Part shown: piece after piece, positions 1-64,000 of the stretch
Layout: each line of letters starts with the position of its first letter
How positions within the stretch are numbered: position 1 is the stretch's first letter
Source of the DNA: Chitinophagales bacterium
GTDB taxonomy: Bacteria; Bacteroidota; Bacteroidia; Chitinophagales; Chitinophagaceae
Assembly: GCA_026936105.1 (NCBI GenBank)
Contig: JAIXKI010000023.1
Location: 35,484-99,483, forward strand
Length of the DNA: 64,000 nucleotides
Direction: 5' to 3'
Notes under the pieces: generated by a model
The model's database searches: none
What the model was told of the DNA's origin: nothing
Seen by the model: only the letters and a program-made list of their open reading frames with translations
Made by a program: the position numbers and the translations under genes

Positions 1-5
1 AGAAT

Positions 6-2134
6 GTCGCAGTGGTTACAAACTAATTCCTCACTCTTATCCATTAAGTAATTAGGACTTCGCTACCTTAATGGTCGCAGTGGTTACAAACTAATTCCTC
101 ACTCTTATCATAATAATGATTATTTATTCTATTGGGAAAATGAAAGTCGCAGTGGTTACAAACTAATTCCTCACTCTTATTATCATGGATGATGGCATTG
201 GAGTCTTAGGCAAGTCGCAGTGGTTACAAACTAATTCCTCACTCTTATTGCTCTAACATTAGGAAAAGAGTGTTCGTTTCACAGTCGCAGTGGTTACAAA
301 CTAATTCCTCACTCTTATATCAACATTTACCGATTTGCAACGCCGTCAAATTGTCGCAGTGGTTACAAACTAATTCCTCACTCTTATTATTAAAGAAGTC
401 ATTTGAAGGTGACTACCCGGAAGTCGCAGTGGTTACAAACTAATTCCTCACTCTTATACGTAAGTGTCTCGCTTGTAGGAGACACAAAACTGTTGTCGCA
501 GTGGTTACAAACTAATTCCTCACTCTTATGCAGCAAATCATCAATCTGAATAAGAACATTGGATTGGTCGCAGTGGTTACAAACTAATTCCTCACTCTTA
601 TTTAATGCCCATGTAGTATATTGACCTTTTATAAGTCGCAGTGGTTACAAACTAATTCCTCACTCTTGTTACCGAATTTTATTATATGGATGGCACCCAT
701 TGGAAGTCGCAGTGGTTACAAACTAATTCCTCACTCTTATAGGAGAAAATGTTAGATAATCAGGAAGCCCAGGGACAGTCGCAGTGGTTACAAACTAATT
801 CCTCACTCTTATTCTCTGGACTTGAGCCTACTCCAAGCGAGTAGGATATGTCGCAGTGGTTACAAACTAATTCCTCACTCTTATAGAGAGAGGACGACTA
901 TCTCTCTGGTCTTGAGCGTCGCAGTGGTTACAAACTAATTCCTCACTCTTATCCAAAATATTTATGAGGAGAGGCAGAAATAGATGTCGCAGTGGTTACA
1001 AACTAATTCCTCACTCTTATTCATTATGACATTAGTGGCAATGATGTTGTTTGTCGCAGTGGTTACAAACTAATTCCTCACTCTTATTTAAGTTCTTCTC
1101 GAAGTTCGAGAAGAACAGAGTCGCAGTGGTTACAAACTAATTCCTCACTCTTATAGGACGATTACCTCTCTGGCCTTGAGCCCACTCCGTCGCAGTGGTT
1201 ACAAACTAATTCCTCACTCTTATACTCTATAAAGCCTCTGACAAAAGAGGAACAAGAGTCGCAGTGGTTACAAACTAATTCCTCACTCTTATAAAAAAAA
1301 CAAAAAAGCAAATGTATATTGACAACGTCGCAGTGGTTACAAACTAATTCCTCACTCTTATGAGAGGTAGGGAAAGCTAAAGGAGGCGATGACTTAGTCG
1401 CAGTGGTTACAAACTAATTCCTCACTCTTATATCCAATCGTTTGATATAGACACTTATCAGCGGGTCGCAGTGGTTACAAACTAATTCCTCACTCTTATG
1501 ATCTATTTTATTTTACCTTTGTAAAACTTTATGGATAGTCGCAGTGGTTACAAACTAATTCCTCACTCTTATCTCCACGAGCCCGGTGAAATTGTAGTAT
1601 CGGTGAAATAAGTCGCAGTGGTTACAAACTAATTCCTCACTCTTATCGTTCATAGTCAAGGGGTGGAATCTCCTTGTTAACAGTCGCAGTGGTTACAAAC
1701 TAATTCCTCACTCTTATTCTTCTCTTAAAAATGTATAGGGCCTGCCAAGACAGGTCGCAGTGGTTACAAACTAATTCCTCACTCTTATAATTAAAAACCA
1801 ATTAGTTATGATTACTACATTAAGTCGCAGTGGTTACAAACTAATTCCTCACTCTTATCTAAAAAAATAAAAAATCATGAAGATGTTCAATTGTCGCAGT
1901 GGTTACAAACTAATTCCTCACTCTTATCCCCCCGAAGATATCCAAAAGATGTTGGATAGTATTGTCGCAGTGGTTACAAACTAATTCCTCACTCTTATAA
2001 AAAAATATTTTCCTTACGACACATTGAAAGGTCGCAGTGGTTACAAACTAATTCCTCACTCTTATAATAAGAACAGAAGAGTGGCTGTCGAGGGCATAAG
2101 TCGCAGTGGTTACAAACTAATTCCTCACTCTTAT
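6..2134 (-). CRISPR. CRISPR array with 31 repeats and 30 spacers, truncated by the left window edge; belongs to the adjacent type III-D-like cas operon
   Basis: The 35-nt direct repeat GTCGCAGTGGTTACAAACTAATTCCTCACTCTTAT (as written on +) occurs 31 times, first at 6-40 and last at 2100-2134. Spacers are 32-39 nt and all different. The repeat at 635-669 has one substitution (CTTGT instead of CTTAT). Strand is set to minus for three reasons: the cas operon is on minus, the leader lies on the cas2 side, and the repeat read on minus ends in ACTGCGAC, close to the ATTGCGAC/ATTGAAAC 8-nt crRNA tags known from type III systems. Confidence 0.97.
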
Positions 2135-2217
2135 AGCATTCAATTGTGAATAGATTGAGTATGAGGGCCTTATATGTAAAAGAGCTGTAAATAATCCGGC
2201 TTTTTTCTGCATGGCCA
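2135..2217 (-). promoter_or_regulatory. Putative CRISPR leader between the cas2 stop and the first (newest) repeat
   Basis: An 83-nt non-coding, AT-rich stretch lies between the cas2 stop (2218-2220) and the repeat at 2100-2134. I could not recognise a clear Bacteroidota -7 TAnnTTTG box. Confidence 0.5.
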
Positions 2218-2532
2218 TTAAAAAACTTCTGTATGTTTTTCTCCCAGCAAATATTTCAAATCAGCTGCGAAGCTACCGATAATTTTCATATTCCGAAAGG
2301 ATGTTTTGCTGATAGCAAAGCTGATCAGTTTATCTTCGGGATATTCTCCGGTATCAGTAAACTTTTGCAGCCTTTTCCAAAGTTCTTTGTTCCTGTGCGG
2401 GGCCATCAACCCCGTAAATACCGAGTATTGTATCCTTTCGTAGCCCGATCGCTCCAACAATTTAGCTATTTTAGCACGCTTTTTATTATCTGAAATATCA
2501 TAGCTGATAAGAAAAATGTTTTTCTTATTCAT
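2218..2532 (-). CDS. cas2: CRISPR-associated endoribonuclease Cas2
   Basis: 104 aa. The N-terminal LISYDISDNKKRAKIAKLLERSGYERIQYSVF matches the Cas2 ferredoxin-fold signature (YDIs...R..v.k.L...G.riQ.SVF). Its ATG overlaps the cas1 stop (ATGA), and it lies next to the array. Confidence 0.93.
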   Translation of the reverse strand: MNKKNIFLISYDISDNKKRAKIAKLLERSGYERIQYSVFTGLMAPHRNKELWKRLQKFTDTGEYPEDKLISFAISKTSFRNMKIIGSFAADLKYLLGEKHTEVF

Positions 2533-3563
2533 GATTCAAAGTTTTTTTCAATTTGCTTTTTCAGGTCATAGGCCAATTGCAATATGTGGTTCTTCATGGC
2601 CGTAACACGGTTATCAAACTTCGTTTTTTCTTCCAGCCAATCATTGAAGAAAGGGATCAGTAAGCTTCTGCCTTTTTTGTTAAGAATATAGCCGTACTTC
2701 TCATTCGTTTCAAACCAATCGGGCTGAATAGTTTGCCGCATGATCAGCTGAGCCAGCAATTGGTCTGCTTTGGGCCGGAAAGGTTCAATTACATCAAAAG
2801 CCAATGACGGCGTTTGATATTCATTGGCGTGCCAGATACTTATCTGGCTGTCAAGTCCTGCACAGGCCAGTGCTGTTTCCACCTGGTGATAGAGCATGCC
2901 ATATATATAGTTAAGCATAGCATTAACAGCATCTCCGGCAGGCCTGTAGCTTCTTCCCTGCATGTTCCATCCTTCTGACTGTGCCATCAGGCTTACAACC
3001 TGCCAATAATATTTTGCATTATTGCCTTCCCAACCGCGCAACCATTGCAGAAATTGCTGCTCCTCGCTAATAATAAGGGATTTTTGCTCCAGGTTTTTAA
3101 CGGCCGTTATTATTTGCAGCATGCTGCTTTCAGCTACTTTTGCCAATGCAGTTTTCCTGTTTGCCCACCAGTTAATATTTTTTAACTGCCCTTCTGTTTT
3201 TAGCAAAAGCATCTGCATAATCCATTTTAATGATTCTTTGCTTTTTGAAAATTCATATTGCTTTTTGCGAAGATCGCTGTGCCCCGAAGACAAAACTGAA
3301 TTAATTCTGACAACCGGCTGGCCGATATGGTCAAGTAATATCAGCGGTATATTGTTTTCTGCAGCGAGGATCATGGCGCTGCTTGTAATATTTACTGCTT
3401 TGGTTATAAGAATGCTGCTGATGCGCTGCGGGCTGATGATCCTGTTAAGGGAATTTGATTCCACCTGGAAGCACCGGTTGCGCTGGCTTAGCTGAAGGCC
3501 GTAAGTGTTTAATACGAGTTGCATGTAGCAGGGTTTAAAATTTAATATAGCTGTTTGCTCCAT
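2529..3563 (-). CDS. cas1: CRISPR-associated integrase Cas1
   Basis: 344 aa. It carries the NAMLNYIYGML motif and the catalytic-region motif WHANEYQTPSLAFDVIEPFRPKAD (H....sL..D..EpfRp..D). It is translationally coupled to cas2 and starts 2 nt after the RT C-terminal ORF. Confidence 0.93.
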   Translation of the reverse strand: MEQTAILNFKPCYMQLVLNTYGLQLSQRNRCFQVESNSLNRIISPQRISSILITKAVNITSSAMILAAENNIPLILLDHIGQPVVRINSVLSSGHSDLRKKQYEFSKSKESLKWIMQMLLLKTEGQLKNINWWANRKTALAKVAESSMLQIITAVKNLEQKSLIISEEQQFLQWLRGWEGNNAKYYWQVVSLMAQSEGWNMQGRSYRPAGDAVNAMLNYIYGMLYHQVETALACAGLDSQISIWHANEYQTPSLAFDVIEPFRPKADQLLAQLIMRQTIQPDWFETNEKYGYILNKKGRSLLIPFFNDWLEEKTKFDNRVTAMKNHILQLAYDLKKQIEKNFES

Positions 3564-3565
3564 AT

Positions 3566-3889
3566 TCAGGAATAAGGAAAATCATTCCAGGAAAAACTTT
3601 CCGCAAAAGGTTTTGTATTGTAGGCATCGTCATACATGCTGCTCAGCCTCTTTACCACCGGATGCTGATGCCCATATACCATTTGCAAAAAGCGCAGTTT
3701 TCCCTGCAGGTGCTCTTCAAACTGGCCTATCCATTCGGCCGGTGTATGTCCTTTTGACACTGCTGAAAATTCCAGTACATGCTTGAAACGTTTCAGGTTG
3801 CTTTCCAGGTCGGTTAGGAAGGCTTCCGGCAGTACCGGCCTGTCTTTCAATATCAGCCCCGTAACCATTTTTTCATCCGATTCGCCCAT
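3566..3889 (-). CDS. C-terminal (motif 7 / thumb) part of the reverse transcriptase, separated from the N-terminal part by an in-frame TAG
   Basis: 107 aa. It begins ...MVTGLILKDRPVLPE (a VTG motif). It is in the same frame as 3893-4603; only TAG (3893-3895) and TGG (3890-3892) lie between the two ORFs. Confidence 0.75.
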   Translation of the reverse strand: MGESDEKMVTGLILKDRPVLPEAFLTDLESNLKRFKHVLEFSAVSKGHTPAEWIGQFEEHLQGKLRFLQMVYGHQHPVVKRLSSMYDDAYNTKPFAESFSWNDFPYS

Positions 3890-3892
3890 CCA

Positions 3893-4603
3893 CTATACCT
3901 TTTCCATGTTTATGGTAAATCCTTTTTTGCCGATCATATCCTGTATGGTATAGTACTGCTCAATGCTAATGGGTTGGTTGGCAGAAAAAGTAAGGTCATC
4001 CACGTAGCGGGAATATGTCATTTTGTTTTGCAGGGAGTAACTTAACAGATCTGCATCCAGTTCACGGGTGGCAAAATTGCTGAGCACCGGAGAGGTTGGG
4101 CTGCCCATGGGCAGCCTGCCATTATAAGTAGTAAACTCTGCCAAAAAGGAACTGAGTTCCGTATTGAACTGAAAAGGTGCAGAACGGAATATGCCGGCAA
4201 CACGCATGCGGCTTACCTGGTGAAAGAAATCTTTCAGGTCAATGTTCACCATGTACTTTCTGCCGCAATGTAGCCTGGCATTGGTAAGAATGTTCCTTTT
4301 CTTATTAGCGCTTTTGGGTTGCTGAATAAATCCATAAGCAGCCCGGCTGCGGCAAAAAAAATAAGCGGCCTGCAGGTGGTCATTGAGTTTTCGCAATGCC
4401 TTTTTAAGATCTTTTGCAGGCGCTTCTATCAACCGCTGCTTCCCTTTTTGTTTTCTGACCTCAAAAACAGAATAAGGCTTTTCCAAACGCAGTTTCAGGA
4501 GTTCCGGCAGGCCGGTTTGCAGCAAACCGGCCAGGTCTGAAATACTCTTTACCCTGCATAGCTGGTGGGAAAGGGCTGTCATGTGTTCCTTTGAAAAGGC
4601 CAT
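3893..4603 (-). CDS. Reverse transcriptase (RT motifs 1-6) with retron-like signatures, truncated by an in-frame TAG
   Basis: 236 aa. Motifs seen: ILTNARLHCGRKYMVNIDLKDFFHQV (NAxxH followed by the DxxDFF motif), LPMGSPTSPVLSNF, YSRYVDDLTFS (YxDD box) and GFTINMEKV (motif 6). It lies immediately upstream of cas1-cas2. Confidence 0.88.
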   Translation of the reverse strand: MAFSKEHMTALSHQLCRVKSISDLAGLLQTGLPELLKLRLEKPYSVFEVRKQKGKQRLIEAPAKDLKKALRKLNDHLQAAYFFCRSRAAYGFIQQPKSANKKRNILTNARLHCGRKYMVNIDLKDFFHQVSRMRVAGIFRSAPFQFNTELSSFLAEFTTYNGRLPMGSPTSPVLSNFATRELDADLLSYSLQNKMTYSRYVDDLTFSANQPISIEQYYTIQDMIGKKGFTINMEKV

Positions 4604-4742
4604 GCCATAGCTATTTCCCTGTTAAATTACCAACAGTTTTTAAGAAATGCAACTGCTGGTCCGCAATGTCAAAGAGCATTTGTTTTCAACTTTAATATAT
4701 AAAATACATTTTTATCATAAACTTTTTATTCCCCGTCACTTT

Positions 4743-5879
4743 TTACATTGCTTTAATAAAATTTTTCAGTACTTCATCATTTCCGATAATTTCAATGCCT
4801 GCCAGTCTAATGCCCAATAATTTAGCCCTGTCTTTTTGTTCAGCCTTTAGCTTCGAAAAATCGTTCAGGGCAAATAAATAGTAATTGACCCATAATCCAA
4901 ATTCTTTTTTAAGTGTTGCTGCTTTATAGATAGTATTAGTAAAAAGGTAGCTTATTTTACCGGCATCATTGTCTGCAATGTCAGTTTTACATTCTATTAC
5001 GTACAATGCATTATTGTGTGTAAAAATAATGTCGTACTCATTAGGAGCATTTCCTTTTATCAACTGTACTCCCAAGCCTATTGCATCATCACTTAAGCCA
5101 AGTATATTTTTTATTTTTGTATATATATATTCCTCAAGCCATTCGCCGGTAATATATTTTATTTCCTTTTCTGTAATCGAATCATCGTTCTCAAACATTA
5201 CTCCGTTTTCGGTAAAAATCATCGCCTCATGGAAAAGGGCTGTTTCAGCAGGCTTTTCCCTTCTCAATTTTTTACCCCTGAATTGCTTTCTTATTTTCTC
5301 TGCACAGGACAATAATTTTTCTTTCTGTTCTCCAATAAAGGCTTTAAACAGTGTTTCGGTCTGTGCTGCGGGTTTTAGTAAGGTGTTTTTTGAGCCAAAT
5401 GATTTTTCGGGCACACTAACTCCATACGACATCAGGTAATCTTTCAAATCCACCCGGAATAAAAGGGATTGAGTGCTGTTTTCCATTAAAGGGAATACCC
5501 GGTGAATTTCATTTTTTTCTATAGGAACATAAAATATTTCCGAATTGCTTTTTCCCGAAAAGTGAATATACACACCCAATGACATGATTTTTGTGCCGCC
5601 GGTGATATTTACCAGCACTTTATCTTCTTCATTTATATTTAATTCATCCGATAGTTTTGAATCAATATCGTGCAAAGAATCTTCAACTACTGTTACAATA
5701 CGGCACAGTTCTTTACGAATGCCCGCAGCATTAATAATATTATCAGTCATTTTTCTTTCAGGAGATTCCATTTTTTCTGTTGACAAAAAAATATACCTGT
5801 CGGCAACCTTTTGTTCTCTGATAAATAATACATTTTGAATAGCCTGATCGCTTACGATATTTACTATGATTCTACTCAT
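4743..5879 (-). CDS. card1: Card1/Can2-type effector: CARF sensor fused to a PD-(D/E)xK nuclease
   Basis: 378 aa. The N-terminus IVNIVSDQAIQNVLFI ... NITGGTKIMS resembles the DUF1887-type CARF. The C-terminus NEYDIIFTHNNALYVIECKT gives a D...ExK restriction-endonuclease-like motif. It lies inside the type III operon. Confidence 0.8.
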   Translation of the reverse strand: MSRIIVNIVSDQAIQNVLFIREQKVADRYIFLSTEKMESPERKMTDNIINAAGIRKELCRIVTVVEDSLHDIDSKLSDELNINEEDKVLVNITGGTKIMSLGVYIHFSGKSNSEIFYVPIEKNEIHRVFPLMENSTQSLLFRVDLKDYLMSYGVSVPEKSFGSKNTLLKPAAQTETLFKAFIGEQKEKLLSCAEKIRKQFRGKKLRREKPAETALFHEAMIFTENGVMFENDDSITEKEIKYITGEWLEEYIYTKIKNILGLSDDAIGLGVQLIKGNAPNEYDIIFTHNNALYVIECKTDIADNDAGKISYLFTNTIYKAATLKKEFGLWVNYYLFALNDFSKLKAEQKDRAKLLGIRLAGIEIIGNDEVLKNFIKAM

Positions 5880-5902
5880 ATTATATTTTAAAAAAGTAAG
5901 AT

Positions 5903-6634
5903 TTAAGTTCTGTATACCGTTCCAAATCCAATGCCCGGCACCTGGCCGATTCCTATGCCATCAGGTATATGCAGGTTGCAAAAAAATGTACAATCGAAAG
6001 GTAGTTTTTTTTCTTTATAAACCTGGATTAACTTTTTAGTAGCAAGAATAGAAGATACATAAGTAATAAAAGGGAAATTGTACCTGAATCCGGTACCGGC
6101 TATCATTGTATTAATTTGCCTTGAAAGACATTCATCAAGTAATTCTGCCAGTACTTTTAGTTCACCGGATGCCAAAAAAACTTTGTATCGATGTGAATCA
6201 AGCGGCAGCCAGTTTATTACTCTATACTGTTGCTTAATGGTTAGTAATTTAATCGTATGCTTTTCTAAAGGAAATGATTTGTATTCCGAGAGGTCAACAT
6301 AATTTTGCTTCGTTCTTAAAAATTTATTTTTTATATGCTTATTCTCCTCTTTATTGAGCAGTGCAAGAATTTCGTTCACTGCATTGATTCCCTCATTTAT
6401 AGCCAATAAAGCAGCTTTGCCTTTTACCGGCTTGAATTGGATAAGCGGGTAGCGTTTTATAGTGTCATTTGTTTCTTCACTTCGGTTATAAAAAAGCTCT
6501 GTATCAATTCCCTCAGTTTGCCCGGATTCTCTCAGATCATGAATAGCAGCGGAAAAAGTTTTTTTAAAATGCACTCCATCATTTTCTTCCAATGAAAAAT
6601 TAAAAACGGTCATTTGCGTATAGACAGTATGCAT
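5903..6634 (-). CDS. cas6: Cas6-like crRNA-processing endoribonuclease
   Basis: 243 aa. It has a C-terminal glycine-rich loop GIGIGQVPGIGFG (the GhGxxxxxGhG Cas6 hallmark), a typical Cas6 size, and lies within the cas operon. Confidence 0.7.
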   Translation of the reverse strand: MHTVYTQMTVFNFSLEENDGVHFKKTFSAAIHDLRESGQTEGIDTELFYNRSEETNDTIKRYPLIQFKPVKGKAALLAINEGINAVNEILALLNKEENKHIKNKFLRTKQNYVDLSEYKSFPLEKHTIKLLTIKQQYRVINWLPLDSHRYKVFLASGELKVLAELLDECLSRQINTMIAGTGFRYNFPFITYVSSILATKKLIQVYKEKKLPFDCTFFCNLHIPDGIGIGQVPGIGFGTVYRT

Positions 6635-6869
6635 ATTTAAACCAGGTTTAAAAAATAATTTAAAAAATCATCAGGTATTACGATATTATTATTACCTCTT
6701 GACAAATCCACAATGTCCATATAAAATGTATCATCTTTAATTTCATTAATTTAAGATGTTTTATCAGGATTTTCGAAGTAAGATAGCTATCAATTATTGC
6801 CAGATATTGAATTGCACTAAAGGTCTTTTTGCCATTTTTTTGTTTGTCTTTCGTTGGAAGATATAATAA

Positions 6870-7442
6870 TTACCTGTGATGCATTTGTAGAATATGTTTA
6901 TTAGGTTTACTTTTTTTTCCACCACAATCAACAAAGATGATGGTTTTCGATTTTTTTGTATTATTTATTTCTTCAATAACATTCTTTGCAAATTTGTCTG
7001 TAAACTTATTTTTATAGCGTATTTCTTTGATATACTGTTGTGATAAACTGCTTGCCCAAAGACCTTCTCCGTCCGGGCAGCCCTTTATAATAAAAATATT
7101 TTTATTGGTATAAGCAGAATTTTTCTGTAGCAGTTGTTTAAATAATGCATAAACAAATACGGATTTGCCGCAATCAGGAGGGCCAATAAAAGCAATAACA
7201 ATATTTTTTTGAGGCACCGGATAATATACCTCAAATGCTGATTTACTTATGAATGCATCGGGTGTATTCGTTGATATAATTTTAAGAGCACTATGATGCT
7301 TTGGATCGAAAGAAGCAATCCATTTAGCAGTATTTGCTTTTACAACTTTTTTATATAAAATAAGATACAACCCAATAGGACACCGCCTGTCAACAACTAT
7401 TCCTTTATTGCTGTTCATATTTCTTGGCAGAGAAATTGCCAA
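6870..7442 (-). CDS. csx3: Csx3 (Crn3 ring-nuclease)-like domain fused to a P-loop NTPase; the 5' end is uncertain (open frame continues to 7556)
   Basis: KGIVVDRRCPIGLYLILYKK...WIASFDPKHHSALKIIS resembles the Csx3 core (kGVVisGRgPiWL...vAvYDPrl.aVVV). It is followed by Walker A GPPDCGKS and Walker B IIFVDCGG. The annotated start is a TTG. A further 38 upstream in-frame codons are stop-free but contain no ATG, GTG or TTG. Confidence 0.6.
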   Translation of the reverse strand: MAISLPRNMNSNKGIVVDRRCPIGLYLILYKKVVKANTAKWIASFDPKHHSALKIISTNTPDAFISKSAFEVYYPVPQKNIVIAFIGPPDCGKSVFVYALFKQLLQKNSAYTNKNIFIIKGCPDGEGLWASSLSQQYIKEIRYKNKFTDKFAKNVIEEINNTKKSKTIIFVDCGGKKSKPNKHILQMHHR

Positions 7443-7551
7443 GGTTTCTTCTGTCTTTATTTTATCAGTTTTGAAGAATACTCCAGGGAAATCGTACTCA
7501 AGATCAGTAACCGGCAGGTTTAATATGATAGAATTATTGTCTATATGATTA

Positions 7552-7869
7552 TTATTTTATTCTTTTCAATAATCCAAATTTATACCCTATTGCTTCTATT
7601 TGATCAATTGAAGAAAGCACTTGCCCTTCTTTAATCCTTTTTTTCAGCTGAAATATTAAAGCTTCATCCCCAACATGTTGTTTATATTGATTTCTGTTCA
7701 TTGGTATTTCTACCTGCAGTAAGTTTGATAAGATATTGCAGGTGCTTTGATGACCTATATAGGAAACAAAATCGTTTTGAATTATTTTTTTTGCATCTTC
7801 AAGGGTAAGGTATTTATATTCATAAGTGCCATAGCAAGTAACGATAGATGTATTCAGTAAAGCCAGCAT
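7552..7869 (-). CDS. crn2: DUF1874-family protein (Crn2 / AcrIII-1-type cyclic tetra-adenylate ring nuclease)
   Basis: 105 aa. YIGHQSTCNILSNLL...MNRNQYKQHVGDEALIFQLKKRIKEGQVL parallels the SIGHDSTIQLINSL...KNRVEIKL...QISQRLEEGKIL core of the viral AcrIII-1/DUF1874 family. It is on the same strand and inside the cas operon. Confidence 0.72.
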   Translation of the reverse strand: MLALLNTSIVTCYGTYEYKYLTLEDAKKIIQNDFVSYIGHQSTCNILSNLLQVEIPMNRNQYKQHVGDEALIFQLKKRIKEGQVLSSIDQIEAIGYKFGLLKRIK

Positions 7870-7898
7870 TTTTTATATCTTATTTAATGAATAATATT

Positions 7899-9002
7899 TT
7901 AAGAAACATTCTCCTTTCTTTCTGTATAATCATGTGTTCCATAGTGGCGCAATATGAGAATATTACCATCTTTTGTGCAGGTGATTCTCATTTGCTGGTT
8001 AACTCTGAAATGGTATATACTCGTATTGCCTGAATAGGGCGTCAATTGTATTCCGCCACTAGATAATTTCTGAACGCCCCCGGTGCTTAATATTAATGAA
8101 ATAGATGCTAATAATTCCTGTATTTCTACCTTCTTCCTTTTATCGGTAAGTTTTTGAAAATCTTCTTTGAAACTCTGCTCATATTGTATGTTCGGAAGGA
8201 TTAATAAATCATCAGTCAAAACTTCACTTTTAATATTATTCCACGACAGAAGTCCCCAATTTGAAAGTCCGTAAACATGATCCCATAATTCAAGAAACAA
8301 TGTTTGAGGCAGGTTTGATATTTTATCTTTGGGTTGGTAATGATCATTTCCTAATAGTGTAAATAACAAAGCATTTTGTTTGAACAAATACTTATCAATG
8401 GAAACAGGTAATTTGGGTATTTCAATCAATCCGCCGCTTTCAAAAATATAAACTATCCGGTCTGCATAAAAAGTTCCAAAAGTATTTAAAAAACCCTGCA
8501 GGCTTTTAAAGCCGCCTGTCAGATTGAAAATTACTTCATACCGGCTTTCTCTATATTCAGGAATTGTATTATCAAGATATTCTAAGAGGTTTTTTATGCC
8601 TTTATCGAAATTGGATTTGGATTCAGTATTCAATTCCGGTACAGAATAAGAAATACATTGATGCCCTTTTTCTTTAATATACTGACTTACAATATCCATA
8701 GTTACTGCAGCTAAAAAAGTATCTGTACCAATTAATAAATGAATATCAGAGGCACTGTCGTTGTACTTATCGTAATAACTTAAAATTCCATTTAGTTCAG
8801 CACTGTAAGATTTGGCAATGCCATCATCGCCGGTCAGTAATGTTTTTATTAAAGTAGTTTTCAGTTCTTCTATTCGATTTTTAAATTGAACTGGAATTTC
8901 ATGTTCTTTCTTATTGGAGAAATCAATTATTTCATTTCTGAAAGCTTCATCTGCTTTTTTAGTAAGCAGGCTTGTGCCAATGGATGAAAGGATAACCTTC
9001 AT
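7899..9002 (-). CDS. CARF-RelE fusion (Cami1-like cOA-activated mRNA interferase)
   Basis: 367 aa. The N-terminal CARF carries SSIGTSLL and NLTGGFKSLQG. The C-terminal IYHFRVNQQMRITCTKDGNILILRHYGTHDY matches the RelE/ParE toxin signature (lRvGdyRiiy....i.il.v.hR). Confidence 0.75.
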   Translation of the reverse strand: MKVILSSIGTSLLTKKADEAFRNEIIDFSNKKEHEIPVQFKNRIEELKTTLIKTLLTGDDGIAKSYSAELNGILSYYDKYNDSASDIHLLIGTDTFLAAVTMDIVSQYIKEKGHQCISYSVPELNTESKSNFDKGIKNLLEYLDNTIPEYRESRYEVIFNLTGGFKSLQGFLNTFGTFYADRIVYIFESGGLIEIPKLPVSIDKYLFKQNALLFTLLGNDHYQPKDKISNLPQTLFLELWDHVYGLSNWGLLSWNNIKSEVLTDDLLILPNIQYEQSFKEDFQKLTDKRKKVEIQELLASISLILSTGGVQKLSSGGIQLTPYSGNTSIYHFRVNQQMRITCTKDGNILILRHYGTHDYTERKENVS

Positions 9003-9022
9003 AAGAATTATTTATAAGCTTC

Positions 9023-11098
9023 TTATTTAACAACATCGGTAGGTTCGGGTAGTACAGGTCGATTTTTATATTCATTAAGCTTAGTACCCTGCTCGCCATT
9101 ATAGTAGGGAGATTCAGAAGGCGGTTTAACTTCTATTTCCATATATCTTGTCCTGTCTAACCAGGCCTCTCCTGTCACATTATCCTGCTTAAATTGCAGC
9201 ATGGTTTTGAGTTGTTTCAGGCGTGGCACTTCCCAAAGGGATTTTGCATTGTTTTTTTCTTTGTCAGTCAGTTTGCTTAAAACGTAGGTTTCAAACTGGA
9301 TTTTAAAGTCGTTTGTACTCTTATCTTTTTGCTCCGACAAAAACCATTTACTATTACCATCAAATATTTTTTTATAACGTTCCTGCCTGTCTGATAAAAC
9401 AAGCGTAGGCTCAATTTGCACAGAGCCTAAGCCAAGTGGTTTACCCATGCCGAGTTTGTGGCAATATTTTTCTTTTTCATTTTCTTTGGGCAATTCCAGC
9501 ACAAAAAGCAGGCAGCCGAGTTCTTCGGTGCTGAGGTTTTCGAAGCGGATTTTTGATTTAAAAAGAACATTCTCTTTTACGGGTATTATTGTGCCTGGAT
9601 GACTTTTTGTTTTTATGCCTGACTTTTCTACCCATGAATACGGTGCCTGGTTATCATGCGGTGTCTTTCTATGCCAATACAATTTGCTGCCCCTAATAAG
9701 TGCTTCTTTATCATTCCAATGTTTAAGCTGCTTTAACGGCGTGCCTGTTTTAAAAGGCTGTTCCAAATAATGCTGAAAAGTAGTAGGCTTGGGGGAAGAT
9801 AGAATTTTGGGTTGATACGGTGAACCTGGAAGTTTCCACTCAGTTTCTTCAGTATTTGCATCTTCAAAAAATACCCGTGAGGCAAATTCTTTCCTTTCAT
9901 CCTTTGACTTATCATCAGGCTTCTGACTTTTCTCTTTTAAAAACCCGAAAATAGCTTCCGCCATATCAAGTGTATATTTCCTGTGTTCCAAGGGCAGGTG
10001 GTCTTTTACTGAATAGTCATAAGGTATGCGGTATCTTTCTGTATGCCCGAAAGAAATGATTGTACCGCCCTTTGCAAAATAGAAAACCGGTATGCCGTCA
10101 TCTTTGAATTTATCTTCACGGTGCAATTTTTCAATTACATCATAATATTGATTTTCGTTCTTTCCTTTTTCATATTTTTTTGCATCAGTTTCGTCATTTA
10201 TATAGGCTTTAATAACCTCTTCGTCAACTAAAAAAGGCTTAACTTTTACGTCCGGTAACTCAAACAAATAATGGTGATACTTGTTATTCATCATGCCTGT
10301 ATAAACTTTCCATCCTTTCTCAACTTTTTCATACGTGAACTTCTTTTCAGAATAATTGTGATCTTCAAACCTTGAAGCTTTTACAGGTCGGATATAATAC
10401 CTATCCTCATTCTTCTTATGGAATAAATACCCATGAAGGATGTCATCGTGGTTGACTGGTACTTTTTTATTGTACAACTCTTTCAGGCTACTCCTGTCTG
10501 CCATTCCTCTTTGTGAGAATCTTTTATCATCGCTAAATCCAAGCTTAGAATAACTCACAATTTCTGCCAGCGTTCTTATCATTCCCCTCAAAGAACTTCC
10601 CGGTATAACAGGCTGTTCGTTTATAACGAAAAAATTTTCCATTTCGCCTCTTATAAATAAAGGCGTTTTTGTTGTAATGTTTAAATCAATATAGCCCGTA
10701 TATCTATTATCATAATATTTATCAAAATCCGGAATATCCTGTGCCGGAATTACTGTTTCGTTTAACGGCACAAAATTGTATGGCGCCCTTGCGGGGTCTT
10801 GAATGTTTTTTCGTGAATCTGGCACAGCACTAGATTGGCGTTGCTGGTTATGGCGTTGACCTTGATATTGTGTCTGGTGTTGTTGCTGTGAACGTTGTGG
10901 TTGGCCTTGCTTTTTTACATAATCTTTCCCTTCAAACCTGATAAGTTTCACAGGCCCGCCGTTGTTATCGAATTCAATTTCTTTCCCATTCATATCATCG
11001 GTTAATCCAAAATCGCCCATAACGGGCATTGGATTTTTAATGCCATCACCGGTAATTTTCCATGTATTTTTTTCTTTAATTAGTTTTCCTTTTTTCAT
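9023..11098 (-). CDS. Large RAMP (Cas7-like with insertions, TIGR03986-like) carrying an extra N-terminal domain and a Gln-rich linker
   Basis: 691 aa. It has the APYNFVPL start motif of the TIGR03986 RAMP family at aa ~105, the IPGSSLRGMIRTL RAMP motif, and the C-terminal glycine loop KLGMGKPLGLGSVQIEP. Residues 1-104 are additional. Confidence 0.72.
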   Translation of the reverse strand: MKKGKLIKEKNTWKITGDGIKNPMPVMGDFGLTDDMNGKEIEFDNNGGPVKLIRFEGKDYVKKQGQPQRSQQQHQTQYQGQRHNQQRQSSAVPDSRKNIQDPARAPYNFVPLNETVIPAQDIPDFDKYYDNRYTGYIDLNITTKTPLFIRGEMENFFVINEQPVIPGSSLRGMIRTLAEIVSYSKLGFSDDKRFSQRGMADRSSLKELYNKKVPVNHDDILHGYLFHKKNEDRYYIRPVKASRFEDHNYSEKKFTYEKVEKGWKVYTGMMNNKYHHYLFELPDVKVKPFLVDEEVIKAYINDETDAKKYEKGKNENQYYDVIEKLHREDKFKDDGIPVFYFAKGGTIISFGHTERYRIPYDYSVKDHLPLEHRKYTLDMAEAIFGFLKEKSQKPDDKSKDERKEFASRVFFEDANTEETEWKLPGSPYQPKILSSPKPTTFQHYLEQPFKTGTPLKQLKHWNDKEALIRGSKLYWHRKTPHDNQAPYSWVEKSGIKTKSHPGTIIPVKENVLFKSKIRFENLSTEELGCLLFVLELPKENEKEKYCHKLGMGKPLGLGSVQIEPTLVLSDRQERYKKIFDGNSKWFLSEQKDKSTNDFKIQFETYVLSKLTDKEKNNAKSLWEVPRLKQLKTMLQFKQDNVTGEAWLDRTRYMEIEVKPPSESPYYNGEQGTKLNEYKNRPVLPEPTDVVK

Positions 11099-11618
11099 TG
11101 TCAGAATTTTTTATTGCAAATTCAACAAATCTACTATCTACATAGCCCGCCTGCCGAATATCATCGGTATAACCAATATAGTTACGGGTTCTAAGAAATA
11201 TATCTTCCGAATTAAACTTCTCATTGTTTTTTAAAGGATGGGCAATAACGCTTCGAAGTTTCATATCGGTTTCTATATATTCCATTTCCTTACCCGCATC
11301 ATCTGTTCTTAATCTGCCTTTTAATTCGTTGCCGCTTCGCCAGATATGAATTTCTTTTGTCTCAGTAAAAGCCCGTATGCGAACGATATTATCTTTTTTA
11401 ATTTCTTCTTCCGAATAAACTTGTTTGTTTTTTTTTGAATCGTATAACCAGCTGACTTTTTTGTTTTTGACCTCTCCTACAAATACGCCATGATGCTGCC
11501 AGAGAACGATGTACCCTTCTTTAATTTCTTCAGCTACTACCACAATAGAGGTATAGTTATACTCTACTGAATTACTCTTAATAGGTTTTGCAACATATCT
11601 TGTTCCTTCTTTACTCAT
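11076..11618 (-). CDS. csx19: Small cas-operon protein, possibly Csx19 (call based on position only)
   Basis: 180 aa. It lies between two Cas7-type genes, as csx19 does in type III-D loci. It overlaps the downstream gene by 23 nt. I recognise no motif directly. Confidence 0.4.
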   Translation of the reverse strand: MSKEGTRYVAKPIKSNSVEYNYTSIVVVAEEIKEGYIVLWQHHGVFVGEVKNKKVSWLYDSKKNKQVYSEEEIKKDNIVRIRAFTETKEIHIWRSGNELKGRLRTDDAGKEMEYIETDMKLRSVIAHPLKNNEKFNSEDIFLRTRNYIGYTDDIRQAGYVDSRFVEFAIKNSDNEKRKTN

Positions 11619-11619
11619 T

Positions 11620-13083
11620 TTATTCAGTTTTCAGGTTGTTAATAAATGTTTGTTCCCACTCAGTAATTGTTGGCAATAAATCCTGCTTTTTAAATGTTAT
11701 TATTCCATTTTCACCGGCTTCTATTACCAATTGTTTTCCACCATAATTCACGGTGGCATGCCTGCCGGTAAGGATACCCCTGCCAATGCTTTTTTCCCCG
11801 CCTATAGGCAGGTCGGCAGTCCACAGGTCTTTCAGCAAATGCAGCAACAGCAAAGCATCAGTTTCTTTAAATTCTTTGCCGGAGAGAGCAAAATCTAAGA
11901 TCAGTTTGCCTTCTTCCCCGTTTTTGTTTTTCCACAATGGCTTGGAATTGAATAAAGCCCCGCTCATAGTGCCGCCGGTAAACCTGTCAATTTTTATCCG
12001 GTTTTGCGTCATTCCTTTTCCTGCAATATAGTTTTCTTCCACCCGGAGTTTTCCCCGAATTTCATCTTTTTCCTGATTTTGATTTTCTACATATCCAAAC
12101 AGTTCTTTTATCTTTTCTTCTGCATTGTCTATTGGCAGTGTATTGAGTATTTTCAATGCCCTGTGCCTGATAGCGCCTCTGACGGATTTGCCTGTTAATA
12201 CATTTTTGCTGTTGCTTTTCAAATGTGTTTTATCGGGTTCCTTAGCATCAATGCCGTAAGCCCCAATAATGATGGAATTTTTAATGCCGAATTCTGCATA
12301 AATATTAAATGATTTCAAAGGACATTTTATTTCTGAAATCTTTATACTTTCGAAACCAGGTCTTATATCATAGTACTCTTTTTCCCATACACATCTTTCC
12401 TCCAATGCTTTCAAATATGTAAACCATTCTTCCGAACGATTTAATTTTTTGTCTGAAAAATCAAAATACCAGGCATTGAAACCGGAGCATTGAATTTTAC
12501 CAAAGCCTGTATTGGTTTGTGCACCAATCCTGAAACTATCATCGTTTAAAATGGCTGATATGTAACTAATGTATTCCTCAAAAATCTTAGGATTGCTTAT
12601 TACTTTTCTTACGGTTACTTCCGCTCTTAGATTAAAAGTAATTTCCGGTTCCAGCAACTCGTAATCGTACTTTGCCTTTTTTTCTGTGATGCCGGTTTTG
12701 TAATCAATTTTTATCCCATCCCGCCGGGTTATTTTATTTTTAGTATCACAAGTGGTAAGCAGATCGTCTATTACAAAATGGCATTGATATTGGTCCGGGT
12801 CGGGTTTCCCGTTAATTTTTTTCTGCCCTGTACCCCAAAAAAACTTTGCTTCTTTTGTCTTCATTTTAGTTTCACCATACCATTCTGCAAAATGCTGTTT
12901 TAAAACGCCGGCGAAAGTAGATGCAGGAATGTAGGGCTTTCCATCAGGAAGGCGCATTATTTCAATATCTGCAACATCACCTATACCTTTACCAATAAGC
13001 ACAGGTGTTAATGTTTTTATTTCGGCATGTATTATGTATCTGCCGATTATCTTATGTTGTTCTTTATATAAGCAATCACCCAT
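11620..13083 (-). CDS. Double RAMP protein (Cas7-Cas7 fusion, Csm3/Cmr4-like)
   Basis: 487 aa. The first RAMP has TPVLIGKG...GKPYIPASTFAGVLKQ. The second has LTGKSVRGAIRHRALK, KIDRFTGGTMSGALF and IGGEKSIGRGIL. Confidence 0.78.
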   Translation of the reverse strand: MGDCLYKEQHKIIGRYIIHAEIKTLTPVLIGKGIGDVADIEIMRLPDGKPYIPASTFAGVLKQHFAEWYGETKMKTKEAKFFWGTGQKKINGKPDPDQYQCHFVIDDLLTTCDTKNKITRRDGIKIDYKTGITEKKAKYDYELLEPEITFNLRAEVTVRKVISNPKIFEEYISYISAILNDDSFRIGAQTNTGFGKIQCSGFNAWYFDFSDKKLNRSEEWFTYLKALEERCVWEKEYYDIRPGFESIKISEIKCPLKSFNIYAEFGIKNSIIIGAYGIDAKEPDKTHLKSNSKNVLTGKSVRGAIRHRALKILNTLPIDNAEEKIKELFGYVENQNQEKDEIRGKLRVEENYIAGKGMTQNRIKIDRFTGGTMSGALFNSKPLWKNKNGEEGKLILDFALSGKEFKETDALLLLHLLKDLWTADLPIGGEKSIGRGILTGRHATVNYGGKQLVIEAGENGIITFKKQDLLPTITEWEQTFINNLKTE

Positions 13084-15235
13084 TATTCTCCTCCTTTAAT
13101 TTTTTAAGTTTTCTAAGCATCCTGAAGAAAGTAAGCCAATAAATTGTATCATGGTCATCGTCAAACATAAATTTATGGTCTCTATTAACAAGCCCAACTT
13201 TTGACAATTTCTCGCCTGCAGGTTTCCCCATAGTATCTTTTATCCAGTTTTGCACTTCGGCTCCGGTTGCTTTCGTTTCAATCATTCTTTCCATCCGGCC
13301 TATAAGATGGTTGCTTAAATCAAGGTATTTTTTTTGTTGAGCATCTTTTATCGCATTGGCCTTCTTGCTGGTATTCTTTTCAACTTGTTTGTATTGGGCC
13401 AGAATGTCATCAAGTATTTTAACAGACGCATTATTTCCCGTTGGTTTATTTCCTTCTGCTTCGTGTTTTTTAAAGATGTCAATAGCTTTATACGATTCAA
13501 AGCGGATTTTACCAAAACCCTGTTCCTTGTATTCACCTAAGCCTTCTTTGGTTGCTTTTTGAATAGCGGTTTCAATATCTGTTGCACTCTTTAAATTAAG
13601 AACAAAAGCACTACCTTCTTTGTAAGCCGGCATCTTTGACGATTTGGATTGCCATACGGCATTGTATTGTTCTACAGTAGTAAAGGCTGCTGCAACGTCA
13701 AGAGTTTTAGTTTCTCCATTTTCCACAAATCCAGCCAATGAAAAATATTTTTTTAATTCCGTTAGTAAATTTTTGCCGTTTGCCTCCGCTTCACCATACT
13801 CATTAAGAAGAATCAAAGGGGTTTCCAATATCAATAAATATGTATTGGAGGAATTAGCATTATTGGTATCCGCTCCAATATTTCCCTTCATTCCTAACCC
13901 ATTGCTATTGGAATTATTAGTTGTTTCTGTTTCTTTAAAGACTAATTCTACTTCGCCATATTGTGCGGAACGGCTGCGCCCAATCTGTAATTTTATTTTG
14001 TTGCCAATCGTTTGAACCAATTTGTTTAACAACTTTACGTCACCTTTAATTTTTCCCAAAAAGACTTGTTCTTCGTCAAGTGCTTCATAATAAAAAATAC
14101 TACCGCCTTCTTTTTCTTCTTCCAGGCTTTTTCCTGCTGAACGATTGGGCCTTGAATTATGGAAGAAAAAAGTTGTGTGGGGCTTTGAAATTAATATATT
14201 ACTGCCGTTAATTGTGCCAAAGCCTCCTTCCGGCTTGGTAATTTCATCTTTTTTGTCTTCAGGCTTCTTAAAAACATTCACTAAATCGTCTTCCGCTTTT
14301 TTATTTTTATACTTATGAATATGCAGTGGCAAAGGAGTAGAGCCATTATAGTATAATGATTCAAAGGAAACTTTACCGGATAAAAAAATATTGAAGAAAG
14401 AATCATCTTTATGTGCATTTTTAAAGGTAAGAGCCGCCTGCTTGATGTATTGAGAGGCAAGTAAGCCCCGCAACCGGTTGCCGCTGATTATTTTTTCAGT
14501 AAATACAGTATTTTTTTCTCCCAACTGCTGCGATAAAACTACGGGTGATAGTGTCCTTATTTCTATATCTATTGTGTCACTGTTTGCTTCAAAATCTTTC
14601 CCTAATTCATTAGAGGAAGAAAAATCAATACTACATTTAATTTTTCCAAATCCCCTGTTACGTCTTGTGCCTGCATACCGGAAATTTAAGACAGCCTCAT
14701 TAAACAACTCCTTCTCTTCTTGTTCCAGCGGTTCATTTTCACCAATATTTCCTTCAAATATCAATGGCTTAGTTTCATTTTTATTAAAAAGAAATGATTT
14801 TATAACCCTGTAATTTCGGAGGCTTGTTGGCTTTGCAATCCCATTCACAATAGCAGTTTGTTGAATTTCTGTTGTATAGAACTGTTTTATATTTTCATCG
14901 GAATACACAAACGGATTTTTTTCCATTTTATCAGGTAATGCCTGTTTAACATTCTCCCAATCCTGGACATAAAAATTTCTAAACCCAAGCTTACCTTCAT
15001 TTTGTTCAGCGCCTTCTTTTCCAAAGAGAGTATTTACTTTTTTGCATATCTCTGTTTCATCATATCCTTTCATCTCCATTACTTCAAAAAGGTTTTCTTT
15101 TAGTAAGCCTTTTACTCTCCTGCCAGGCAGATAAGGAAAGCCGGTTTTGTGAAACACAATATCTGTATCAATCAGACTACCTCCTTCACCCGAACCTGCC
15201 AGCATGTATGATTGAAGTGTAATTTTCAGTTTCAT
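13076..15235 (-). CDS. csx10: Fusion of a Cas7-like RAMP, a Csx10 (Cas5-like) RAMP and a helical C-terminal tail (possible Cas11-like small subunit)
   Basis: 719 aa. Domain 1 has LAGSGEGG..FPYLPGRRVKGLLKE ... RNRGFGKIK. Domain 2 has IRTLSPVVL...IISGNRLRGLLASQ ... GRSRSAQYGEVEL ... EQGFGKIRF. The last ~110 aa are predicted helical from composition. Start and stop overlap the neighbouring genes. Confidence 0.68.
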   Translation of the reverse strand: MKLKITLQSYMLAGSGEGGSLIDTDIVFHKTGFPYLPGRRVKGLLKENLFEVMEMKGYDETEICKKVNTLFGKEGAEQNEGKLGFRNFYVQDWENVKQALPDKMEKNPFVYSDENIKQFYTTEIQQTAIVNGIAKPTSLRNYRVIKSFLFNKNETKPLIFEGNIGENEPLEQEEKELFNEAVLNFRYAGTRRNRGFGKIKCSIDFSSSNELGKDFEANSDTIDIEIRTLSPVVLSQQLGEKNTVFTEKIISGNRLRGLLASQYIKQAALTFKNAHKDDSFFNIFLSGKVSFESLYYNGSTPLPLHIHKYKNKKAEDDLVNVFKKPEDKKDEITKPEGGFGTINGSNILISKPHTTFFFHNSRPNRSAGKSLEEEKEGGSIFYYEALDEEQVFLGKIKGDVKLLNKLVQTIGNKIKLQIGRSRSAQYGEVELVFKETETTNNSNSNGLGMKGNIGADTNNANSSNTYLLILETPLILLNEYGEAEANGKNLLTELKKYFSLAGFVENGETKTLDVAAAFTTVEQYNAVWQSKSSKMPAYKEGSAFVLNLKSATDIETAIQKATKEGLGEYKEQGFGKIRFESYKAIDIFKKHEAEGNKPTGNNASVKILDDILAQYKQVEKNTSKKANAIKDAQQKKYLDLSNHLIGRMERMIETKATGAEVQNWIKDTMGKPAGEKLSKVGLVNRDHKFMFDDDHDTIYWLTFFRMLRKLKKLKEENNG

Positions 15236-16833
15236 TTATTTAAAAGTTTGAAAGGATAAAAATCTTTTAATTCAATTATGTCATAATAGGGGGTTATTTT
15301 CACCTCTTTCCCGTCATTTTTTTCATTATCTATTCTCTGCCATAGTGTTGTATCAACATCAGTATTTTCATATTTTGGCAAATAAAGTCCTCTTGCTCTT
15401 GTTTCTGTTATAAATAAATCTTGTTGAGCTTTGCTTTCTTTCAGCATGCTTCGTAATTCCATAATCTTATTATTAGGCCATTTATTGGTTATTTCTTTTA
15501 TTCTGTCTTTGAGAATTTTTATGGTGGATGCCTGTTTGTCCACCCTGTATGCCTTCATACGAAGCCTCTTTTTATCAGGAGTAGTGTATTGTTGATGTTC
15601 AATATCATTCAGGCTTCCTGCGAAACCGCCTGCCGAAATGAGATAACTTAACCATGACGACTTTTCTGTGTCTCTCGAAACTTCTTTTGCCTGTCTGGTA
15701 AGTTCTTCAGCTAACTGGTAAGCCTTATAAAACGGGTAGTGTGTTTTTACAATTGCAACCCCGCCGCAGGCAGATAAGCCTTCTTCTGTTCCATTTGGAA
15801 GAGTAATTTTTTCAGCATTCAAAAATGCTATTAGCTTTTCAGCAAGATGAACACCTAATTTTCCATGACAAATAAAGGTGAAGTCATCTCCGGCTGTTAT
15901 CAGGGGGCGTATTGGCAGAATTTTACGGCCCTGCCATTCTTTTTTCCAATCGCTTTTATTATCTCCGTAAGTGTTTAATTCAAATCCTTCGTCTTTCCCT
16001 AAGGCATCTTCGCCTTCAAACAAGCTAATTGTATAATCAATCAGCATTTTCATTACCCTATTAGCAATGCCGTTTACTTGTTTTGAGAGGCAACGTAAGT
16101 CTTTCAGCCATTCGCACTCCATAAATTTTTTCCCTATCCCGTTACCATCCACATGCACTATGGCTACATAACCTTTTTCCTGAGTTTGTCCCAACCTGTC
16201 AATCTCATCTGTAAATATGTACCCTCCTTTTAATTCACTTTTAAAATTTATTGCCAGGTTTTCTTGTGAAATTTCAGCTTTCTCAATTTTTACTTTTGAA
16301 GCAATTGAAATCCATTGTTGGGTAGAATCGTTGAATACTTCCTTTGCTTCATTAGCTAAAGGGCAATCATCAACAATGCCATGTTTTATGGGAGAGACAT
16401 TTAAATTATATAATGCTTTGTTTTGAATGAGAGCCTGTGCTAATTTTCCTTTTTCTGCTTTGAATTCTTTCTCATTAAAATCATTCTTGACTCCAAAAGC
16501 CATTCGTAATCCCGGAAATTTCTCCAGAATTGTTTTTGAATATGCTTTAATGAAATTCTTTGCGGTTTCAGTATCCTGAAATAGGAGCATTGCATTGCCA
16601 CCGCCTACATAGACTTTCCTTGCGTTAAAATTATATTCATGAGATGGTGGCGTTTCACAATTTTCCCAAGCATGAAAAATACTGTTACCGGCAACTTGCT
16701 TGAGCGCTTCATCCATTACTTCCTTATAAAGCAACTCTTCAATAATATAAGATGCTCCTATATTTTCCTTTAGCTTATTGCCGTTAAAAACATATTGCTG
16801 AATGGAAACGGTGTCAATAATTACAGCAGTCAT
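15232..16833 (-). CDS. cas10: Cas10 (type III large subunit) without an HD nuclease domain
   Basis: 533 aa. It starts directly with the palm-domain motif IIDTVSIQQYVFNGNKLKENIGASYIIEELL (compare DlSGIQ.FIy...LK.lRGrS). Other motifs are VGGGNAMLLF, VHVDGNGIGKKF and the cyclase motif ITAGDDFTFICHG (GGDD with the first G replaced by A). No H..HD segment is present at the N-terminus. Confidence 0.85.
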   Translation of the reverse strand: MTAVIIDTVSIQQYVFNGNKLKENIGASYIIEELLYKEVMDEALKQVAGNSIFHAWENCETPPSHEYNFNARKVYVGGGNAMLLFQDTETAKNFIKAYSKTILEKFPGLRMAFGVKNDFNEKEFKAEKGKLAQALIQNKALYNLNVSPIKHGIVDDCPLANEAKEVFNDSTQQWISIASKVKIEKAEISQENLAINFKSELKGGYIFTDEIDRLGQTQEKGYVAIVHVDGNGIGKKFMECEWLKDLRCLSKQVNGIANRVMKMLIDYTISLFEGEDALGKDEGFELNTYGDNKSDWKKEWQGRKILPIRPLITAGDDFTFICHGKLGVHLAEKLIAFLNAEKITLPNGTEEGLSACGGVAIVKTHYPFYKAYQLAEELTRQAKEVSRDTEKSSWLSYLISAGGFAGSLNDIEHQQYTTPDKKRLRMKAYRVDKQASTIKILKDRIKEITNKWPNNKIMELRSMLKESKAQQDLFITETRARGLYLPKYENTDVDTTLWQRIDNEKNDGKEVKITPYYDIIELKDFYPFKLLNK

Positions 16834-17094
16834 ACATTTGGTTTAATACTTAATAATTTATTCGCAATTAAATTAGACTATTAAGTTAAAAACAATGAAA
16901 CACGATATTCAGCACATTTTCATGAGTAATTCAGAAGGATAAAGAATCAGAGTGGAAAAGAAAGAAAAGTAAGGAAAGGTAATAAAAAAACATATTATAC
17001 GAAAATGAAAATAGTTAAGACCAATCTTTTGTATATTGTCATTTTTGTATTTATATTATGGTCTATAATATTAATCATGATGCCATCGGTCTTG

Positions 17095-17529
17095 TATATC
17101 CCCATCAAAGAAACAAGCCGGGAACTGCGTACCGTTTTAAAGGATGCTTCTGCGATGTTTCAAGCCCGAATCAAAATGTTTCTGTCCATGAAAATGGCCG
17201 GAGAAAAAGGTATATCCAAAAGAGAACTGATGGATACTGTAGGAGCTTGCAGTTAAAGTATTCACAACCGGCGGGCGGCTTATAAAGCAGGCGGTATGGA
17301 AGCGCATCTGAGTAATGGCCGCAAGGGCAGATCAGGCAAACCCTCCATTTTTACAGGGGAAGAGCATAAGAAAATAGAGAGGGAACTCAAAGACCCCAAA
17401 AACAGATTGCAGGGATATATTGAGCTCCAGCAATGGATCGAACAGAAATTTCATAAAAAAGTAAGTTACAATACCCTGCTAAAATATGCCCGGCGCCATT
17501 TCGGCGTAAAGATGAGTGTTAGTCAATAA
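17095..17529 (+). pseudogene. Remnant of an IS630-family transposase N-terminus (HTH regions only), with an in-frame TAA and no DDE domain
   Basis: ORFs 17005-17256 and 17296-17529 are in the same frame, separated by TAA at 17254-17256. The joined text ...QARIKMFLSMKMAGEKGISKRELMDTVGACS*SIHNRRAAYKAGGMEAHLSNGRKGRSGKP..LQGYIELQQWIEQKF..SYNTLLKYARRHFGVK resembles the two HTH modules of IS630/Tc1-type transposases. The reading frame ends before any catalytic domain. Confidence 0.6.
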
Positions 17530-17552
17530 AAGCGCAGGGCTGTTTACAGTAA

Positions 17553-17589
17553 GAAAAAAAATGCCGGGGATATTATCTGACCCCGGCAT
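17553..17589 (-). terminator. Rho-independent terminator downstream of the DUF2911-like gene
   Basis: A 9-bp stem ATGCCGGGG / CCCCGGCAT (17561-17569 and 17581-17589) has an 11-nt loop and is followed on the minus strand by a run of 8 T (17553-17560). Confidence 0.8.
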
Positions 17590-17609
17590 AAAAAGTGAAT
17601 TTTGAAATA

Positions 17610-18146
17610 CTATTTTACAGAAACAGGAACTTCAAGGTTTTCCCAAATCAGGGAAAATCCATTTCCGTCAATGGAATAGGTAAGATGTTCCGTAAAGCTC
17701 TTTGATTTTTGGGGCTTAACTGTTACCCTTAAGACATCTTTGGCCGGATCTTCGGTAGTCTCTCCACTCATCTTGATTCCCCATTGTCCTGTCTGGGAAT
17801 TAAAAATGATCGTCCATTCTTTTTCACCCGGAATTGCATAAAGACTGTATTTGCCTGCCGGTAAAGATTTCCCTTCTACCTTAATATCCTTATCTGTACT
17901 GAAGGTAGTGGCTTCATTGGCGCCTGCTCTCCACACCTTATTATAAGGAACCAGTTCGCCCCAGATCTTTCTTCCCTTTACAGAAGGGCTGCTGTAATTA
18001 ATGGTAATAGTGGCATCACCGACTTTTCCGGTAGCCGTAGCAGCAGGGCTGGCTCTGTTACCCTGCTGTGCAAAGTTTTCCGCCTGTAATAAAAAAGCGA
18101 AAGCCGCCAGTAAAAGGCAATATCTGAGCAATACTAAATTTTTCAT
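17610..18146 (-). CDS. Secreted DUF2911-like protein
   Basis: 178 aa with a signal peptide. ITINYSSPSVKGRKIWGELVPYNKVWRAGANEATTF and GKYSLYAIPGEKEWTIIFN match my recollection of the DUF2911 family. Confidence 0.6.
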   Translation of the reverse strand: MKNLVLLRYCLLLAAFAFLLQAENFAQQGNRASPAATATGKVGDATITINYSSPSVKGRKIWGELVPYNKVWRAGANEATTFSTDKDIKVEGKSLPAGKYSLYAIPGEKEWTIIFNSQTGQWGIKMSGETTEDPAKDVLRVTVKPQKSKSFTEHLTYSIDGNGFSLIWENLEVPVSVK

Positions 18147-18210
18147 TGAAGATAATTTTGATGAATAATCGGTTTAGGACAATTAAAGTTACATTTTTTC
18201 ATAATATTAA

Positions 18211-19449
18211 TTACATACGGATTGCATCAACACCGATCCCGAAAACTTTCTGAGACAACTGATCCAGCATTTCTTTGCTTCCCTGAATATGAAAAGTTCT
18301 CTGCCAGTGAGAAATGGATGCACCCGGAGCCAAAGCTGCCGCAGGTGAGGAACTTTCCACCTCATAGAATTTTCCCATTTGTTTTCCATCTATCGGCCCG
18401 TCATTATATGAATTCACCGCATCACCGGAAAAAGGGTCCTTCTGAAGTTTCCACAATGAATTGACATAATCTTTTGCACCTGCCGGCAGATCAAACTGAA
18501 CAATGGTCAGGGTGCTGTTTACCGGATCATAACTTCCTAATACAGGCAAAGCTCTTGATGGTGATAACCCGATCTTACTGCGATACTTTGCATCTGCTTT
18601 AAAGAAGATCTTCCCATTATCAATTTTTATCCTGTCAGAAGGAATAGTGCCAAAATAATCGGTGGTCACTATCTTGCCAAGTTTTGTTGAATCACCTTGC
18701 TTATAGGGCAGCACAACTGTAGTTTCATCAGAAGCATTCAGCATGCCCAGTATCCAGAGGGAAAGCATTCCCGATTTTTTATCCCAGGCTTTCTTACCCT
18801 GATTTGTTAAACTGTTATCTGACTGAAAAGCCACAACTTTCAAATCTGCAGGCACGGTAATACCCAATGCACTGTCTATTTCATTTTTATTCAAAAGACG
18901 GATATCCCGGTTCAGTTTCAGGTCGAATTGAGTGGCCGAATAATTTTCCAGATGCATGGTCTTTTCAAACTTCGCATGCAAACGGTCGGAGGAAACCAGG
19001 TCGAATGGCTCGGTATCAAATTCTTTGGGCACAAACCAATTATCAAAGACAAACTCTGTTCCTTTTTTAAAGAAAACAGAGAACTGCCCTCCTTCGGGCC
19101 CCAACCATAAACGGTCTTCTCCGCCGAATGCGCTCATGTGGGGTGTAGGTTTGCCCGTTGCGATCAGTTCATGGTTCACCCAACCAAAGCTGGGCCCTGA
19201 ATTTCCCGAAGCAGTGCTAGTCATCACTCTACCCTGATAGCTGGGAACGATCAGTACTGATGCGCCGCTGCTGTCATCGCCAAGAACCACAAGATCTTTA
19301 TGATACTTCTTCAAAAAGTTCAGATCGTATCCGAAACTTCCTTCTTTGAATTTAGCTGCTTCTGAATCTTTATTCTGATCACTGTCTTTCCCCGAATTAG
19401 TACAGGATAACATGATCATGGTAATCGCCAGAAAAAAATTCCATTTCAT
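18211..19449 (-). CDS. Hypothetical lipoprotein
   Basis: The ORF is trimmed to the ATG at 19447-19449, which gives MKWNFFLAITMIMLSCTNSG (lipobox LSC). The longer ORF-track version adds an implausible N-terminus. Confidence 0.6.
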   Translation of the reverse strand: MKWNFFLAITMIMLSCTNSGKDSDQNKDSEAAKFKEGSFGYDLNFLKKYHKDLVVLGDDSSGASVLIVPSYQGRVMTSTASGNSGPSFGWVNHELIATGKPTPHMSAFGGEDRLWLGPEGGQFSVFFKKGTEFVFDNWFVPKEFDTEPFDLVSSDRLHAKFEKTMHLENYSATQFDLKLNRDIRLLNKNEIDSALGITVPADLKVVAFQSDNSLTNQGKKAWDKKSGMLSLWILGMLNASDETTVVLPYKQGDSTKLGKIVTTDYFGTIPSDRIKIDNGKIFFKADAKYRSKIGLSPSRALPVLGSYDPVNSTLTIVQFDLPAGAKDYVNSLWKLQKDPFSGDAVNSYNDGPIDGKQMGKFYEVESSSPAAALAPGASISHWQRTFHIQGSKEMLDQLSQKVFGIGVDAIRM

Positions 19450-19635
19450 AATTTGAAAACTGTTTTGATCAACTAATATTTTTACAGATCCGTAAGATTC
19501 ATTCTTCAAACTTATGCTAAAAATCGAATACGCAGGCTCCTGCCCTCTCATCTTTTCACATAAATAAATTTTGTACGAATGGTATTCAGGTCTCAATTCT
19601 TCTTCATACATTTAGCTCCTAAACTTTTTTTTGGC

Positions 19636-20142
19636 ATGAAAAAATCATTACTGAAACAACTTCTTATCCTTATTGCAGTTCCGGCTCTTTTATTGTCTTT
19701 CACTTCCCTCCCCGACCGGACCAACTTTTCGGGCGAATGGAAACTGAACACCGATAAAAGTGATCTGGGTCAAATGGCAAACTTTGCCGTCACTTCTTTG
19801 AAAGTAAATCAGGCTGATGAGTCCATTACCATTGCCAGGACAGCGCCATCTTTCCAGGGGGATGAAAACACGACCACTGAAGCCATCACCTTTGACGGAA
19901 AGACTACAGAAACCAAGCTTTTCGGCGAGTCAAGCAAGAAATCTTCGATCAAATGGAGTGAAGATGGGAAGACTTTTACCATCACATATACTTTAAATCT
20001 CGACTTCAACGGTCAACAAATGACTGTAGAAGGGACAGAAAAATGGAGCCTTTCTGATGACGGGAAAACGCTGACTCTGGAAACAAGCTCTACGTCCGAT
20101 TTCGGTGACATGTCCACCACAGCCGTGTACGACAAAAAGTAA
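19636..20142 (+). CDS. Hypothetical secreted protein
   Basis: The ATG at 19636 gives the signal peptide MKKSLLKQLLILIAVPALLLSF. No recognisable family. Confidence 0.55.
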   Translation: MKKSLLKQLLILIAVPALLLSFTSLPDRTNFSGEWKLNTDKSDLGQMANFAVTSLKVNQADESITIARTAPSFQGDENTTTEAITFDGKTTETKLFGESSKKSSIKWSEDGKTFTITYTLNLDFNGQQMTVEGTEKWSLSDDGKTLTLETSSTSDFGDMSTTAVYDKK

Positions 20143-20151
20143 AAAGTCCGT

Positions 20152-21381
20152 TTAAACTTCCTGGTTTCGTTCGGCGAATTGTTCTTCTTCAACAATCTGC
20201 TCGGGTTTCTTTTTATAAAAGATCATTGCCAGCGTCATAATCACCCCGGTGGCCACAATGACAAAGAAAAGCAGGCCGTCATTGAATGAGCGGAGTTTCA
20301 GATGCTCGGGTATTTTGTAAAACAAGACAATGGTCACCAGTCCTCGTGGAATAAAATAGGATTCAGGGAACACATTGGTGTGAACAAAGAATTTGAGATA
20401 CAGCAGCCGTACCAGAAAGAGAACCACCACAATGATACTTCCGAGGATAATCACACTTTCTTCCCCGAGGAATGACAGTGAAATGGAAAATCCAAAAAGC
20501 ACAAAAAAGAAAGTACGTATCAGAAAAGATGATTCGGCAGTGATAGAGTGTAACAGGTGGCGGATCTTATCCACTTCACCATTGGGAAAATATCGCTGCA
20601 ATTTATCCACAAGAACTTTGTCCCAATTATTGATCAGTAATCCAAAAACAAGGATGATCAGTAAAGATGGAAGCTGCAGCATTCTCCCTCCCGAATAGAT
20701 CAGTACCAGCAAAGCAAAAATGAGAAAGAACTTTATGTCCATCTTTGTTTTGGCCAGTATAATAAATAATACGAACGAAAGGGCCAAAGATAAAAGTATT
20801 GAAAGTACAAGGCTGATACCTAACGTGGCAGCTGAGGTCCAGGTCAAAGTATTTTCAGCAATAAAATAGTTGAATGCCAGGATGCCCAAAATGTCTGAAA
20901 AAGAGGCCTCATACACCAGGAATTCTTTTTTCTGCTCGGTCAACGGATGCAGGCTTGGTAGAACAATGGAACTACTCATTACCGAAAGGGGGATCGCATA
21001 AACGATACTTTGATGCATGGGCTCATTCAATGAGAAATAAAGTATAGAAGCCACCGCCATGGTTGATAAAGCCATGATCACAAAGGCCGAAAAAAAAGAA
21101 TTCCTGATAAGCTTGACCTTGTCTCTTCCTAATCGCAGGTCCAGCCCTGCTTCCAATACGATCATGATGATGCCCACTTCTCCAAGGGTCTCCACCAGTT
21201 TGGGTGAAAAATTCAGTTCTACACTATATTGATCCGCAATAAAACGAAACAGGATACCGACAAATAACAATAATAAGACCGAAGGCACTCTGAAGTATCT
21301 TCCTATGATCGAGAACACATAAGACAAGATCACCAGGCTGCACAGGGCAATAAGTATCTGTTCCGAGTTTAATTGACCCAT
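20152..21381 (-). CDS. Cation:proton antiporter family membrane protein
   Basis: 409 aa and polytopic. The N-terminus LVILSYVFSIIGRYFRVPSVLLLLFVGILF is typical of Na+/H+ exchanger (CPA) proteins. Confidence 0.7.
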   Translation of the reverse strand: MGQLNSEQILIALCSLVILSYVFSIIGRYFRVPSVLLLLFVGILFRFIADQYSVELNFSPKLVETLGEVGIIMIVLEAGLDLRLGRDKVKLIRNSFFSAFVIMALSTMAVASILYFSLNEPMHQSIVYAIPLSVMSSSIVLPSLHPLTEQKKEFLVYEASFSDILGILAFNYFIAENTLTWTSAATLGISLVLSILLSLALSFVLFIILAKTKMDIKFFLIFALLVLIYSGGRMLQLPSLLIILVFGLLINNWDKVLVDKLQRYFPNGEVDKIRHLLHSITAESSFLIRTFFFVLFGFSISLSFLGEESVIILGSIIVVVLFLVRLLYLKFFVHTNVFPESYFIPRGLVTIVLFYKIPEHLKLRSFNDGLLFFVIVATGVIMTLAMIFYKKKPEQIVEEEQFAERNQEV

Positions 21382-21404
21382 GTAATAAAATTAAAGGAAA
21401 TAGT

Positions 21405-22646
21405 TCATTTCCAATCCCCGTTGATCATTACTTTATTAATAAGATCCGTGCCGAAAGAATAAGGGATATAGGCAAGAGATGATATTTGCCGGGTCAATAT
21501 TAAGTCTGCTCTTTTCCCTATTGTAATACTACCTGTAAATTTTTCCAGCCCGATAGCATAAGCGCCATTGATCGTTGTTGCATTGACCACTTCTTCAGGC
21601 AGCATTTTCATTTGTATGCATGCAAGCGAAACAACAAAATTCATGTTTCCGCTTGGTGAGGATCCAGGGTTATAATCACTCGCCAATGCAATGGCCGCAT
21701 TACTCTCGATCAGCTTACGTGCAGGCGGATAATCCATCCTCAAAAAGAAAGCAGCAGAAGGTAATAAAGTGCCTATGGTATCTGATGAGGAAATTTTTTT
21801 AATGTCGCCTTCAGTCATGGTTTCAAGATGGTCCATCGAAAGTGCTTTCAATTTTATCCCTGACTCAATACCACCGATAGAGCTCAGTTGATTCACATGG
21901 AGCTTGGGCTTCAATCCATAACTGGCTCCTGCTTTCACGATAGTTTCCATTTCTTCGGGAGAAAAGAATCCTTTCTCACAAAACACATCAATGAAATCTG
22001 CCAATTTTTCTTTGGATATGACAGGCAGCATCTCGTTGATGATAAGATCTATGTAACCTTTATGATCGTTTTTATATTCAGACGGATAAGCATGGGCTCC
22101 CAAAAAAGTCGCTTTGATCAAGAGATCAGATCTTTCCTTGAGTCTTTTTATCACTCTAAGCATTTTCAATTCTCCTTCTACTGTCAAGCCGTACCCGCTC
22201 TTTATTTCCACAGCGGTTGTACCAAGCCTGCTGATTTCCTGTATTCGCTTCCAGGCACTGTTGAACAATTCATCTTCAGATGTGTCATTCAGTTTCTTTG
22301 CAGAATTCAGAATGCCGCCGCCTTTTGCTGCAATGTCAGTATAACTCATCCCCTTTATTTTGTCAATAAATTCCTCCTCACGGCTTGCAGCAAAAACAAG
22401 ATGGGTATGTGAGTCACACCAGCCGGGAAGGATGAATTTTCCTGAGGCATCTACCTGATCAGGTATATGAAGCAAAGACCTGTTCATGTCTTTCATTTCT
22501 CCATAAGAAGAGATCATCCCGTCTTCAATCAGAAGAAAAGCATTTTCAACAGAATCCAAAACAGCGAGCTTGTTTCCTCTCAGCAGTTCATTTTCTTTTC
22601 TTACCCCAACAAGCCGTTTTATGTTTTTAATGAGGGTCGTTGCCAT
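21405..22646 (-). CDS. hutI: Imidazolonepropionase
   Basis: GWCDSHTHLVFAASREEEF..GMSYTDIAAKGGGILNS is the HutI amidohydrolase signature. The start is trimmed to the ATG at 22644-22646 (MATTLIKN...). Confidence 0.85.
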   Translation of the reverse strand: MATTLIKNIKRLVGVRKENELLRGNKLAVLDSVENAFLLIEDGMISSYGEMKDMNRSLLHIPDQVDASGKFILPGWCDSHTHLVFAASREEEFIDKIKGMSYTDIAAKGGGILNSAKKLNDTSEDELFNSAWKRIQEISRLGTTAVEIKSGYGLTVEGELKMLRVIKRLKERSDLLIKATFLGAHAYPSEYKNDHKGYIDLIINEMLPVISKEKLADFIDVFCEKGFFSPEEMETIVKAGASYGLKPKLHVNQLSSIGGIESGIKLKALSMDHLETMTEGDIKKISSSDTIGTLLPSAAFFLRMDYPPARKLIESNAAIALASDYNPGSSPSGNMNFVVSLACIQMKMLPEEVVNATTINGAYAIGLEKFTGSITIGKRADLILTRQISSLAYIPYSFGTDLINKVMINGDWK

Positions 22647-22724
22647 GCCTGAAAGATAGGAATAATAAAAAATCCGTCCCACACACTGCAGGACGGATAT
22701 TCTGTGTATCAATTAAACTTTTTA

Positions 22725-23663
22725 TCAGTAAGGCAGGATCACCGAATGTGGATTACCTGCTGGATCTGTCCAGGTTAACTTCATGTAATAATGTCCGGTG
22801 CCGGGGCATGAAGTTGGGTTACCCTGTGCATCCAGGCCAAAAGTGGCAGTGCCTGAAAAATCAGTTCTTATATTTACCACCTTGCCGCTTACTACCCTGA
22901 AATTACAATCCTGACGGACCACCAAAGGTTGTTCTATTTGCCAAACGAAAGATTTTCCGAATCTGTCCGTTCCCCACAAAGCAACACCTGTTGTACTTCC
23001 TTCGGTGTGTGTTCCGGTTTCCGTGGCAACTCCACCATTATCATAAGTAAATACAACTTGTTTGGCTACATTCCAGATACGCTGGCTGCCATCATTAAAA
23101 GTAATAGTGACATCATTTCCGGTAAGAGTATGCGTGATCGGGCCTGCCGTAGCAAGGTTTATCAGTAAGCCTCCTGATACATTGGTATAGGTCAGGTCTC
23201 CGTTCAATGTAACACTTTTACTATCACTGGTGCGGGTTACTTTAAAATTCTGGAAAGAGACGGTAACGGCAGCGCCTGCATTCTTCCAATGCGTGTTTTC
23301 CGGAGTTGACACTTCAATTACGCCGGTACGGGTATAATCGCCAAGGCAAGTACTCCCGTTAAAAGTAAATGTCAATGACCAGATCGGGCCTGTTGTTACA
23401 GCCGTTACATCGGCATCACAGATCAGGGATTGGATCTCCTCACCTTTTCCGGCAAGTGCCGCTGTGGCTTCAACCATTACATTTACATCTCTGGTAGCAT
23501 TGTCAATGATACTGGAAACTGTGTTCTGATCATCAGCTCCGGTCTTTACCTGAGTGGATTGATCGTTGCCCTGAGAAGTATTGGAATTATCTTTTTGGCA
23601 AGCGGTAAAAATCAAAGCCGTGCATAATGCCAGCACAGTCAAAATGGGAAGTTTAGTTTTCAT
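22725..23663 (-). CDS. Hypothetical lipoprotein
   Basis: 312 aa with MKTKLPILTVLALCTALIFTACQKD (lipobox). The protein is Thr/Gly-rich and likely beta-rich. No recognisable family. Confidence 0.6.
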   Translation of the reverse strand: MKTKLPILTVLALCTALIFTACQKDNSNTSQGNDQSTQVKTGADDQNTVSSIIDNATRDVNVMVEATAALAGKGEEIQSLICDADVTAVTTGPIWSLTFTFNGSTCLGDYTRTGVIEVSTPENTHWKNAGAAVTVSFQNFKVTRTSDSKSVTLNGDLTYTNVSGGLLINLATAGPITHTLTGNDVTITFNDGSQRIWNVAKQVVFTYDNGGVATETGTHTEGSTTGVALWGTDRFGKSFVWQIEQPLVVRQDCNFRVVSGKVVNIRTDFSGTATFGLDAQGNPTSCPGTGHYYMKLTWTDPAGNPHSVILPY

Positions 23664-23957
23664 AAATTAAATTTTGATTTTGGTAATTAGTCAGCTAAAA
23701 AGACCTGACCGGTGTTTTAAAGTTTAAAAGGTGATGCTTCTATTTTTTTTAAACAACAAAGAAACAAATCAAATACCTGTTTTAAAACGTAGAAGGTCAT
23801 CAGTTATTATAGTAATTCTACGATTAACACGAGATAACATTTTTTTTAATGTTGCAGCTATATGAACATAATGATGACAATTAAGTGGGATATAAAAGGA
23901 AGGAAGAAGTTGCAGGCCAATCAATATTTCTTCGGGTAACTCATAACGTGCAATGAC

Positions 23958-23987
23958 TAAAAAAACCTCCCGAAAAGTCAGGAGGTC
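23958..23987 (-). terminator. Rho-independent terminator downstream of rpmE
   Basis: On the minus strand: GACCTCC-TGACTTTTCG-GGAGGT followed by TTTTTTT (stem 23965-23970 / 23981-23986; T-run 23959-23965). Confidence 0.7.
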
Positions 23988-24040
23988 TAAAGTATAGCCA
24001 TGAAAAACAAAAAAAATTCTGCTATAAAACTACGCAATTA

Positions 24041-24289
24041 TTATTTTTTGTTGTATTTCTTTTTGAACTTTTCAATACGTCCGGCGGTGTCCACCAAAAC
24101 GTTTTTTCCGGTGAAGAAGGGATGAGAAGTATTAGAAATCTCCAATTTCACCAGTGGGTACTCGTTACCATCTTCCCATTTCACTGTTTCTTTTGAGGCT
24201 GCGGTAGAACGGCTTAAAAAGGTATAGCCATTGCTCATGTCTTTAAAGACAACCAGACGATAATTTTCAGGATGAATGCCCTTTTTCAT
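24041..24289 (-). CDS. rpmE: 50S ribosomal protein L31, type B (no CxxC zinc motif)
   Basis: [17 protein letters not shown]...HPFFTGK is the L31 signature. The start is trimmed to the ATG at 24287-24289. Confidence 0.9.
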
Positions 24290-24695
24290 AATTCTTTGAT
24301 TTGAAGTCGGCAAAGGTAGTTCTGAAAGCGGTTTTATCCAAATATTAATTGAGACAGATCCGGTAGGTTTTTCGCAGGAAAGAAAATAAAACCACTGAAA
24401 TAATTGAGAAACAGGCATAAAAGAAAGAAGCATCCGGCTTCATACTTATAACAGCTTTCGCTATTATACTTACTTACCTGATGCTTCCCGGAGTAGCTTC
24501 TGTCTTTTTACGGACTTCTGCTATCCTTTTTGCATTTCATTTTGTTGCCAAAATTTGTGCAGTTGTAAACCGAAGATATGATTGCCGATTGCCCTTTTCC
24601 AAATTTTTTAACCTGTTCTTTTCCACCTGTTGTTCACGACTTTTCAACCGGTTTATTCACAAAAAATATCATCAAAATCCGGGTTGTTCTTAAGA

Positions 24696-25187
24696 TTAGT
24701 TTCTCATATTCACATACTGCAAAGGAAACCCAAGATTGGAAGTCTTGCAAAGCTGAATAACTGATTGGAGGTCGTCAATTTTTTTCCCGGTCACTCTCAC
24801 AAGGTCATCCATGATCTGGGCCTGGACCTTCAATCCTGAGTCTTTGATCAGTTTAGTCACTTTTTTTGCATCCTCCTGAGCCAGCCCGTTCTTTACCGGC
24901 ACTTCTTTTTTCATCACCTTGCCGCTTTGATAGGCTTCTTTTGAAAAATCAAATGCCTTGGGGTCAATTCCCTGCTTCATGGCCCTGCTCATCAATACAT
25001 CGCAAAGCTGTCGCATCTTCATATCATCTTCAGCTTCTAAATTTATTTTGAACTCTTTTTTATCCAACGTTATGACAAGGTGTGATCCTTTAAAGTCAAA
25101 ACGGTTGGAAAGTTCCCGGGCAGTGACATTTACGGCATTATCCAATGCCTGGGCATCCACTTTGCTGGTGATATCAAATGAAGGCAT
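24696..25187 (-). CDS. yajQ: YajQ-family nucleotide-binding protein (UPF0234)
   Basis: MPSFDITSKVDAQALDNAVNVTARELSNRFDFKGS is the canonical YajQ N-terminus. The start is trimmed to 25185-25187. Confidence 0.88.
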   Translation of the reverse strand: MPSFDITSKVDAQALDNAVNVTARELSNRFDFKGSHLVITLDKKEFKINLEAEDDMKMRQLCDVLMSRAMKQGIDPKAFDFSKEAYQSGKVMKKEVPVKNGLAQEDAKKVTKLIKDSGLKVQAQIMDDLVRVTGKKIDDLQSVIQLCKTSNLGFPLQYVNMRN

Positions 25188-25310
25188 GAAGTAAGATTTA
25201 TGTTGCAAAGATAAAAGAAGCCGCCCCATTCTGAACGTGGAGCGGCTTAACACTAAAAACCAACATATGGTTATGAGAAATTTTTCATGGCTTTACTTCT
25301 CATAGCTATG

Positions 25311-27770
25311 TCAATTATTTCCTCCCTTGATACGTTGAAGTTCTTCTGTAGCACTACCTTCCCGGCCATTGCCAATGGCTTTCAGCTTTCCTTTATTGAA
25401 CCTCCAGGTGAAATTCAAACTCACCGACCGAATATAATTCTCATTTCTGAAATGGAAATCCACCGCACCATATTTGCTGTATCCGTTTATATTCAATCCG
25501 TTTAAAACATCAGAGAAATTCAGTTTTATCGTTCCTTTATTCTTTAAGACCTGCTTGCTGAATCCTGCATCTATTTTAGTGAACGACTCAATATAAATCA
25601 CCCCTTCCAATCCTTTACTTCTGTAAAAACCACTTACCTCCGCTCCCCATCCTTTGCCCCATTTGAATTGTTCCTGCACCTGAATCATCACTCCCGTCAC
25701 ACCCAGGGAAACAAGATCATTATTCACTATTCCTTTAAAATGATTTCTGTATCCGTTCACATAAACATTGCTGCTCCACCAGCTATTAAATTGTTTGTAA
25801 GCATTTACAGAAATGCCGATCTGGTGCATGTTGGCAATATTAGTGTACTTCAAAATGCCTTCGTTGGTAGTTTCATCCTGCTCTACCACCTGCTGAATGA
25901 TATTTTTGGTAGCACTGTAATTCAATGTAGTGCTGAGAAAATTATTGTATGTATGTGTCAGCTCAATGTTATTGGAGAACTGAGGCGCCAGTTCAGGATT
26001 TCCGGTCTGAATGGTGTACCGGTCCACGAAAAGAATGAACGGATTCAGATCCGAATAGTCAGGCCTTTGTATCCTTCTTCCGTAATTAATCACAAACTGA
26101 TTCTTATCATTAGCAGCATATTGAAGATATGCAGTCGGGAAAAGCTGCGAATAATTCCTTGTGAATGTCTCTCCTGTTGTAAGCTGATTTCCTTTTGCCA
26201 CGGTATTTTCAAACCGAAGTCCGACCTGGCCGCTCCACTTTTTACTCAATGGCCTTGAATAATTAAGATAGGCGGCATTGATGTTTTCTTCATACACAAA
26301 ATGATTGCTTCTGTTGATATCCGGAATGGATTGACCATTTATCAGGCTGTCATAACGTGCATCGTTGTCTGTTTTTACATAACTGGCTTTTACACCTGCT
26401 TCAAACTTTGCCCCCTTTTTTAAAGGAAGAGTGTAATCAATTTTTCCGCTATAGACATTAATATTTTGAGGAAGCTTTCCCATCAGTGTGTCCGGCACTT
26501 TCAACAAGACACCCGTATTATCATAATATCTACTGATAAGCGGTTGAACGGTTTTTGTCTTATATTGAATATAGTCAAGATTGGCACTGATCTCTTGTCC
26601 CGCAGAATCTAACTGGGTACGGAAGTTCAGATTAGTACTGAAGTTCTTTGTCTTTTGATCATTTTCAGAATATGCTTTGGTCTGGCTCATCAAAGAAGCG
26701 TTTGAATCTTTAATGAAAGCATCCGTGTTGCTCTTCCACAATGTAGGATTGTTATAACCATTCACTACAATTCCCATTGTGGTTCTTTTACTGATAAAAT
26801 AATCAAGCCCGGCTTTTGCACTTAAGTATTTGCTGGAAGATTTCATATGAGCCGCCTGATCCAGGCTGGATAAAATATTCTTGGAAATCTCATCCCTGAA
26901 ATTTCTATACATATAAAGGACCTGGTGACGTTCACCGTAATTATATCCAAGATTGCTGAAGAAATTTATCTTCCCGGTGCGATAATTAAAATTGAAATTC
27001 CCATTAGCTCTCGGATAATATGCCTGAGTGTATCCTGCAGTGATACTTCCGTTGTAACCAAACTGCTTGTTCTTCTTGGTCTTTATGTTGATCACTCCGG
27101 AATTGCCGGCCGCATCATATTTGGCAGGCGGGTTGGTCATGATCTCGATCTGGTCCAACTGGCTTGAATTCATATTACGCAGCAAGTTGGCCAGGTCCGC
27201 TCCGGATAAATAAGATGGGCGTCCATCAATATAAATCTGCACACCTTGTTTTCCTTTTAAAGAAATATTACCGTCTTTATCAACAGACACACCGGGTGCT
27301 TTTTCCAGAACTTCAAGTGCTGAGTTTCCCACATTGGTGATGGATGCATCTACATTTACTACAGTCCGGTCAATTTTCTGCTCTACCAATGGTTTTCTGG
27401 AAACAATAGTTACGACACCTAAAGATTTCTCTTCCTGCTTTAGTTTAATGGCGTTTAGCTCTATTTCCGGTTTTAGAGAGCTAATCTCAAAAATCTCTGA
27501 AAATCCCTTTTGATGACCGACTGCGCTGACAGCTACCAGGTATTTCCCAAAAGGAATACCTTCAATTATAAACTTGCCTGTCTTATCTGCCATTCCCATC
27601 TTTGAAATGGTGGAGTCAGAGGCCTTCAGAAGGGTGATCGTTGCCGATTCTACAGTTTTTGCATCACCATCTGTCACTGTTCCCATCACTCTTCCTGAAC
27701 TTGTTTGGGCATTGCTATCAATTGATGCAGAAGTCATTAAGATAGCAATAACGATAAAGATCTTTCTCAT
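25311..27770 (-). CDS. TonB-dependent outer-membrane receptor with an N-terminal carboxypeptidase-regulatory-like domain
   Basis: 819 aa with a signal peptide. It has a GTVTD...ATITLL beta-sandwich segment, a plug-like region (VVTIVSRKP...IDRTVVN..GNSALEVLEKAPGVSVD) and a C-terminal beta-barrel ending in ...NFTWRF. Confidence 0.8.
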   Translation of the reverse strand: MRKIFIVIAILMTSASIDSNAQTSSGRVMGTVTDGDAKTVESATITLLKASDSTISKMGMADKTGKFIIEGIPFGKYLVAVSAVGHQKGFSEIFEISSLKPEIELNAIKLKQEEKSLGVVTIVSRKPLVEQKIDRTVVNVDASITNVGNSALEVLEKAPGVSVDKDGNISLKGKQGVQIYIDGRPSYLSGADLANLLRNMNSSQLDQIEIMTNPPAKYDAAGNSGVINIKTKKNKQFGYNGSITAGYTQAYYPRANGNFNFNYRTGKINFFSNLGYNYGERHQVLYMYRNFRDEISKNILSSLDQAAHMKSSSKYLSAKAGLDYFISKRTTMGIVVNGYNNPTLWKSNTDAFIKDSNASLMSQTKAYSENDQKTKNFSTNLNFRTQLDSAGQEISANLDYIQYKTKTVQPLISRYYDNTGVLLKVPDTLMGKLPQNINVYSGKIDYTLPLKKGAKFEAGVKASYVKTDNDARYDSLINGQSIPDINRSNHFVYEENINAAYLNYSRPLSKKWSGQVGLRFENTVAKGNQLTTGETFTRNYSQLFPTAYLQYAANDKNQFVINYGRRIQRPDYSDLNPFILFVDRYTIQTGNPELAPQFSNNIELTHTYNNFLSTTLNYSATKNIIQQVVEQDETTNEGILKYTNIANMHQIGISVNAYKQFNSWWSSNVYVNGYRNHFKGIVNNDLVSLGVTGVMIQVQEQFKWGKGWGAEVSGFYRSKGLEGVIYIESFTKIDAGFSKQVLKNKGTIKLNFSDVLNGLNINGYSKYGAVDFHFRNENYIRSVSLNFTWRFNKGKLKAIGNGREGSATEELQRIKGGNN

Positions 27771-28245
27771 TTTTTTGTTTTTTGTGGTTATATACTTTAA
27801 AGACTACGGCTCAAAATTAAGTACTATATATTATTTAGTACTGTACTTTAAATTAAACGGTCTAAACTACTGATAAGCGGAAGCCTTTTTTGATAAGAGT
27901 GTGACGTACCTCTTTTTAATAGGTTACATTTTGAATGCCTTTTTGGATAAAAGGCTTCTTCTCTAAATAAGAGGTAAGTTTTCTATTCACAGTAATTTTA
28001 GGAGTGAACAATTAGCTGGTAAGTGCGTTTTACTTTCACTGTTTTGGCTTTTAAGAATGGAAGAGCTTAATGGTCTTAATCATTAAATCCATTTTCGAGG
28101 TAAGCCTGTTCTTTTCAAAAGTTTTTTTTCAGAATCTCCTTATTCTATGTGAACTCATGTTCCACATTCTTAAACTAAACACCCGTGTTAAAGAATAAAG
28201 GAAAGTTTACACAACGAACAAAGTAAATTGCAAAAAAATTGAAAG

Positions 28246-29262
28246 ATGATCATTGATTTCAGATCGGACACGGTAACCAGGCCCACTCCTGCCATGAGAG
28301 AAGCCATGATGGCTGCAAAGGTTGGCGATGATGTCTTTGGAGAAGACCCTTCGGTAAATGAACTGGAAAGAAAAGCTTCAGAGATATTCGGAATGGAAGC
28401 CGCTCTTTTTTGTGCTTCGGGCACCATGACCAACCAGATAGCAATCAAATGCCATACACAACCCGGAGATGAAGTGATCTGTGATGAAAATGCCCACGTT
28501 TATCAGTATGAGGCAGGCGGCATTGCATTCAATTCAGGATCTTCGGTAAAACTATTACCGGGAGACCTGGGACGCATCACTGCCCATCAGGTTTTGTCTG
28601 CCATCAATCCAGATGACCTGCATAAACCGCACAGTTCTTTGGTTTGCCTGGAAAATACATCGAACCGTGGCGGTGGCAGTTGTTATGATTTTAATGAGAT
28701 TAAAAAGATCAAAAATGTCTGTACTGATAACGAACTCGGTTTTCATCTGGATGGAGCCAGGCTCTTCAATGCATTGGTGGAGAAAAAAGAAACGCCCAAA
28801 CAATACGGTGAAATATTTGACAGCATTTCAGTATGCCTGAGTAAAAGCCTGGGATGTCCCGTAGGAAGTTTATTACTTGGCAAAAAGGAATTCATTAAAA
28901 AAGCAAGGCGGGTACGCAAAGTGTTTGGAGGTGGAATGAGGCAGGCAGGGTTTCTTGCTGCCGCAGGTATTTATGCATTGGACCATCATATTGACCGGCT
29001 GGCCGAAGATCATGCTCATGCCCGGATCATCGCAGATGCGATCGCAAAAAAGGAATTCATAAAAAAGGTGTTGCCGGTCGAGACCAATATCATCATATTT
29101 GAATTGAATGATCCTCACACCTCAAAAGAAATGGTGGCAAAACTGAAAGAATACGACATTCTCAGCCATGCCGTTTCATCGAACCGGGTGCGCCTTGTCG
29201 TTCATCTGGATATATCCAAAGAGATGGTAGAAAAAACTGTGGACACTTTTAAATCATTATAA
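28246..29262 (+). CDS. ltaE: Low-specificity L-threonine aldolase
   Basis: [35 protein letters not shown]...[11 protein letters not shown] is the threonine aldolase signature. Confidence 0.88.
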
Positions 29263-29265
29263 ATT

Positions 29266-30924
29266 ATGTTACACAAAATAAATCCGACTACAACAAGAAG
29301 CTGGCAATTGCTGAATGAGCACTATTCCGAAATGAGGAATATGCATATGAGAGATCTATTTAAAAATGATTCTGAGCGGTTCAAAAAATATTCGTTGCAG
29401 CTTGAAGATATTTTATTCGATTATTCAAAGAACAGGATCAATGACAAGACCATGGATCTTTTATTCAGGCTTGCAGAGGAATGCAAGGTGAAAGATTCCA
29501 TCCATGCCATGTTCAGCGGTGACATCATAAACGAAACGGAGCATCGTTCTGTTTTACACACTGCACTCCGTAATTTTTCGGATCACCCTGTCCTTTCTGA
29601 AGGAGTGGACGTGATGCCCGAAGTAAGGAAAGCTCAGAAAAAAATGAAAACATTCTGCAATGCCATTCACAACGGAACATTGAGGGGATATACCGGCAAA
29701 AAGATCAAATACATTGTGAATATCGGGATCGGAGGCAGCGACCTTGGTCCGCAAATGGTAACGGCAGCGCTGAAGCCCTACTGGATTGATGACATGCAGG
29801 CATTCTTTGTTTCCAATGTTGACGGAACTCATATTGTAGAAACATTGAAGCAGGTAAAGCCGGAAAGAACTCTTTTCCTGATCGCATCCAAGACATTCAC
29901 TACACAGGAAACCATGACCAATGCACACACGGCAAGGGAGTGGTTCCTGAAAAAAGCAAAAAACGAAAAATACATTACCAACCATTTTGTTGCCCTTTCC
30001 ACCAATGAAAAAGAAGTGGTGAAATTCGGCATCAGTAAAAAGAACATGTTCGGCTTCTGGGACTGGGTAGGTGGACGTTATTCTTTATGGAGTGCCATCG
30101 GACTGTCCATAGCTCTGACCATCGGTTATAAAAATTTTGAGCAATTGCTCAGAGGCGCTTTTGCAACCGACAATCATTTCCGGAACACTCCATTTGAAAA
30201 GAATATTCCTGTGATCATGGCATTGATCGGGCTTTGGTATGGAAATTTCTTCGGGGCGCAAAGCGAGGCTATTCTCCCTTACGACCAATATATGTACCGT
30301 TTTGCCGCCTACTTTCAACAGGGAAATATGGAAAGCAACGGTAAGAGTGTTGACAGGAGTGGCAAACCGGTAAGCTACAGTACCGGCCCTGTAATCTGGG
30401 GTGAACCCGGAACCAATGGCCAGCATGCATTCTATCAATTGATCCATCAGGGAACGCCGATCATCCCGTGCGACTTCATAGCGCCTGCACAAACGCATAA
30501 CCCGATCGGGGATCATCATGAAAAACTGCTCTCCAACTTTTTTGCACAGACCGAAGCATTGATGAACGGTAAAACAGGCGAAGAAGTAAGAAATGAAATG
30601 GAGAAAGAAGGAATGCCGGAAGAGAAAATTTCCAGGCTGATCCCTTACCGTTCCTTTTCAGGCAACAGGCCTACCAATTCTTTTCTTATTAAAAAGATCA
30701 CTCCTTATAACCTGGGAATGCTGATCGCACTTTATGAACATAAAATATTTGTGCAGGGCGTGATATGGAATATTTTCAGTTTCGATCAGTGGGGTGTGGA
30801 ACTGGGGAAACAACTGGCTAATAAAATTTTACCTGAGCTGCAAAACGAAGGCACTGTAAGCAGCCATGATCTCTCCACCAATGGGTTGATCAACTCTTAT
30901 AAAGAGATGAGGAAAAAGGCTTAA
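29266..30924 (+). CDS. pgi: Glucose-6-phosphate isomerase
   Basis: 552 aa with [24 protein letters not shown] and [15 protein letters not shown] motifs. Confidence 0.95.
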
Positions 30925-30951
30925 CTTTAAGACGGCCTTGAAACCTCATTT

Positions 30952-31385
30952 ATGAAAAAGTATTTTCTTATCGCATGTCTTACTGCATTTTCATTTGCTG
31001 CAGCACAGCAAAACGATTTTTTGACATTCAAAAACATCTTCAGGAAAAATCTGCCAAAAAAAGATTACAAAAATTAAGTGAGAAGTACTTCCCTCCCAAC
31101 CCGGAAACTTTAATTGATAAATTCAGAACCGGGCTCCCGGAAGACTCTCATTCGCAGGCAAAACTGTCTTTTATCTTACCTGACGGCGATAAAGTCTATT
31201 CACTTCCAATGGACCATATGCCTTGCATTGTGTCGGATAAAAAAAATTATGCGGATAATATGCCCACACTTAGGGATAAAATTAAGTTCTATAGTTACCC
31301 GGATAAGAATACATCGGCGCCGCCTCCCGGAGCCATTCCCAATCCGGCTTATCCCCGCAGGACCGTTCCCCTCATCCGAAAATAA
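30952..31385 (+). pseudogene. Secreted protein gene interrupted by a frameshift at an A7 homopolymer
   Basis: The ATG at 30952 encodes a textbook signal peptide, MKKYFLIACLTAFSFAAAQQ, but the frame stops at 31075. The long ORF (to 31385) is in another frame. One extra A in the A7 run at 31056-31062 would join the two. Confidence 0.55.
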
Positions 31386-31430
31386 AAAATGCTTCCCTAA
31401 GGAAGCATTCTGCAATTGGTTTCGGTTGTT

Positions 31431-31865
31431 TTACCATTTATCAACTTCTTCTTCATTAGTTGATGTTCCGGCAGTTTTTTCTTCTTCCTGCGAAGTAGTC
31501 GGTTCGCCAGACGTCTCTTCTACGGCAATGGGAGCAGAACCATTCTCAACTTCCACATCATTTTCTGCCAGCGCTTCATCATGGTTGAATGCGTCGAAAT
31601 TAAAATCAGGCATCAGCTCTGTTTTCACATGATCCACAGTTTCATTCAACGCTTTTATGAATTTATTAAAATCCTCTTTGTACAAAAATATTTTATGCCT
31701 GTCGTACCCGTCATCATTGAAACGTTTTCTGCTCTCCGTAATGGTCAGGTAATAATCATTACCACGGGTCGCTCTTACATCAAAAAAATAGGTCCTTCTC
31801 TTCCCGGCACGAATGCGTTTGCCGTATATACTCTCCATTTTCTTTTCGTTATTCTCGTAAGCCAC
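31431..31865 (-). CDS. PUR-alpha-like nucleic-acid-binding protein (DUF3276-like) with an acidic tail
   Basis: SIYGKRIRAGKRRTYFFDVRATRGNDYYLTITESRKR...HKIFLYKEDFNKF matches the bacterial Pur-alpha repeat family as I recall it. Confidence 0.65.
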   Translation of the reverse strand: MAYENNEKKMESIYGKRIRAGKRRTYFFDVRATRGNDYYLTITESRKRFNDDGYDRHKIFLYKEDFNKFIKALNETVDHVKTELMPDFNFDAFNHDEALAENDVEVENGSAPIAVEETSGEPTTSQEEEKTAGTSTNEEEVDKW

Positions 31866-31961
31866 AGTTTAAAATTTTACAGTTTTAGAATCAATATCCT
31901 TCAGTTTTGGAATTCACAAATATATCAATGTTTTTGATTCAGCCAAATCATAATAAAACTT

Positions 31962-33800
31962 TCACGTTCCGGGGTCATCTTCCTGCTCCTGCTGCCGGGC
32001 ATAAAGACCGGCATAATATCCGTTAGCATCTATCAGTTCACTGTGTGTGCCTTCTTCCACGATCTCTCCGTCTTTCAATACCACAATTTTGTCAAAATTA
32101 AACAGGGAGAATATCCTGTGTGTAATGATGATGGCCGTTTTCTCCTTTAAATATTCGTACAAACTACTCAGTATCTCCTGCTCTGTTTTTGCATCCACGG
32201 CACTCAGGCAATCATCAAAGACCACCAGGTTGGGATCTTTAACCAATGCCCTGGCGATGGAGATGCGCTGCTTTTGGCCTCCGCTCAACGTCACTCCTCT
32301 TTCGCCGATCATGGTGTCATATTGTTCCGGAAAAGATTCGATCTCTTTCTGAACACTTGCCTGTGTCGCAGCCTGTAACACATCTTCTTTCCCTCCCTCT
32401 TTCATTCCAAAAAGGATATTGTTTTCCACAGTATCGCTGAACAGAAAAACATCCTGAGGTACATAGCTGATCTGCTCCCGCAGTGTCTTTACTCCTATCT
32501 TTCTGATATCAATTCCATCCAGCTTTATTTCACCTTCTGTCGGATCATACATTCTCAATAACAACTGGGCAATGGTAGATTTGCCGCTGCCGGTACGGCC
32601 CACTATCGCCACCTTTTCTCCTCTCTTTATCTCGAGATCAAAATTTTTCAATGCACGAATACCGGTATGCGGATAAATAAAATTTACATTATGAAAACTG
32701 ATATCTCCCTGCAATTTTATGTGTTCTGCATCATCAGGTTCACGGATGGCAGGGTCTGTCAGTAAAAATTCATTGATCCTTCTTTGTGAGGCGGCCGCCC
32801 TCTGGATCATACTGGCTGTAAGCCCGATAGCGCTGACCGGAAAAGTGAGCATATTAATGTACATCACAAATTCCACGATGGCATCAATACCGATATTCCT
32901 GTCACCATAAATATAATAAAGTCCCCCGATCATGATGGTCAGCAAAGTGCTGAGCCCGATAAGTAAAGTAATGGAAGGAAAATAGATCGCTTCCACTTTA
33001 GCAAGTCCTACTGCATTTTTGCGATAGTCTTCGCTGTTCTTACTGAAGAAACCCAGCATGGCTCTTTCCTGGACAAACGATTTTATGACGCGGATCCCTG
33101 AATAGGACTCCTGTGCATTAGTGGTAAGATCTGATAGCAGAGCCTGTATGCGTTCACTTCTTTTATTGATGATATTATTGACAAAATAAATGGTGATAGC
33201 CAATAACGGTAAAGGAGCCAGCACATATAAGGTCAGTTCCACATTTCTTTTCAGCATAAAGAAAACACTTAGAGAGATAACAGCTATCAGATTGGCCAGA
33301 TACATGATGGCCGGGCCGGTAAACATGCGCACCCTGCTGACATCTTCTGAGATGCGGTTCATCAAATCCCCTGTATTGTGTGATTTGAAAAAAGCAGTGT
33401 CCAGTTTCTGATAATGGCGGTATATCTCGTTTTTCTGATCGAATTCTATATGCCGGCTCATTACGATGATGGTCTGCCGCATCAGGAAGAGAAAAAATCC
33501 ACGCAAAAGGGCAAGTCCCAAAATGGTGATGCCGCATAAAGCCACAACGGAAGCAAGACTATAACCTGAATTCTCAACAGTATGAATGAACTTCTGAACC
33601 AGTATGTCGTACTTAGGAGGAGTTTTTGGAGGACGGTAATCGGAAAGCTTCAGAGATTTCTCTACAAAATCTATTACAAAACCGGTGACCTGCGGAGACA
33701 ATACATTAAAATAATTGGATAAAAAAACAAATACAATTCCAATGCTGAGACGGATGCGGTATTTCCAGAAATATTTATTAAGAGCCTTTAGTTGCTTCAA
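31962..33800 (-). CDS. ABC exporter, fused permease and ATPase (MsbA/multidrug type)
   Basis: 612 aa with an N-terminal 6-TM region, Walker A GRTGSGKST, signature LSGGQKQR and Walker B LVVFDD. Confidence 0.9.
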   Translation of the reverse strand: MKQLKALNKYFWKYRIRLSIGIVFVFLSNYFNVLSPQVTGFVIDFVEKSLKLSDYRPPKTPPKYDILVQKFIHTVENSGYSLASVVALCGITILGLALLRGFFLFLMRQTIIVMSRHIEFDQKNEIYRHYQKLDTAFFKSHNTGDLMNRISEDVSRVRMFTGPAIMYLANLIAVISLSVFFMLKRNVELTLYVLAPLPLLAITIYFVNNIINKRSERIQALLSDLTTNAQESYSGIRVIKSFVQERAMLGFFSKNSEDYRKNAVGLAKVEAIYFPSITLLIGLSTLLTIMIGGLYYIYGDRNIGIDAIVEFVMYINMLTFPVSAIGLTASMIQRAAASQRRINEFLLTDPAIREPDDAEHIKLQGDISFHNVNFIYPHTGIRALKNFDLEIKRGEKVAIVGRTGSGKSTIAQLLLRMYDPTEGEIKLDGIDIRKIGVKTLREQISYVPQDVFLFSDTVENNILFGMKEGGKEDVLQAATQASVQKEIESFPEQYDTMIGERGVTLSGGQKQRISIARALVKDPNLVVFDDCLSAVDAKTEQEILSSLYEYLKEKTAIIITHRIFSLFNFDKIVVLKDGEIVEEGTHSELIDANGYYAGLYARQQEQEDDPGT

Positions 33801-33912
33801 GATATTTGTTTCTGCGAAATTAACTGAAGAAACCTAAACCGGATTTTCACTCTTAAAACAATCACTATCAAATCAATTTTGTTGATATGACATCGGGAAC
33901 TATTTTTGCGCC

Positions 33913-33997
33913 GGAGAGATGGCAGAGCGGTCGAATGCGGCGGTCTTGAAAACCGTTGACTGTAACAGGTCCGGGGGTTCGAATCCCTCTCTCTCCG
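33913..33997 (+). tRNA. tRNA-Ser (anticodon TGA)
   Basis: Acceptor stem GGAGAGA/TCTCTCC, anticodon loop CTTGAAA, long variable arm and T-loop GGTTCGAATCC. Confidence 0.9.
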
Positions 33998-34003
33998 CCC
34001 AAC

Positions 34004-34030
34004 AGCAGCTTGAAGGCTGCTTTTTTATTT
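34004..34030 (+). terminator. Hairpin plus T-run between the two tRNA-Ser genes
   Basis: AGCAGC-TTGAAG-GCTGCT followed by TTTTTATTTT. Confidence 0.55.
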
Positions 34031-34048
34031 TCTTACTTTTGAAATTCA

Positions 34049-34135
34049 GGAGAGATGCCAGAGCGGTCGAATGGGACGGTCTCGAAAACCGTTGTACGGG
34101 CAACTGTACCGAGGGTTCGAATCCCTCTCTCTCCG
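34049..34135 (+). tRNA. tRNA-Ser (anticodon CGA)
   Basis: It has the same acceptor stem and T-arm as the upstream tRNA-Ser, anticodon loop CTCGAAA and a long variable arm. Confidence 0.9.
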
Positions 34136-34209
34136 CTTAAAAGATTCTGCTTTTTAATGAAATTGAGATCATCAGGTAATTCAAAGGAAGGTGATCTTAT
34201 TTTACCCGG

Positions 34210-35229
34210 TCAGCTCTGATTTACCACCAATTTACTTTGCAATACAACTTTTCTTTCATCATCAGGCGGAGCGATCTTTGAAGTAATGCGCTGAAGCAAT
34301 AGTTCCGTCGCTTTTTCTGCCTGTTCATACGGGAATTGCTCCACTGAGATCAATGGGCGGTCAAGCAGGTAGGTTGTGACCGGAAGATTGGCATAGCTGG
34401 CAAAGAAAACATCTTTATTCACTTTCAATCCTCTGCTCCGGGTGTATTGAATGGCATCCAACGCCACATAATCGTTAAATGCGATCACGGCAGTGGGTGG
34501 TTCTTTCAGGTCAAGTAATGCTTTCATCGCATCCTGATTACCTTTTTTATTGAGGTTGGTCTGCACGATATATGATTCTTCAACAGGTATCTCATTATTC
34601 TTCAGCCCTTCATAATATCCATTGAGCCGCTGCTCAGAATGAATGATGGTTCCGGGGCCTTTGATAAAACCAATCTTCTTATGTCCTTGCTTTACCAGCC
34701 ATTCCACCAATTCCACAGAACTTTTCTCCAAATTACAGGAAACGCTAAATGCACCGTCAACTTTTATCGGTATCCTGTCCACATAAACTACAGGAATGCC
34801 ATAATTCTCCAACTGTTCAAAATGTTCATACGAACTGGTGGTTTTAGAAAACGATACAATGACACCATCAACCCTGTGCCTTCTCATGGTTTCCACTATC
34901 TTTTTTTCACGGCCCACATCTTCATGCGATTGCCCGATTAGTACAGTATAATTATTTTTTGAAGCCACATCTTCGATAGCTGTAATAGCCATAGAAAAAT
35001 ATTCTTCACCAAGGTCAGGAAGGATAACTCCAATGGTAAAAGTCTTGCCTTGTTTAAAAGAAATAGCAGCCTGATTGGGTTCATAGCCCAATTCCTCAGC
35101 CAGCTTTTTCACCTGTATCTTGGTGCGGAGTCCGATACTCGGATGATCATGCAGAGCTCTTGACACGGTGGAAACCGAGACATTCAATTGCTTTGCAATT
35201 TCTTTAATGGTGGCTGGCTTTTGTTCCAT
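34210..35229 (-). CDS. LacI-family transcriptional regulator
   Basis: The N-terminal HTH is ATIKEIAKQLNVSVSTVSRALHDHP. The remainder resembles a periplasmic-binding-protein-like sugar sensor domain. Confidence 0.88.
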   Translation of the reverse strand: MEQKPATIKEIAKQLNVSVSTVSRALHDHPSIGLRTKIQVKKLAEELGYEPNQAAISFKQGKTFTIGVILPDLGEEYFSMAITAIEDVASKNNYTVLIGQSHEDVGREKKIVETMRRHRVDGVIVSFSKTTSSYEHFEQLENYGIPVVYVDRIPIKVDGAFSVSCNLEKSSVELVEWLVKQGHKKIGFIKGPGTIIHSEQRLNGYYEGLKNNEIPVEESYIVQTNLNKKGNQDAMKALLDLKEPPTAVIAFNDYVALDAIQYTRSRGLKVNKDVFFASYANLPVTTYLLDRPLISVEQFPYEQAEKATELLLQRITSKIAPPDDERKVVLQSKLVVNQS

Positions 35230-35464
35230 AAAACAAACGTGGTAAATGGTAAAACCTAAGATACCAAAAGAAAATGACTTTTCTCCTGTTGCCTTTCTCT
35301 AATTTTCAATCTGTAATCTGGTTTTAGCCGGGGAAAAATAACAATCATAATCAAGGAAGTAGATCTTTTTTATTCTCTACACATCGTATTTTCAACAATC
35401 ACAAATAAATATTTTTGAGCAGAACATTTATTATTCGTAAATTCCATTATCAAAACTTGGCCAT

Positions 35465-35899
35465 ATGAGTAATGTTTCTTCGATCCTCTTAAGAAAAGGA
35501 AGATCCATCGTAGCGATACCACCGGATACGGCAGTCATTGAAGCTTTAAAAATGATGTCCGAAAAAAATATTGGCTCCATCGTAGTAATGGACGGCAACC
35601 ATTATCTCGGCATTATCACCGAAAGAGATTATTCCCGCAAAGTGATCTTGAAAGGGAAAAGTTCCGGCGACACAAAAGTATCCGACATCATGAGCACCGA
35701 CCTTCCTTCGGTGAGGCCTACAGACAGTGTAGAACATTGCAGGGAACTGATGAGTGATAAGAATATCCGTTACCTGCCTGTATTTGAAGATGAAAAAATG
35801 ATCGGCATCATTTCCATGAGCGATGTGGTAAAAGAAACGATCCTGTTGCAAAAAGAAACGATACATCATCTTGAAAGCTACATACGTGGCGATATCTGA
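35465..35899 (+). CDS. CBS-domain pair protein
   Basis: 144 aa with two CBS-like repeats (IGSIVVMDGNHYLGIITERD and IRYLPVFEDEKMIGIISMSD). Confidence 0.8.
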   Translation: MSNVSSILLRKGRSIVAIPPDTAVIEALKMMSEKNIGSIVVMDGNHYLGIITERDYSRKVILKGKSSGDTKVSDIMSTDLPSVRPTDSVEHCRELMSDKNIRYLPVFEDEKMIGIISMSDVVKETILLQKETIHHLESYIRGDI

Positions 35900-36626
35900 C
35901 TTACTATTCCATGGAAAAGAGCGGGAACCCCGTAAGGTTCCTCTCTTTCTCAACATTTTACAACCAGCTTTGTTATTCTCTTTGTTTACGGTTCTGTTGT
36001 TCAGCAACTGTAGCAGTTATTCTGCTGCAGCTTCCAATGACCCGGAACCCGTACCTACAAACCTGAATTCAATGACCGATACAGCAACTTTTGCCAACGG
36101 ATGCTTCTGGTGTACCGAAGCCGTTTTTACTGAACTGAAAGGAGTGATCAAGGTCACTTCCGGATTTTCCGGAGGTAAAACAGAAAACCCGACCTATAAA
36201 CAGGTATGCACCGGCGAGACAGGCCATGCCGAATGCCTGCAGATTATCTATGACCCTTCCGTTATCAGTTTTGATGAACTGCTGGAAGTGTTCTGGGAAA
36301 CCCATGACCCCACCACACTTAACCGCCAGGGAAATGATATAGGAACACAATACCGGAGCGCTATTTTTTATCACAATGATGAACAAAAGCAAAAAGCTGA
36401 AAAATACAAATCCGAACTTGACAAAAGCGGCGCTTATGACAATCCGGTAGTCACTGAGATCGTTCCTTTTAAAAAATTCTTTCCGGCCGAAGATTATCTG
36501 CAGGATTATTTTGAGAACAATGAGAACACCAACCCCTATTGCAGGATCGTCATCCGGCCCAAAGTGGATAAGTTCAGAAAAGTTTTTAAAGACAAGCTTA
36601 AGAAAGAATTTGCAGGGGATAAATGA
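35871..36626 (+). CDS. msrA: Peptide-methionine (S)-S-oxide reductase MsrA, probably exported; start uncertain
   Basis: ATFANGCFWCTEAVF...GHAECLQIIYDP is the MsrA signature. The ORF-track start is a TTG overlapping the CBS gene. The hydrophobic stretch ending LFSNC suggests a lipoprotein signal. An internal ATG at 36072 is an alternative start. Confidence 0.85.
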   Translation: MKATYVAISDLLFHGKEREPRKVPLFLNILQPALLFSLFTVLLFSNCSSYSAAASNDPEPVPTNLNSMTDTATFANGCFWCTEAVFTELKGVIKVTSGFSGGKTENPTYKQVCTGETGHAECLQIIYDPSVISFDELLEVFWETHDPTTLNRQGNDIGTQYRSAIFYHNDEQKQKAEKYKSELDKSGAYDNPVVTEIVPFKKFFPAEDYLQDYFENNENTNPYCRIVIRPKVDKFRKVFKDKLKKEFAGDK

Positions 36627-36658
36627 GGAAGCAGGATGGCCTCAGCTAAATTTTAATT

Positions 36659-37306
36659 TTACAAAAACGGCACCCACATTTCTTTTGATCTGATAAATTT
36701 TTCGGTGGCACCGGCATCAATGATCTTATAATCAAATTTGGGATACGTAGGGCTGACATAGCCAGGATAAAAATATTTCTTCCCTTCTTCCCGTGAATGG
36801 TCGGTCTGTAGTTTCATCAGGTATTTACCCAGGCTGAATTTTTTATAAGAAGGATGATAAAAATTCAGGATGCCCGCAGCACTTTCATCTCCCAGGTCGT
36901 GATATCCTGTGGCAATCAGTAAAGAACCATCTCTTATCTCTGTGAGAATGGTATCAAAAGTATTTGAAGCGTAATGCCCCAATAGATACCCTCTCACAGT
37001 ATATGAAGTGTCGAAATCTATTTGACTCCTGTACAATGCGAACAGATCTTCGATTTCGGGGGTAATTAGAAAATTCATCATGTTCACTGAAAAATTCCTG
37101 TTACGCTTCATCAGAATTTCAGGATGGAATTTCCAATGCTCTAAAAGATAACGAATCCAAATCAGTTGATGTTCCCCACTTCCATCAAATTCGTGTGAGT
37201 CAACAAAGAACATATCCTGAGTACTACGATACCAGCCTTTTGCCAGCAAATCATCCATTAATTTACCATCCCAATGCCAGTAATCCGATATTTCAATGGT
37301 ATCCAT
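36659..37306 (-). CDS. Arginyl/leucyl-tRNA-protein transferase-like (ATE/Bpt C-terminal domain-like) protein
   Basis: 215 aa. KGWYRSTQDMFF and the GNAT-like C-terminal part (FYPGYVSP...KFDYK) resemble the aminoacyl-tRNA-protein transferase family. Recognition is by eye only. Confidence 0.45.
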   Translation of the reverse strand: MDTIEISDYWHWDGKLMDDLLAKGWYRSTQDMFFVDSHEFDGSGEHQLIWIRYLLEHWKFHPEILMKRNRNFSVNMMNFLITPEIEDLFALYRSQIDFDTSYTVRGYLLGHYASNTFDTILTEIRDGSLLIATGYHDLGDESAAGILNFYHPSYKKFSLGKYLMKLQTDHSREEGKKYFYPGYVSPTYPKFDYKIIDAGATEKFIRSKEMWVPFL

Positions 37307-37479
37307 ATGGCGTTTGTGTCAGATTAAAATAGAAAGATCAATTTGCAAATTTCTAAATAAAATTGAATCTTTCTATCAATTCTGTTCCGGCAGTAACAAT
37401 TTGACCTCAACTCTTTTCTCTGCTCTTAGCTGACCCGCACAAACTTTCTATTAACCCGATTTCAATTGCAGCCTGCCCT

Positions 37480-38106
37480 TTACTCGATATTGAAATAAAG
37501 TCCGGCATGCACATTCAGATTGCTCAGATCCTTATAACCAAATTTGTTATACGGAGCATAATTATAAGTACCGCCAATATCAGCTCCCAGGTTATTTGAT
37601 TTCACAAAGGGTATCTTAAGCCCCAATCCGCCCTGTGCAATGAATCCTGCGCTGTTTGATGCGTTGGAGAATTCTCCAAGGTATTGGTTGTTGCTTATAA
37701 AATTGACACCGGCTGCAACGGATGCATAAGGCCTGATAGAGGTCATTGTGTTAGAGAAAGGCTGAACTTCAAGTCTTGCCATTACCGGAATGGTTTGAAT
37801 GGAGTTGGATACTACTGCAGAGATCTGTTGAGTCTGTCCGTAGTTATAAACCTGTCTCGGATATTTCTGATAATAATCCTGGTAACCGAAATCCAACCCG
37901 GCACTGATCAACGGATTAAAGCGGTACATTACGTTTCCTGTAAACCCTCTCGGTGAAGCATGACTCACCAGATCAGATTTGAAGTTGCTTACCGGGAAAC
38001 TGTAATTATAATTCAGATTCAGGCTCATTCTTGAATCCTGTGACTGAGCGGAAAAGCCTGCTGTCAATAATCCAAACAGGCCTATCAATATCTTTTTCAT
38101 GATCAT
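37480..38106 (-). CDS. Outer-membrane beta-barrel protein (small porin / OmpW-like class)
   Basis: It has a signal peptide, alternating aromatic/Gly-rich beta-strand pattern and a C-terminal ...GLYFNIE. Confidence 0.6.
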   Translation of the reverse strand: MIMKKILIGLFGLLTAGFSAQSQDSRMSLNLNYNYSFPVSNFKSDLVSHASPRGFTGNVMYRFNPLISAGLDFGYQDYYQKYPRQVYNYGQTQQISAVVSNSIQTIPVMARLEVQPFSNTMTSIRPYASVAAGVNFISNNQYLGEFSNASNSAGFIAQGGLGLKIPFVKSNNLGADIGGTYNYAPYNKFGYKDLSNLNVHAGLYFNIE

Positions 38107-38111
38107 TAATT

Positions 38112-38741
38112 TTAATTGGTTTGTATATAGGTGGATTGGTCAAACAACGCTTTCACCTGTGACGGCGCCACCGAAGCATTGTAAATATCACTGCCTCTGA
38201 TCAACCCTGTCCAGATCACATCCAGTTTTTGATTTTTAGTTGCATCTTTCAGGTCCACCATGTCCACACTCACTGCTCCTTCCCTGATCTGATACACTGC
38301 GTAGCTATAAGGCAGATAATATCCATAGCCGGGGTAACCCCAGTAATAAGGGTCCCAATAAGAATCATAATAATCCCAATAGGACCCCAGGCTGATCACA
38401 CCGGTACTGGTTGAAATGATCCTGTTTACGGTGAGTCCCAGATCGGGGTTATCATTTTTGGATACTAATACATAGCCTCTTGCCTGCATCTGGTCTTTCA
38501 CAGCCTGAATATAAGCGGCATCAGCGGCATTCAGTTGCTTACTTACCCTGCCATTTTCGATCAGGGCGGCTGAATCCGAAATACTGAAAGTATGAAAGCT
38601 GTTGAACTGAATGGTGGAATCATGATCAGTAATGTAGATCCTCGACTCTTCATTCGTCATATCTTTCAACGGATCCTTCTGGCATCCGTAAGCCAGTATT
38701 GCCAGGGAGCTTAACAATGCCATTACACGAACAATTTTCAT
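38112..38741 (-). CDS. Putative lipoprotein (DUF4136-like)
   Basis: It has a lipobox (LAYGC) and a Tyr/Trp-rich segment, SYWDYYDSYWDPYYWGYPGYGYYLPY. Confidence 0.5.
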   Translation of the reverse strand: MKIVRVMALLSSLAILAYGCQKDPLKDMTNEESRIYITDHDSTIQFNSFHTFSISDSAALIENGRVSKQLNAADAAYIQAVKDQMQARGYVLVSKNDNPDLGLTVNRIISTSTGVISLGSYWDYYDSYWDPYYWGYPGYGYYLPYSYAVYQIREGAVSVDMVDLKDATKNQKLDVIWTGLIRGSDIYNASVAPSQVKALFDQSTYIQTN

Positions 38742-39068
38742 AAATTTCTATTTTAAAGTGAAACATTTAAAAACAATAACCTGTTCATTTTTGTACAATG
38801 AAGTTTCACAAAATGAGTGCCTGATGAAAAAGAAATTATAAAATATGTAAATGAAATTTTAATTAAAGATGTATCTGTATAAATCCCCATTAATAAAATG
38901 TAAAAGAAAAGAACAGTCTCTTTTCGGCAGGCCTGTTTGACATAATATGCCATAAAGACACCGGTAAAATATCTTTATCATGCAATTGTCATCTGCCTGT
39001 ATGGAGTTAGACTTCGGGAAGGCCTGAGGCTTGCAATACTCAGAATCCAATATTTCAAAAAAGAAATG

Positions 39069-39436
39069 TGGAGGTGACGAGAGTCGAACTCGTGTCCAAA
39101 CATATTCTTCAAAAGCTTTCTACATGCTTATTTTGTTTTGAGTTTTCGGGAAATGACTGGGAACAAACAACCGATCATTTCCTTAGCTGAATATTCTTAA
39201 GTAACCGTCACAGCCTTCGGTTATTGCAGCCTGTATTTTTTGTTGATTGGGCGGGGCAACGGGTTACAAGCCTACCCATCACCCGGCCATAATGACTACC
39301 TAATCACTGATTAAGCAGCCATGGCAAATTGAGTATTGCCATTTATGGTTTGCGTATTCAGATTTACCTGCTAATTACGCAACGCAGGACATGCTTACAC
39401 TTTCAAAGACCTATGCTGTCAAAACCAAACACCCCC
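39069..39436 (-). ncRNA. ssrA: tmRNA (ssrA)
   Basis: Read on the minus strand, the 5' end is GGGGGTGTTTGGTTTTGACAGCATAGG and the 3' end is the tRNA-like CACGAGTTCGACTCTCGTCACCTCCA. The internal tag ORF GGC AAT ACT CAA TTT GCC ATG GCT GCT TAA encodes GNTQFAMAA. Confidence 0.92.
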
Positions 39437-39628
39437 ATTAAAATCTGTGCTTTCAGAACTGCGGATTACAATCTGAAAAATCTTTCAACTACGGCCTGCA
39501 AAAATACAGTAAATATTTCTTAGAAAGTAATGACAATACACAACTTTAACCAAACCCTAAACCCTCAAGCCTAGCCTCAACCCTAACCTCTTCCTCATCC
39601 TCACCCCCTCTGACTATCTTTGCAAACT

Positions 39629-41524
39629 ATGCATTATGTTTCGGCAGAAGGATTGACGAAGAGTTTCGGTATTACACCCTTGTTCGATTCCATTTCATTC
39701 AATATAAATGAAGGTGACAAGATCGCTTTGGTAGCGAGGAATGGTGTAGGCAAAAGCACCCTGCTTCGTATCCTGACAGGAAAAGAAATTCCTGATGAAG
39801 GTAAACTCCATATCCATAAAGATGTGACGGTGGCATTACTGGAACAGGAACCTCAGTTTGAAGAAGAAAAAACAGTGTTGGAAAATATTTTTCACAGCAC
39901 TCACCCCGTAATGCAGGCAACCCGGCAATATGAATCGGCTGTTGACAGCGGAAACAGTGAAGCGATCATGAAGGCCATGACGAAAATGGATGAACTGAAT
40001 GCATGGAAATTTGACGCAAAAGTGAAAGAGATTCTGGGCAGGCTCAACATTCACCATCTGCAAAGTAAAATGAATGAGCTCAGCGGCGGACAACGTAAAA
40101 GAGTAACGCTGGCGAAAACGTTAGTGGATATCGGATTTGAACATAAGCATACGCTGCTGTTGATGGATGAACCTACCAATCACCTGGACGTAGAGATGAT
40201 CGAATGGCTGGAGCATTATCTGAACCAGGAGAACGTAACATTGCTCCTGGTATCACACGACCGTTATTTTTTAGATGCAGTCTGTGATGAAATATGGGAA
40301 TTGGAACGAAGCCACATGTATGTTTATAAAGGCGATTACGAAAATTATCTGGAGAAAAAAGCAGCCAGGATAGAAAGCGAACAGGCAAGTATTGGCAAAG
40401 CACGAAACGAATACCGGAAAGAACTGGAATGGATGCGCAAACAGCCCAGGGCAAGAACCACTAAGAGCAAGAGCCGCCAGGATAATTTTTATGAAGTGGA
40501 AGCAAGAGCCAAACAAAAGATCGTTGATGACCGGGTTCAGCTTCAGGTGAAAATGACAAGGCTCGGAGGCAAAGTGGCTGAGATAAAAAAAGTGTATAAG
40601 AGCTATGGAGAAAAAATCATACTGAAAGGATTTTCCTACACATTTACCAAAGGAGAGCGCATCGGGATCATAGGTAAAAACGGAGTGGGCAAATCCACTT
40701 TCCTGAATATCCTGCAAGGGATAGAACCGGCAGACAGCGGTAAAATAAATATCGGGGAAACGGTGGTCTTCGGAAATTTTTCACAACAGGGGTTAGAAGT
40801 AAAAGATAACATGCGGGTGATCGAATATGTAAAAACCTTTGCAGAGAATTTTCCACTGGCAAAAGGAGGAAGCCTGAGTGCAGCCCAGTTCCTGGAACTT
40901 TTTCTTTTTCCTCCCGAGAAACAATTTACTTATCTGAACTCATTAAGCGGAGGTGAAAAAAAGCGTTTGCAATTACTCACTGTCCTGTTCCGCAATCCGA
41001 ATTTTCTGATCCTGGATGAGCCTACCAATGATCTTGATCTTCCGACTTTAGGAGTCATGGAAAATTTTTTGCAGGAGTACCAGGGTTGTATTTTAATCGT
41101 AAGCCATGATCGCTACTTCATGGACCGTCTGGTAGATCATTTATTCGTCTTTAACGGAGAAGGCGACATAAAAGATTTCTCGGGCAACTATTCTCAATAC
41201 CGTATCTGGCAAAAAGAGCAAGATACAAAATCATCTGAGAGAGTTTCAACAAAATCTTCAGTCAAGATACACGAAGAGGCTTTTGCAAAAAAAGACAGCG
41301 ACCGTAAGAAAGCGGGGTTTAAAGAGAAAAGAGAATTGGAACTGTTGCAAAAAGAGATCGCTGAACTCGGAAACGAAAAAACAGTACTGGAAGAAAAATT
41401 ATCCGACACCAAAATACCATTTGAAGAATTGAATGAAGTCAGTAAAAGAATTGCTCAGCTCAGCGGCTTACTTGATGAAAAGGAATTGCGCTGGCTGGAG
41501 TTAAGTGAAATGATCGGTGAGTAA
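39629..41524 (+). CDS. ABC-F family ATPase (two ABC domains plus a C-terminal coiled coil; Uup/EttA class)
   Basis: Walker A motifs ARNGVGKST and GKNGVGKST, signatures LSGGQRKR and LSGGEKKR, and no TM segments. The ATG at 39629 is preferred over the TTG at 39620. Confidence 0.9.
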   Translation: MHYVSAEGLTKSFGITPLFDSISFNINEGDKIALVARNGVGKSTLLRILTGKEIPDEGKLHIHKDVTVALLEQEPQFEEEKTVLENIFHSTHPVMQATRQYESAVDSGNSEAIMKAMTKMDELNAWKFDAKVKEILGRLNIHHLQSKMNELSGGQRKRVTLAKTLVDIGFEHKHTLLLMDEPTNHLDVEMIEWLEHYLNQENVTLLLVSHDRYFLDAVCDEIWELERSHMYVYKGDYENYLEKKAARIESEQASIGKARNEYRKELEWMRKQPRARTTKSKSRQDNFYEVEARAKQKIVDDRVQLQVKMTRLGGKVAEIKKVYKSYGEKIILKGFSYTFTKGERIGIIGKNGVGKSTFLNILQGIEPADSGKINIGETVVFGNFSQQGLEVKDNMRVIEYVKTFAENFPLAKGGSLSAAQFLELFLFPPEKQFTYLNSLSGGEKKRLQLLTVLFRNPNFLILDEPTNDLDLPTLGVMENFLQEYQGCILIVSHDRYFMDRLVDHLFVFNGEGDIKDFSGNYSQYRIWQKEQDTKSSERVSTKSSVKIHEEAFAKKDSDRKKAGFKEKRELELLQKEIAELGNEKTVLEEKLSDTKIPFEELNEVSKRIAQLSGLLDEKELRWLELSEMIGE

Positions 41525-41528
41525 TGTC

Positions 41529-42956
41529 TTAACACTCCGGCAGGCTGAGGGGAACATGAATGGCCAATCCGCCTTCTGCTGTTTCTTTGTATTTGGTGTC
41601 CATGTCTCTTGCCGTGTCCCACATTGTTTTTACCACTTCATCCAAGGAAACTTTTGCATAATCAGGAGTGCCTAATAAAGCAAGTTGTGATGCGGTGATG
41701 GCTTTGATGGCTCCCATGGTATTCCTTTCAATACAGGGAATCTGAACCAGACCTGCAATCGGATCGCAGGTCATACCGAGGTGATGTTCCATAGCTATCT
41801 CTGCCGCCATCGTTGCCTGCTTCTGAGTTCCGCCCATGCTTTCCGTGAGTGCAGCAGCTGCCATTGCTGAGGACACACCTATTTCTGCCTGGCATCCGCC
41901 CATTGCAGCGGATATGGTTGCTCCTTTTTTGAAGATGCTTCCTATCTCTGAAGCCGTCAATAAAAAACGGATCACATTATCATCTCCTTCGCCACCACCG
42001 AACAATACGTAGTACATCAGCACCGAAGGGATCACTCCTGCTGCCCCGTTGGTAGGAGCGGTTACCACCCTGCCAAAAGAAGCGTTTTCTTCATTCACTG
42101 CCAAAGCAAAACAACTGACCCAGTCAAGAATGTATTTGAAATCATTGCCCCCGCTTTTAATTGCTTGTACCCACTCATCATAACCGGAATATTCTTTCCC
42201 TTCCAGCAATTTTTTGTTCAGGTCAATGGCACGCCTTTTCACCTGCAATCCGCCGGGCAATATGCCACCGGCATGGCAACCCCGGTAAATACATTCTTTC
42301 ATCACTTGCCAGATATTCAGCAAGCCCTTACGGGTCTCCTCTTCAGGCCGCCATACGTTTTCATTTTCCATCACCACTTCATGAATGGAAAGCCCTGTCT
42401 TGATACACCAGTGCAAAAGATCTTCCGCATTATTGATTGGGAAAGGGAGCTGTACGGAATCTTTTCCATCTTCTTGTTCACCATCTTTTTTTACAAAACC
42501 GCCACCGATGGAATAGTAGGTTTCAGAAATGGTTTCCCCGTTTTCAAGAGTTGCTGTCAGCGTCATTGCATTGGGATGATAAGGAAGAGATTCCCTCATC
42601 CGGAATACAATATCTGCGGGCGGATCAAAATCCACTTCATGGGTGCCGTTCAGAAATATCTTTTTCAAATCTGCTATGCCGGCTATTTTGGAATTGATGC
42701 ATGCTACATCGAAAGTAACCGGATCATCACCACTCAATCCCAACTGAACTGCCACATCGGTGCCATGGCCCTTCCCTGTTTTAGCCAGAGAGCCATATAA
42801 AATTACCTTCACGGCATTTACCTTATCCAGTTTATTGCTGTTGATGAGCGACCCGGTAAAACGCTGGGCAGCACGCCAGGGACCAAGGGTGTGGGAACTG
42901 GAAGGTCCCACTCCTATTTTAAAAATGTCAAATACTGAAATTGCTTCGTGAGGCAA
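41529..42956 (-). CDS. sdaA: L-serine ammonia-lyase (iron-sulfur type, single chain)
   Basis: [21 protein letters not shown] at the N-terminus is the SdaA signature. 475 aa with a TTG start. Confidence 0.9.
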
Positions 42957-43024
42957 ATGATTATTTTTTTACAAAGTTACAGGAAAGAAGATATGACCTG
43001 CTTGTGGAATGAGTAAAAGAAAGT

Positions 43025-43519
43025 TTACGCTACAGCCACCACAGTGATTTCAAATATCAGATAGGAATTGGCCGGGATCACCACATTGCCATTGTTATCT
43101 TTCATCTCCTGATCGCCATATCCCATCGAAGGCGGAATGTACAGGATCAGCTTTCCTCCGGCTTTTACCAAAGGAATGCCTATCCTCCAACCCAAAATGG
43201 TGCGTGGAAGGCTGAGCGGAACCGGCGAGGTGGACTGATCAAAAATATTCCCGTTTGTAAGATAACCTTTATAGGTGACCGATACATCAGAGCAGGCATC
43301 GGGCTTTGCGCCTGTTCCGGCATCCACCACTGAGTAAAACAAGCCGCTGCAATGCTGCGTTGCGGTAATACTATTCATGCTCAGGTAATTCTGGATGGTC
43401 TGCACTTCGGTATTAGAAGCTTTAAAAGCGCAGTCATTAAAATTACACTTACCGCTATTCTTGGTACACGAGCTGAATGAAAAACTAATGACGAGTGCAG
43501 CAAGAAAGATCTTTTTCAT
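43025..43519 (-). CDS. FKBP-type peptidyl-prolyl cis-trans isomerase, lipoprotein
   Basis: VTYKGYLTNGNIFDQS...GWRIGIPLVKAGGKLILYIPPSMGYG is the FKBP core. The signal peptide with SSC lipobox starts at the ATG at 43517-43519. Confidence 0.85.
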   Translation of the reverse strand: MKKIFLAALVISFSFSSCTKNSGKCNFNDCAFKASNTEVQTIQNYLSMNSITATQHCSGLFYSVVDAGTGAKPDACSDVSVTYKGYLTNGNIFDQSTSPVPLSLPRTILGWRIGIPLVKAGGKLILYIPPSMGYGDQEMKDNNGNVVIPANSYLIFEITVVAVA

Positions 43520-43567
43520 AGTTGCGTATTGTTTTCTCATTAAAGGGCTACAAAATAAAATACAGAA

Positions 43568-43882
43568 TTATTCTTTATTTTTTTTAGATAACAATTCCTG
43601 ATAACGTGTTTCGTTGATATCCCACTGATGCCTGGCGGAGAAGATCACAATAAAAACCACAATGATCAGAGCGGCTGCCACCAGTACATAGATTAATGAA
43701 GGGTCTTCATACATCACTGCCTCTGCCTGCTTGTCCCACCCCGAAAAGAAATTGATGAAAATGGCCATGACCATGAACACTCCAATGGGCAGTCCGACTG
43801 AAAGATTTCGTAAATACCGTCTGCGGCTTTTACGGTTTTGCTCCCAATATTCCACAAATTTTTTCTCTTCCTCTGAAAGCAT
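43568..43882 (-). CDS. Small membrane protein, unknown function
   Basis: Trimmed to MLSEEEKKFVEYWEQNRK... It has two predicted TM helices. Confidence 0.5.
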   Translation of the reverse strand: MLSEEEKKFVEYWEQNRKSRRRYLRNLSVGLPIGVFMVMAIFINFFSGWDKQAEAVMYEDPSLIYVLVAAALIIVVFIVIFSARHQWDINETRYQELLSKKNKE

Positions 43883-43969
43883 AGACTGCAAAAGTAATGT
43901 TTGAAACAATACCCCTTGCGACAGAGAGTTAAAATTTATATATTGTGTGTTCCTTAAAATCCAAATGCC

Positions 43970-44908
43970 GTGAAACTGGCCCCGATACTGGTCGAATATT
44001 TGAATGCCCATAAGCAATTACCACTGCCCGGCATTGGCATTTTCCGGCTCGAAACTTCTGAGCCGGCAGAGGAAACTGATGATAAAAAAACAAAAACTTC
44101 CCGCATCCATTTTCAAAATGACCCTTCTGTGGAAGATGTAAGAAATCTGATTGATTTCATTGCATCCAAAACAGGGAAGATGAAAACCCTTGCAGCTTCG
44201 GATCTGATGTCTCAACTGGAACTGGGCCACGAATTTCTGAATATTGATAAATCATTTGTGATCGAAGGCATCGGCAGCCTGACCAAACGCAGGCAGGGTG
44301 AATATGAATTCAAGAGTGAAGATGCCATCCCCGAAAAAACGAAAAGCATAGCAATTAAAGAACACGAAGCTGCCCCATTAAAAGAATCTTTTATTGACCT
44401 GAAAGAAAAAAAATCTTCAAAGAACAGAACCGGCAAACTGGCTCCTCTTATGGTGATCATAGCAAGTATAGGCATTGCTGTTTGGGTGGGATACAAGATC
44501 TACGAAAAAAGAGTTTCGAAAAATACAGAAGCTCAGGTAAAAGCTCCCAAATCGCAAGAGGAACAAGCTGTACCTGTAAACTATGAAAGTGAAGGGACTG
44601 CCGATGGGAGTGAAACAACCAAAGCACCGGAAATATTAACTGAACCAATGACTGCAGTTTTTCAAAAACCTGTGATCAAAAAAGACTCTTATAAATTTGT
44701 TGTGGAAGAAGCCAATAAAGCAAGAGCCTTACAACGATACAATAGTTTAAAAGGCTGGGGCCTGCCGTTGCAGATAGAGACAACCGACTCGGTTCATTTC
44801 CGCCTTTTTTTCAAACTCCCTTCTTCCGTTCCCGATACGGCAAAAACAATGGATTCTCTGCGGTATCTCTACACACCTGTTTGGAGCAGGGCTTATGTAG
44901 AGAATTAG
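43970..44908 (+). CDS. Hypothetical protein with one TM helix and a SPOR-like C-terminal domain
   Basis: 312 aa with a GTG start, a central TM segment (LAPLMVIIASIGIAVWVGY) and a C-terminal YKFVVEEANKARALQRYNSLKGWGLPLQIE.. that resembles a SPOR repeat. Confidence 0.45.
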   Translation: MKLAPILVEYLNAHKQLPLPGIGIFRLETSEPAEETDDKKTKTSRIHFQNDPSVEDVRNLIDFIASKTGKMKTLAASDLMSQLELGHEFLNIDKSFVIEGIGSLTKRRQGEYEFKSEDAIPEKTKSIAIKEHEAAPLKESFIDLKEKKSSKNRTGKLAPLMVIIASIGIAVWVGYKIYEKRVSKNTEAQVKAPKSQEEQAVPVNYESEGTADGSETTKAPEILTEPMTAVFQKPVIKKDSYKFVVEEANKARALQRYNSLKGWGLPLQIETTDSVHFRLFFKLPSSVPDTAKTMDSLRYLYTPVWSRAYVEN

Positions 44909-44924
44909 AATTACAATACCCGTA

Positions 44925-46883
44925 TTATTTTTTTGAAAGATCAAAACCGATCCCAGCCATCCACCATCTGCCCGGAAGTTTTGTACCAAGCAGATCTGAT
45001 GTTTCAACATTGAAGATGTTATCCAATTCGGTGAAAGCGATGAACCTGCTGCCGGGGAACAAGACCGAAAGCTTCGTATTCATTACAAACAGATCAGCAT
45101 TAATCAAAGCATTGATCGCAGAAGCTTTTTGTGGTGTGCGTCGTTTATAAATCCCGTTCACCGAAAAAGAAAAATACTGATCCGAATATTCAAGGTTGAA
45201 GTTGGCCAGGAATTTTGCATGCGAGAGAATATAAAATGAGGGAACGGATTCACTTGTTGCATCATCGAGCCAGCTGACACCTGCCGATGCCCGGAGTTGC
45301 CTTCCTCTATCGAAATGTTTTGAATAAAGAATATCTGTTTCCAATCCTGCTGTGTTGACCTTTGCGATATTGCCTGCCAACGCATAAACCCCGGTGGGTG
45401 ATAAATTGACCTTTCTTGGCATTTCATTGAAAGGTGTGGTTACCCAGTCAATAACATTATGTTGTTCTCTCCTGAAAGCAGTTACCGATAACCTGAATTG
45501 AGATTGAGATTCTTTTCCCGAAATTGACTGAGGTGAAATAAAAATATCTGCTCCCGCTTCATAGCTTAATGAACGTTCGGGTTTCAGGTCGGGGTTACCG
45601 ATGCTTCCTCCTGCAACAAAAGATTTATTGTAATTATTATACCGTTCCGTAAAATCTGCGTCACGAATCGTTTTACCGATACTGGCCCTGAATTGCACCT
45701 TGTCCAGGTGAAAAGAAAGATTCAGTTGAGGGACAAGTTCTGCATCGCCATTCCCGAAATGATCCAGGCGAAGTGAAGGGCTGTAGGTAAAATGATGAAG
45801 GCTCTGATCCCAGATAATAAATGCAGAGATCCGGTCCAATTGATGATCGCCCCTGTCATTTGAACGGATCCATTCACTGCGGTATTGAATACCGCTCACA
45901 AGATTTGCATGATCCAGGACATGATAATTATCAGTAATCAACGTCTGAAACTGATAAGAATGATTATCATTTGCCACTGATGACGGATTGTACAGGTAAT
46001 GATCATTTACGGCTTTGTATCCTGCGCCGATCATCACCGAATGCCTGTTTTTCTGATAACCGGCCTGAAACTGATTCCAGAATGTTTTCACTTTTTCTGA
46101 AGCCGTATCGGAAATAAAGGATGTGTAAAAATTCTGTGCGCTGAAATCACGGTCATCAATTGCGGTACGAAACGCAATATTCCAATGATCATTCAGAAAT
46201 TGCTTAAAAGATATTGAAGCGGTATTGTTGTGGAAATAACCTCTTATCCCTCTTTGCATCTGGCCCATGCTGTTATTAGAGATCAGTCCGCCGCCAATGC
46301 TTATATTCCCTTTCTGAAAAAAAGCGCCGGCTTCTCCATTGAACAGGCCGTATTCACCAACAGTTCCTTTAGCAGAGATACGGTAATTGCTTCCGGGGCT
46401 TAGCATCTTTTTCCCTGCATAAGTTTTTGTCACGATGTTGATCACGCCGCCCACTGCTTCCGGGCCATAAATTGCCGAAGAAGCTCCTTTCAGAATTTCT
46501 ATATAATCTATCTCACCGGGAGCAATGGGAATGTAGGATGAAAAATGACCGGTATTTGGATCATTCAGACGGATACCATCGAGGATCACCAATACCTGTT
46601 GAAATGTGCCGCCTCTGATCAGGATATCACTCTGCGAACCTTCCGGCCCTCTTGACTGAATCTCTATTCCGGGAATATAACGAAGCAATTCATCCACGGA
46701 ATGAACAGGAAGTTTATGAAACTGTTCACCGGAAATATTGATGATATTCCTTCCCGTTTGAGATATTTTCTGAGCATTCAGTGAAGACACCAGCGTCACA
46801 GGATCCATTTCAATTTCTTTCTGTTGTGCGAAAGAAAATATGCCGGCAAAAAGAAAAACAAATCCAGCCCATAATCTTTTCAT
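44925..46883 (-). CDS. TonB-dependent receptor (small, BtuB/siderophore-size class)
   Basis: 652 aa with a signal peptide, plug motifs (DELLRYIPGIEIQSRG, IRGG..QQVLVILDGIRLND) and a beta-barrel with a terminal aromatic residue. Confidence 0.85.
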   Translation of the reverse strand: MKRLWAGFVFLFAGIFSFAQQKEIEMDPVTLVSSLNAQKISQTGRNIINISGEQFHKLPVHSVDELLRYIPGIEIQSRGPEGSQSDILIRGGTFQQVLVILDGIRLNDPNTGHFSSYIPIAPGEIDYIEILKGASSAIYGPEAVGGVINIVTKTYAGKKMLSPGSNYRISAKGTVGEYGLFNGEAGAFFQKGNISIGGGLISNNSMGQMQRGIRGYFHNNTASISFKQFLNDHWNIAFRTAIDDRDFSAQNFYTSFISDTASEKVKTFWNQFQAGYQKNRHSVMIGAGYKAVNDHYLYNPSSVANDNHSYQFQTLITDNYHVLDHANLVSGIQYRSEWIRSNDRGDHQLDRISAFIIWDQSLHHFTYSPSLRLDHFGNGDAELVPQLNLSFHLDKVQFRASIGKTIRDADFTERYNNYNKSFVAGGSIGNPDLKPERSLSYEAGADIFISPQSISGKESQSQFRLSVTAFRREQHNVIDWVTTPFNEMPRKVNLSPTGVYALAGNIAKVNTAGLETDILYSKHFDRGRQLRASAGVSWLDDATSESVPSFYILSHAKFLANFNLEYSDQYFSFSVNGIYKRRTPQKASAINALINADLFVMNTKLSVLFPGSRFIAFTELDNIFNVETSDLLGTKLPGRWWMAGIGFDLSKK

Positions 46884-46937
46884 CTGATCCGATTTGCTGC
46901 AAAGAAAGAAAAAAATTGAATAGATTATGAATTAGAG

Positions 46938-48101
46938 TTATCGCCAAAGGACCGCTTTAAAAGCGATTTCTTTATAATCATCCCTTTCGTACAACACTCC
47001 TATCTTTTTCTTACTCATCTTAACCAGATCTGAATAAGCCGTAAAATCAATTTTACCATCCGTACTTTTGTCCACTACAAATGACTTCTTCCAGGTTTTC
47101 CCGTCGTCATAACTGATACGTAAAGTCAGGTTATCACGTCTTATAGTATCCGCAGCATTACAAAATGCAAGAATATTTTTTCTTCTCTTATGTTTTATGG
47201 TCAATAAACTTCCTTCATTCACCGGATCAATCAACGTTTTGTCGAAATAGCTTGTATCCCATGTAGCTCCTCCGTCATTGCTGATAGAAACGATTCTTGC
47301 TTTTACATCACCTTGCTGATTGCGGCTGTTCATCATTAGCTTTCCTTTACTCATTTCCGCTGAGGTGGATTCATTGCTGCCCGGGTAATTGACACTTGCG
47401 CCGAGGTGAAAAGTTTTTCCATGATCATCAGTATAAAACCCATGCGCACTATAATCCGTGAAGCTTTTTTGTGGTCCGCCCCGGGAATGATTGGCTGCAA
47501 CAAAAATGCGTCCTTTATATTTTCCGTTCTGAAACTGCAAGGCATGGCCGGGTGTGTTGGCATAACTGCGCCAGTCTTCCGGAAAATCATAAGACGGGTT
47601 CATCTTTGGCTGTTTAGGGCGATGTACCTGTAAAGTAATATTCACTGCGTCGCTCCAGGTATCTCCATTGTCGGTGGATGTTTTATACCACACTTCACGA
47701 AGCCCATTCCCTTTTCTCACTTCGCCTTCTTGATTATTACCGGTATTGTAAAAAAGAAATATTCTTCCGCCGGGAAATCCGGGATCGGTCAGATCAACTA
47801 CCGGCGCAGGATTCCCCGCCTGCAATTCGCCATAATCCGCAACCACCTGAAGCCGGCCCCATGTTCTTCCATTATCATTGCTTCGCTTCATCACGATATT
47901 GACATGGCCAAAATCACCGGCACCATTCACCCTTCCTTCACAAAAAGCAAGCAGTCCGCCATCAGGTGCTTTGATAATTGCAGGAATGCGGTAACTTTTA
48001 TAACCATCAGTTCCTGAAATAAAAACAGGAATTGATTCTGTTTGAGAAAATACAAATGAAATTGAAAACAAAACAAATATGAGAGATAACAGCCGTTTCA
48101 T
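46938..48101 (-). CDS. Exo-alpha-sialidase (GH33-like, BNR repeats)
   Basis: An RIP motif (SYRIPAI) and four Asp-box repeats: SNDNGRTW, STDNGDTW, SNDGGATW and SYDDGKTW. Confidence 0.88.
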   Translation of the reverse strand: MKRLLSLIFVLFSISFVFSQTESIPVFISGTDGYKSYRIPAIIKAPDGGLLAFCEGRVNGAGDFGHVNIVMKRSNDNGRTWGRLQVVADYGELQAGNPAPVVDLTDPGFPGGRIFLFYNTGNNQEGEVRKGNGLREVWYKTSTDNGDTWSDAVNITLQVHRPKQPKMNPSYDFPEDWRSYANTPGHALQFQNGKYKGRIFVAANHSRGGPQKSFTDYSAHGFYTDDHGKTFHLGASVNYPGSNESTSAEMSKGKLMMNSRNQQGDVKARIVSISNDGGATWDTSYFDKTLIDPVNEGSLLTIKHKRRKNILAFCNAADTIRRDNLTLRISYDDGKTWKKSFVVDKSTDGKIDFTAYSDLVKMSKKKIGVLYERDDYKEIAFKAVLWR

Positions 48102-48153
48102 TTTTTTATCCGCTTAGTGGATACTTCAATTAATTTCTTTAGAATCACCGTTC

Positions 48154-51100
48154 TCATTTTTCCTTTATCACCAGCAACCAGCCTTTCCCTTTTGGAACTT
48201 CTATGGCATCATTGACCCCGAAAGTTTTTGCGGGCTGAAAATTCTTTATCTCCATTGCAGTTATCACAGCCTTCGAGCTGTCAATCCCTAATTTCTTCCA
48301 ATCTATTTGCAGATGTATATTCACAGGCTCATCAGCCCAGCTGGCAATAGAGACCAAAGCCGCTCCTTTTTTCTTATACACCGTGGCCAGTACATTTTTA
48401 TTATCGGTTCTTACCGGGCAGTTATCACTCCAGTACCCGATCATTTTTGTCCCTTTCATTCCGAATTCATTCCATGCTTTCCAGATCGGCCGGGGATCAG
48501 CATCTTCCGTCCATGGATAACGGTTGGTCATACCGTAAATCATTCCTCTCCAGGGATTGCCCCCGTCCTGCAACATCTCGCCCATTAGTCCAAACGGAAT
48601 CCCGCTGATCTCGGTAAGAAAATAATCAGGCCCGTTATGCTGATAATCGAAGTATTCTCCAAACCACAAGCGGTTGAGGTAAGGGAAATGTTCCATGTAT
48701 AAGTTGGCGCTGTTATTAAACCCGTCATTTTTATTATACTGATTGGCAGAATGCAGATCCACAATTCCCGGGTGGCCGTTTTGCGTCAGCACTCTTTTTA
48801 TACGCTTCATCGTTACCCGGTCAAAAGCAACATCATCCAGGTAGATGCCATCTATACCCACATGGTTCACCAGCCAGTTCATTCCTTCCACATAATAATT
48901 ATGCCAGCGGTTTTGTCCGCTGTTTACCAGTGCCGCATCTTTTATTTCCGGAACAAACCAGCCGGCTAAGTAATCATCGCCCACATGCTCCTGCAGCCAA
49001 CTAAAGCCGCCGCCTTGCCCGGGAGAAAATATTTCATGACCCAGGCTGCGAATGGCAAACAATTCATAAGCTCGATCAGAAAGTTCACGGATGGTGTTAT
49101 AGATTTTCACTTTCAACCCAAGCTGATGTGCTGAATCAATATAGGATTTCATTTTCTTCCATTCTATGAAAGGATAATTGATCCATGGATTGATCGGAGT
49201 TGCATGATGAATATTAACTACGGTAGCTCCGGAAGCTTTGATGGTATCCAGGTTATCGTATTTATGATAAAAACGGGTAGCCCACTGAAAATCGGTATTG
49301 ACAGGATGAAAAGGAGTGATAAGTAAATTAAAATTATAAAACAGGGTTTCGCCTTTCTTCATGACCCGGTTTCCGCTGTATGCATGCACTGAAACGGCGC
49401 CTTCCTTTTGTGTGACATCAATTCCTCCTTTATTTTCATTTCCCCAGGATTTGGGAAGCAATAATGGTTTTTGCAAATAGAAATTAGTGTTCAGCGGGCG
49501 AACATAATTTTCATCCCTTAAAGAAAATTGTATTCCTGCATTTACATTCCCGATCCATGCGCCATCCTGGTTTTTATGTGCAACGTCCCATTTCCAGTGG
49601 ATCGCCTCGGGACGAATCCCGCCTTTTAATCCCAGTCCCATAAAATATTCCGCCGATCCCGGTTTCATAGGAATATTCAAATCAATTCCATCCAGTGAAA
49701 TATCTTTCAATGCCGTCACTTTGACCTTGTAGGCTACAAATCCGTCAAACTCCAATGAACCATCCACTTCCACCTTTACATTTTGTGATTGACTGATCGC
49801 TTTCCATGCAACAGTGCCTGCACTTTTCTTTGTAAAGACAAGGCCATTGTTTTTCCATTGGTTGACTGGATTTCCCTTTTCATCATAAAAATTAAATTTC
49901 ATCGGGCCGGCCAACAGGTCATTGGGCTTTGTTGAAACAGAAGTCATCTCTGGAGTGAAAAATGTCTGTATTTGTGCGGGAAGTCCATCCTTATTCAGTT
50001 TCAGTTTTCTTCCCAGTAATGAAATAGCCGTGCCCGTTACTTTCAAAGGAGTATAAGGAGCGATCACGGCATTGTCCTGTGCCATCGTTGAATTCAGCCA
50101 TTTCAGTCTTGTCATCTTTTGCAGGTCACGGATCCCTCCGTCTTTTGCTGATTCGTTCTGCACAAAAAGATCAACGGAAATTTCTTTTTCACCCGATCCT
50201 TTTGCCTGCACGGTCAGTTTGCCGGAATAGTTTCCTGCCGGCAAATTTTCAGGCACATCCACTCCGCACCACAGAGGTCGCACTTCTCCTTTTTTTACAT
50301 TAACCGTTTTATGAAGAACAGTCCCATCATAGTTTATTCCATCCGTATTGAAACAATACATCGTTGCTGCCGGAATGATTTTCCCCGAAGAACTTTTCAG
50401 ATCAGAAAACCGGATATGAACATCCGTCAGGTCCTGCAGGGCATAAACACCTAACTGAAAAGTGAAATTCTCGCCACGCTTCACCGTATCCCTGAAATTG
50501 TTTTTGGATCCACGCTCTATCCATCTTACGGGCAGATTGTATTTCATGCGGATGGAATGCATGCGGTCTTCGGGAAAAATCAAAAAAGAACTCCCTGCAT
50601 TTTCATTGGCCAGTTTCTGAGTTTCTTCAGGAGTGGCAATAAACTCCATCGGATAAAAACTGTTGAATGCATTGACAGGCTGATAAGTTGTCGCCACCGC
50701 TTCCGCAAAACCTGAGGAAGAATGAACAAGATCCTGCCACTCCTTTGAAGCCGTCACATCGGGTTTCAGGTAAACTCCTTTGGGATAGTTGGATCTTCCT
50801 TCATTTCTGTAAGGCATGTAATAGACATAATAATTGCCGGCGCCTGAGACGGGTTCAAAATAGATCTCGCCGGATTCTCTTTTTATTGAAGCGACAAGAG
50901 TATTCAGAATCCTGTGCCCGGTTGCTGCATCCACCACAATGATCCTTTTAAGCTCGGGACTAAAATCCCGCCTTCTCCAGGGAATGATCACATGTGCCGC
51001 ACTTTTATTCTTTTGAAATTCCGGCTGTGTCAACTGCACGACAAAGCGATGATTTCCCAGCGAATCAGGGTCCCAGGAATCTCTTCCGTCTGAATAGCTG

Positions 51101-51165
51101 AAAGATTGAGCGTTAACACCCGGAACAATGATCATCAAACAAAAAAGAATAAAAGAATACTTCAT
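48154..51165 (-). CDS. Large secreted glycoside-hydrolase-like protein (family not determinable by eye)
   Basis: The start is trimmed to MKYSFILFCLMIIVPGVNAQ. The C-terminal half has TIM-barrel-like motifs (VVNIHHATPINPW, KVKIYNTIRELS, DGIYLDDVAFD). It lies next to the sialidase. Confidence 0.5.
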   Translation of the reverse strand: MKYSFILFCLMIIVPGVNAQSFSYSDGRDSWDPDSLGNHRFVVQLTQPEFQKNKSAAHVIIPWRRRDFSPELKRIIVVDAATGHRILNTLVASIKRESGEIYFEPVSGAGNYYVYYMPYRNEGRSNYPKGVYLKPDVTASKEWQDLVHSSSGFAEAVATTYQPVNAFNSFYPMEFIATPEETQKLANENAGSSFLIFPEDRMHSIRMKYNLPVRWIERGSKNNFRDTVKRGENFTFQLGVYALQDLTDVHIRFSDLKSSSGKIIPAATMYCFNTDGINYDGTVLHKTVNVKKGEVRPLWCGVDVPENLPAGNYSGKLTVQAKGSGEKEISVDLFVQNESAKDGGIRDLQKMTRLKWLNSTMAQDNAVIAPYTPLKVTGTAISLLGRKLKLNKDGLPAQIQTFFTPEMTSVSTKPNDLLAGPMKFNFYDEKGNPVNQWKNNGLVFTKKSAGTVAWKAISQSQNVKVEVDGSLEFDGFVAYKVKVTALKDISLDGIDLNIPMKPGSAEYFMGLGLKGGIRPEAIHWKWDVAHKNQDGAWIGNVNAGIQFSLRDENYVRPLNTNFYLQKPLLLPKSWGNENKGGIDVTQKEGAVSVHAYSGNRVMKKGETLFYNFNLLITPFHPVNTDFQWATRFYHKYDNLDTIKASGATVVNIHHATPINPWINYPFIEWKKMKSYIDSAHQLGLKVKIYNTIRELSDRAYELFAIRSLGHEIFSPGQGGGFSWLQEHVGDDYLAGWFVPEIKDAALVNSGQNRWHNYYVEGMNWLVNHVGIDGIYLDDVAFDRVTMKRIKRVLTQNGHPGIVDLHSANQYNKNDGFNNSANLYMEHFPYLNRLWFGEYFDYQHNGPDYFLTEISGIPFGLMGEMLQDGGNPWRGMIYGMTNRYPWTEDADPRPIWKAWNEFGMKGTKMIGYWSDNCPVRTDNKNVLATVYKKKGAALVSIASWADEPVNIHLQIDWKKLGIDSSKAVITAMEIKNFQPAKTFGVNDAIEVPKGKGWLLVIKEK

Positions 51166-51199
51166 AACAGATGATTTCAAAAAATTATAATTCTTCATT

Positions 51200-52534
51200 T
51201 CAATTGAGCGAATCCAGATCAACCGAAGGCCTGCCCGTTGAAGGCTTATGTTCAAACTTCGATTTTATCAAAGTATTATCATTAAAAAAGCCGCAGTTGT
51301 GCAAGAAGAAGCGGCCATTCTCAACCCCGCCGCCATAATCCATTCTGTATCCCTTTTGGCCGGTATTATCCACGGTAAAGACCATTTTGGTCAATGGCTT
51401 CCATTCACCTTTTGTATTCACCACCCACTGATTTCCATAAAATGCTTTCCGGGTAATATAACCGGTGGAAGGTTCAAAATTTTCCAGGAAAGAATGTAGC
51501 CTCGTCAGATAAGTGTTGGTTTCGGGGCGGCTGAAACTCGCTATAAGATTCCACCTGCCTGTTTCCGGAGTAAAAAAATAAGCAGTGAAAACAGTGTGAT
51601 CGTTTCCGGCAGGCCTGGCATGCAATAAGAAACCATAAGTGGTGCCTGCTTTCCAGTCATAGTTCAGATAACTTTGCCCTCCAGCGCCTTCATTTCCAAA
51701 TTCTCCTGTATGAACGCCTTCTCCTTTCTTTATTAAAATAATCTTTTTGTTTTCAGGAATACTTTTCGGGTCGTCTGTCTGGAAAGGGCTCCACACCGAA
51801 AACAGTACATGCCTTTCTGTTGGCGAATTAACCTGCATACCGAAATATCCTTCCTTAAATCCGTCGGCCATGAAATAAGAACCGATCACATCATTGCCAT
51901 CAGGCACCGTGATCTCATTATAAAACCATTCGGCATCACCGCCCGTTTCTGATGCATCATAATTGATATGCACCGAAGGCCCCCGCCTGCCCCAGTAAAA
52001 AAAATTGCCTTCGTTATTTTTTACATAAGCAGTCCTGTCATCAACTGCTGTACCTGATATCTGAAGTTCTTTCATCCGGGCAAATATTTTCCCGCTTCTG
52101 CTCAGTCCTTTTATGTCTATCCTGATGTATCCCGGTGAAGTTATATTCCATGTTCCCAGATATTGCAGATGATCTTCTTTCCCCTCGATCTCTGTCCGTT
52201 TTGCTTCATCGTTTATGGCGCACTGTATCGTACTTTTCCCTTCAGGTACACTCAAATTTGAAAATAATTCAAAAGTGCCGGGCTTATCAGTTTTTAAATA
52301 GGCGCTGAATACGGTGAGGGTGTCTTCCCAGTTGATCCAACCTTCATTGGTCACCTTTTCTTTTCCACCGGGTGTTTTAACAGTGACCCAGGAATTCCCT
52401 CCCAGGGGAACGATCTGCCGGACGGTATCAGCAGCAGGAGCATGAAAATCTTTTTTTATAAAATGTTCCTGCCATCCGTCTGAAGTAAAAAGACAGGAGA
52501 AAACTAAACCGGTTATCAGCAATTTATTCAGCAT
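51200..52534 (-). CDS. Secreted hypothetical protein (DUF3472/DUF5077-like), in the glycan cluster
   Basis: 444 aa with a signal peptide. The family assignment is tentative, from memory only. Confidence 0.4.
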   Translation of the reverse strand: MLNKLLITGLVFSCLFTSDGWQEHFIKKDFHAPAADTVRQIVPLGGNSWVTVKTPGGKEKVTNEGWINWEDTLTVFSAYLKTDKPGTFELFSNLSVPEGKSTIQCAINDEAKRTEIEGKEDHLQYLGTWNITSPGYIRIDIKGLSRSGKIFARMKELQISGTAVDDRTAYVKNNEGNFFYWGRRGPSVHINYDASETGGDAEWFYNEITVPDGNDVIGSYFMADGFKEGYFGMQVNSPTERHVLFSVWSPFQTDDPKSIPENKKIILIKKGEGVHTGEFGNEGAGGQSYLNYDWKAGTTYGFLLHARPAGNDHTVFTAYFFTPETGRWNLIASFSRPETNTYLTRLHSFLENFEPSTGYITRKAFYGNQWVVNTKGEWKPLTKMVFTVDNTGQKGYRMDYGGGVENGRFFLHNCGFFNDNTLIKSKFEHKPSTGRPSVDLDSLN

Positions 52535-52699
52535 CGGATCAGGAATAAATAAGATTCGTAATTTCTGCTAAAGGCTTCCGGATATTCAATAAACCTTTTC
52601 AAAGTTTTGCCGGAACGCCTGGCTGAACAAATATACATTTATCGGAGGAGGCAGGCTCCTGCATGAGGAAAAACATCTCCCCTAAAAAAATCAAAAGAT

Positions 52700-53830
52700 T
52701 CAGTTTCTGCTGCTCAGTTCCCAGTTGACCCCTCTTTCTCTCAGGTAATTCATCACAAAATCAAAACAGGGTTTATGGCAGCCAACCAATTCAGGAGGGA
52801 ATACTCCTTTTTCCGTGAAAAGTTTTTCTGCAATAAGATGTATGGCGGCAGTGCAGGCATAGCCGGTGGTGCGGCTCATAGAAGTGGTCTTGGATCTTTT
52901 ATCGTAGCGATCGAGTAAATTATATTCAACGCATACAGGTGAGCCGTCTTTTTCTCCTTCAACGATCACTCTCATGACCGTGAACTCTTCTTCTTCTTCT
53001 TCAAGTTTCCAGTCTCTGAACAGGATTTTAGAAGAAAAACGGAGCGGAGAGATCTTTATACCGTTAATGTCAATTTCTTTTTCATCAAAAAAACCTGCCT
53101 GCTTCAGCGCAATGATGAACTCAACATGTACAGGATAACGCAAGGTCTTTTCTTTCATGTTGGGAATATCAGGCATGGTAAACAGCAAGGTCCTTAATCC
53201 ATCCGTGTTGAACGCCTCCAGAGTGCCTATATCATCAAAGTCAATATACTCACGGTCGCTCAGCGCAGGCCGGGTGATGATCTGTCCGTTTTCTTTCAAT
53301 CGTGCAGGCCGTGTGTATTCTTCGATCACATCAATGGGTGAAAAAGGTGCTTTGTATTCAAACGGCTTCTTTCTGATCCTGGGCAGGCCTCCCACATAAC
53401 ATTCAAAATTATTCACCGCCATTTCCGCATGGTACCGGCCCAGAATAAGATTGCTCATGCCGGGCGCCACTCCCATATCCGTGATCACCGTCACATTTTT
53501 TTCTTTTGCCAGTGCATCGAGCGGCAAGGGATCCTCGGGATAAAAAGAAATATCCACCACGTCTTTTCCGCAACCGATCACTGCTTTCAGTGCATCAAAT
53601 CCCATAAAACCCGGAACCGCTATCGCCACCATGTCGAAGGGTGAAAGCCATGCTTTGTATTGATCATATTGTTTCAGGTCTGCTTTCCGGGTTTCAATGG
53701 AAGGGTATTTCTTCTTCAGCATTTTCAGATTTTTCTCATTGAGGTCAAATGAGGTCACTTCAAATGAAGAAGCAAGATCAAGGGCGATCGTTCTGCCAAC
53801 CATTCCTGCGCCTAATACTGCGATTTTCAT
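52700..53830 (-). CDS. Saccharopine dehydrogenase family oxidoreductase
   Basis: It has an N-terminal Rossmann motif, MKIAVLGAGMVGR, and the size and overall pattern fit the saccharopine dehydrogenase-like family. Confidence 0.75.
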   Translation of the reverse strand: MKIAVLGAGMVGRTIALDLASSFEVTSFDLNEKNLKMLKKKYPSIETRKADLKQYDQYKAWLSPFDMVAIAVPGFMGFDALKAVIGCGKDVVDISFYPEDPLPLDALAKEKNVTVITDMGVAPGMSNLILGRYHAEMAVNNFECYVGGLPRIRKKPFEYKAPFSPIDVIEEYTRPARLKENGQIITRPALSDREYIDFDDIGTLEAFNTDGLRTLLFTMPDIPNMKEKTLRYPVHVEFIIALKQAGFFDEKEIDINGIKISPLRFSSKILFRDWKLEEEEEEFTVMRVIVEGEKDGSPVCVEYNLLDRYDKRSKTTSMSRTTGYACTAAIHLIAEKLFTEKGVFPPELVGCHKPCFDFVMNYLRERGVNWELSSRN

Positions 53831-53969
53831 TGTAAAAAATTCAGGGCAAAGGTCCGAAAATCATTTTTAACAGAGAGAGGATCAAAATAAAAAAGTGAAA
53901 ATAAAAAACTGAGGTAAGGAAAAACATTTACGGCAAAGAAAAAAAGTGCCGGGAGTTTTTTGTGAGAAG

Positions 53970-54040
53970 AGGTACCGAGCAGATTCGAACTGCTGTAGGA
54001 GGTTTTGCAGACCTCTGCCTAGCCACTCGGCCACGGTACC
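53970..54040 (-). tRNA. tRNA-Cys (anticodon GCA)
   Basis: The minus-strand reading is GGTACCGTGGCCGAGTGGCTAGGCAGAGGTCTGCAAAACCTCCTACAGCAGTTCGAATCTGCTCGGTACCT. It has a 7-bp acceptor stem and anticodon loop CTGCAAA. Confidence 0.9.
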
Positions 54041-54258
54041 TTTTATAAATTCCAAATATCAAATATCAAAAATCAAATTTCGTATTCGCTGGCGATCCAA
54101 AATCTCAAATATCAAAATTCTTTTCAATTCAGAATTTCAGTAAATCTCCCCTACGACTTCATCAGGATTTCTGATTTCAGATTTTAGGGTTTAGTTTTGA
54201 ATCTGAAAGCGGCCAAAGATACAGTTTTTGACCCATTGTTCATAAACGTGAAATACTC

Positions 54259-55137
54259 ATGAATCGTATTGAAGAATCCGAATTAATTATCAATCCCCGC
54301 GGCGCCGTATATCACCTCGATCTGCGCCCCGAAGAGATCGCGGGCACGGTGATCACCGTGGGCGACCCTGACCGGGTGAAAGAGGTCAGTAAGCATTTCG
54401 ACTCTATTGAAGTAAGATCGCAGCATCGTGAATTCATCACTCATACCGGGTATGTCGGAAAAAAAAGGATCAGTGTGCTTTCCACCGGCATCGGTCCCGA
54501 TAATATTGATATTGCCATCAACGAACTCGATGCTCTTGTCAATATTGATTTTAATACCCGCCAGATCAAACCAAAGACCACTTCTCTCAACATCATGAGG
54601 GTGGGCACTTCCGGTTCCCTGCAGGGCGACATCCATGTGGACAGCCTGGTGGCTTCCACACACGGGCTCGGGCTGGACAACCTTTTGAATTTTTACCGCA
54701 AAGAGCAAAATGAAGAAGAAAAACAATTATTGCACTCATTTGCTACTCATACGCAAATGCACGGGCAAATGATCTTTCCATATATCAGCAGCGCCTCGGC
54801 TTCCTTAATGAAGCACTTTGTACAGGGCTTCCACCAGGGGATCACCGTCACCTGCCCGGGATTTTATGGCCCGCAGGGAAGGGTGTTGAGATTGGGCGTA
54901 CGCTATCCGCAACTGATAGACAGGCTTACCGATTTCCGGTTCGGGCAATACCGCATTACCAATTTTGAAATGGAAACTTCCGCCATTTATGGATTGGGAA
55001 AATTGCTGAATCATAATTGTCTTGCACTGAATGCGATCATTGCCGACAGGGTGAATAAACAATTTTCAAAAGACCCGAAAGCCGCCATTGAAAAACTGAT
55101 CGTTAAAACATTAGAGATATTTTCTGAACAACTTTAA
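54259..55137 (+). CDS. Nucleoside phosphorylase (PNP/UDP family)
   Basis: 292 aa. VITVGDPDRV, STGIGPDNIDI, RVGTSGSL and FEMETSAIY resemble uridine/purine nucleoside phosphorylase motifs. Confidence 0.7.
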   Translation: MNRIEESELIINPRGAVYHLDLRPEEIAGTVITVGDPDRVKEVSKHFDSIEVRSQHREFITHTGYVGKKRISVLSTGIGPDNIDIAINELDALVNIDFNTRQIKPKTTSLNIMRVGTSGSLQGDIHVDSLVASTHGLGLDNLLNFYRKEQNEEEKQLLHSFATHTQMHGQMIFPYISSASASLMKHFVQGFHQGITVTCPGFYGPQGRVLRLGVRYPQLIDRLTDFRFGQYRITNFEMETSAIYGLGKLLNHNCLALNAIIADRVNKQFSKDPKAAIEKLIVKTLEIFSEQL

Positions 55138-55154
55138 ATCCTGAAAGGCCTATT

Positions 55155-55940
55155 ATGTTATTGAAATTTTACAAATACCAGGGCACCGGAAATGATTTCA
55201 TCATATTTGATAACAGGGACAGATCCGTTAGCACACTGACTGCAGAACAGATCAGGCGGCTCTGCGACCGGCGTTTCGGGATCGGCGCCGATGGGCTGAT
55301 GATCCTGAACGAAAGGCCGGGATATGATTTTGAAATGAAATATTATAATTCGGATGGCAAAGAAGGAAGCATGTGCGGCAACGGCGGACGGTGCATGATC
55401 AAATTCGCTTATCATCTCGGAATTCATAAAGATGTTTATAAATTTCTGGCGGTGGATGGGGAGCATGAAGCTGAAATTGACACGGACGGCATCATTTCAC
55501 TGAAGATGAAAGACGTAAGAGAGATCAAAAAGATAGATGACGATTTCGTGCTCGATACCGGTTCTCCGCATTTTGTGAAAATGGTGAATGATGTGAATGC
55601 AGTGGATGTGATCAAAAAAGGAAGTGAGATTCGCCACCGTGATAAATATGATAAAGAAGGCATCAACGTGAATTTTGTGGAAGTATCCAACGATCCGAAC
55701 AAGATCATCGTGCGCACTTATGAACGGGGCGTAGAAGATGAAACCTATTCCTGCGGCACCGGCGTAACAGCTTCAGCATTGGTCTTCTACCATAATGAAG
55801 CGGGCTTTAATGAAGTGGAAGTAAAAACTTTGGGAGGTTCCCTCACTGTGGAGTACGACCGGTTCAATGACGGGCATTATGAAAACATCTGGCTTTGCGG
55901 TCCAGCAGAAAAAGTGTATGAAGGCATAGTAGAGATCTGA
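55155..55940 (+). CDS. dapF: Diaminopimelate epimerase
   Basis: FYKYQGTGNDFIIFDN, GIGADGLMIL, MCGNGGRC and SCGTGVTA (the two catalytic Cys motifs). Confidence 0.92.
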   Translation: MLLKFYKYQGTGNDFIIFDNRDRSVSTLTAEQIRRLCDRRFGIGADGLMILNERPGYDFEMKYYNSDGKEGSMCGNGGRCMIKFAYHLGIHKDVYKFLAVDGEHEAEIDTDGIISLKMKDVREIKKIDDDFVLDTGSPHFVKMVNDVNAVDVIKKGSEIRHRDKYDKEGINVNFVEVSNDPNKIIVRTYERGVEDETYSCGTGVTASALVFYHNEAGFNEVEVKTLGGSLTVEYDRFNDGHYENIWLCGPAEKVYEGIVEI

Positions 55941-55958
55941 TCAATATTTTAAAAGGAT

Positions 55959-56417
55959 ATGTTCAACATAAGAGTTTACGGAGTTCTTATCAACGAAAAA
56001 AAACAGGTGATGGTCAGCGATGAGTATGTCAGGGGCAGACTCATCACCAAATTCCCGGGAGGTGGTATGGAATTCGGGGAAGGAACCAGGGACTGCCTGA
56101 AAAGAGAATTAAAAGAAGAACTGCTCATTGACTTCGAGATCGGTGATCATCTTTACACCACGGATTATTTTCAGATATCGGCTTTCAATCCCGAAGACCA
56201 GATCGTATCCATTTATTACTACATAAAAGCGCTGGAGCCTTTCAAAGTGCCCATTCACACAAAAAAATTTGATTTCAGCAAGGAACAGCTGGAAGAATAT
56301 GAAAAGACAAAAGAGATCGAAGCCGTGCGTTTCATTGATCTGAAATTCTTTTCCGCACACAGTGTCACCCTGCCTATTGATAAGATCGTTGCCGATCTGA
56401 TCAGAAGCAGATCATAA
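55959..56417 (+). CDS. NUDIX hydrolase
   Basis: Nudix box: FPGGGMEFGEGTRDCLKRELKEEL. Confidence 0.85.
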   Translation: MFNIRVYGVLINEKKQVMVSDEYVRGRLITKFPGGGMEFGEGTRDCLKRELKEELLIDFEIGDHLYTTDYFQISAFNPEDQIVSIYYYIKALEPFKVPIHTKKFDFSKEQLEEYEKTKEIEAVRFIDLKFFSAHSVTLPIDKIVADLIRSRS

Positions 56418-56440
56418 GAAAACAAATCAAAGTTTTTTTA

Positions 56441-56746
56441 CTACCGGTTCATCGAATGGTCATACTGGAAGAATATGTAATAAACCAGTGCCGCCAGCGA
56501 TAAAACATTCACAAGGATCAACCACCAGGGAACGATAGAAGTCAGTTTTCTTTTGGTGAACAACACGATCAAATAACAAATATTTGTGACCGGCACAACG
56601 ATCAGTCCCATGAAATAACCGATGACGATGATAGTGGATGTAGTGACCTCATCGTGTGTCCAGTTGTAAATACGGAGGGAAATGGATAAGAGAAAAAAGA
56701 AGCCGCAAATAAAGGAGAGCCGGGATAAAAATAAAAGCCAGCGCAT
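56441..56746 (-). CDS. Small integral membrane protein, unknown function
   Basis: 101 aa with three hydrophobic helices. Confidence 0.5.
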   Translation of the reverse strand: MRWLLFLSRLSFICGFFFLLSISLRIYNWTHDEVTTSTIIVIGYFMGLIVVPVTNICYLIVLFTKRKLTSIVPWWLILVNVLSLAALVYYIFFQYDHSMNR

Positions 56747-56799
56747 GAACGATTTTCGTGTAAAATAGCATTATTTTGTCAGCCTAATATCTTCCCGGC

Positions 56800-59280
56800 A
56801 TGAAAAATTCGGTATTCAAAAAAGCGGTCCCTCACCTGATCGCCATAGTCATATTTCTTATCATCTCCGCTTTGTTTTGCAAACCTGCCCTTGAAGGAAA
56901 TGTACTGGATCAAAGCGATATATCCGGGTGGCGGGGAATGGCTCAGAATTCTTTTGAATATAAGGATCAGCATGGCCACTTTCCTTTGTGGAATCCCAAT
57001 CTTTTCAGTGGCATGCCCAATTACCAGGTCGCTCTGGACGGCAAGACAATTCTTCCTGATCTGAACAAAGTGTTCACTCTCGGATTACCCAAGCCTATCA
57101 GCTTTTTCTTTCTTGCCTGTATCAGCTTTTATATCTTAAGTCTTGTGCTGGGCGCCAACGCAGTGATCGGGATCATGTCGAGCCTGGCCTTTGCTTTTTC
57201 CACTTACAATCCTGTTATCATCAGCGTCGGCCATGAAACAAAAATGTTTGCCATCGCTTATATGCCGGCATTGATGGCAGGCCTTTTGCTGATCTATGAA
57301 AAAAAATACTGGATCGGGCTTGCCCTCACCACGGTGGCGACTTATATGGAGATAGCCGTGAACCACCCGCAGATAAATTTTTATTTTTTCCTCGTCGCTT
57401 TGGCTGTCACCATTGCGTATGCCATCACCTGGATAAGAAAAAAAGAATGGAAGCATCTGATCATTGCAGCAGGTGTTACAATCATTGCAGCCGTTGCCGG
57501 CGTTGGTGGTTCTGCCATGAGCCTGATGGTGAATTCGGAATATGTAAAAGCCACCATGCGTGGAGGAAAAGATATTTCCATTGAAGACGGAAAAGTCAGC
57601 GCTGCAAAAACTACAGGACTTGATGCTGATTATGCACTCAGGTGGAGCATCAGCAAGCCGGAAGCAACGGTGCTTCTGATGCCTAAGGCATTCGGCGAAA
57701 ACAGCGGAAAATCATTAAGCGACGATTCACATGTAGTTGAAAAGCTTGTTTCCCGCGGAGTTCCTGAGGCACAGGCCATGCAGGTGGCAAGCAGCCTTCC
57801 CAAATACTGGGGAGGAATGTCCGATCCTTCGGAAACAACGGCAGGGCCTCCGTATGTTGGCGTGATCATTTGCCTTCTTGCATTGATCGGATTCGTGATC
57901 GTCAAAAAACCGATCCGCTGGGCATTGCTGGCAGTTACGGTTCTTTCCATCCTTATGGCATGGGGAAAATATTTTGAAGGCTTCAACCTTTTTTTATTTG
58001 ACCACCTTCCTTTGCTGAATAAATTCAGAGCTCCTTCCATGACGCTCGTGATCGCTGAGTTCACTCTTCCTTTCATGGCGGTGATAGGCTTGCAGCAAAT
58101 ATTGTACAGGGAAAAGAGTAAAGAGCTTCTTCAGGCTGATTTCAAAAAAATACTATATGCAGTAGGCGGATTGTTTGCACTGCTGGCCTTGATGTACCTG
58201 ATGATGGATTACAATACCGCCATTGATAACCAGGTCATCAGCGGATATACCGATAAAAACGGAAGTGATGAATTCGGAAGGCTTATCGTGAGCGGAATGA
58301 AGGAAGACCGAAAAGCGATGTTTGGCGGCCAGATACTCCGTACATTATTTTTTGCTGCTGTTGTTGTGGGAGCTCTTTATCTGTATATGAAAGACAAGAT
58401 CAAACCGGTTGTAGTGGCCATAGTACTCGGACTGATCTGCACCATAGATCTTCTTGTGATTGACAGCCAATATCTGAACTCAGATAATTTTGAATCGCCT
58501 GACATGCTCACGGCAAAGACCTTCACTCCCACTCCTGTTGACAAACAGATCATGGAAGACAAGGATCCCGATTTCCGTGTATTTGACCTGGCAAGCGGCA
58601 GCCCTTATAATGAATCAAGAACTTCTTACTTCTTTAAATCCATCGGCGGATACCATCCTGCCAAGCTGCGTATTTACCAGGATATCATTGACAAATATTT
58701 ATCAGGCCCTTTCAATCAGAATGTATTGAACATGCTGAATACAAAATACATGATCACCAGGGATCAGCAGACCAATCAACCGGTATTGGTGCCCAATCCT
58801 GATGCATACGGGCCTGTATGGCTGGTAAAAAATGTAAAGCTGGTGAATGGCCTTGTTGAAGAAATGGATGCCATCGGAACTACAGGCCTGAAGGATACAG
58901 CGGTTGTAGAAACCAATTTCAGCAAATTTGTAACGCAGCCTCAATGGGATTCTTCTTCTTCCATCAAACTGTCACATTTTGACAATGACACCATGACCTA
59001 TTCATTCGATGGTGATAAACCGCAGTTCGCTGTTTTCAGCGAGATCTATTATCCCTTCGGATGGAATGCCTATATAGACGGTCAAAAAGTTGATTATTGC
59101 AAAGTGAACTATATACTCAGGGGATTATCATTGCCGGCGGGAAAGCATGAGGTGAAATTTATTTTTGAACCGGAATCGTATAAGAAAGGATTGAAGCTGG
59201 GATATATCTCCTCTTATCTCATTCTGATCTTTTTTGTGGGAGGAATTTTCATGCAATGGAGACAAGGGGCTAAAAGTTGA
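56800..59280 (+). CDS. Large polytopic membrane protein, YfhO-like (glycosyl-transfer / polymer modification class)
   Basis: 826 aa with many TM helices in the first ~550 aa and a soluble C-terminal domain. It lies next to glycosyltransferase genes. Confidence 0.5.
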   Translation: MKNSVFKKAVPHLIAIVIFLIISALFCKPALEGNVLDQSDISGWRGMAQNSFEYKDQHGHFPLWNPNLFSGMPNYQVALDGKTILPDLNKVFTLGLPKPISFFFLACISFYILSLVLGANAVIGIMSSLAFAFSTYNPVIISVGHETKMFAIAYMPALMAGLLLIYEKKYWIGLALTTVATYMEIAVNHPQINFYFFLVALAVTIAYAITWIRKKEWKHLIIAAGVTIIAAVAGVGGSAMSLMVNSEYVKATMRGGKDISIEDGKVSAAKTTGLDADYALRWSISKPEATVLLMPKAFGENSGKSLSDDSHVVEKLVSRGVPEAQAMQVASSLPKYWGGMSDPSETTAGPPYVGVIICLLALIGFVIVKKPIRWALLAVTVLSILMAWGKYFEGFNLFLFDHLPLLNKFRAPSMTLVIAEFTLPFMAVIGLQQILYREKSKELLQADFKKILYAVGGLFALLALMYLMMDYNTAIDNQVISGYTDKNGSDEFGRLIVSGMKEDRKAMFGGQILRTLFFAAVVVGALYLYMKDKIKPVVVAIVLGLICTIDLLVIDSQYLNSDNFESPDMLTAKTFTPTPVDKQIMEDKDPDFRVFDLASGSPYNESRTSYFFKSIGGYHPAKLRIYQDIIDKYLSGPFNQNVLNMLNTKYMITRDQQTNQPVLVPNPDAYGPVWLVKNVKLVNGLVEEMDAIGTTGLKDTAVVETNFSKFVTQPQWDSSSSIKLSHFDNDTMTYSFDGDKPQFAVFSEIYYPFGWNAYIDGQKVDYCKVNYILRGLSLPAGKHEVKFIFEPESYKKGLKLGYISSYLILIFFVGGIFMQWRQGAKS

Positions 59281-59402
59281 GCGTTGAAAATTGAATATTG
59301 ATTGTTGAGTCTTTACGCTCAACAATAATGATACATGAATCAGCAGTTGTTTGTCTAACCGGAAGTATATTAAAATATTCGGGATAAAACCTGAGATGAG
59401 CA

Positions 59403-60518
59403 TTGAAGAAAATACTTGATATAGTTCCCTATCCCTATCTTCCCTGGTTTTCGGGGGGGCAAAAATCAATCGGGCAGTTTCTTGAATTCTTAGGAGTGGA
59501 AGCTGAACTTACCGTAGCAGGAACCGTGACCAACGACTGGACTCTTGCCAGGAATTATTCGGGTATTCCGCTCCTGAAAAAAGGGCCTTCACGTTATTGG
59601 GATCTGTCACTGATCCGCAGTTTCACTTTATTGATCAGGGAAAATAATTATGATGCCGTGATCTGGGAACATCCTTATTACTGGTGGCTGGCAAAAAGGA
59701 TAAGGAAAAGAACAGGCATCAAAACCATTTTTCACACCCACAACATCGAATACCTCCGGTTTAAATCGAACGGGAAATGGTGGTGGCCGGTCTTAAGAAA
59801 TTATGAAAGAAGTTGTTTCAGGGGAGCCGATATTGTTTTCTTTATTTCGGATGATGACCGTGAGTTTGCCCTCAGCAAATGGAAGATTGATCCGGCAAAA
59901 TGTTTTACCATTCCTTTCGGGGTGCCTATAAAAGAAGTCCCTGCCGATAAACAGGAATGTAAGGGAAAGATAGCAGCCATTCATGGAATCGGTGAAAATG
60001 AAAAGATATTCCTCTTCAATGGTCTGCTGGGTTACAAGCCTAATCTGGATGCAGTGCTGGCAATATTGAAAAATATCAATCCCATACTCCTTGAAAAAGC
60101 TGATTTAAAATACAAGATCATCCTCTGCGGAAAAGGCCTGCCGGAAGAATACAATGGCTTAAAAGACTATTCGGATAAAAATATCATTCATGCCGGATTT
60201 GTGGATGATATTGAAATGTATTTTAAAGGTTCCGACCTTTTCTTAAACCCCGTCTTAAGCGGAGGAGGCATCAAAACAAAGATGGTGGAATCCATTGCGT
60301 TTGGGACAACGGTGATCTCCACCGCCAACGGAGCCATTGGTATTGATAAAAAGTTCTGCGGGGAAAAGCTGGTCGTCATCCCCGATAATGACTGGAAGGG
60401 TTTTGCAGATGCGGTAATCAGAAACGTTCAAGCTAATTCGATTACTCCTTCCGAATATTATGAGCACTACTATTGGGGAAGTATAGTGAAGAGGGCTTTG
60501 AAGGCGATGGAAACCTAA
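59403..60518 (+). CDS. Glycosyltransferase family 1 (GT4-type)
   Basis: C-terminal motif NPVLSGGGIKTKMVESIAFGTTVISTANG (GT1 EX7E region). TTG start. Confidence 0.8.
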   Translation: MKKILDIVPYPYLPWFSGGQKSIGQFLEFLGVEAELTVAGTVTNDWTLARNYSGIPLLKKGPSRYWDLSLIRSFTLLIRENNYDAVIWEHPYYWWLAKRIRKRTGIKTIFHTHNIEYLRFKSNGKWWWPVLRNYERSCFRGADIVFFISDDDREFALSKWKIDPAKCFTIPFGVPIKEVPADKQECKGKIAAIHGIGENEKIFLFNGLLGYKPNLDAVLAILKNINPILLEKADLKYKIILCGKGLPEEYNGLKDYSDKNIIHAGFVDDIEMYFKGSDLFLNPVLSGGGIKTKMVESIAFGTTVISTANGAIGIDKKFCGEKLVVIPDNDWKGFADAVIRNVQANSITPSEYYEHYYWGSIVKRALKAMET

Positions 60519-60533
60519 ATTTTTAAATACCTA

Positions 60534-61427
60534 CTATCTTAATCTTCTTACAATAGCGTGCCTGAAATACTTCCAATTCAGCTTAAAAAATAAGCACAAA
60601 GCAATAAGATTACGATTTGGCCAATCAAATTTTTTATGAACCAAAGGGCTTTTGAAAAGATTTTTTGAAATAATATATGCCGAATATGTTTCAAAAAATA
60701 AAGCCTGAATAAGATTGAATTTGAATTTTTTGATCATGGATCGTCTTGACGTGGAGTGCCCTTCTGCCGATCGGTAATAATTTGTTGTGTCTACAAAAGC
60801 CAGCTTCCCCAATATTGATAACCTGCCCATAAATACCCAATCACAACCGATATACCTGCCGATTGGCTCCATATCAGCTACTTTTTTTTTAAACACCCCA
60901 TAAAAGTTTCCATTTTTTCCAACCCTGGAGAAATATTTAAAAATCCTTTTTCGAGGCGATTCACCATCCACCATAAACATATTTTCTTCAAAAAGAAATT
61001 TATCATTCGAATAATATTTTGCCACTCCCGAGCATAAAACATATCCAGAATTAGTTTCTAAAAATTGTACACATTTCTCAACATAATCCTTGTCGAAATA
61101 ATCATCATCGCTCATCCACATAAAGTATTCAGCCCGGGATTGTGAAAAAACAAAATTAAAATTACCTTCCAGTCCTATGTTTTCAGTCTGTCTAAAATAT
61201 TTTACTCTCTTGTCCTTCTCGGCAAAAGAATTTATTAAATCCTGCACAGCAGGATCAGAAGAACAATTATCAGAAATAATAATCTCAAGATTTGTATAGG
61301 TCTGGTCGATTAAGTACTCCAAGCATTTTTTTAATCCTTCCGGGCGATTAAAAGTAGGAACGCCCACAGACACAAGAGGAAAACCTGATCTTACCTGATT
61401 ACTAATTTCACCAGTTACTTCGCTCAT
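60534..61427 (-). CDS. Glycosyltransferase family 2
   Basis: VSVGVPTFNRPEGLKKCLEYLIDQTY..LEIIISDNCSSD is the GT2 N-terminal signature. Confidence 0.85.
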   Translation of the reverse strand: MSEVTGEISNQVRSGFPLVSVGVPTFNRPEGLKKCLEYLIDQTYTNLEIIISDNCSSDPAVQDLINSFAEKDKRVKYFRQTENIGLEGNFNFVFSQSRAEYFMWMSDDDYFDKDYVEKCVQFLETNSGYVLCSGVAKYYSNDKFLFEENMFMVDGESPRKRIFKYFSRVGKNGNFYGVFKKKVADMEPIGRYIGCDWVFMGRLSILGKLAFVDTTNYYRSAEGHSTSRRSMIKKFKFNLIQALFFETYSAYIISKNLFKSPLVHKKFDWPNRNLIALCLFFKLNWKYFRHAIVRRLR

Positions 61428-61464
61428 TTATTTTATGAATTTGTTTAGCTACCGGCAATGTAAA

Positions 61465-62202
61465 TCATTTCACCCTCCTGAGAAACCCGCCGCCAAATGC
61501 TTCTGTAATGAGTAATTTGTTTGTAATAGCTTCATCTTTTACAAATTTATCGGTTGTTTTCAAAAAAGCCTCCATAGCGGTATATGGGTTGTTACCAACA
61601 TCCCATGGTCTGTCTTTGACATATCCTTTGGGAAAAAATTCCACGAAAGTATCGGGCAGCAGTATATAGGAATCCAAGCTAACCAAAGGAGAATACAACT
61701 CCAATTCCCGGAGAACATGATCATGAGAATGATTTGAGTCAAGCGCCACCATTACTTTTTTAAAATCCTTAGAATAATTTGTTATCTTCTCAACGATTTT
61801 TTCATCAACAGATGATCCTTCAAGCATGGTAATACGCTTCATCATCGGATGCTTTTCTATTTCATCTCTATTATGTTTTCTGATATCAATATCCACAGCA
61901 ATTACTTTACCCTCATTCCCAAGCAATTCCAGCATAGAAGCGGAAAATATAATGGAACCTCCGTGTGCAATCCCCGTTTCAATGATCAGATCCGGCTGTA
62001 CCTGCCAGATTAGTTCCTGCATCGCCATAATGTCCTGAGGATACTTGATTACAGGCCTTCCCATCCAGCTAAAATTGTACGTATATTTATATTTATCGGA
62101 ATGTAACATCCATTCTAATGACTTTTTTTTAAGCTCCGTATCAAGGATCATTTCATTTTGAGCTGCTGCCCTCTCCTTCTTAAATTGTTCAATAGGATTC
62201 AT
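61465..62202 (-). CDS. CmcI/cephalosporin-hydroxylase-family SAM-dependent methyltransferase (sugar O-methyltransferase type)
   Basis: YTYNFSWMGRPVIKYPQDIMAMQELIWQVQPDLIIETGIAHGGS matches the CmcI family core. Confidence 0.75.
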   Translation of the reverse strand: MNPIEQFKKERAAAQNEMILDTELKKKSLEWMLHSDKYKYTYNFSWMGRPVIKYPQDIMAMQELIWQVQPDLIIETGIAHGGSIIFSASMLELLGNEGKVIAVDIDIRKHNRDEIEKHPMMKRITMLEGSSVDEKIVEKITNYSKDFKKVMVALDSNHSHDHVLRELELYSPLVSLDSYILLPDTFVEFFPKGYVKDRPWDVGNNPYTAMEAFLKTTDKFVKDEAITNKLLITEAFGGGFLRRVK

Positions 62203-62204
62203 AA

Positions 62205-63140
62205 TTATTTTTGTGATTTCAGATATTCAAAAATTTGTTTTATTTCAGATTGCAAAGAAAAGGTATTGTCTTCTACAAAACCAATACGTTTTAATTTTTC
62301 CATGCTTACAGTAAAAAAATTAGTACTCATTGGCTCTGTCCCTTCTATATTAACCTGCAGAGGTTTTTGAAACTCATTTTCATACACTTGCTTTACAATT
62401 TCAGCCACCTCCAACATGGTATTCCCCTTTGAAGAAGCTAAATTATAATTTTCATACTCATCAGGAAAATTGTGAATAATATAATCAATAGCCCTACTCA
62501 GGTTTTCCAGGTTCACAAAATTGCGCATTTGTTTACCGGAAGATTTTATTGTAATGGCTCCCAACTCAAACGCTTCTTTGCAAAAACATCCCGGAACTAA
62601 TGACCATCTGTTGAAAGCCTTCGTTATTATCGGGCCATAGACATTAGCAGGCCGGACAGAAACACATTTTATTTTCCCCAGACGGCTATACATTTCAGCA
62701 TACATTTCAGCAAATAAATGATTCAATCCATAATCATTTTGATATTTCAAAGCAGTGCTCTCAGAAATGGCACCGGTTAATTCTGTCCCATAAACCTGAA
62801 ATGTGGAAAAAACAAGGCATTTCCCAATATGATTTTTAACTGCAAAATCGAGTATATTTTTGGTACCTATCGCCGATAGCTCTATGCCCCTTAAAGAATT
62901 TTTTGAAATAATATCATTTGCTGTGGCTGTATGAATAATAATATCGGCATCATATTCTATGTTTTGGAGTTGTGCTGAATTAAGAATATCCAATTCAACA
63001 AGCCTTGCCTCCTTTAATAAATTCCTCGATGATTCATGAAAGTGCCTGGAACTGGCAATAACATGCTCGCCTTTTTTTAAAAAGAAATATGCAAGGTATG
63101 ACCCTATGAATCCATTTGCCCCCGTTATGAATATCTTCAT
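62205..63140 (-). CDS. NAD-dependent epimerase/dehydratase (SDR family)
   Basis: MKIFITGANGFIGSYL Rossmann motif, 311 aa. Confidence 0.85.
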   Translation of the reverse strand: MKIFITGANGFIGSYLAYFFLKKGEHVIASSRHFHESSRNLLKEARLVELDILNSAQLQNIEYDADIIIHTATANDIISKNSLRGIELSAIGTKNILDFAVKNHIGKCLVFSTFQVYGTELTGAISESTALKYQNDYGLNHLFAEMYAEMYSRLGKIKCVSVRPANVYGPIITKAFNRWSLVPGCFCKEAFELGAITIKSSGKQMRNFVNLENLSRAIDYIIHNFPDEYENYNLASSKGNTMLEVAEIVKQVYENEFQKPLQVNIEGTEPMSTNFFTVSMEKLKRIGFVEDNTFSLQSEIKQIFEYLKSQK

Positions 63141-63156
63141 CGCATTAGCATTATAA

Positions 63157-63999
63157 TTACGTCTTAAGATAAAACTCTTTTACTTTAATTTCCATAAAAT
63201 CAGCAGCCTTAATAGTTCGAGGTTTCTCCTGCTTCTCAATTCCGCCTTTTTCTAAAACAAAAGTAATCCCGCCATATTTCCTAAACGTATGAACAAACCA
63301 ATTGTCAGCATTAATTATTTTTTCTGCAGTCTTTTTACCAAATACCCTTTTTAAAAGTGGAGTAATAGCGTTATACAATTTAAACCTAAGTTTTGTATTG
63401 GGTTTTTTGAATGCCTCGGCCATGACTCTTGGCACAATTAATATTGGTGACAGGGTTTTTTCGTATTTCAGATTGCCTTCCCTTTTTAAATAATCTAGAG
63501 TATGAACATCAAAATAATGAATATGCCCATGAAGAACGTTATCCCTAATATTTTTTGCTACAATCTCAGGTGTTTCATGAGGTACGGTAATTATCAAAAC
63601 TCCCGATGTAATCCTGAGCAATTCTGCTATAGCCTTTTTATAGTCAGTAACATGCTCAATCGTTTCACTACAAACTGTTACTTCAAACTCGTTATCAGCA
63701 AATGGCAGATGGTGTATATCGCAGGTCGTACCTTTTATATCGAAAATCTCCTTTGCTCTTAGACATGCATTAGAGGAAAAATCGGTGATCTGTACTTTTG
63801 CTCCGAATAACTTTTGAATTAAATAAGCCGTGTATCCTTCTGCGCCACCAATATCTATCAGATTTGAGAATTTATATCTACTTAAAGCATTTAGTATAGA
63901 TTTTGTTATGATATACCTTGAAATATGACTTGTGGATGAATGCTTATTCCGATACCCATATATGGGTTGAAGTGAAAAGTAAATTCCTTCAACAGTCAT
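63157..63999 (-). CDS. Class I SAM-dependent methyltransferase
   Basis: Motif I LIDIGGAEGY and the downstream VTVCSETIEHV. The start codon lies at the window edge, so the true 5' end is unverified. Confidence 0.7.
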   Translation of the reverse strand: MTVEGIYFSLQPIYGYRNKHSSTSHISRYIITKSILNALSRYKFSNLIDIGGAEGYTAYLIQKLFGAKVQITDFSSNACLRAKEIFDIKGTTCDIHHLPFADNEFEVTVCSETIEHVTDYKKAIAELLRITSGVLIITVPHETPEIVAKNIRDNVLHGHIHYFDVHTLDYLKREGNLKYEKTLSPILIVPRVMAEAFKKPNTKLRFKLYNAITPLLKRVFGKKTAEKIINADNWFVHTFRKYGGITFVLEKGGIEKQEKPRTIKAADFMEIKVKEFYLKT

Positions 64000-64000
64000 A

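Follow-up and report, generated by a model that had tools for sequence, protein, structure and literature searches.

Three spacers of the CRISPR array analysed here overlap on a single short target and differ from one another by third-position changes that are silent in one reading frame. The explanation that we favour, with a probability of roughly 0.65, is that a type III-D system repeatedly sampled a hotspot at the end of one gene, and that the resulting spacers encode antisense guides and do not form an escape series. The coordinates of the array, of the spacers discussed and of the adjacent genes are collected in Table 1, in which the window is the whole stretch of 64,000 nucleotides that was analysed (contig JAIXKI010000023.1 of a Chitinophagales bacterium).

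Table 1. Features of the CRISPR array and of the cas locus in the window.
Feature	Position	Strand	Description
CRISPR array	1..2134	-	30 complete spacers (32-39 nt) between 31 repeats (35 nt); truncated at the left window edge
Spacer 12 (sp12)	813..849	-	37 nt; oldest of the three; plus strand S-G-L-E-P-T-P-S-E-stop, then GATAT
Spacer 13 (sp13)	885..917	-	33 nt; adjoins spacer 12 in the array; plus strand R-E-D-D-Y-L-S-G-L-E
Spacer 17 (sp17)	1155..1188	-	34 nt; newest of the three; plus strand D-D-Y-L-S-G-L-E-P-T
Spacer 23 (sp23)	1573..1611	-	39 nt, the longest; plus strand 35 nt of sense 23S rRNA, then ATAA
Leader	2135..2217	-	separates the cas2 stop from the first (newest-side) repeat; motif ATGCAnAAAAA.GC..ATT...TACAGCT.TT, kept in related loci
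cas2	2218..2532	-	TIGR01573, E = 4.8e-15
cas1	2529..3563	-	TIGR00287, E = 6.8e-58
Stand-alone reverse transcriptase (RT), group II intron/retron-like	3566..4603	-	YVDD motif; directly upstream of cas1
Card1-type effector	4743..5879	-	CARF domain and endonuclease domain
Cas6b-family crRNA endonuclease	5903..6634	-	family match
Csx3-like protein with P-loop	6870..7442	-	3' end differs by indels from Logan assemblies
STIV B116-like protein	7552..7869	-	family of ring nucleases
Cas_APE2256 CARF protein	7899..9002	-	weak RelE-like C-terminal match
TIGR03986 fused type III RAMP protein	9023..11098	-	E = 1.2e-124
csx19	11076..11618	-	TIGR03984
Csx7/Cmr4-like RAMP	11620..13083	-	family match
Csx10-like RAMP	13076..15235	-	TIGR02674
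Cas10, 533 aa	15232..16833	-	Cas10/Cmr2 palm2 PF22335; weak Csm1/Cmr2 matches

The sequence-only reading had reported three overlapping spacers, and re-derivation of the array confirmed both their positions and their sequences. The shared target region, given there as about 60 nt, measures 55 nt as a composite of the three, with start offsets of 0, 6 and 18. Specifically, all overlaps are in the same orientation, with 24 of 27 nucleotides identical between sp13 and sp17, 20 of 22 between sp17 and sp12 and 14 of 15 between sp13 and sp12. No other significant spacer–spacer match was found among the 30 spacers of the window, and the cluster was also the sole significant match among 105 unique spacers when eight related arrays were added. 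Since the boundaries of the spacers differ by the offsets given above, sp12, sp13 and sp17 are independent acquisitions. Both ends of sp17 are templated, and so is the 3' end of sp13 to its final base, as agreement with the other two alleles shows. The final bases of sp12, which carries a hairpin (CCTACTC-CAAGC-GAGTAGG) spanning the stop codon, could be untemplated. Duplication of a spacer followed by drift is ruled out by the differing boundaries, and reverse transcription or sequencing errors as the cause of the differences are ruled out by their restriction to third positions.

The four variable columns of the composite (13, 16, 25 and 34, counted from 0; one of them with three states, T/C/A) share one codon phase and are silent solely in plus frame 2, which reads REDDYLSGLEPTPSE followed by a stop. 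In this frame all six pairwise codon differences are synonymous, which bears out what had been claimed for the four sites, while non-synonymous differences arise in each of the other frames. The one minus frame with the same third positions is closed, as had also been noticed, by TAG in the sp13 allele and by TAA in the sp17 allele. The three alleles are 89–93% identical, and three of nine shared codons differ without any replacement change. When the pattern was simulated, four random variable sites fell in one phase with P = 0.025 and were all synonymous in any of the six frames with P = 0.043; the codon-phase argument, resting on four sites (P about 0.025-0.04), is suggestive, not overwhelming. 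These data point indirectly to a source region that is coding, under purifying selection and present in several diverged versions. We infer that the plus strand is the coding sense and that the target is a gene end reading EDDYLSGLEPTPSE before the stop, the stop codon itself being present in one spacer, sp12. As for the earlier proposal that the same gene end had been taken from three diverged versions, its observed part, namely the different boundaries and the coding-like variation, stands, whereas its attribution to an invader, for which no protospacer was found, is probable at best.

That this period-3 pattern arose by chance, from a target that is non-coding or read in another frame, appears to us very improbable. 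The variable sites are four only and plus frame 0 is also open across the composite, yet in that frame six of the six pairwise differences would be replacements, including those at a three-state second position. The low simulated probability of a shared phase speaks against chance as well, and an Rfam search gave no match in the array.

We conclude that the array is transcribed on the minus strand, because a conserved leader lies by cas2, the repeat 3' end is conserved and the cas-distal repeats of relatives are degenerate. Specifically, the leader beside cas2 is shared with two related loci (L005 and L010), and degenerate terminal repeats are found at the cas-distal end in L005 and in L006/L008. 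The 31 repeat copies of 35 nt span positions 6 to 2134 and read GTCGCAGTGGTTACAAACTAATTCCTCACTCTTAT on the plus strand and ATAAGAGTGAGGAATTAGTTTGTAACCACTGCGAC in the cas direction. Across five repeat variants the 3' two-thirds of the repeat is constant and the 5' part varies; the 3' end, terminating in ACTGCGAC, is conserved in the comparison with relatives, and CACTGCGAC, at the repeat 3' end where the 8-nt tag lies, is kept in all five related variants. The claim that minus-strand crRNAs are antisense to the target mRNA is therefore backed by leader and repeat evidence as regards the array strand, while the plus coding sense is the predicted part of it. The repeat was absent from the genome and metagenome collections searched, and the missing left part of the array was not recoverable from Logan contigs, as the locus-carrying contigs end at the array.

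In addition, the purine fraction of the spacers on the plus strand is 0.557 (p = 0.005-0.01), versus 0.541 for host sense strands, and cas-direction spacers are pyrimidine-rich in all related arrays but the five-spacer L009 (0.50). A Shine–Dalgarno sequence plus ATG in the plus sense was found in two spacers, sp11 and sp20. The skew in this array and in eight related ones, together with these two spacers, supports an antisense-guide orientation that would extend array-wide; counts of open frames per spacer do not separate the strands (43 vs 50).

On its gene content, the locus is assignable to type III-D, as it encodes predicted Cas10, Csx10 and Csx19 proteins, several RAMP proteins, one of them fused, and a Cas6b next to an array. 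The Cas6 that such a locus requires is represented by the Cas6b gene together with the conserved repeat 3' end, and processing is predicted. The palm motif of Cas10 is AGDD, not GGDD, and neither a text scan nor family searches found an HD domain in it. Open reading frames of 80 aa or more from 2218 to 16833 gave no match to Cas3, Cas9 or Cas12. Primed adaptation of the type I or type II kind was considered and rejected, there being no Cas3 or Cas9 match in this interval and the offsets misfitting both the 6-nt cleavage geometry and the order of acquisition.

The rebuilt 3' flanks of the protospacers match the anti-tag at 0/8 and 3/8 positions and are therefore not self-like. With the plus strand as the predicted coding sense, the arrangement would be that of a functional type III target, in which the crRNA is complementary to the transcript and tag/anti-tag pairing is missing. 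We propose that transcription would start from the cas2-side leader on the minus strand, and that Cas6b would cut the repeats, leaving the 8-nt tag ACUGCGAC. The crRNAs would be antisense to the target mRNA, so that the type III effector would be switched on by the transcript, and the expected response would be Cas10 signalling to Card1 and to the other CARF proteins. The target would be the 3' end of one gene, from about 16 codons before the stop to a few bases after it, as carried by a mobile element or virus in three versions that differ silently.

If the 30 spacers had come uniformly from a genome of 40 kb, we calculate that about 6e-4 same-strand triples would fall within 18 nt, and therefore a hotspot or selection is needed. 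The cluster would then derive from one favoured site: transcription may have made it an acquisition hotspot, selection acting on a conserved expressed region may have kept the spacers, or both. An origin of the offsets in 6-nt type III cleavage was rejected: positions 1 and 7 are not covered by the duplex that the oldest spacer forms, relative to sp13 the phase misses by 2-3 nt, and the acquisition order does not fit. A precedent for the hotspot is provided by the type III-A system of Streptococcus thermophilus, in which natural spacers are strongly biased to mRNA-antisense crRNAs and 20% of the early-gene-targeting resistant mutants hit a single small gene in a transcription-dependent manner (PMC13575424). 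The two cases share a type III system, an antisense bias and repeated acquisition from one short transcribed region. They differ in that the S. thermophilus system is III-A and RT-less, with known phages and a hotspot just downstream of an early promoter (PMC13575424), whereas here the locus is III-D, an RT is adjacent and the site is a gene end.

The sequence-only reading had said that the cluster looks like an arms-race record. On that view, silent point mutations would have let the invader evade one spacer after another, and each time the host would have acquired a further spacer at the altered site. Three distinct alleles at one site, and the neighbouring positions of sp12 and sp13 in the array, would agree with such a history. 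Nevertheless, the claim is not supported and we hold it to be improbable. The changes in three of nine shared codons, all silent, resemble old neutral divergence and not single escape mutations, and the new spacers overlap the old ones rather than shift elsewhere. In addition, mutations in the protospacer and its flanks are reportedly tolerated by type III systems, which makes escape by point mutation unlikely (PMC5576922), and repeated adaptation from one small gene at a hotspot has been described before for type III (PMC13575424). Because of the silent divergence, this tolerance and these precedents, we regard the arms-race reading as over-read; a transcription-linked acquisition hotspot that was sampled several times, a neat but unremarkable case, fits better.

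The database check proposed along with the earlier claims was run against phage, plasmid, metagenome, genome and protein sets and recovered no protospacer for the three spacers. Specifically, scans of IMG/VR with an exact-type pattern and two back-translated target-peptide patterns gave none, nor did back-translated sp28 and sp11 or the exact cores of sp23, sp24 and sp25 match there. When the 55-nt composite was compared by blastn with GenBank phages and PLSDB plasmids, chance matches alone appeared (18-33 nt, E >= 1). The whole array gave a single chance match against phages, and the arrays of the relatives L005 and L006 gave no phage target. The back-translated pattern of DDYLSGLEPTP was not found in JGI metagenome contigs or GTDB genomes, no candidate with three shared 5-mers emerged when the peptide, padded to 40 aa, was searched against a set of 5.8 billion protein clusters, and the spacers have no self-target within the window.

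These searches bear on two further explanations. The three versions might be paralogues carried by one element, members of a gene family or of a repeated module whose C-terminus is conserved, and might have been sampled in one encounter or a few. The sequences do not tell alleles from paralogues, and sp12 and sp13 were acquired consecutively. However, as the peptide shares three 5-residue words with no protein of the clustered set, it belongs to no known widespread family, and a hotspot would still be required; we consider paralogy an unlikely source. Alternatively, an RNA virus or other RNA-only replicon as the source would explain the absence from DNA collections, and the array is indeed RT-linked and no match was found anywhere searched. 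We give this idea very little credence. The protein set draws on Logan assemblies of public sequencing runs, RNA libraries among them, and yielded no match. If a source of ~4 kb had supplied all 30 spacers, about 7 overlapping pairs would be expected by our own arithmetic, and one cluster is seen. Moreover, as of 2017 no CRISPR spacer had been mapped to an RNA virus in any prokaryote, and spacers of all CRISPR types mostly lack matches (PMC5513706).

The RT next to cas1 raises the distinct question of whether the spacers were captured from RNA. The RT–cas1 layout is the same in relatives, and this RT family (~345 aa) is linked to the same type III-D loci. In the window the YVDD motif is present, and the frame that RT-assisted acquisition would call for is broken by an in-frame stop, TAG in place of the Lys codon AAG, at 3893-3895, which leaves open reading frames of 236 and 107 aa. 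The homologues, of 345-347 aa, are uninterrupted and conserve the replaced Lys, and the TAG is repeated in three independent Logan assemblies. Concerning the spacers, sp23 alone has a DNA match, and its ATAA stands where three 23S references read the conserved continuation GATG. Judged on these reference 23S rRNAs, and presuming that the host 23S gene does not read GGTGAAATAA, this is an apparently untemplated tail of 4 nt and a hint of RNA-derived acquisition. On the sense strand A is enriched over the final 4 nt of the spacers: for the window its frequency is 0.46 versus 0.31 and for relatives 0.41 versus 0.32, with no mirrored T enrichment.

According to the RNA-capture explanation, the RT, before gaining its stop, would have copied fragments of abundant transcripts, the cluster marking a favoured site near a 3' end or a hairpin. 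It is compatible with repeated sampling of a gene-end hotspot, because it concerns the source of the spacers, and we treat it as a tentative possibility. It draws on the position, motif and family of the RT, on the A enrichment without mirrored T, and on the sp12 hairpin sitting at the gene end. The sense 23S fragment with ATAA in sp23 resembles the 1-6 non-coded, mostly dA, 3' tails of RT-Cas1 (bioRxiv 10.1101/2023.09.01.555893), DNA matches are missing for all spacers but sp23, as in RT-linked arrays (PMC5513706), and a gene-end bias is ascribed to the F. saccharivorans RT-Cas1 in the citing source (PMC6821258). On the other hand, the RT frame is interrupted here and in the three assemblies, sp13 and sp17 lack an untemplated tail, and hairpins are not significantly enriched array-wide (p = 0.56). 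Furthermore, RT-less type III-A systems too sample rRNA loci and transcribed hotspots (PMC8860600, PMC13575424), and A-rich spacer ends may reflect a sequence preference and not tailing (PMC6821258).

The stronger form of this explanation, in which the array would document adaptation from RNA in nature by a stand-alone RT with Cas1-Cas2, the triple would mark a hotspot near the 3' end or a hairpin of an abundant transcript from an invader, and sp23 would be a 23S fragment with a terminal-transferase tail, seems to us doubtful. If it were true, the sp23 tail would occupy the guide end nearest the tag, at which Cas10 activation depends on pairing, and would thereby let a self rRNA spacer persist without autoimmunity.

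Among known systems, the RT-Cas1 modules of type III-D and III-B loci (V. vulnificus, PMC6821258; M. mediterranea, bioRxiv 10.1101/2023.09.01.555893; F. saccharivorans, via PMC6821258) likewise have an RT-linked Cas1-Cas2 in a III-D locus. RT-Cas1 systems show a bias to antisense guides, have taken up spacers from rRNA and have A/T-rich spacer ends; their non-coded 3' tails resemble the ATAA of sp23. Unlike those fusions, the RT here is a separate gene with a premature TAG, there is one Cas2, and the locus is known from sequence. [quoted passage not shown] As in Sulfolobales CRISPRomes, overlapping spacers of one target assemble into a piece of an unseen invader; there the tiling came from a community-wide pool of type I and III arrays (PMC6858448), whereas here it comes from three spacers with allelic differences in one array. 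The RT-linked type III array of Arthrospira platensis resembles ours in having spacers essentially without database matches (PMC5513706), and differs in that here the overlap gives indirect evidence that at least one source was a coding gene under purifying selection.

In conclusion, the cluster would be a natural example of a type III acquisition hotspot, and it leaves CRISPR biology as known unchanged. As a method, tiling spacers within one array may be useful to deduce the frame and strand of a target that has no database match. The RT stop codon and the rRNA-derived spacer probably lend themselves better to testing. Matches to the spacers of RT-linked type III arrays are very rare, and the origin of these spacers has been described as enigmatic; the overlap seen here indicates, indirectly, that at least one such source is a coding gene with several diverged versions in circulation, stored in the orientation that yields antisense guides.

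All 30 complete spacers of the window array were compared with each other, and overlaps were found only among sp12, sp13 and sp17 (spN being the Nth complete spacer), whose coordinates and sequences are exactly those given by the sequence-only reading. Specifically, sp13 and sp17 share 27 nt with 3 differences, sp17 and sp12 share 22 nt with 2, and sp13 and sp12 share 15 nt with 1, always in the same orientation; merged, the three form a composite of 55 nt. No other overlapping spacers emerged among the 105 unique spacers of the window and eight related arrays.

Coordinates of the CRISPR array and of its overlapping spacers
Feature	Position in window	Description
CRISPR array	1-2134	31 copies of a 35-nt repeat, 30 complete spacers of 32-39 nt; cut by the left edge of the window
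sp12	813-849	one of three overlapping spacers
sp13	885-917	one of three overlapping spacers
sp17	1155-1188	one of three overlapping spacers

The sole variant repeat is copy 10 (635-669), which reads …CTCTTGT vs …CTCTTAT on the plus strand, altering the second repeat base in the cas direction (minus strand). Strong hairpins were observed in several spacers, namely sp7 (458-494), sp12, sp16 (1088-1119) and sp18 (1224-1257); sp16 is a near-perfect 11-bp palindrome (z = -5.9), and the sp12 hairpin spans the inferred stop codon. Folding with z < -2 occurs in 5/30 spacers, and the array as a whole showed no excess of structure over random host windows (p = 0.56).

Four columns of the composite vary; they share a single codon phase, and one takes three states (T/C/A). 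In plus frame 2 it reads R-E-D-D-Y-L-S-G-L-E-P-T-P-S-E-stop, and there all six pairwise codon differences are silent, while every remaining frame turns some of them into replacements; stop codons (TAG or TAA) interrupt the minus frame with the same third positions. The frame proposed from the sequence alone, and the exclusion of its minus-sense alternative, thus hold as far as can be tested without the target. In simulations, four sites fell in one phase with P = 0.025, and all differences were silent in any of six frames with P = 0.043. Between sp13 and sp17, the third base differs in 3/9 shared codons and none of the 18 other positions does, the pattern left when sequences diverge for long under purifying selection. 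The codon evidence for a putative coding target is coherent but thin, its basis being four sites and a stop codon present in one spacer only.

Degenerate and exact scans of IMG/VR gave no match to the target beyond chance level, and results were negative or at chance level for blastn against GenBank phages and PLSDB and for a back-translated 11-residue pattern in JGI metagenome contigs and GTDB genomes. The padded peptide retrieved no candidate with three 5-residue words in common from 5.8 billion protein clusters. This set includes at least one NCBI protein of the source MAG (P0001) and, provided that the MAG's other annotated proteins are also in it, the negative result makes an annotated host gene an unlikely source. 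Scans for five other spacers returned no match, and no spacer matched the remainder of the window, which resembles ordinary chromosome and carries, at 39068-39436 and 33912-34136, a tmRNA gene (tag GNTQFAMAA) and two tRNA-Ser genes. Missing matches are typical of RT-linked arrays (PMC5513706).

Evidence on array orientation was drawn from relatives recovered through the stand-alone reverse transcriptase (RT) gene adjoining cas1. With the genes read in the cas direction, every RT-linked relative has its array following cas2, and the ~85-nt gap that separates this gene from the first repeat holds a motif common to the window and the related loci L005 and L010. The repeat, taken in that direction, is conserved over its 3' two-thirds in five variants (TTA.TTT.TAA.CACT.CGAC) and variable in its 5' third; moreover, a degenerate repeat ends the array at the cas-distal side in L005 and L006/L008. 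Leader motif, conserved repeat part and degenerate repeats together settle, at the level of sequence, the predicted transcription of the window array on the minus strand from a leader at 2135-2217, with ACUGCGAC as the expected 8-nt crRNA tag. The acquisition order is sp12 first, its neighbour sp13 second and sp17 four units later. It follows that the crRNAs of the three spacers would be antisense to the inferred mRNA, in agreement with the sequence-only reading to the extent that the target's absence allows. From the overlaps, the 3' flanks of the protospacers could be rebuilt; they match the anti-tag at 0/8 and 3/8 positions and do not pair with the tag.

The purine content of the window spacers on the plus strand is 55.7% (p = 0.005-0.01), that of L005 spacers on the equivalent strand 53.7%, and that of long host open frames on the sense strand 54.1% on average. 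Among related arrays, only the five-spacer L009 (0.50) is not pyrimidine-rich when read in the cas direction. In addition, a Shine-Dalgarno sequence plus ATG is present in plus sense in sp11 (741-777, AGGAGAAAATG) and sp20 (1362-1396, AAGGAGGCGATG), which look like captured gene starts, sp20 with a TAG stop 18 nt upstream, typical of a gene junction; the minus sense offers a single, weak candidate. On the basis of this skew and of these gene starts, storage in the orientation that makes the guide antisense seems to apply to most of the array, a rule known for natural type III spacers (PMC13575424) and RT-Cas1 modules (PMC6821258).

By our own estimate, 30 spacers distributed uniformly over a 40-kb genome would give ~6e-4 same-strand triples within 18 nt, so that a hotspot or strong retention is needed. 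The trio had been read as an arms-race record. We regard this escape reading as weak, since many silent differences, and no other kind, separate the alleles, type III interference reportedly tolerates mutations in its target (PMC5576922), and the newer spacers fall on the site already sampled. For an acquisition hotspot linked to transcription, the type III-A system of S. thermophilus provides a direct precedent: hotspots arise there at highly transcribed, structured sites, and a single small early gene is hit in 20% of those resistant mutants that target early genes (PMC13575424); tiling by overlapping spacers is known at community level (PMC6858448). The 5' offsets (0, 6, 18) recall the 6-nt type III cleavage ruler, but geometry and acquisition order do not fit it, and we treat them as coincidence. 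In conclusion, the three spacers are probably a natural case in which a type III hotspot was sampled repeatedly; the locus is III-D, and its adjacent RT is now interrupted.

All examined ORFs of at least 80 aa in 2218-16833 lie on the minus strand. They encode Cas2, Cas1, the RT, Card1, Cas6b, a Csx3-like, a B116-like and a Cas_APE2256-family CARF protein, a TIGR03986 fused RAMP, Csx19, a Csx7-like RAMP, Csx10 and Cas10, a gene content that identifies the locus as type III-D with accessory genes of the cyclic-oligoadenylate type. Cas10 (15232-16833) is short (533 aa), its motif reads AGDD rather than GGDD, and no HD domain could be detected in it; cyclic-oligoadenylate-related genes (Card1, the CARF protein, Csx3-like, B116-like) are nonetheless many. 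The window is ~99.9% identical to four Logan contigs over the 2.9-12.5 kb of cas region common to each. Its differences from contig L003 (3 substitutions, 4 indels) cluster at 6773-6887, at the 3' end of the Csx3-like/P-loop gene, and the Csx3-like ORF of the window (6870-7442) ends differently from the 222-aa gene of the Logan assemblies, through either strain variation or assembly error.

The RT gene (3566-4603, minus strand) is divided into 236 + 107 aa by an in-frame TAG (3893-3895) just past the YVDD motif. The codon replaced is AAG, for a Lys that the closest homologues conserve; these are uninterrupted (345-347 aa). The identical TAG occurs in three independent short-read Logan assemblies (SRR29092744, SRR29243423, SRR29243421), and an identical RT fragment at NCBI is annotated to a Chitinophagales MAG; the C-terminal part still shows 73% identity to the closest intact homologue. 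In a second lineage of the family, gene calling splits the RT into two overlapping ORFs of 69 + 277 aa (L006, 7798-8834), on nine contigs from several samples, L006 to L009 included, so that RT interruption may recur in related loci. In L006 and L007, two arrays with different repeat variants flank the adaptation genes.

When the whole array was compared with plasmids by blastn, sp23 (1573-1611), at 39 nt its longest spacer, unexpectedly matched rrn-bearing records. Rfam places this match within the 23S rRNA gene on the same strand, and the plus strand of sp23 is therefore sense 23S rRNA. The match spans 33 nt, with identities of 32/33 to a Chryseobacterium rrn record, 31/33 to Aureibacter pATrrn and 28/29 to a Parabacteroides record. 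About 35/39 nt would derive from rRNA, the first two bases, at a variable rRNA position, being presumed templated; the last four are ATAA, vs GATG in all three reference rRNAs. The sp23 crRNA would run antisense to 23S rRNA and mismatch it at the four bases adjoining the tag. In its features, sp23 resembles a spacer derived from RNA and ending in a non-coded 3' tail, a type of tail that marks spacers taken from RNA in vivo (bioRxiv 10.1101/2023.09.01.555893); type III spacers of rRNA origin are reportedly selected against (PMC8860600).

Acquisition of spacers from RNA would also accord with the enrichment of A in the last four sense-strand (anti-cas) bases, which is 0.46 vs 0.31 in the interior in the window (p = 6e-4), 0.41 vs 0.32 in relatives (p = 4e-4) and 0.42 vs 0.32 over the 105 spacers of the window and L005-L013 (p = 2e-6), with no mirrored T enrichment at the opposite (5') end in window or relatives. 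Nevertheless, we consider RNA capture possible but rather doubtful: the RT carries its TAG in the window and three assemblies while its homologues are intact, tails are absent from sp13 and sp17, type III-A modules that lack an RT sample rRNA loci too (PMC8860600), and A/T-rich ends may reflect a sequence preference (PMC6821258). Positions 5-8 from the 5' end are likewise A-rich in the window and L005-L013.

Repeated sampling at a type III hotspot is an already known kind of event, to which the trio would add a natural instance; the rRNA spacer with its apparently untemplated tail is the more unusual item.

What the first reader, a model, noticed from the sequence alone, without database searches (positions are those of the whole stretch)
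3566..4603. Stand-alone RT next to cas1 carries retron-type motifs rather than group II intron-type motifs
The RT upstream of cas1-cas2 is not fused to Cas1 or Cas6. It shows NAxxH (LTNARLH) directly before NIDLKDFF, RYVDDLTFS as the catalytic box, and VTGLIL after motif 6. As I recall the families, NAxxH and VTG are diagnostic of retron RTs, whereas most CRISPR-associated RTs are of group II intron ancestry. The stop of the RT C-terminal ORF lies 2 nt from the cas1 start, which argues for functional coupling with the adaptation module. This would be an independent recruitment of a retron-lineage RT into CRISPR adaptation, or alternatively a retron-like defence gene lodged in the operon.
Basis: partly seen in the sequence, partly recalled or inferred. 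Interest (0 to 1): 0.68.

Follow-up and report, generated by a model that had tools for sequence, protein, structure and literature searches.

The report
Retron-derived CRISPR reverse transcriptase, broken copy
The gene next to cas1 is a retron-type reverse transcriptase from an already described small clade recruited into type III CRISPR adaptation modules, and this copy is cut in two by a premature stop codon.

Summary
Window 3566-4603 (minus strand) encodes a 345-codon stand-alone RT with NARLH, NIDLKDFF, YVDD and VTG, ending 2 nt before cas1. It matches retron RT models at E about 1e-72, against 6e-11 for group II intron RT. In the PDB it hits retron RTs at 1e-28 to 1e-24, against 6e-5 for Cas6-RT-Cas1. 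It is not an independent retron. A covariance model of the msr/msd RNA of the nearest true retrons (DnaB_C-linked, type XI-like) finds held-out positives at 72-110 bits. It finds nothing in the window or in 25 cas1-linked relatives. All cas1-linked RTs form one clade (NJ bootstrap 0.91-0.95). That clade contains the Haliscomenobacter hydrossis RT, published in 2017 as a retron-like CRISPR-associated RT. RT and Cas1 distances covary (r = 0.88). Intact homologs have K, Q, N, C or R there. The TAG appears in three separate sequencing runs. This copy is probably inactive, or at best a two-piece enzyme. It is a new member of a known kind, of low to moderate interest.

The parts
3893..4603 (-). RT N-terminal ORF (236 aa). 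It holds fingers and palm, motifs 1-6, with NARLH at 4268-4282, NIDLKDFF at 4223-4246 and YVDD at 3995-4006. It ends at the in-frame TAG.
3893..3895 (-). In-frame TAG nonsense codon between RT motif 6 (INMEK) and motif 7 (VTG). Intact homologs have K, Q, N, C or R at this column.
3566..3889 (-). RT C-terminal ORF (107 aa) in the same frame. It starts at the conserved Met of 'WMG', 3 nt after the TAG. It holds VTG (3857-3865), the thumb, and the clade-specific C-terminal tail ending ...SWNDFPYS.
2529..3563 (-). cas1 (344 aa). Its start lies 2 nt after the RT stop.
2218..2532 (-). cas2 (104 aa). It overlaps cas1 by 4 nt.
2135..2217 (-). Probable CRISPR leader. It contains the box GCTCTTTTACAT at 2174-2185, 39 nt before the first repeat.
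6..2134 (-). CRISPR array of 31 repeats of 35 nt (GTCGCAGTGGTTACAAACTAATTCCTCACTCTTAT as read on the + strand) with 30 spacers of 32-39 nt. It reaches the edge of the window.
4626..4677 (-). Conserved element upstream of the RT: box GCTCTTTGACATTGCGGA followed by a 9-bp hairpin. It is shared, with compensatory stem changes, by the closest relatives. It is probably a promoter or regulatory site and does not match msr/msd.
4743..9002 (-). Type III accessory genes upstream in the same orientation: card1 (4743-5879), cas6b (5903-6634), csx3-AAA (6870-7442), B116-like (7552-7869) and Csx1/APE2256-like (7899-9002).
9023..16833 (-). Type III effector module (III-D-like): three large RAMP fusion proteins, a Csx19-like gene (11076-11618) and a small Cas10 (15232-16833).

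Best explanation
This is the adaptation module of a type III (III-D-like) CRISPR-Cas locus in a Chitinophagales bacterium. Its stand-alone RT belongs to the small, already described clade of CRISPR-associated RTs that descend from retron RTs, not from group II intron RTs. [quoted passage not shown] The CRISPR-linked branch lost that RNA and its effector and became fixed beside cas1-cas2. The usual order is cas6b / CARF effector - RT - cas1 - cas2; a minority have cas1-cas2-RT. By analogy with characterised RT-Cas1 systems, I infer that the intact enzyme copies invader RNA into DNA that Cas1-Cas2 integrates at the leader end of the array. This suits an RNA-targeting type III effector. Because there is no msr branch-G primer, priming must differ from that of retrons. 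It may use the 3' OH exposed during integration, or de novo or snap-back priming. That step is pure inference. In this genome the RT carries a recent nonsense mutation (AAG or CAG to TAG) between motifs 6 and 7. Full-length RT is therefore most likely not made, and adaptation, if active, probably relies on Cas1-Cas2 alone.
For: Retron lineage. PADLOC gives RT-TIR_XII, RT-Protease_XI and RT-Toprim_I-C at 1e-72 to 1e-64. NCBIfam retron models score 1e-60 to 1e-47, against group II RT at 6e-11. PDB phmmer gives retron RTs Kva2 1e-28, Ec67 3e-24 and Ec86 1e-23, against group II maturase 6e-6 and Cas6-RT-Cas1 (7kft) 6e-5. N108, A109, H112, T248 and G249 are invariant among 26 family members.

CRISPR coupling. 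cas1 lies next to the RT in L001-13, 15-18, 20, 21, 23, 53, 56, 84, 85, 87, 89-93. The cas1-linked RTs form one NJ clade with bootstrap 0.945 and 0.91. RT versus Cas1 distances give r = 0.88, with 0 of 2000 Mantel permutations reaching it.

Known clade. The H. hydrossis DSM 1100 RT (P0219) is 40% identical over the full length. It sits in an RT-cas1-DUF1016-cas2 locus and falls inside the clade. PMC5541045 calls that RT retron-like, and PMC8632793 and PMC11014452 cite a retron-derived CRISPR-RT clade.

Loss of msr/msd. Model R1, built from 23 DnaB_C-linked loci with 17 of 20 pairs showing compensatory changes, recovers 5 held-out positives at 72-110 bits. It gives nothing above chance in the window or in 25 cas1-linked loci. 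Rfam gives no hit. At least five relatives have under 60 nt on both sides of the RT (L004, L010, L012, L013, L020), and in L007 the upstream gene overlaps the RT start.

Nonsense codon. The TAG sits at a K/Q/N/C/R column. The RT DNA is identical in three Logan runs. TAG terminates two other long ORFs in the window. The close relatives P0001, P0003 and P0007 are intact in the same gene order.
Against: No experiment has shown RNA-derived spacer acquisition, or any other activity, for this clade, so the function rests on synteny and analogy. Everything downstream of the TAG is intact and conserved: there are no frameshifts, and dN/dS against P0001 is about 0.12. The conserved Met codon 3 nt after the TAG could allow re-initiation. 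Inactivation is therefore not proven. Synonymous sites are saturated against the nearest relative, so the age of the mutation cannot be estimated. My tree is neighbour-joining on 274 columns, not maximum likelihood, and contains no group II or Abi outgroups. I could not read Toro et al. 2019 itself. Equating this clade with 'clade 14' rests on the H. hydrossis link and on secondary citations.
Confidence: 0.8

Rival explanations
1. The RT is still functional in this genome. It is either made as two polypeptides (fingers/palm of 236 aa plus motif-7/thumb of 107 aa, re-initiated at the ATG 3 nt after the TAG) that reassemble, or made by occasional TAG read-through.
For: The C-terminal ORF is complete and conserved, with VTG, the GKLRFLQMVYG block and the W..FPY tail. 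Its start is the family-conserved Met of 'WMG'. The allele is fixed in three sequencing runs. TAG is the rarest stop codon here, 3 of 36 long ORFs. cas1, cas2 and the 31-repeat array look intact.
Against: None of the full-length family members examined is split at this site. The break falls between motifs 6 and 7 at the palm-thumb junction, so neither piece alone should polymerise (general RT knowledge). An intact downstream ORF is equally expected after a recent nonsense mutation. The same locus shows other small lesions: indels at the 3' end of csx3-AAA differ between assemblies.
Confidence: 0.17
2. It is an independent retron defence system (RT plus msr/msd plus effector) that merely landed inside a CRISPR-Cas defence island. 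This is how a 2026 preprint read the few Cas-adjacent loci of its TXI_noncan_h lineage.
For: The RT keeps the retron hallmarks NAxxH and VTG. Its nearest non-CRISPR relatives are true retrons with a DnaB_C partner and an ncRNA. bioRxiv 10.64898/2026.05.14.725207 interprets the Cas neighbours as defence-island context.
Against: No msr/msd RNA was found by a model that recovers held-out sister retrons. No DnaB_C or other retron effector lies next to the RT. The RT is packed tightly between cas6b or a CARF effector gene and cas1 in many genera. The cas1-linked RTs are monophyletic and covary with Cas1.
Confidence: 0.03
3. The in-frame TAG is a sequencing or assembly error and the gene is really intact.
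For: The window comes from a metagenome-assembled genome (P0004 is named as a Chitinophagales MAG protein).
Against: The same 236-aa product and identical RT DNA occur in three independently assembled runs, SRR29092744, SRR29243423 and SRR29243421.
Confidence: 0.03
4. It is a diverged member of the group II intron-like CRISPR RTs.
For: Most CRISPR-associated RTs belong to those clades: 13 of 15 according to PMC8632793.
Against: Group II RT and Cas6-RT-Cas1 score 50-60 and about 24 orders of magnitude worse than retron RTs, respectively. The retron-specific NAxxH and VTG motifs are present.
Confidence: 0.01

Closest known systems
Retron-derived CRISPR-associated RTs ('clade 14' of Toro et al. 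2019, RNA Biol 16:1486; type example Haliscomenobacter hydrossis DSM 1100)
   Same: Both are stand-alone RTs of about 345 aa with NAxxH and VTG, sitting immediately next to cas1-cas2 in a type III locus of Bacteroidota. The window RT is 40% identical over the full length to the H. hydrossis RT and falls in the same NJ clade.
   Different: This copy has an in-frame TAG. It lacks the DUF1016/YhcG nuclease gene that lies between cas1 and cas2 in H. hydrossis and some relatives. It belongs to a distinct subclade (with P0001, P0003, P0007 and P0013) that has its own conserved upstream box and hairpin.
DnaB_C-associated, protease-less type XI-like retrons ('TXI_noncan_h', bioRxiv 10.64898/2026.05.14.725207)
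   Same: This is the nearest non-CRISPR RT group, at 30-38% identity. It shares the retron motifs and a Bacteroidota host range.
   Different: Those RTs have a DnaB_C-like gene and a 140-170 nt a1/a2-flanked ncRNA upstream of the RT. The window and all cas1-linked loci have neither.
Canonical retrons (Ec86/Eco1, Ec67/Eco2, Kva2 and others)
   Same: They share the RT fold family and the regions X (NAxxH) and Y (VTG). These are the best PDB sequence matches.
   Different: The window has no msr/msd and no toxin or effector partner. The neighbours are Cas1 and Cas2. msDNA production is untested.
Group II intron-like CRISPR RTs (Marinomonas mediterranea RT-Cas1, Thiomicrospira Cas6-RT-Cas1)
   Same: They have the same genomic role, an RT inside the adaptation module of a type III system. 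They are the working model for RNA spacer acquisition (PMC11014452).
   Different: The RT has a different ancestry (E = 6e-5 against 1e-28). It is not fused to Cas1 or Cas6. Its biochemistry is unknown.
Abi-P2-like CRISPR RTs ('clade 15', type I-C)
   Same: They are another independent recruitment of a non-group-II RT to a CRISPR locus (PMC8632793).
   Different: They have a different RT lineage and a different CRISPR type.

Membership tests
Retron (complete system) | RT with retron-specific region X (NAxxH) and region Y (VTG) | tested here: met
   NARLH and VTG are present and invariant in the family. Retron RT HMMs are the best hits. The motif definition comes from PMC7736814.
Retron (complete system) | Adjacent msr/msd ncRNA flanked by a1/a2 inverted repeats | tested here: not met
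   CM R1, built from sister retrons, finds held-out positives at 72-110 bits. It finds nothing in the window (best 19.7 bits, inside an effector gene; 9 bits within 2000-7000 with filters off) or in cas1-linked loci. Rfam gives no hit. A strongly diverged RNA cannot be fully excluded.
Retron (complete system) | Cognate effector or accessory protein next to the RT | tested here: not met
   The neighbours are card1 upstream and cas1-cas2 downstream. No DnaB_C, protease, TIR or Toprim partner is present.
Retron (complete system) | msDNA synthesis primed from a branch G 2'-OH | not testable with these tools
   This needs nucleic-acid extraction from cells or in vitro assays.
Retron-derived CRISPR-associated RT clade (Toro clade 14) | RT phylogenetically within the retron / retron-like group | tested here: met
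Retron-derived CRISPR-associated RT clade (Toro clade 14) | Gene adjacent to and co-oriented with cas1-cas2 in a type III locus | tested here: met
   There is a 2-nt gap to cas1 and a type III effector module upstream. Synteny is conserved in relatives.
Retron-derived CRISPR-associated RT clade (Toro clade 14) | Clusters with the published member (H. hydrossis RT) | tested here: met
   The two are 40% identical with E = 8e-84. They share an NJ clade with bootstrap 0.84 (23 members) and 0.91 (32 members). I assume that P0219 is the published GI 332661943, because it is the RT next to cas1 in CP002691.1. I could not check the Toro 2019 sequence list.
Retron-derived CRISPR-associated RT clade (Toro clade 14) | Intact, translatable RT gene | tested here: not met
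   An in-frame TAG lies at 3893-3895.
Retron-derived CRISPR-associated RT clade (Toro clade 14) | RT-dependent spacer acquisition from RNA | not testable with these tools
   The papers searched contain no experimental report for this clade.
Group II intron-like CRISPR RTs (RT-Cas1 and relatives) | RT domain closest to group II intron RTs | tested here: not met
   TIGR04416 scores 6e-11 and 42 bits against a cutoff of 300. PDB 6me0 scores 6e-6 and 7kft 6e-5.

The most novel reading that the evidence does not exclude
The retron-derived CRISPR RT has dropped msr/msd but keeps regions X and Y under purifying selection, so it would use a priming or template-recognition mode not seen in retrons or in RT-Cas1. 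In this genome it would also work as a naturally split enzyme, with palm and thumb translated separately by stop-restart at TAG-TGG-ATG.
Probability: 0.12. Interest if true: 0.6.

Novelty: new member of a known kind. Interest (0 to 1): 0.3.

Why it matters
Retron-derived CRISPR RTs are a documented but experimentally untouched second route to an RT-assisted adaptation module. This analysis supports three points. The association is a stable operon, not a defence-island coincidence. It arose once, beside DnaB_C-type retrons. It involved loss of the msr/msd RNA. That makes the clade a clean test of whether a retron RT can work without its RNA primer. The copy in this window is a poor experimental candidate because it carries a nonsense codon. 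The intact homologs in the cultured strains Haliscomenobacter hydrossis DSM 1100 and Phaeodactylibacter xiamenensis KD52 are better candidates.

Tried and rejected
1. msr/msd search. I looked for an msr/msd RNA in 4604-4742 and across the locus. Rfam gave no hit on 1-20000 at E <= 1. A purpose-built CM from sister retrons gave nothing above chance with default filters or with filters off. Folding of 4590-4760 gave z = -1.9 only.

2. Vestigial msr idea. The conserved box plus hairpin upstream of the RT shares 'TGACATTGCGG + hairpin' with one sister retron (L022). I did not adopt this reading for three reasons. The sister consensus is loose at those positions. The CM scores the site at 4.9 bits. 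The same box also occurs in CRISPR leaders, which fits a promoter or regulator site better.

3. Dating the nonsense mutation. dN/dS against the nearest relatives has no power because dS is saturated at 1.3-1.7 or more.

4. Other split members. P0012, P0015 and P0113 are short because of start calls or contig ends, not because of splits at the same site.

5. Alternative genetic code. I rejected this. TAG ends two other long ORFs, and the other cas genes have no in-frame TAG.

6. Spacer targets. No spacer matches elsewhere in the window. The tiled-spacer consensus gave no exact hit in IMG/VR.

7. Toro et al. 2019. PMC6779382 is not held, so I relied on secondary citations.

Full report
**What is there**

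The first 16.8 kb of the window is one type III CRISPR-Cas locus, all on the minus strand.
- Effector module, 9023-16833: three large RAMP fusions, a Csx19-like gene and a small Cas10, so III-D-like.
- Ancillary genes: Csx1/APE2256-like, B116-like, csx3-AAA, cas6b and card1.
- A 139-nt gap, then the RT (3566-4603), cas1 (2529-3563) and cas2 (2218-2532).
- An 83-nt leader and a CRISPR array of 31 repeats of 35 nt that reaches the window edge.

**Observation check**

They are NARLH at 4268-4282, NIDLKDFF at 4223-4246, YVDD at 3995-4006 and VTG at 3857-3865. The RT stop lies 2 nt from the cas1 ATG.

The two ORFs are in the same frame and are split by a single in-frame TAG (3893-3895) followed by TGG ATG.

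**Lineage of the RT**

Profile searches are unambiguous.
- PADLOC retron RT models (RT-TIR type XII, RT-protease type XI, RT-Toprim type I-C) score E = 1e-72 to 1e-64.
- NCBIfam retron models score 1e-60 to 1e-47. They fall below their curated cut-offs, as expected for models that include fused effector domains. The group II intron RT/maturase model scores 6e-11.
- Against solved structures, retron RTs Kva2, Ec67 and Ec86 score 1e-28 to 1e-23. A group II maturase scores 6e-6 and Thiomicrospira Cas6-RT-Cas1 scores 6e-5.

Mestre et al. 2020 (PMC7736814) define NAxxH (region X) and VTG (region Y) as the retron RT hallmarks. In an alignment of 26 family members, N108, A109, H112, T248 and G249 are invariant.

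**Is it a retron or part of the CRISPR module?**

A scan of one genome per species returned 80 related loci. I mapped their neighbours with tblastn and found three groups.
- The closest relatives have cas1, and usually cas2, next to the RT. The order is RT-cas1-cas2 in L001-13, L015, L020, L021, L053 and L056. It is cas1-cas2-RT in L016-18 and L023.
- The next 28 loci have a DnaB_C-like gene about 200 nt upstream of the RT.
- More distant relatives are long fused RTs.

Closer metagenomic homologs (P0001 at 79%, P0002, P0003, P0006, P0007 and P0013) all show the order type III effector - B116-like and/or csx3 - cas6b - CARF or other ancillary effector - RT - cas1 - cas2, where the contig extends that far. 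P0010 has the RT convergent with cas1 and cas2.

In a neighbour-joining tree (274 columns, 200 bootstraps), all cas1-linked RTs in both gene orders form one clade, together with one short contig of unknown context. Support is 0.945, and 0.91 after adding further sequences. Pairwise RT and Cas1 distances over 25 loci correlate at r = 0.88, and none of 2000 Mantel permutations reached that value. The association with Cas1 is therefore old, single-origin and co-inherited. It is not a chance landing in a defence island.

**The msr/msd test**

The DnaB_C-linked sister loci carry an obvious retron ncRNA between DnaB_C and the RT.
- Its a1/a2 inverted repeats are GAGCCGTTG...CAACGGCTC, covarying to ACTGCCGG/CCGGCAGT or CTAGTGCA/TGCACTAG.
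- It also has a TATGAG motif, a conserved hairpin, a variable msd stem, AGATAAT and a T-run.
- In the RNAalifold consensus, 17 of 20 pairs show compensatory changes.

A covariance model built from 23 of these loci found the five DnaB_C loci I had held out, at 72-110 bits. It found nothing above chance in 21 cas1-linked loci, nor in the window. The best window hit was 19.7 bits at E = 0.056, inside an effector gene. With filters off over 2000-7000, the best hit was 9 bits. It also found nothing in H. hydrossis or the closest relatives. Rfam gave no hit.

At least five relatives have under 60 nt on both sides of the RT (L004, L010, L012, L013, L020). In L007 cas6b overlaps the RT start. A classical adjacent ncRNA has no room there. 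The CRISPR-linked branch has retron ancestry but is not a retron.

**Already known**

Toro et al. 2017 (PMC5541045) identified the CRISPR-adjacent RT of Haliscomenobacter hydrossis as retron/retron-like, with the VTG motif. Reviews state that Toro et al. 2019 defined a CRISPR-RT "clade 14" of retron origin linked to type III systems (PMC8632793; PMC11014452; PMC8934634).

I recovered the H. hydrossis DSM 1100 protein (P0219). Its locus is RT-cas1-DUF1016/YhcG-cas2. It is 40% identical to the window RT over the full length and lies inside the cas1-linked clade.

A 2026 preprint (10.64898/2026.05.14.725207) describes the DnaB_C lineage and its candidate ncRNA. It treats the few Cas-adjacent loci as defence-island context. 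My data argue instead that those loci are the separate, ncRNA-less CRISPR clade.

**The nonsense codon**

At the TAG column, intact homologs have K, Q, N, C or R. One substitution from AAG or CAG is enough to produce it. The site lies between motif 6 (INMEK) and motif 7 (VTG), at the palm-thumb junction.
- The RT DNA is identical in three independently assembled runs and in the NCBI MAG protein P0004.
- TAG ends two other long ORFs in the window.
- None of the full-length family members examined is split at this site.
- The downstream 107 codons are intact and conserved. However, dS to the nearest relative is saturated, so this says only that the mutation is recent relative to that divergence.

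I consider inactivation the most likely state, at about 0.6-0.65. A working two-piece or read-through enzyme is a minority possibility at about 0.17. Indels at the 3' end of csx3-AAA that differ between assemblies hint at some decay or heterogeneity in the locus.

**Mechanism: shown and inferred**

Shown:
- retron-lineage RT with intact catalytic motifs;
- an operon with cas1-cas2 in a type III locus;
- a single origin and covariation with Cas1;
- no msr/msd RNA;
- a premature stop in this copy.

Inferred by analogy with RT-Cas1 systems (PMC11014452): in intact members the RT converts invader RNA into DNA, or completes RNA-primed integration intermediates, for Cas1-Cas2. Without the msr branch G, priming must differ from that of retrons. 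The continued conservation of regions X and Y suggests the enzyme still recognises a specific nucleic-acid partner.

**Verdict**

This is a new, damaged member of a known kind. Interest is 0.3.

Noticed in passing
window 4626-4677 (-) and 2174-2185 (-); L084 9936, L085 7855, L090 2923, L091 2926, L093 2932, L008 9901, L013 9928, L021 9468; leaders of L003, L007, L010, L020: A conserved box, G[CT]TCTTTGACAT, lies 50-145 nt upstream of the RT start in 7 of 28 cas1-linked loci and at the predicted start in 2 more (9 of 28 in all; expected 0.4). It also lies just after cas2, in the CRISPR leader, in 5 of 24 loci (expected 0.4). In the window's subclade it is followed by a hairpin whose stem changes by compensatory substitutions. 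It is probably a shared promoter or regulator site for the array and the adaptation operon.
   Followed up: partly
window 813-849, 885-917, 1155-1188: Spacers 12, 13 and 17 tile one target region of about 55 nt on the same strand, with a few nucleotide differences. This means repeated acquisition from variants of one target. No spacer matches elsewhere in the window, and a degenerate consensus of the region shared by spacers 12 and 17 had no exact IMG/VR hit.
   Followed up: partly
L019, L022, L024-L055 (28 loci), e.g. L022 3879-4046: The nearest non-CRISPR relatives of the RT pair with a DnaB_C-like gene. They carry a well-supported 140-170 nt msr/msd-type RNA with covarying a1/a2 repeats. 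This matches the 'TXI_noncan_h' lineage of a 2026 preprint.
   Followed up: yes
L089 12320-13198 (H. hydrossis), L003 2885-3811, L004 6235-7182, L020 12094-12963, L001 12751-13749: A DUF1016/YhcG-type PDDEXK nuclease gene sits between cas1 and cas2 (downstream of cas1 in L001, where no adjacent cas2 was detected) in one subclade of these RT-CRISPR loci. It may be a Cas4-like adaptation accessory. It is absent from the window.
   Followed up: no
window 6775-6888 compared with L081: The window and a Logan assembly of the same strain differ by several 1-2 nt indels at the 3' end of the csx3-AAA gene. The ORF is 190 aa here, 222 aa as called there, and 297-305 aa for Csx3 in relatives. The gene may be decaying or heterogeneous. 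Single-base differences also occur at 4621, 6872 and 7935.
   Followed up: partly
L092 (P0010 locus): One family member has the RT convergent with cas1 - BT4734-like_N protein - cas2, next to a CARF-RelA/SpoT gene. This is a different arrangement of the same module.
   Followed up: no
window 4743-9002: The locus stacks several cyclic-oligoadenylate-related genes: Card1, a Csx1/APE2256-like protein with a weak RelE-like C-terminal hit, Csx3 fused to an AAA/P-loop domain, and a B116-like protein. This suggests layered signalling and ring-nuclease control.
   Followed up: no
window 635-669: There is a single variant repeat in mid-array (…CTCTTGT instead of …CTCTTAT). Read on the minus strand, the repeat ends in …ACTGCGAC. 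From memory this resembles the Thermus type III 5' tag. It is consistent with minus-strand transcription from the cas2-proximal leader.
   Followed up: no

Follow-up and report, generated by a model that had tools for sequence, protein, structure and literature searches.

We describe here a CRISPR-Cas locus within a 64,000-nucleotide stretch of DNA (the window) from a Bacteroidota genome of the Chitinophagales type. It is likely that the locus represents a chromosomal type III-Dv system equipped with an ancillary signalling module. Its features are as follows:

1..2134, strand not assigned: CRISPR array, at least 31 copies of the 35-nt repeat GTCGCAGTGGTTACAAACTAATTCCTCACTCTTAT
2218..2532, minus strand: cas2 (Pfam CRISPR_Cas2, 1e-15)
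2529..3563, minus strand: cas1 (Pfam Cas_Cas1, 1e-61)
3566..4603, minus strand: reverse transcriptase (RT) gene, interrupted by an in-frame TAG at 3893-3895
4743..5879, minus strand: Card1/Can2-type effector, CARF and PD-(D/E)xK nuclease domains, intact
5903..6634, minus strand: cas6b, crRNA-processing endonuclease (Pfam Cas6b_N and Cas6b_C)
6637..7544, minus strand: probable pseudogene of a Csx3-SIMIBI NTPase ('Csx3-AAA'), from homologue comparison, tblastn and the assembly L031
7552..7869, minus strand: DUF1874 (Crn2/AcrIII-1-type) stand-alone ring nuclease, intact (Pfam STIV_B116-like)
7899..9002, minus strand: Cami1-type effector, CARF7 and RelE-fold domains, intact
9023..11098, minus strand: Cas7 with insertion (TIGR03986 RAMP protein; NCBIfam, 1e-124)
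11076..11618, minus strand: Csx19 (NCBIfam TIGR03984, 8e-19)
11620..13083, minus strand: Cas7-2x, two fused Cas7 domains (two Pfam RAMP stretches; PDB 8S9T_D Cas7-2x, 4e-8)
13076..15235, minus strand: Cas7-Cas5(Csx10)-Cas11 fusion (NCBIfam Csx10; PDB 8S9T_A Cas7-Cas5-Cas11, 7e-6)
15232..16833, minus strand: Cas10 without HD domain (Palm2 motif ITAGDDFTF, i.e. AGDD; VHVDGNGIG kept)

The signalling genes are all on the minus strand, flanked by the effector-complex genes (9023-16833) on one side and by RT-cas1-cas2 (2218-4603) on the other, and the array, whose spacers are 32-39 nt long, extends past the start of the window. The original prediction placed four genes of families tied to cyclic oligoadenylate (cOA) signalling between the effector-complex genes and the adaptation module, with cas6 interspersed; all of these are present, and the interspersed gene is cas6b (5903-6634). 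The effector complex resembles that of the Synechocystis sp. PCC 6803 III-Dv system (CRISPR2; PDB 8S9T-8S9X) in its HD-less Cas10, Cas7-Cas5-Cas11 fusion, Cas7-2x, Csx19 and Cas7-insertion. As had been predicted, Cas10 (15232..16833) contains no HD domain; it aligns to the Synechocystis III-Dv Cas10 (8S9T, 2e-21), although the Palm motif is AGDD here, as in the Cas10 of the related locus L001, and GGDD there. The two systems also differ in their hosts, this one being a member of the Bacteroidota, and in their ancillary genes, which are Card1-like, Cami1-like and DUF1874 here and Csx1 and Csm6 in Synechocystis.

Effectors, ring nuclease and related loci

The Card1/Can2-type assignment of the 4743-5879 gene is upheld by matches in Pfam (CARF_Card1, 1.4e-34; Card1_endonuc, 1.7e-16), the PDB (Card1 6WXW, 4.5e-37, full length) and PADLOC (CARF4 CARF_PDDEXK, 5e-61). 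The gene is intact, and its NITGGTKIMSL ligand loop is identical to that of Card1 of Treponema succinifaciens (6WXW) and Can2 (7BDV). It also retains the D...ExK motif of the nuclease domain: the D294N entry 6XL1 fixes where Card1 D294 falls in the alignment, and VIECK is kept. The sequence is only distantly related to Card1/Can2, and its activity and ligand are predictions.

The CARF plus RelE architecture of Cami1 foreseen for 7899-9002 is likewise found, by Pfam (Cas_APE2256, 4e-28), by PADLOC (CARF7 CARF_RelE, 5e-108) and by an AlphaFold2 model (pLDDT 93.6) whose top Foldseek matches are Cami1 8PHB/8PHJ (6e-17 over ~380 columns) and whose C-terminus matches YafQ/RelE. The architecture is thus that of Allochromatium vinosum Cami1, but the two proteins share just 17-19% identity, and in sequence searches the nearest matches of the CARF domain are the Crn1 ring nucleases Sis0811 and Sso1393. 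The family is large and conserved (229 matches). Residues S11 and K166, invariant in 41 homologues, correspond by alignment to S12 and K169 of Crn1 (Sis0811). Because this catalytic serine and lysine pair is kept, the CARF domain of the Cami1-like protein probably also removes cA4; ring-nuclease activity has been reported for Cami1 (PMC12409355). Both effectors, like the DUF1874 protein described next, retain known catalytic or ligand residues, among them NITGGTKIMSL in one effector and S11 and K166 in the other.

The 105-aa protein encoded at 7552-7869 belongs, as predicted, to DUF1874 of the Crn2/AcrIII-1 type (Pfam STIV_B116-like, the Pfam name for this family, 8.6e-27, above the gathering threshold; PDB AFV3-109, 9e-19, and AcrIII-1 6SCF, 3e-4). 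The gene is intact, H40 aligns to target residue 47 of AcrIII-1 (2X4I), and the GH(Q/D)ST histidine of AcrIII-1/Crn2 (SIRV1 gp29, 2X4I/6SCF; AFV3-109, 2J6B) is kept. Like Crn2, it is encoded within a type III locus; it departs from AcrIII-1/Crn2 in that the best PADLOC model is labelled 'Csx16', not Crn2, and in that its gene is closely linked in sister loci to the Csx3-NTPase gene, overlapping it in L001.

Related loci follow a lineage layout of cas7-insertion, variable slot, DUF1874, Csx3-NTPase, cas6b, effector slot and RT-cas1-cas2. L001-L003, L005 and L006 have this backbone with Csx1 after cas6b, and another ring nuclease is found in every locus of the window's Csx3-NTPase clade (clade A), DUF1874 being present in the window and four distinct metagenome loci and Csx20 being fused to Csx1 in L006/L007. 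The survey of relatives does not depict a one-off accumulation, since DUF1874, Csx3-NTPase and cas6b form an inherited, conserved III-Dv module. The relatives carry a Csx1-type gene (CARF2 CARF_HEPN), which is absent from the window's cas10-to-cas2 interval, and none of the window's ancillary proteins has a CARF-HEPN model as its best match; the predicted lack of a HEPN (Csm6/Csx1) effector thus holds between cas10 and cas2. Sister loci have Csx1 where the Card1-like gene stands here. In our probable scenario, the Card1-like and Cami1-like genes have taken over from the usual Csx1 in this genome, and the Csx3-NTPase has lost its function; any link between these two losses has a single genome as its basis.

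The Csx3-NTPase gene

The original prediction of a Csx3/Crn3-like domain fused to a P-loop NTPase at 6870-7442 did not withstand comparison with homologues. That 190-aa reading frame is the longest, TTG-started fragment of a broken gene of about 6637-7544, whose intact homologues are 297-314 aa long. The window has ATA at 7542-7544 where homologues have ATG, an in-frame stop (TAA, 6751-6753) and three or more frame changes, with window-specific indels at about 6888, 6879, 6830 and 6775. The 190-aa frame ends at a stop that arose by a C-to-T change at 6872, and tblastn finds the C-terminal 85 aa spread over two frames. The cA4-binding loop carries G45R, G47C and W50G (AfCsx3 numbering) and Walker A is also hit; G53 and W58 are near-invariant in homologues with the window copy as the sole exception, and the copy departs further at H124, S125 and H224, positions where the intact homologues show little or no variation. 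The independent assembly L031, 99.94% identical, shares the ATA, the TAA and the motif lesions and lacks the window's indels; two assemblies thus back the missing start codon, the TAA and the altered motifs, but none of the other lesions. Of the nine differences between the two, six crowd into 115 bp, a density much higher than even spacing would give, and the indels peculiar to the window might be errors in the consensus of a metagenome-assembled genome. We judge with reasonable confidence that the gene is a decayed pseudogene, the inactivated remnant of a conserved III-Dv accessory, from which a truncated product may still be made.

Intact relatives share features with Crn3/Csx3 of Archaeoglobus fulgidus (AF_1864), namely the Csx3 fold in P0002 (TM 0.75, rmsd 2.8 Å) and, across clade A, the G45, R46, I49 loop and D69. 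However, they lack H57, H60 and H80, and P0006 is the sole member to keep R71; family-wide, HxxH is absent in 45 of 69 fusions with an N-terminal Csx3. AfCsx3 is inactive as the H60A or D69A mutant and strongly impaired as R71A or H80A (PMC7371418). The order of domains, Csx3 then P-loop, is that of Csx3-AAA (Shah et al. cluster 35; Synechocystis Slr7080), but the non-Csx3 structural matches of the C-terminal domain in this clade (FtsY, SRP54, MinD, HypB, BcsQ, MeaB) make it look like a SIMIBI-class NTPase, not AAA+. The window copy differs from both Crn3/Csx3 and Csx3-AAA in being a pseudogene. With the cA4-binding loop kept, the catalytic histidines and mostly R71 lost, and a SIMIBI domain attached, the intact clade-A Csx3 domain would most likely be a cA4 sensor coupled to the NTPase, with another gene of the locus doing ring-nuclease duty; it may instead use a different catalytic mechanism. 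The most useful lead from this work is that NTPase-fused Csx3 domains look mostly like sensors, not ring nucleases.

Competing readings of the locus

It could be argued that the Csx3-NTPase is still functional, the window's indels being assembly errors and the L031-type allele being translated from ATA or another start, TAA-truncated (~268 aa) or read through, to give a cA4-sensing NTPase beside Crn2. ATA can serve as a weak translation start. L031 keeps the entire gene in a single frame that is broken once, by the TAA; the abnormal clustering of assembly differences within it is suspicious for consensus artefacts, and the Walker A pattern GxxxxGKS and the Walker B motif FVDCGG remain. Nevertheless, the missing ATG and the TAA are common to both assemblies, as are the DRRCPIGLY and GPPDCGKS substitutions at positions invariant in all other members; the TAA would remove the last 38 residues with conserved L281, R283 and P291, and every other locus found has an intact gene of ~300 aa. 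We consider this reading unlikely. The model of the original prediction goes further, with all four genes functional and one Cas10 serving two effectors and two active, unrelated ring nucleases (Crn2 and a Csx3/Crn3-ATPase). Pfam and NCBIfam do find a Csx3 match and a P-loop in the 190-aa frame, NCBI annotates a 215-aa protein at the site, and DUF1874 adjoins Csx3-NTPase in relatives. The Csx3 score of 29.6 bits is, however, below the NCBIfam cutoff of 55.4; the gene is broken as described, with the glycines and the tryptophan of its cA4 loop mutated, and even intact relatives are without the three histidines and mostly without R71, so that four active genes are very improbable.

A different objection concerns the DUF1874 gene, which could be a viral anti-CRISPR (AcrIII-1) brought by a mobile element and not a host regulator, in which case the locus would be suppressed, not tuned. 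The family is far commoner in viruses than in cells (PMC12409355), the best PDB matches are viral proteins, and the GC content of the gene (30.5%) is the lowest in the locus. Yet it is embedded in the cas operon and shares its strand, it recurs at this position in four distinct metagenome loci related to this one, and in L001 its stop overlaps the start of the next gene. Among its neighbouring genes, in the window as in the related loci, none of phage or integrase type was seen. A viral origin of this kind is therefore hardly credible.

The predicted cA4 circuit and the adaptation module

Returning to the preferred explanation, a decayed Csx3-NTPase beside an intact Crn2, the predicted set of two cA4-type effectors and two ring nucleases stands for both effectors and for DUF1874 and fails for the Csx3-NTPase. 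Characterised members of the Card1/Can2-type and Cami1-type families respond to cA4, and cA4 is proposed as the messenger solely from this ligand specificity. In the most likely circuit, target RNA would activate the HD-less Cas10 with its AGDD Palm motif to make cA4, which would in turn activate both the Card1/Can2-type CARF nuclease with its PD-(D/E)xK domain and the Cami1-type CARF7-RelE protein, a predicted ribosome-dependent mRNA interferase. Damping would come from the one intact stand-alone DUF1874 (Crn2/AcrIII-1) ring nuclease and probably from the Cami1-like CARF domain. The Synechocystis III-Dv complex produces cOA that activates Csx1, a CARF effector (PMC11026444). The description of such a circuit as unusually elaborate is not sustained, since published surveys report that type III loci often combine several cA4 effectors, with Cami1 found beside other effectors in ~50% of cases (PMC11229360), and Cami1 is itself a reported ring nuclease. 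As a whole, this would be a rather ordinary member of type III-Dv, with two toxins switched on by cA4, a single functional ring nuclease that stands alone, and a Csx3-NTPase that decayed in a clade already deprived of the Csx3 catalytic residues.

The adaptation module, unlike that of the Synechocystis III-Dv system, has a stand-alone RT with an amber stop. The TAG replaces a lysine of the L001 homologue (L001 residue 238), an intact RT of 344 aa to which the window sequence is otherwise 66% identical without gaps, and the split RT gene is also present in L031.

The type III-Dv locus and its predicted effectors

In this analysis, the cOA-linked genes and cas6b were found on the minus strand between the effector-complex genes and an RT-cas1-cas2 module, in a locus that is chromosomal in view of the tmRNA and three tRNAs also encoded in the window:

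1-2134, continuing past the window start: CRISPR array with at least 31 near-identical 35-nt repeats
2218-4603: RT, cas1 and cas2
4743-5879, minus strand: Card1/Can2-type CARF + PD-(D/E)xK protein
5903-6634, minus strand: cas6b
6637-7544, minus strand: Csx3-NTPase pseudogene (longest ORF 6870-7442, 190 aa)
7552-7869, minus strand: DUF1874 protein, 105 aa
7899-9002, minus strand: Cami1-type CARF + RelE protein
9023-16833: effector-complex genes
15232-16833: Cas10, 533 aa, HD-less (PDB 8S9T_C, 2e-21)
719-aa protein: Cas7-Cas5-Cas11 (8S9T_A, 7e-6), with a Csx10 match
487-aa protein: Cas7-2x (8S9T_D, 4e-8)
180-aa protein: Csx19 (NCBIfam, 8e-19)
691-aa protein: Cas7-insertion (TIGR03986, 1e-124)

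With Cas7-Cas5-Cas11, Cas7-2x, Cas7-insertion, Csx19 and Cas10 all present, the locus carries the subunits that define type III-Dv. The Cas10, aligned to 8S9T_C, holds no HD domain, as originally predicted. Its Palm motif reads ITAGDDFTF (AGDD), in contrast to ILGGDDLTV in the Synechocystis III-Dv Cas10, and retains both Asp residues as well as the upstream VHVDGNGIG. Since AGDD is shared with the Cas10 of L001, a related metagenome locus, the variant is probably tolerated; two further loci compared here, L005 and L016, carry GGDD. It has been shown that the Synechocystis III-Dv complex produces cOA that activates Csx1 (PMC11026444), and that SAM-AMP is the product of the more derived III-D2 systems, which are paired with CorA (PMC13294483). 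No CorA-type gene was seen among the genes from cas10 to cas2.

The assignment of the Card1/Can2-type protein is upheld by Pfam (CARF_Card1, 1.4e-34, profile positions 1-146 of 146; Card1_endonuc in the C-terminal domain, 1.7e-16), by a full-length match to Card1 in PDB entry 6WXW (4.5e-37) and by PADLOC (CARF4 CARF_PDDEXK, 5e-61). Ligand binding had been assumed for its CARF domain, and the GGT ligand loop, NITGGTKIMSL, is identical to that of Card1. The nuclease domain keeps the catalytic D, E and K, namely an Asp aligned to Card1 D294, a position that we pinned from the difference between the wild-type entry and 6XL1 (D294N), and the VIECK motif.

The Cami1-type protein was likewise recognized by profiles and by its predicted structure. 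Its N-terminus matches Pfam Cas_APE2256 (CARF7, 4e-28), PADLOC CARF7 CARF_RelE covers its full length (5e-108), and the CARF7-RelE family comprises 229 homologues of about 370 aa. In the AF2 model (pLDDT 93.6), the best PDB matches by Foldseek are the Cami1 entries 8PHB/8PHJ (6e-17 over about 380 columns), followed by Crn1 ring nucleases. Foldseek further relates the C-terminal domain to YafQ, RelE and YoeB (about 1e-3, TMt 0.6-0.7), and NCBIfam RelE_StbE matches residues 272-357 (0.006); searching the PDB by sequence alone with the last 113 aa returned noise only, so that structure prediction was required for this domain. The CARF residues S11 and K166 are invariant among 41 homologues and align with S12 and K169 of Sis0811, and their retention fits the intrinsic ring-nuclease activity reported for Cami1 (PMC12409355).

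The 105-aa protein was confirmed as a DUF1874 protein of the Crn2/AcrIII-1 type by Pfam STIV_B116-like, which we equate with DUF1874 (93.7 bits, cutoff 26), and by PDB matches to AFV3-109 (2J6B, 9e-19) and AcrIII-1 (2X4I, 8e-6; 6SCF, 3e-4). The active-site His is kept as H40, in IGHQST, aligned to target residue 47 of 2X4I, which we take to be H47 of AcrIII-1. The role of the conserved histidine in this family has been described (PMC8284326). The only PADLOC match is to a model named Csx16 (7.6e-22), and no Csx16-type family was found for the protein in Pfam (E up to 1) or NCBIfam (E up to 0.01). Crn2 and Csx16 have both been shown experimentally to be cA4 ring nucleases (PMC12409355), so the functional call is independent of the label; any claim of rarity for the DUF1874 family hinges on it.

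Two features of the wider locus may be mentioned here. The RT gene (3566-4603, minus strand) is broken by a single in-frame TAG at 3893-3895, where the L001 homologue has Lys (residue 238), and its remainder aligns gap-free with an intact 344-aa RT at 66% identity. The same split is present in L031, an independent assembly, so that the RT gene, too, may have been inactivated recently. There is also a GC step within 2218-16833, RT and cas1 being at 43-47% and the interference and ancillary genes at 30-38%, with the DUF1874 gene and the Csx3-NTPase pseudogene lowest at about 30.5% and the remainder of the window at 41.5%; owing to this step, the modules of the locus may differ in origin.

The Csx3-NTPase gene of the window and its relatives

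The original prediction took 6870-7442 for a functional Csx3 domain fused to an ATPase. We found that this ORF, which opens with TTG and covers only part of the Pfam Cas_csx3 profile (5.6e-7), is a fragment of a pseudogene with an ATA start, an in-frame TAA and at least three frame changes. The Csx3 assignment itself stands, on the Pfam match and on the fold of P0002, an intact relative of about 300 aa. The Csx3-NTPase homologues have 297-314 aa, and tblastn with three of them places residues 5-218 in one frame, about 223-240 in another, about 244-256 in the first again and about 271-299 in the second again. The pseudogene ends at 6637-6639, immediately before the ATG of cas6b, as in relatives, and carries ATA at 7542-7544, where homologues have Met (M-x4-IILNL).

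Comparison with L031, a Logan assembly (SRR29092744) that is 99.94% identical to the window over 15.5 kb, separates shared from window-specific lesions. In L031 the gene is in one frame, yet it has the same ATA and the same in-frame TAA (window 6751-6753). Further indels, at about 6888, 6879, 6830 and 6775, occur only in the window, together with a C-to-T change at 6872 that makes the stop ending the 190-aa ORF. Both alleles also depart from the family at conserved sites: they read DRRCPIGLY where every other member has (N/F/Y)G(R/A)GPIWLY, which against NGRGPIWLY of the relatives amounts to G45R, G47C and W50G (AfCsx3 numbering) in the cA4-binding loop, which comprises S44-G45-R46 and I49, and GPPDCGKS in place of the GPP(H/Q)SGK(S/T) of other members. 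At the near-invariant G53 and W58 no sequence but the window copy deviates, and this copy also differs at H124, S125 and H224, where intact homologues show little or no variation.

Other accounts of the broken frames were considered for both the Csx3-NTPase and the RT. Programmed frameshifting or stop-codon recoding is rejected, since the frame changes three times or more without a slippery pattern, the indels are missing from the near-identical L031 allele, and all neighbouring long genes stop normally; an alternative genetic code is rejected because table 11 gives uninterrupted ORFs of 691, 719 and 819 aa. A different matter is the distribution of the window-L031 differences, six of nine of which, mostly 1-2 nt indels, fall within 115 bp of the pseudogene (window 6775-6888, L031 10697-10810). 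This clustering is far above a uniform neutral rate and could stem from assembly or consensus error where strains vary, from strain heterogeneity or from local instability. The window Csx3-NTPase is a relic, and its decay coincides, in this single case, with the loss of Csx1.

This coincidence is apparent from the related loci. The backbone with the Csx3-NTPase recurs in them, and the slots that hold Card1 and Cami1 in the window differ. Five distinct metagenome loci (L001/L002, L003, L005, L006/L007) share the order cas10, cas7-5-11, cas7-2x, csx19, cas7-insertion, variable slot, DUF1874, Csx3-NTPase, cas6b, effector slot, RT, cas1, cas2, with the stop of DUF1874 overlapping the start of the Csx3-NTPase gene in L001. 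In the slot behind cas6b, all relatives encode a CARF2 CARF-HEPN Csx1 and the window encodes Card1; in the slot ahead of DUF1874, where the window has Cami1, relatives have nothing, a SAVED-like 181-aa protein or a 303-aa protein. The locus is a natural example of ancillary-module turnover, with effectors swapped in two slots and a linked accessory gene decayed. L006/L007 have no DUF1874 but encode Csx1 as a fusion with a Csx20 ring nuclease (L006 6955-8667; PADLOC CARF_HEPN_CSX20 5e-110), which indicates that ring-nuclease function is supplied differently there. In the type III-A loci L004, L008 and L009 the Csx3-NTPase gene immediately follows and overlaps the Csx1 gene, and no other ring nuclease was seen in them. 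The slot proteins, of which the first (L001 8826-9371) matches PADLOC SAVED4 SAVED_TM (2e-14) and the second (L003 2363-3274) has no family match, may be further uncharacterised ancillary proteins.

Fold and catalytic residues of the Csx3-NTPase family

Fusions of this kind are named Csx3-AAA in the literature, and one of them, Slr7080, co-fractionates with a III-B complex, its deletion leaving interference unaffected (PMC6546367, PMC8136920, PMC9676260). The ancestral gene of the window and its relatives belong here, combining an N-terminal Csx3 domain with a C-terminal P-loop NTPase in about 300 aa within a type III locus (Shah et al. 2019, cluster 35), and P0002 matches PADLOC 'Csx3-AAA' at 2e-45. 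In the AF2 model of P0002 (pLDDT 85), the N-terminal part has the Csx3 fold and superposes on AfCsx3 (Foldseek; TMt 0.75, rmsd 2.7-2.9 A), and the C-terminal part matches FtsY, SRP54, MinD, HypB, BcsQ and MeaB, all SIMIBI-class NTPases, in agreement with its DxxG-like FVDCGG motif. Pfam AAA matches are marginal and confined to the P-loop. The model thus suggests that the 'AAA' domain of Csx3-AAA proteins may be SIMIBI-like.

AfCsx3 requires H60 and D69, with R71 and H80 also important, and for H57, H60 and H80 absolute conservation within Csx3 has been reported (PMC7371418). Of these five residues of the Crn3 catalytic and metal site, only D69 is retained in the window copy. The three histidines are missing from it and from every relative in its III-Dv clade, and R71 is replaced by K in the window and by Q or T in all relatives of the clade but one. 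Of the AfCsx3 residues compared, those left in the clade including the window are D69 and the G45/R46/I49 loop, and the clade has a 3-aa insertion at the expected H57/H60 site. All Crn3 catalytic residues are kept in the III-A clade and in most fusions from cyanobacteria, Ignavibacteria, Verrucomicrobia and Rhodothermaceae; the fusion of L015 (Myxococcota) has lost the histidines, in a locus whose high GC content made gene boundaries from plain ORF calls unreliable.

Searched with a profile, 1.84 billion representative sequences yielded 935 clusters with E no higher than 1e-3. We scored HxxH without alignment, as histidine calls from the HMM alignment risked register errors caused by the 3-aa insertion. 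The motif is kept by 24 of 69 representative fusions with Csx3 N-terminal (45 are without it) and by 3 of 29 with the NTPase N-terminal, and retention of the GxGP(I/V)W loop is widespread. Judged from these motifs, the survey suggests that about two thirds of diverse Csx3-NTPase fusions may lack the catalytic histidines. A scan of genome contigs found 21 Csx3-NTPase loci, none of them from the III-Dv clade, and the clade rests on five distinct loci and the window because a metagenome scan added only one near-identical and one partial locus.

We tentatively raise the possibility that most Csx3-P-loop NTPase fusions are dead cA4 sensors driving a SIMIBI-class (dimerisation-dependent) NTPase, which would act as an effector or regulator together with Csx1. 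This would explain why a separate ring nuclease (DUF1874, Csx20 fusion or stand-alone Csx3) is always present in such loci, why the Csx3-NTPase decayed here after Card1-like and Cami1-like proteins replaced Csx1, and why 45 of 69 fusions are without HxxH yet have the GxGP(I/V)W loop. If so, there would be a widespread cA4-sensing NTPase with an uncharacterised output. 'Csx3-AAA' proteins may enter surveys as Crn3 ring nucleases, and reviews label their Csx3 part a Crn3 or ring-nuclease domain, and ring-nuclease counts would be inflated if the fusions mostly lack catalysis.

In two cyanobacterial type III loci (L024 6016-7309, L023 1421-3062), a histidine-intact stand-alone Csx3 adjoins the Csx3-NTPase. 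In L024 the fused Csx3 is without catalytic histidines, a pairing that parallels DUF1874 with a dead Csx3 in the Bacteroidota clade.

The predicted signalling circuit

It seems that binding of target RNA by the III-Dv complex would lead Cas10 (AGDD) to make cA4, which would switch on both the nuclease of the Card1 type and the mRNA interferase of the Cami1 type and so cause growth arrest; cA4 would be cleared by Crn2 and probably also by the CARF domain of Cami1. Two ring nucleases, one tied to an ATPase, had been proposed for this circuit; only one stand-alone ring nuclease remains, the Csx3-NTPase being a pseudogene of a histidine-less clade, and the earlier over-reading is corrected for this window. 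Nor is the circuit unusually elaborate, as had been supposed, for several cA4 effectors commonly share a locus, and in about 50% of cases Cami1 occurs alongside others (PMC11229360). Of the loci that encode a ring nuclease, only about 4% have more than one (PMC12409355), a rule that the locus fits rather than breaks once the pseudogene and its dead Csx3 domain are discounted.

Three spacers of the array (813-849, 885-917 and 1155-1188) overlap one target region in the same orientation, with point differences. A self-similarity search at k=10 found nothing among the spacers; the relatedness emerged by local alignment (scores 18-21 against a shuffled maximum of 13), and it suggests repeated acquisition from related invaders.
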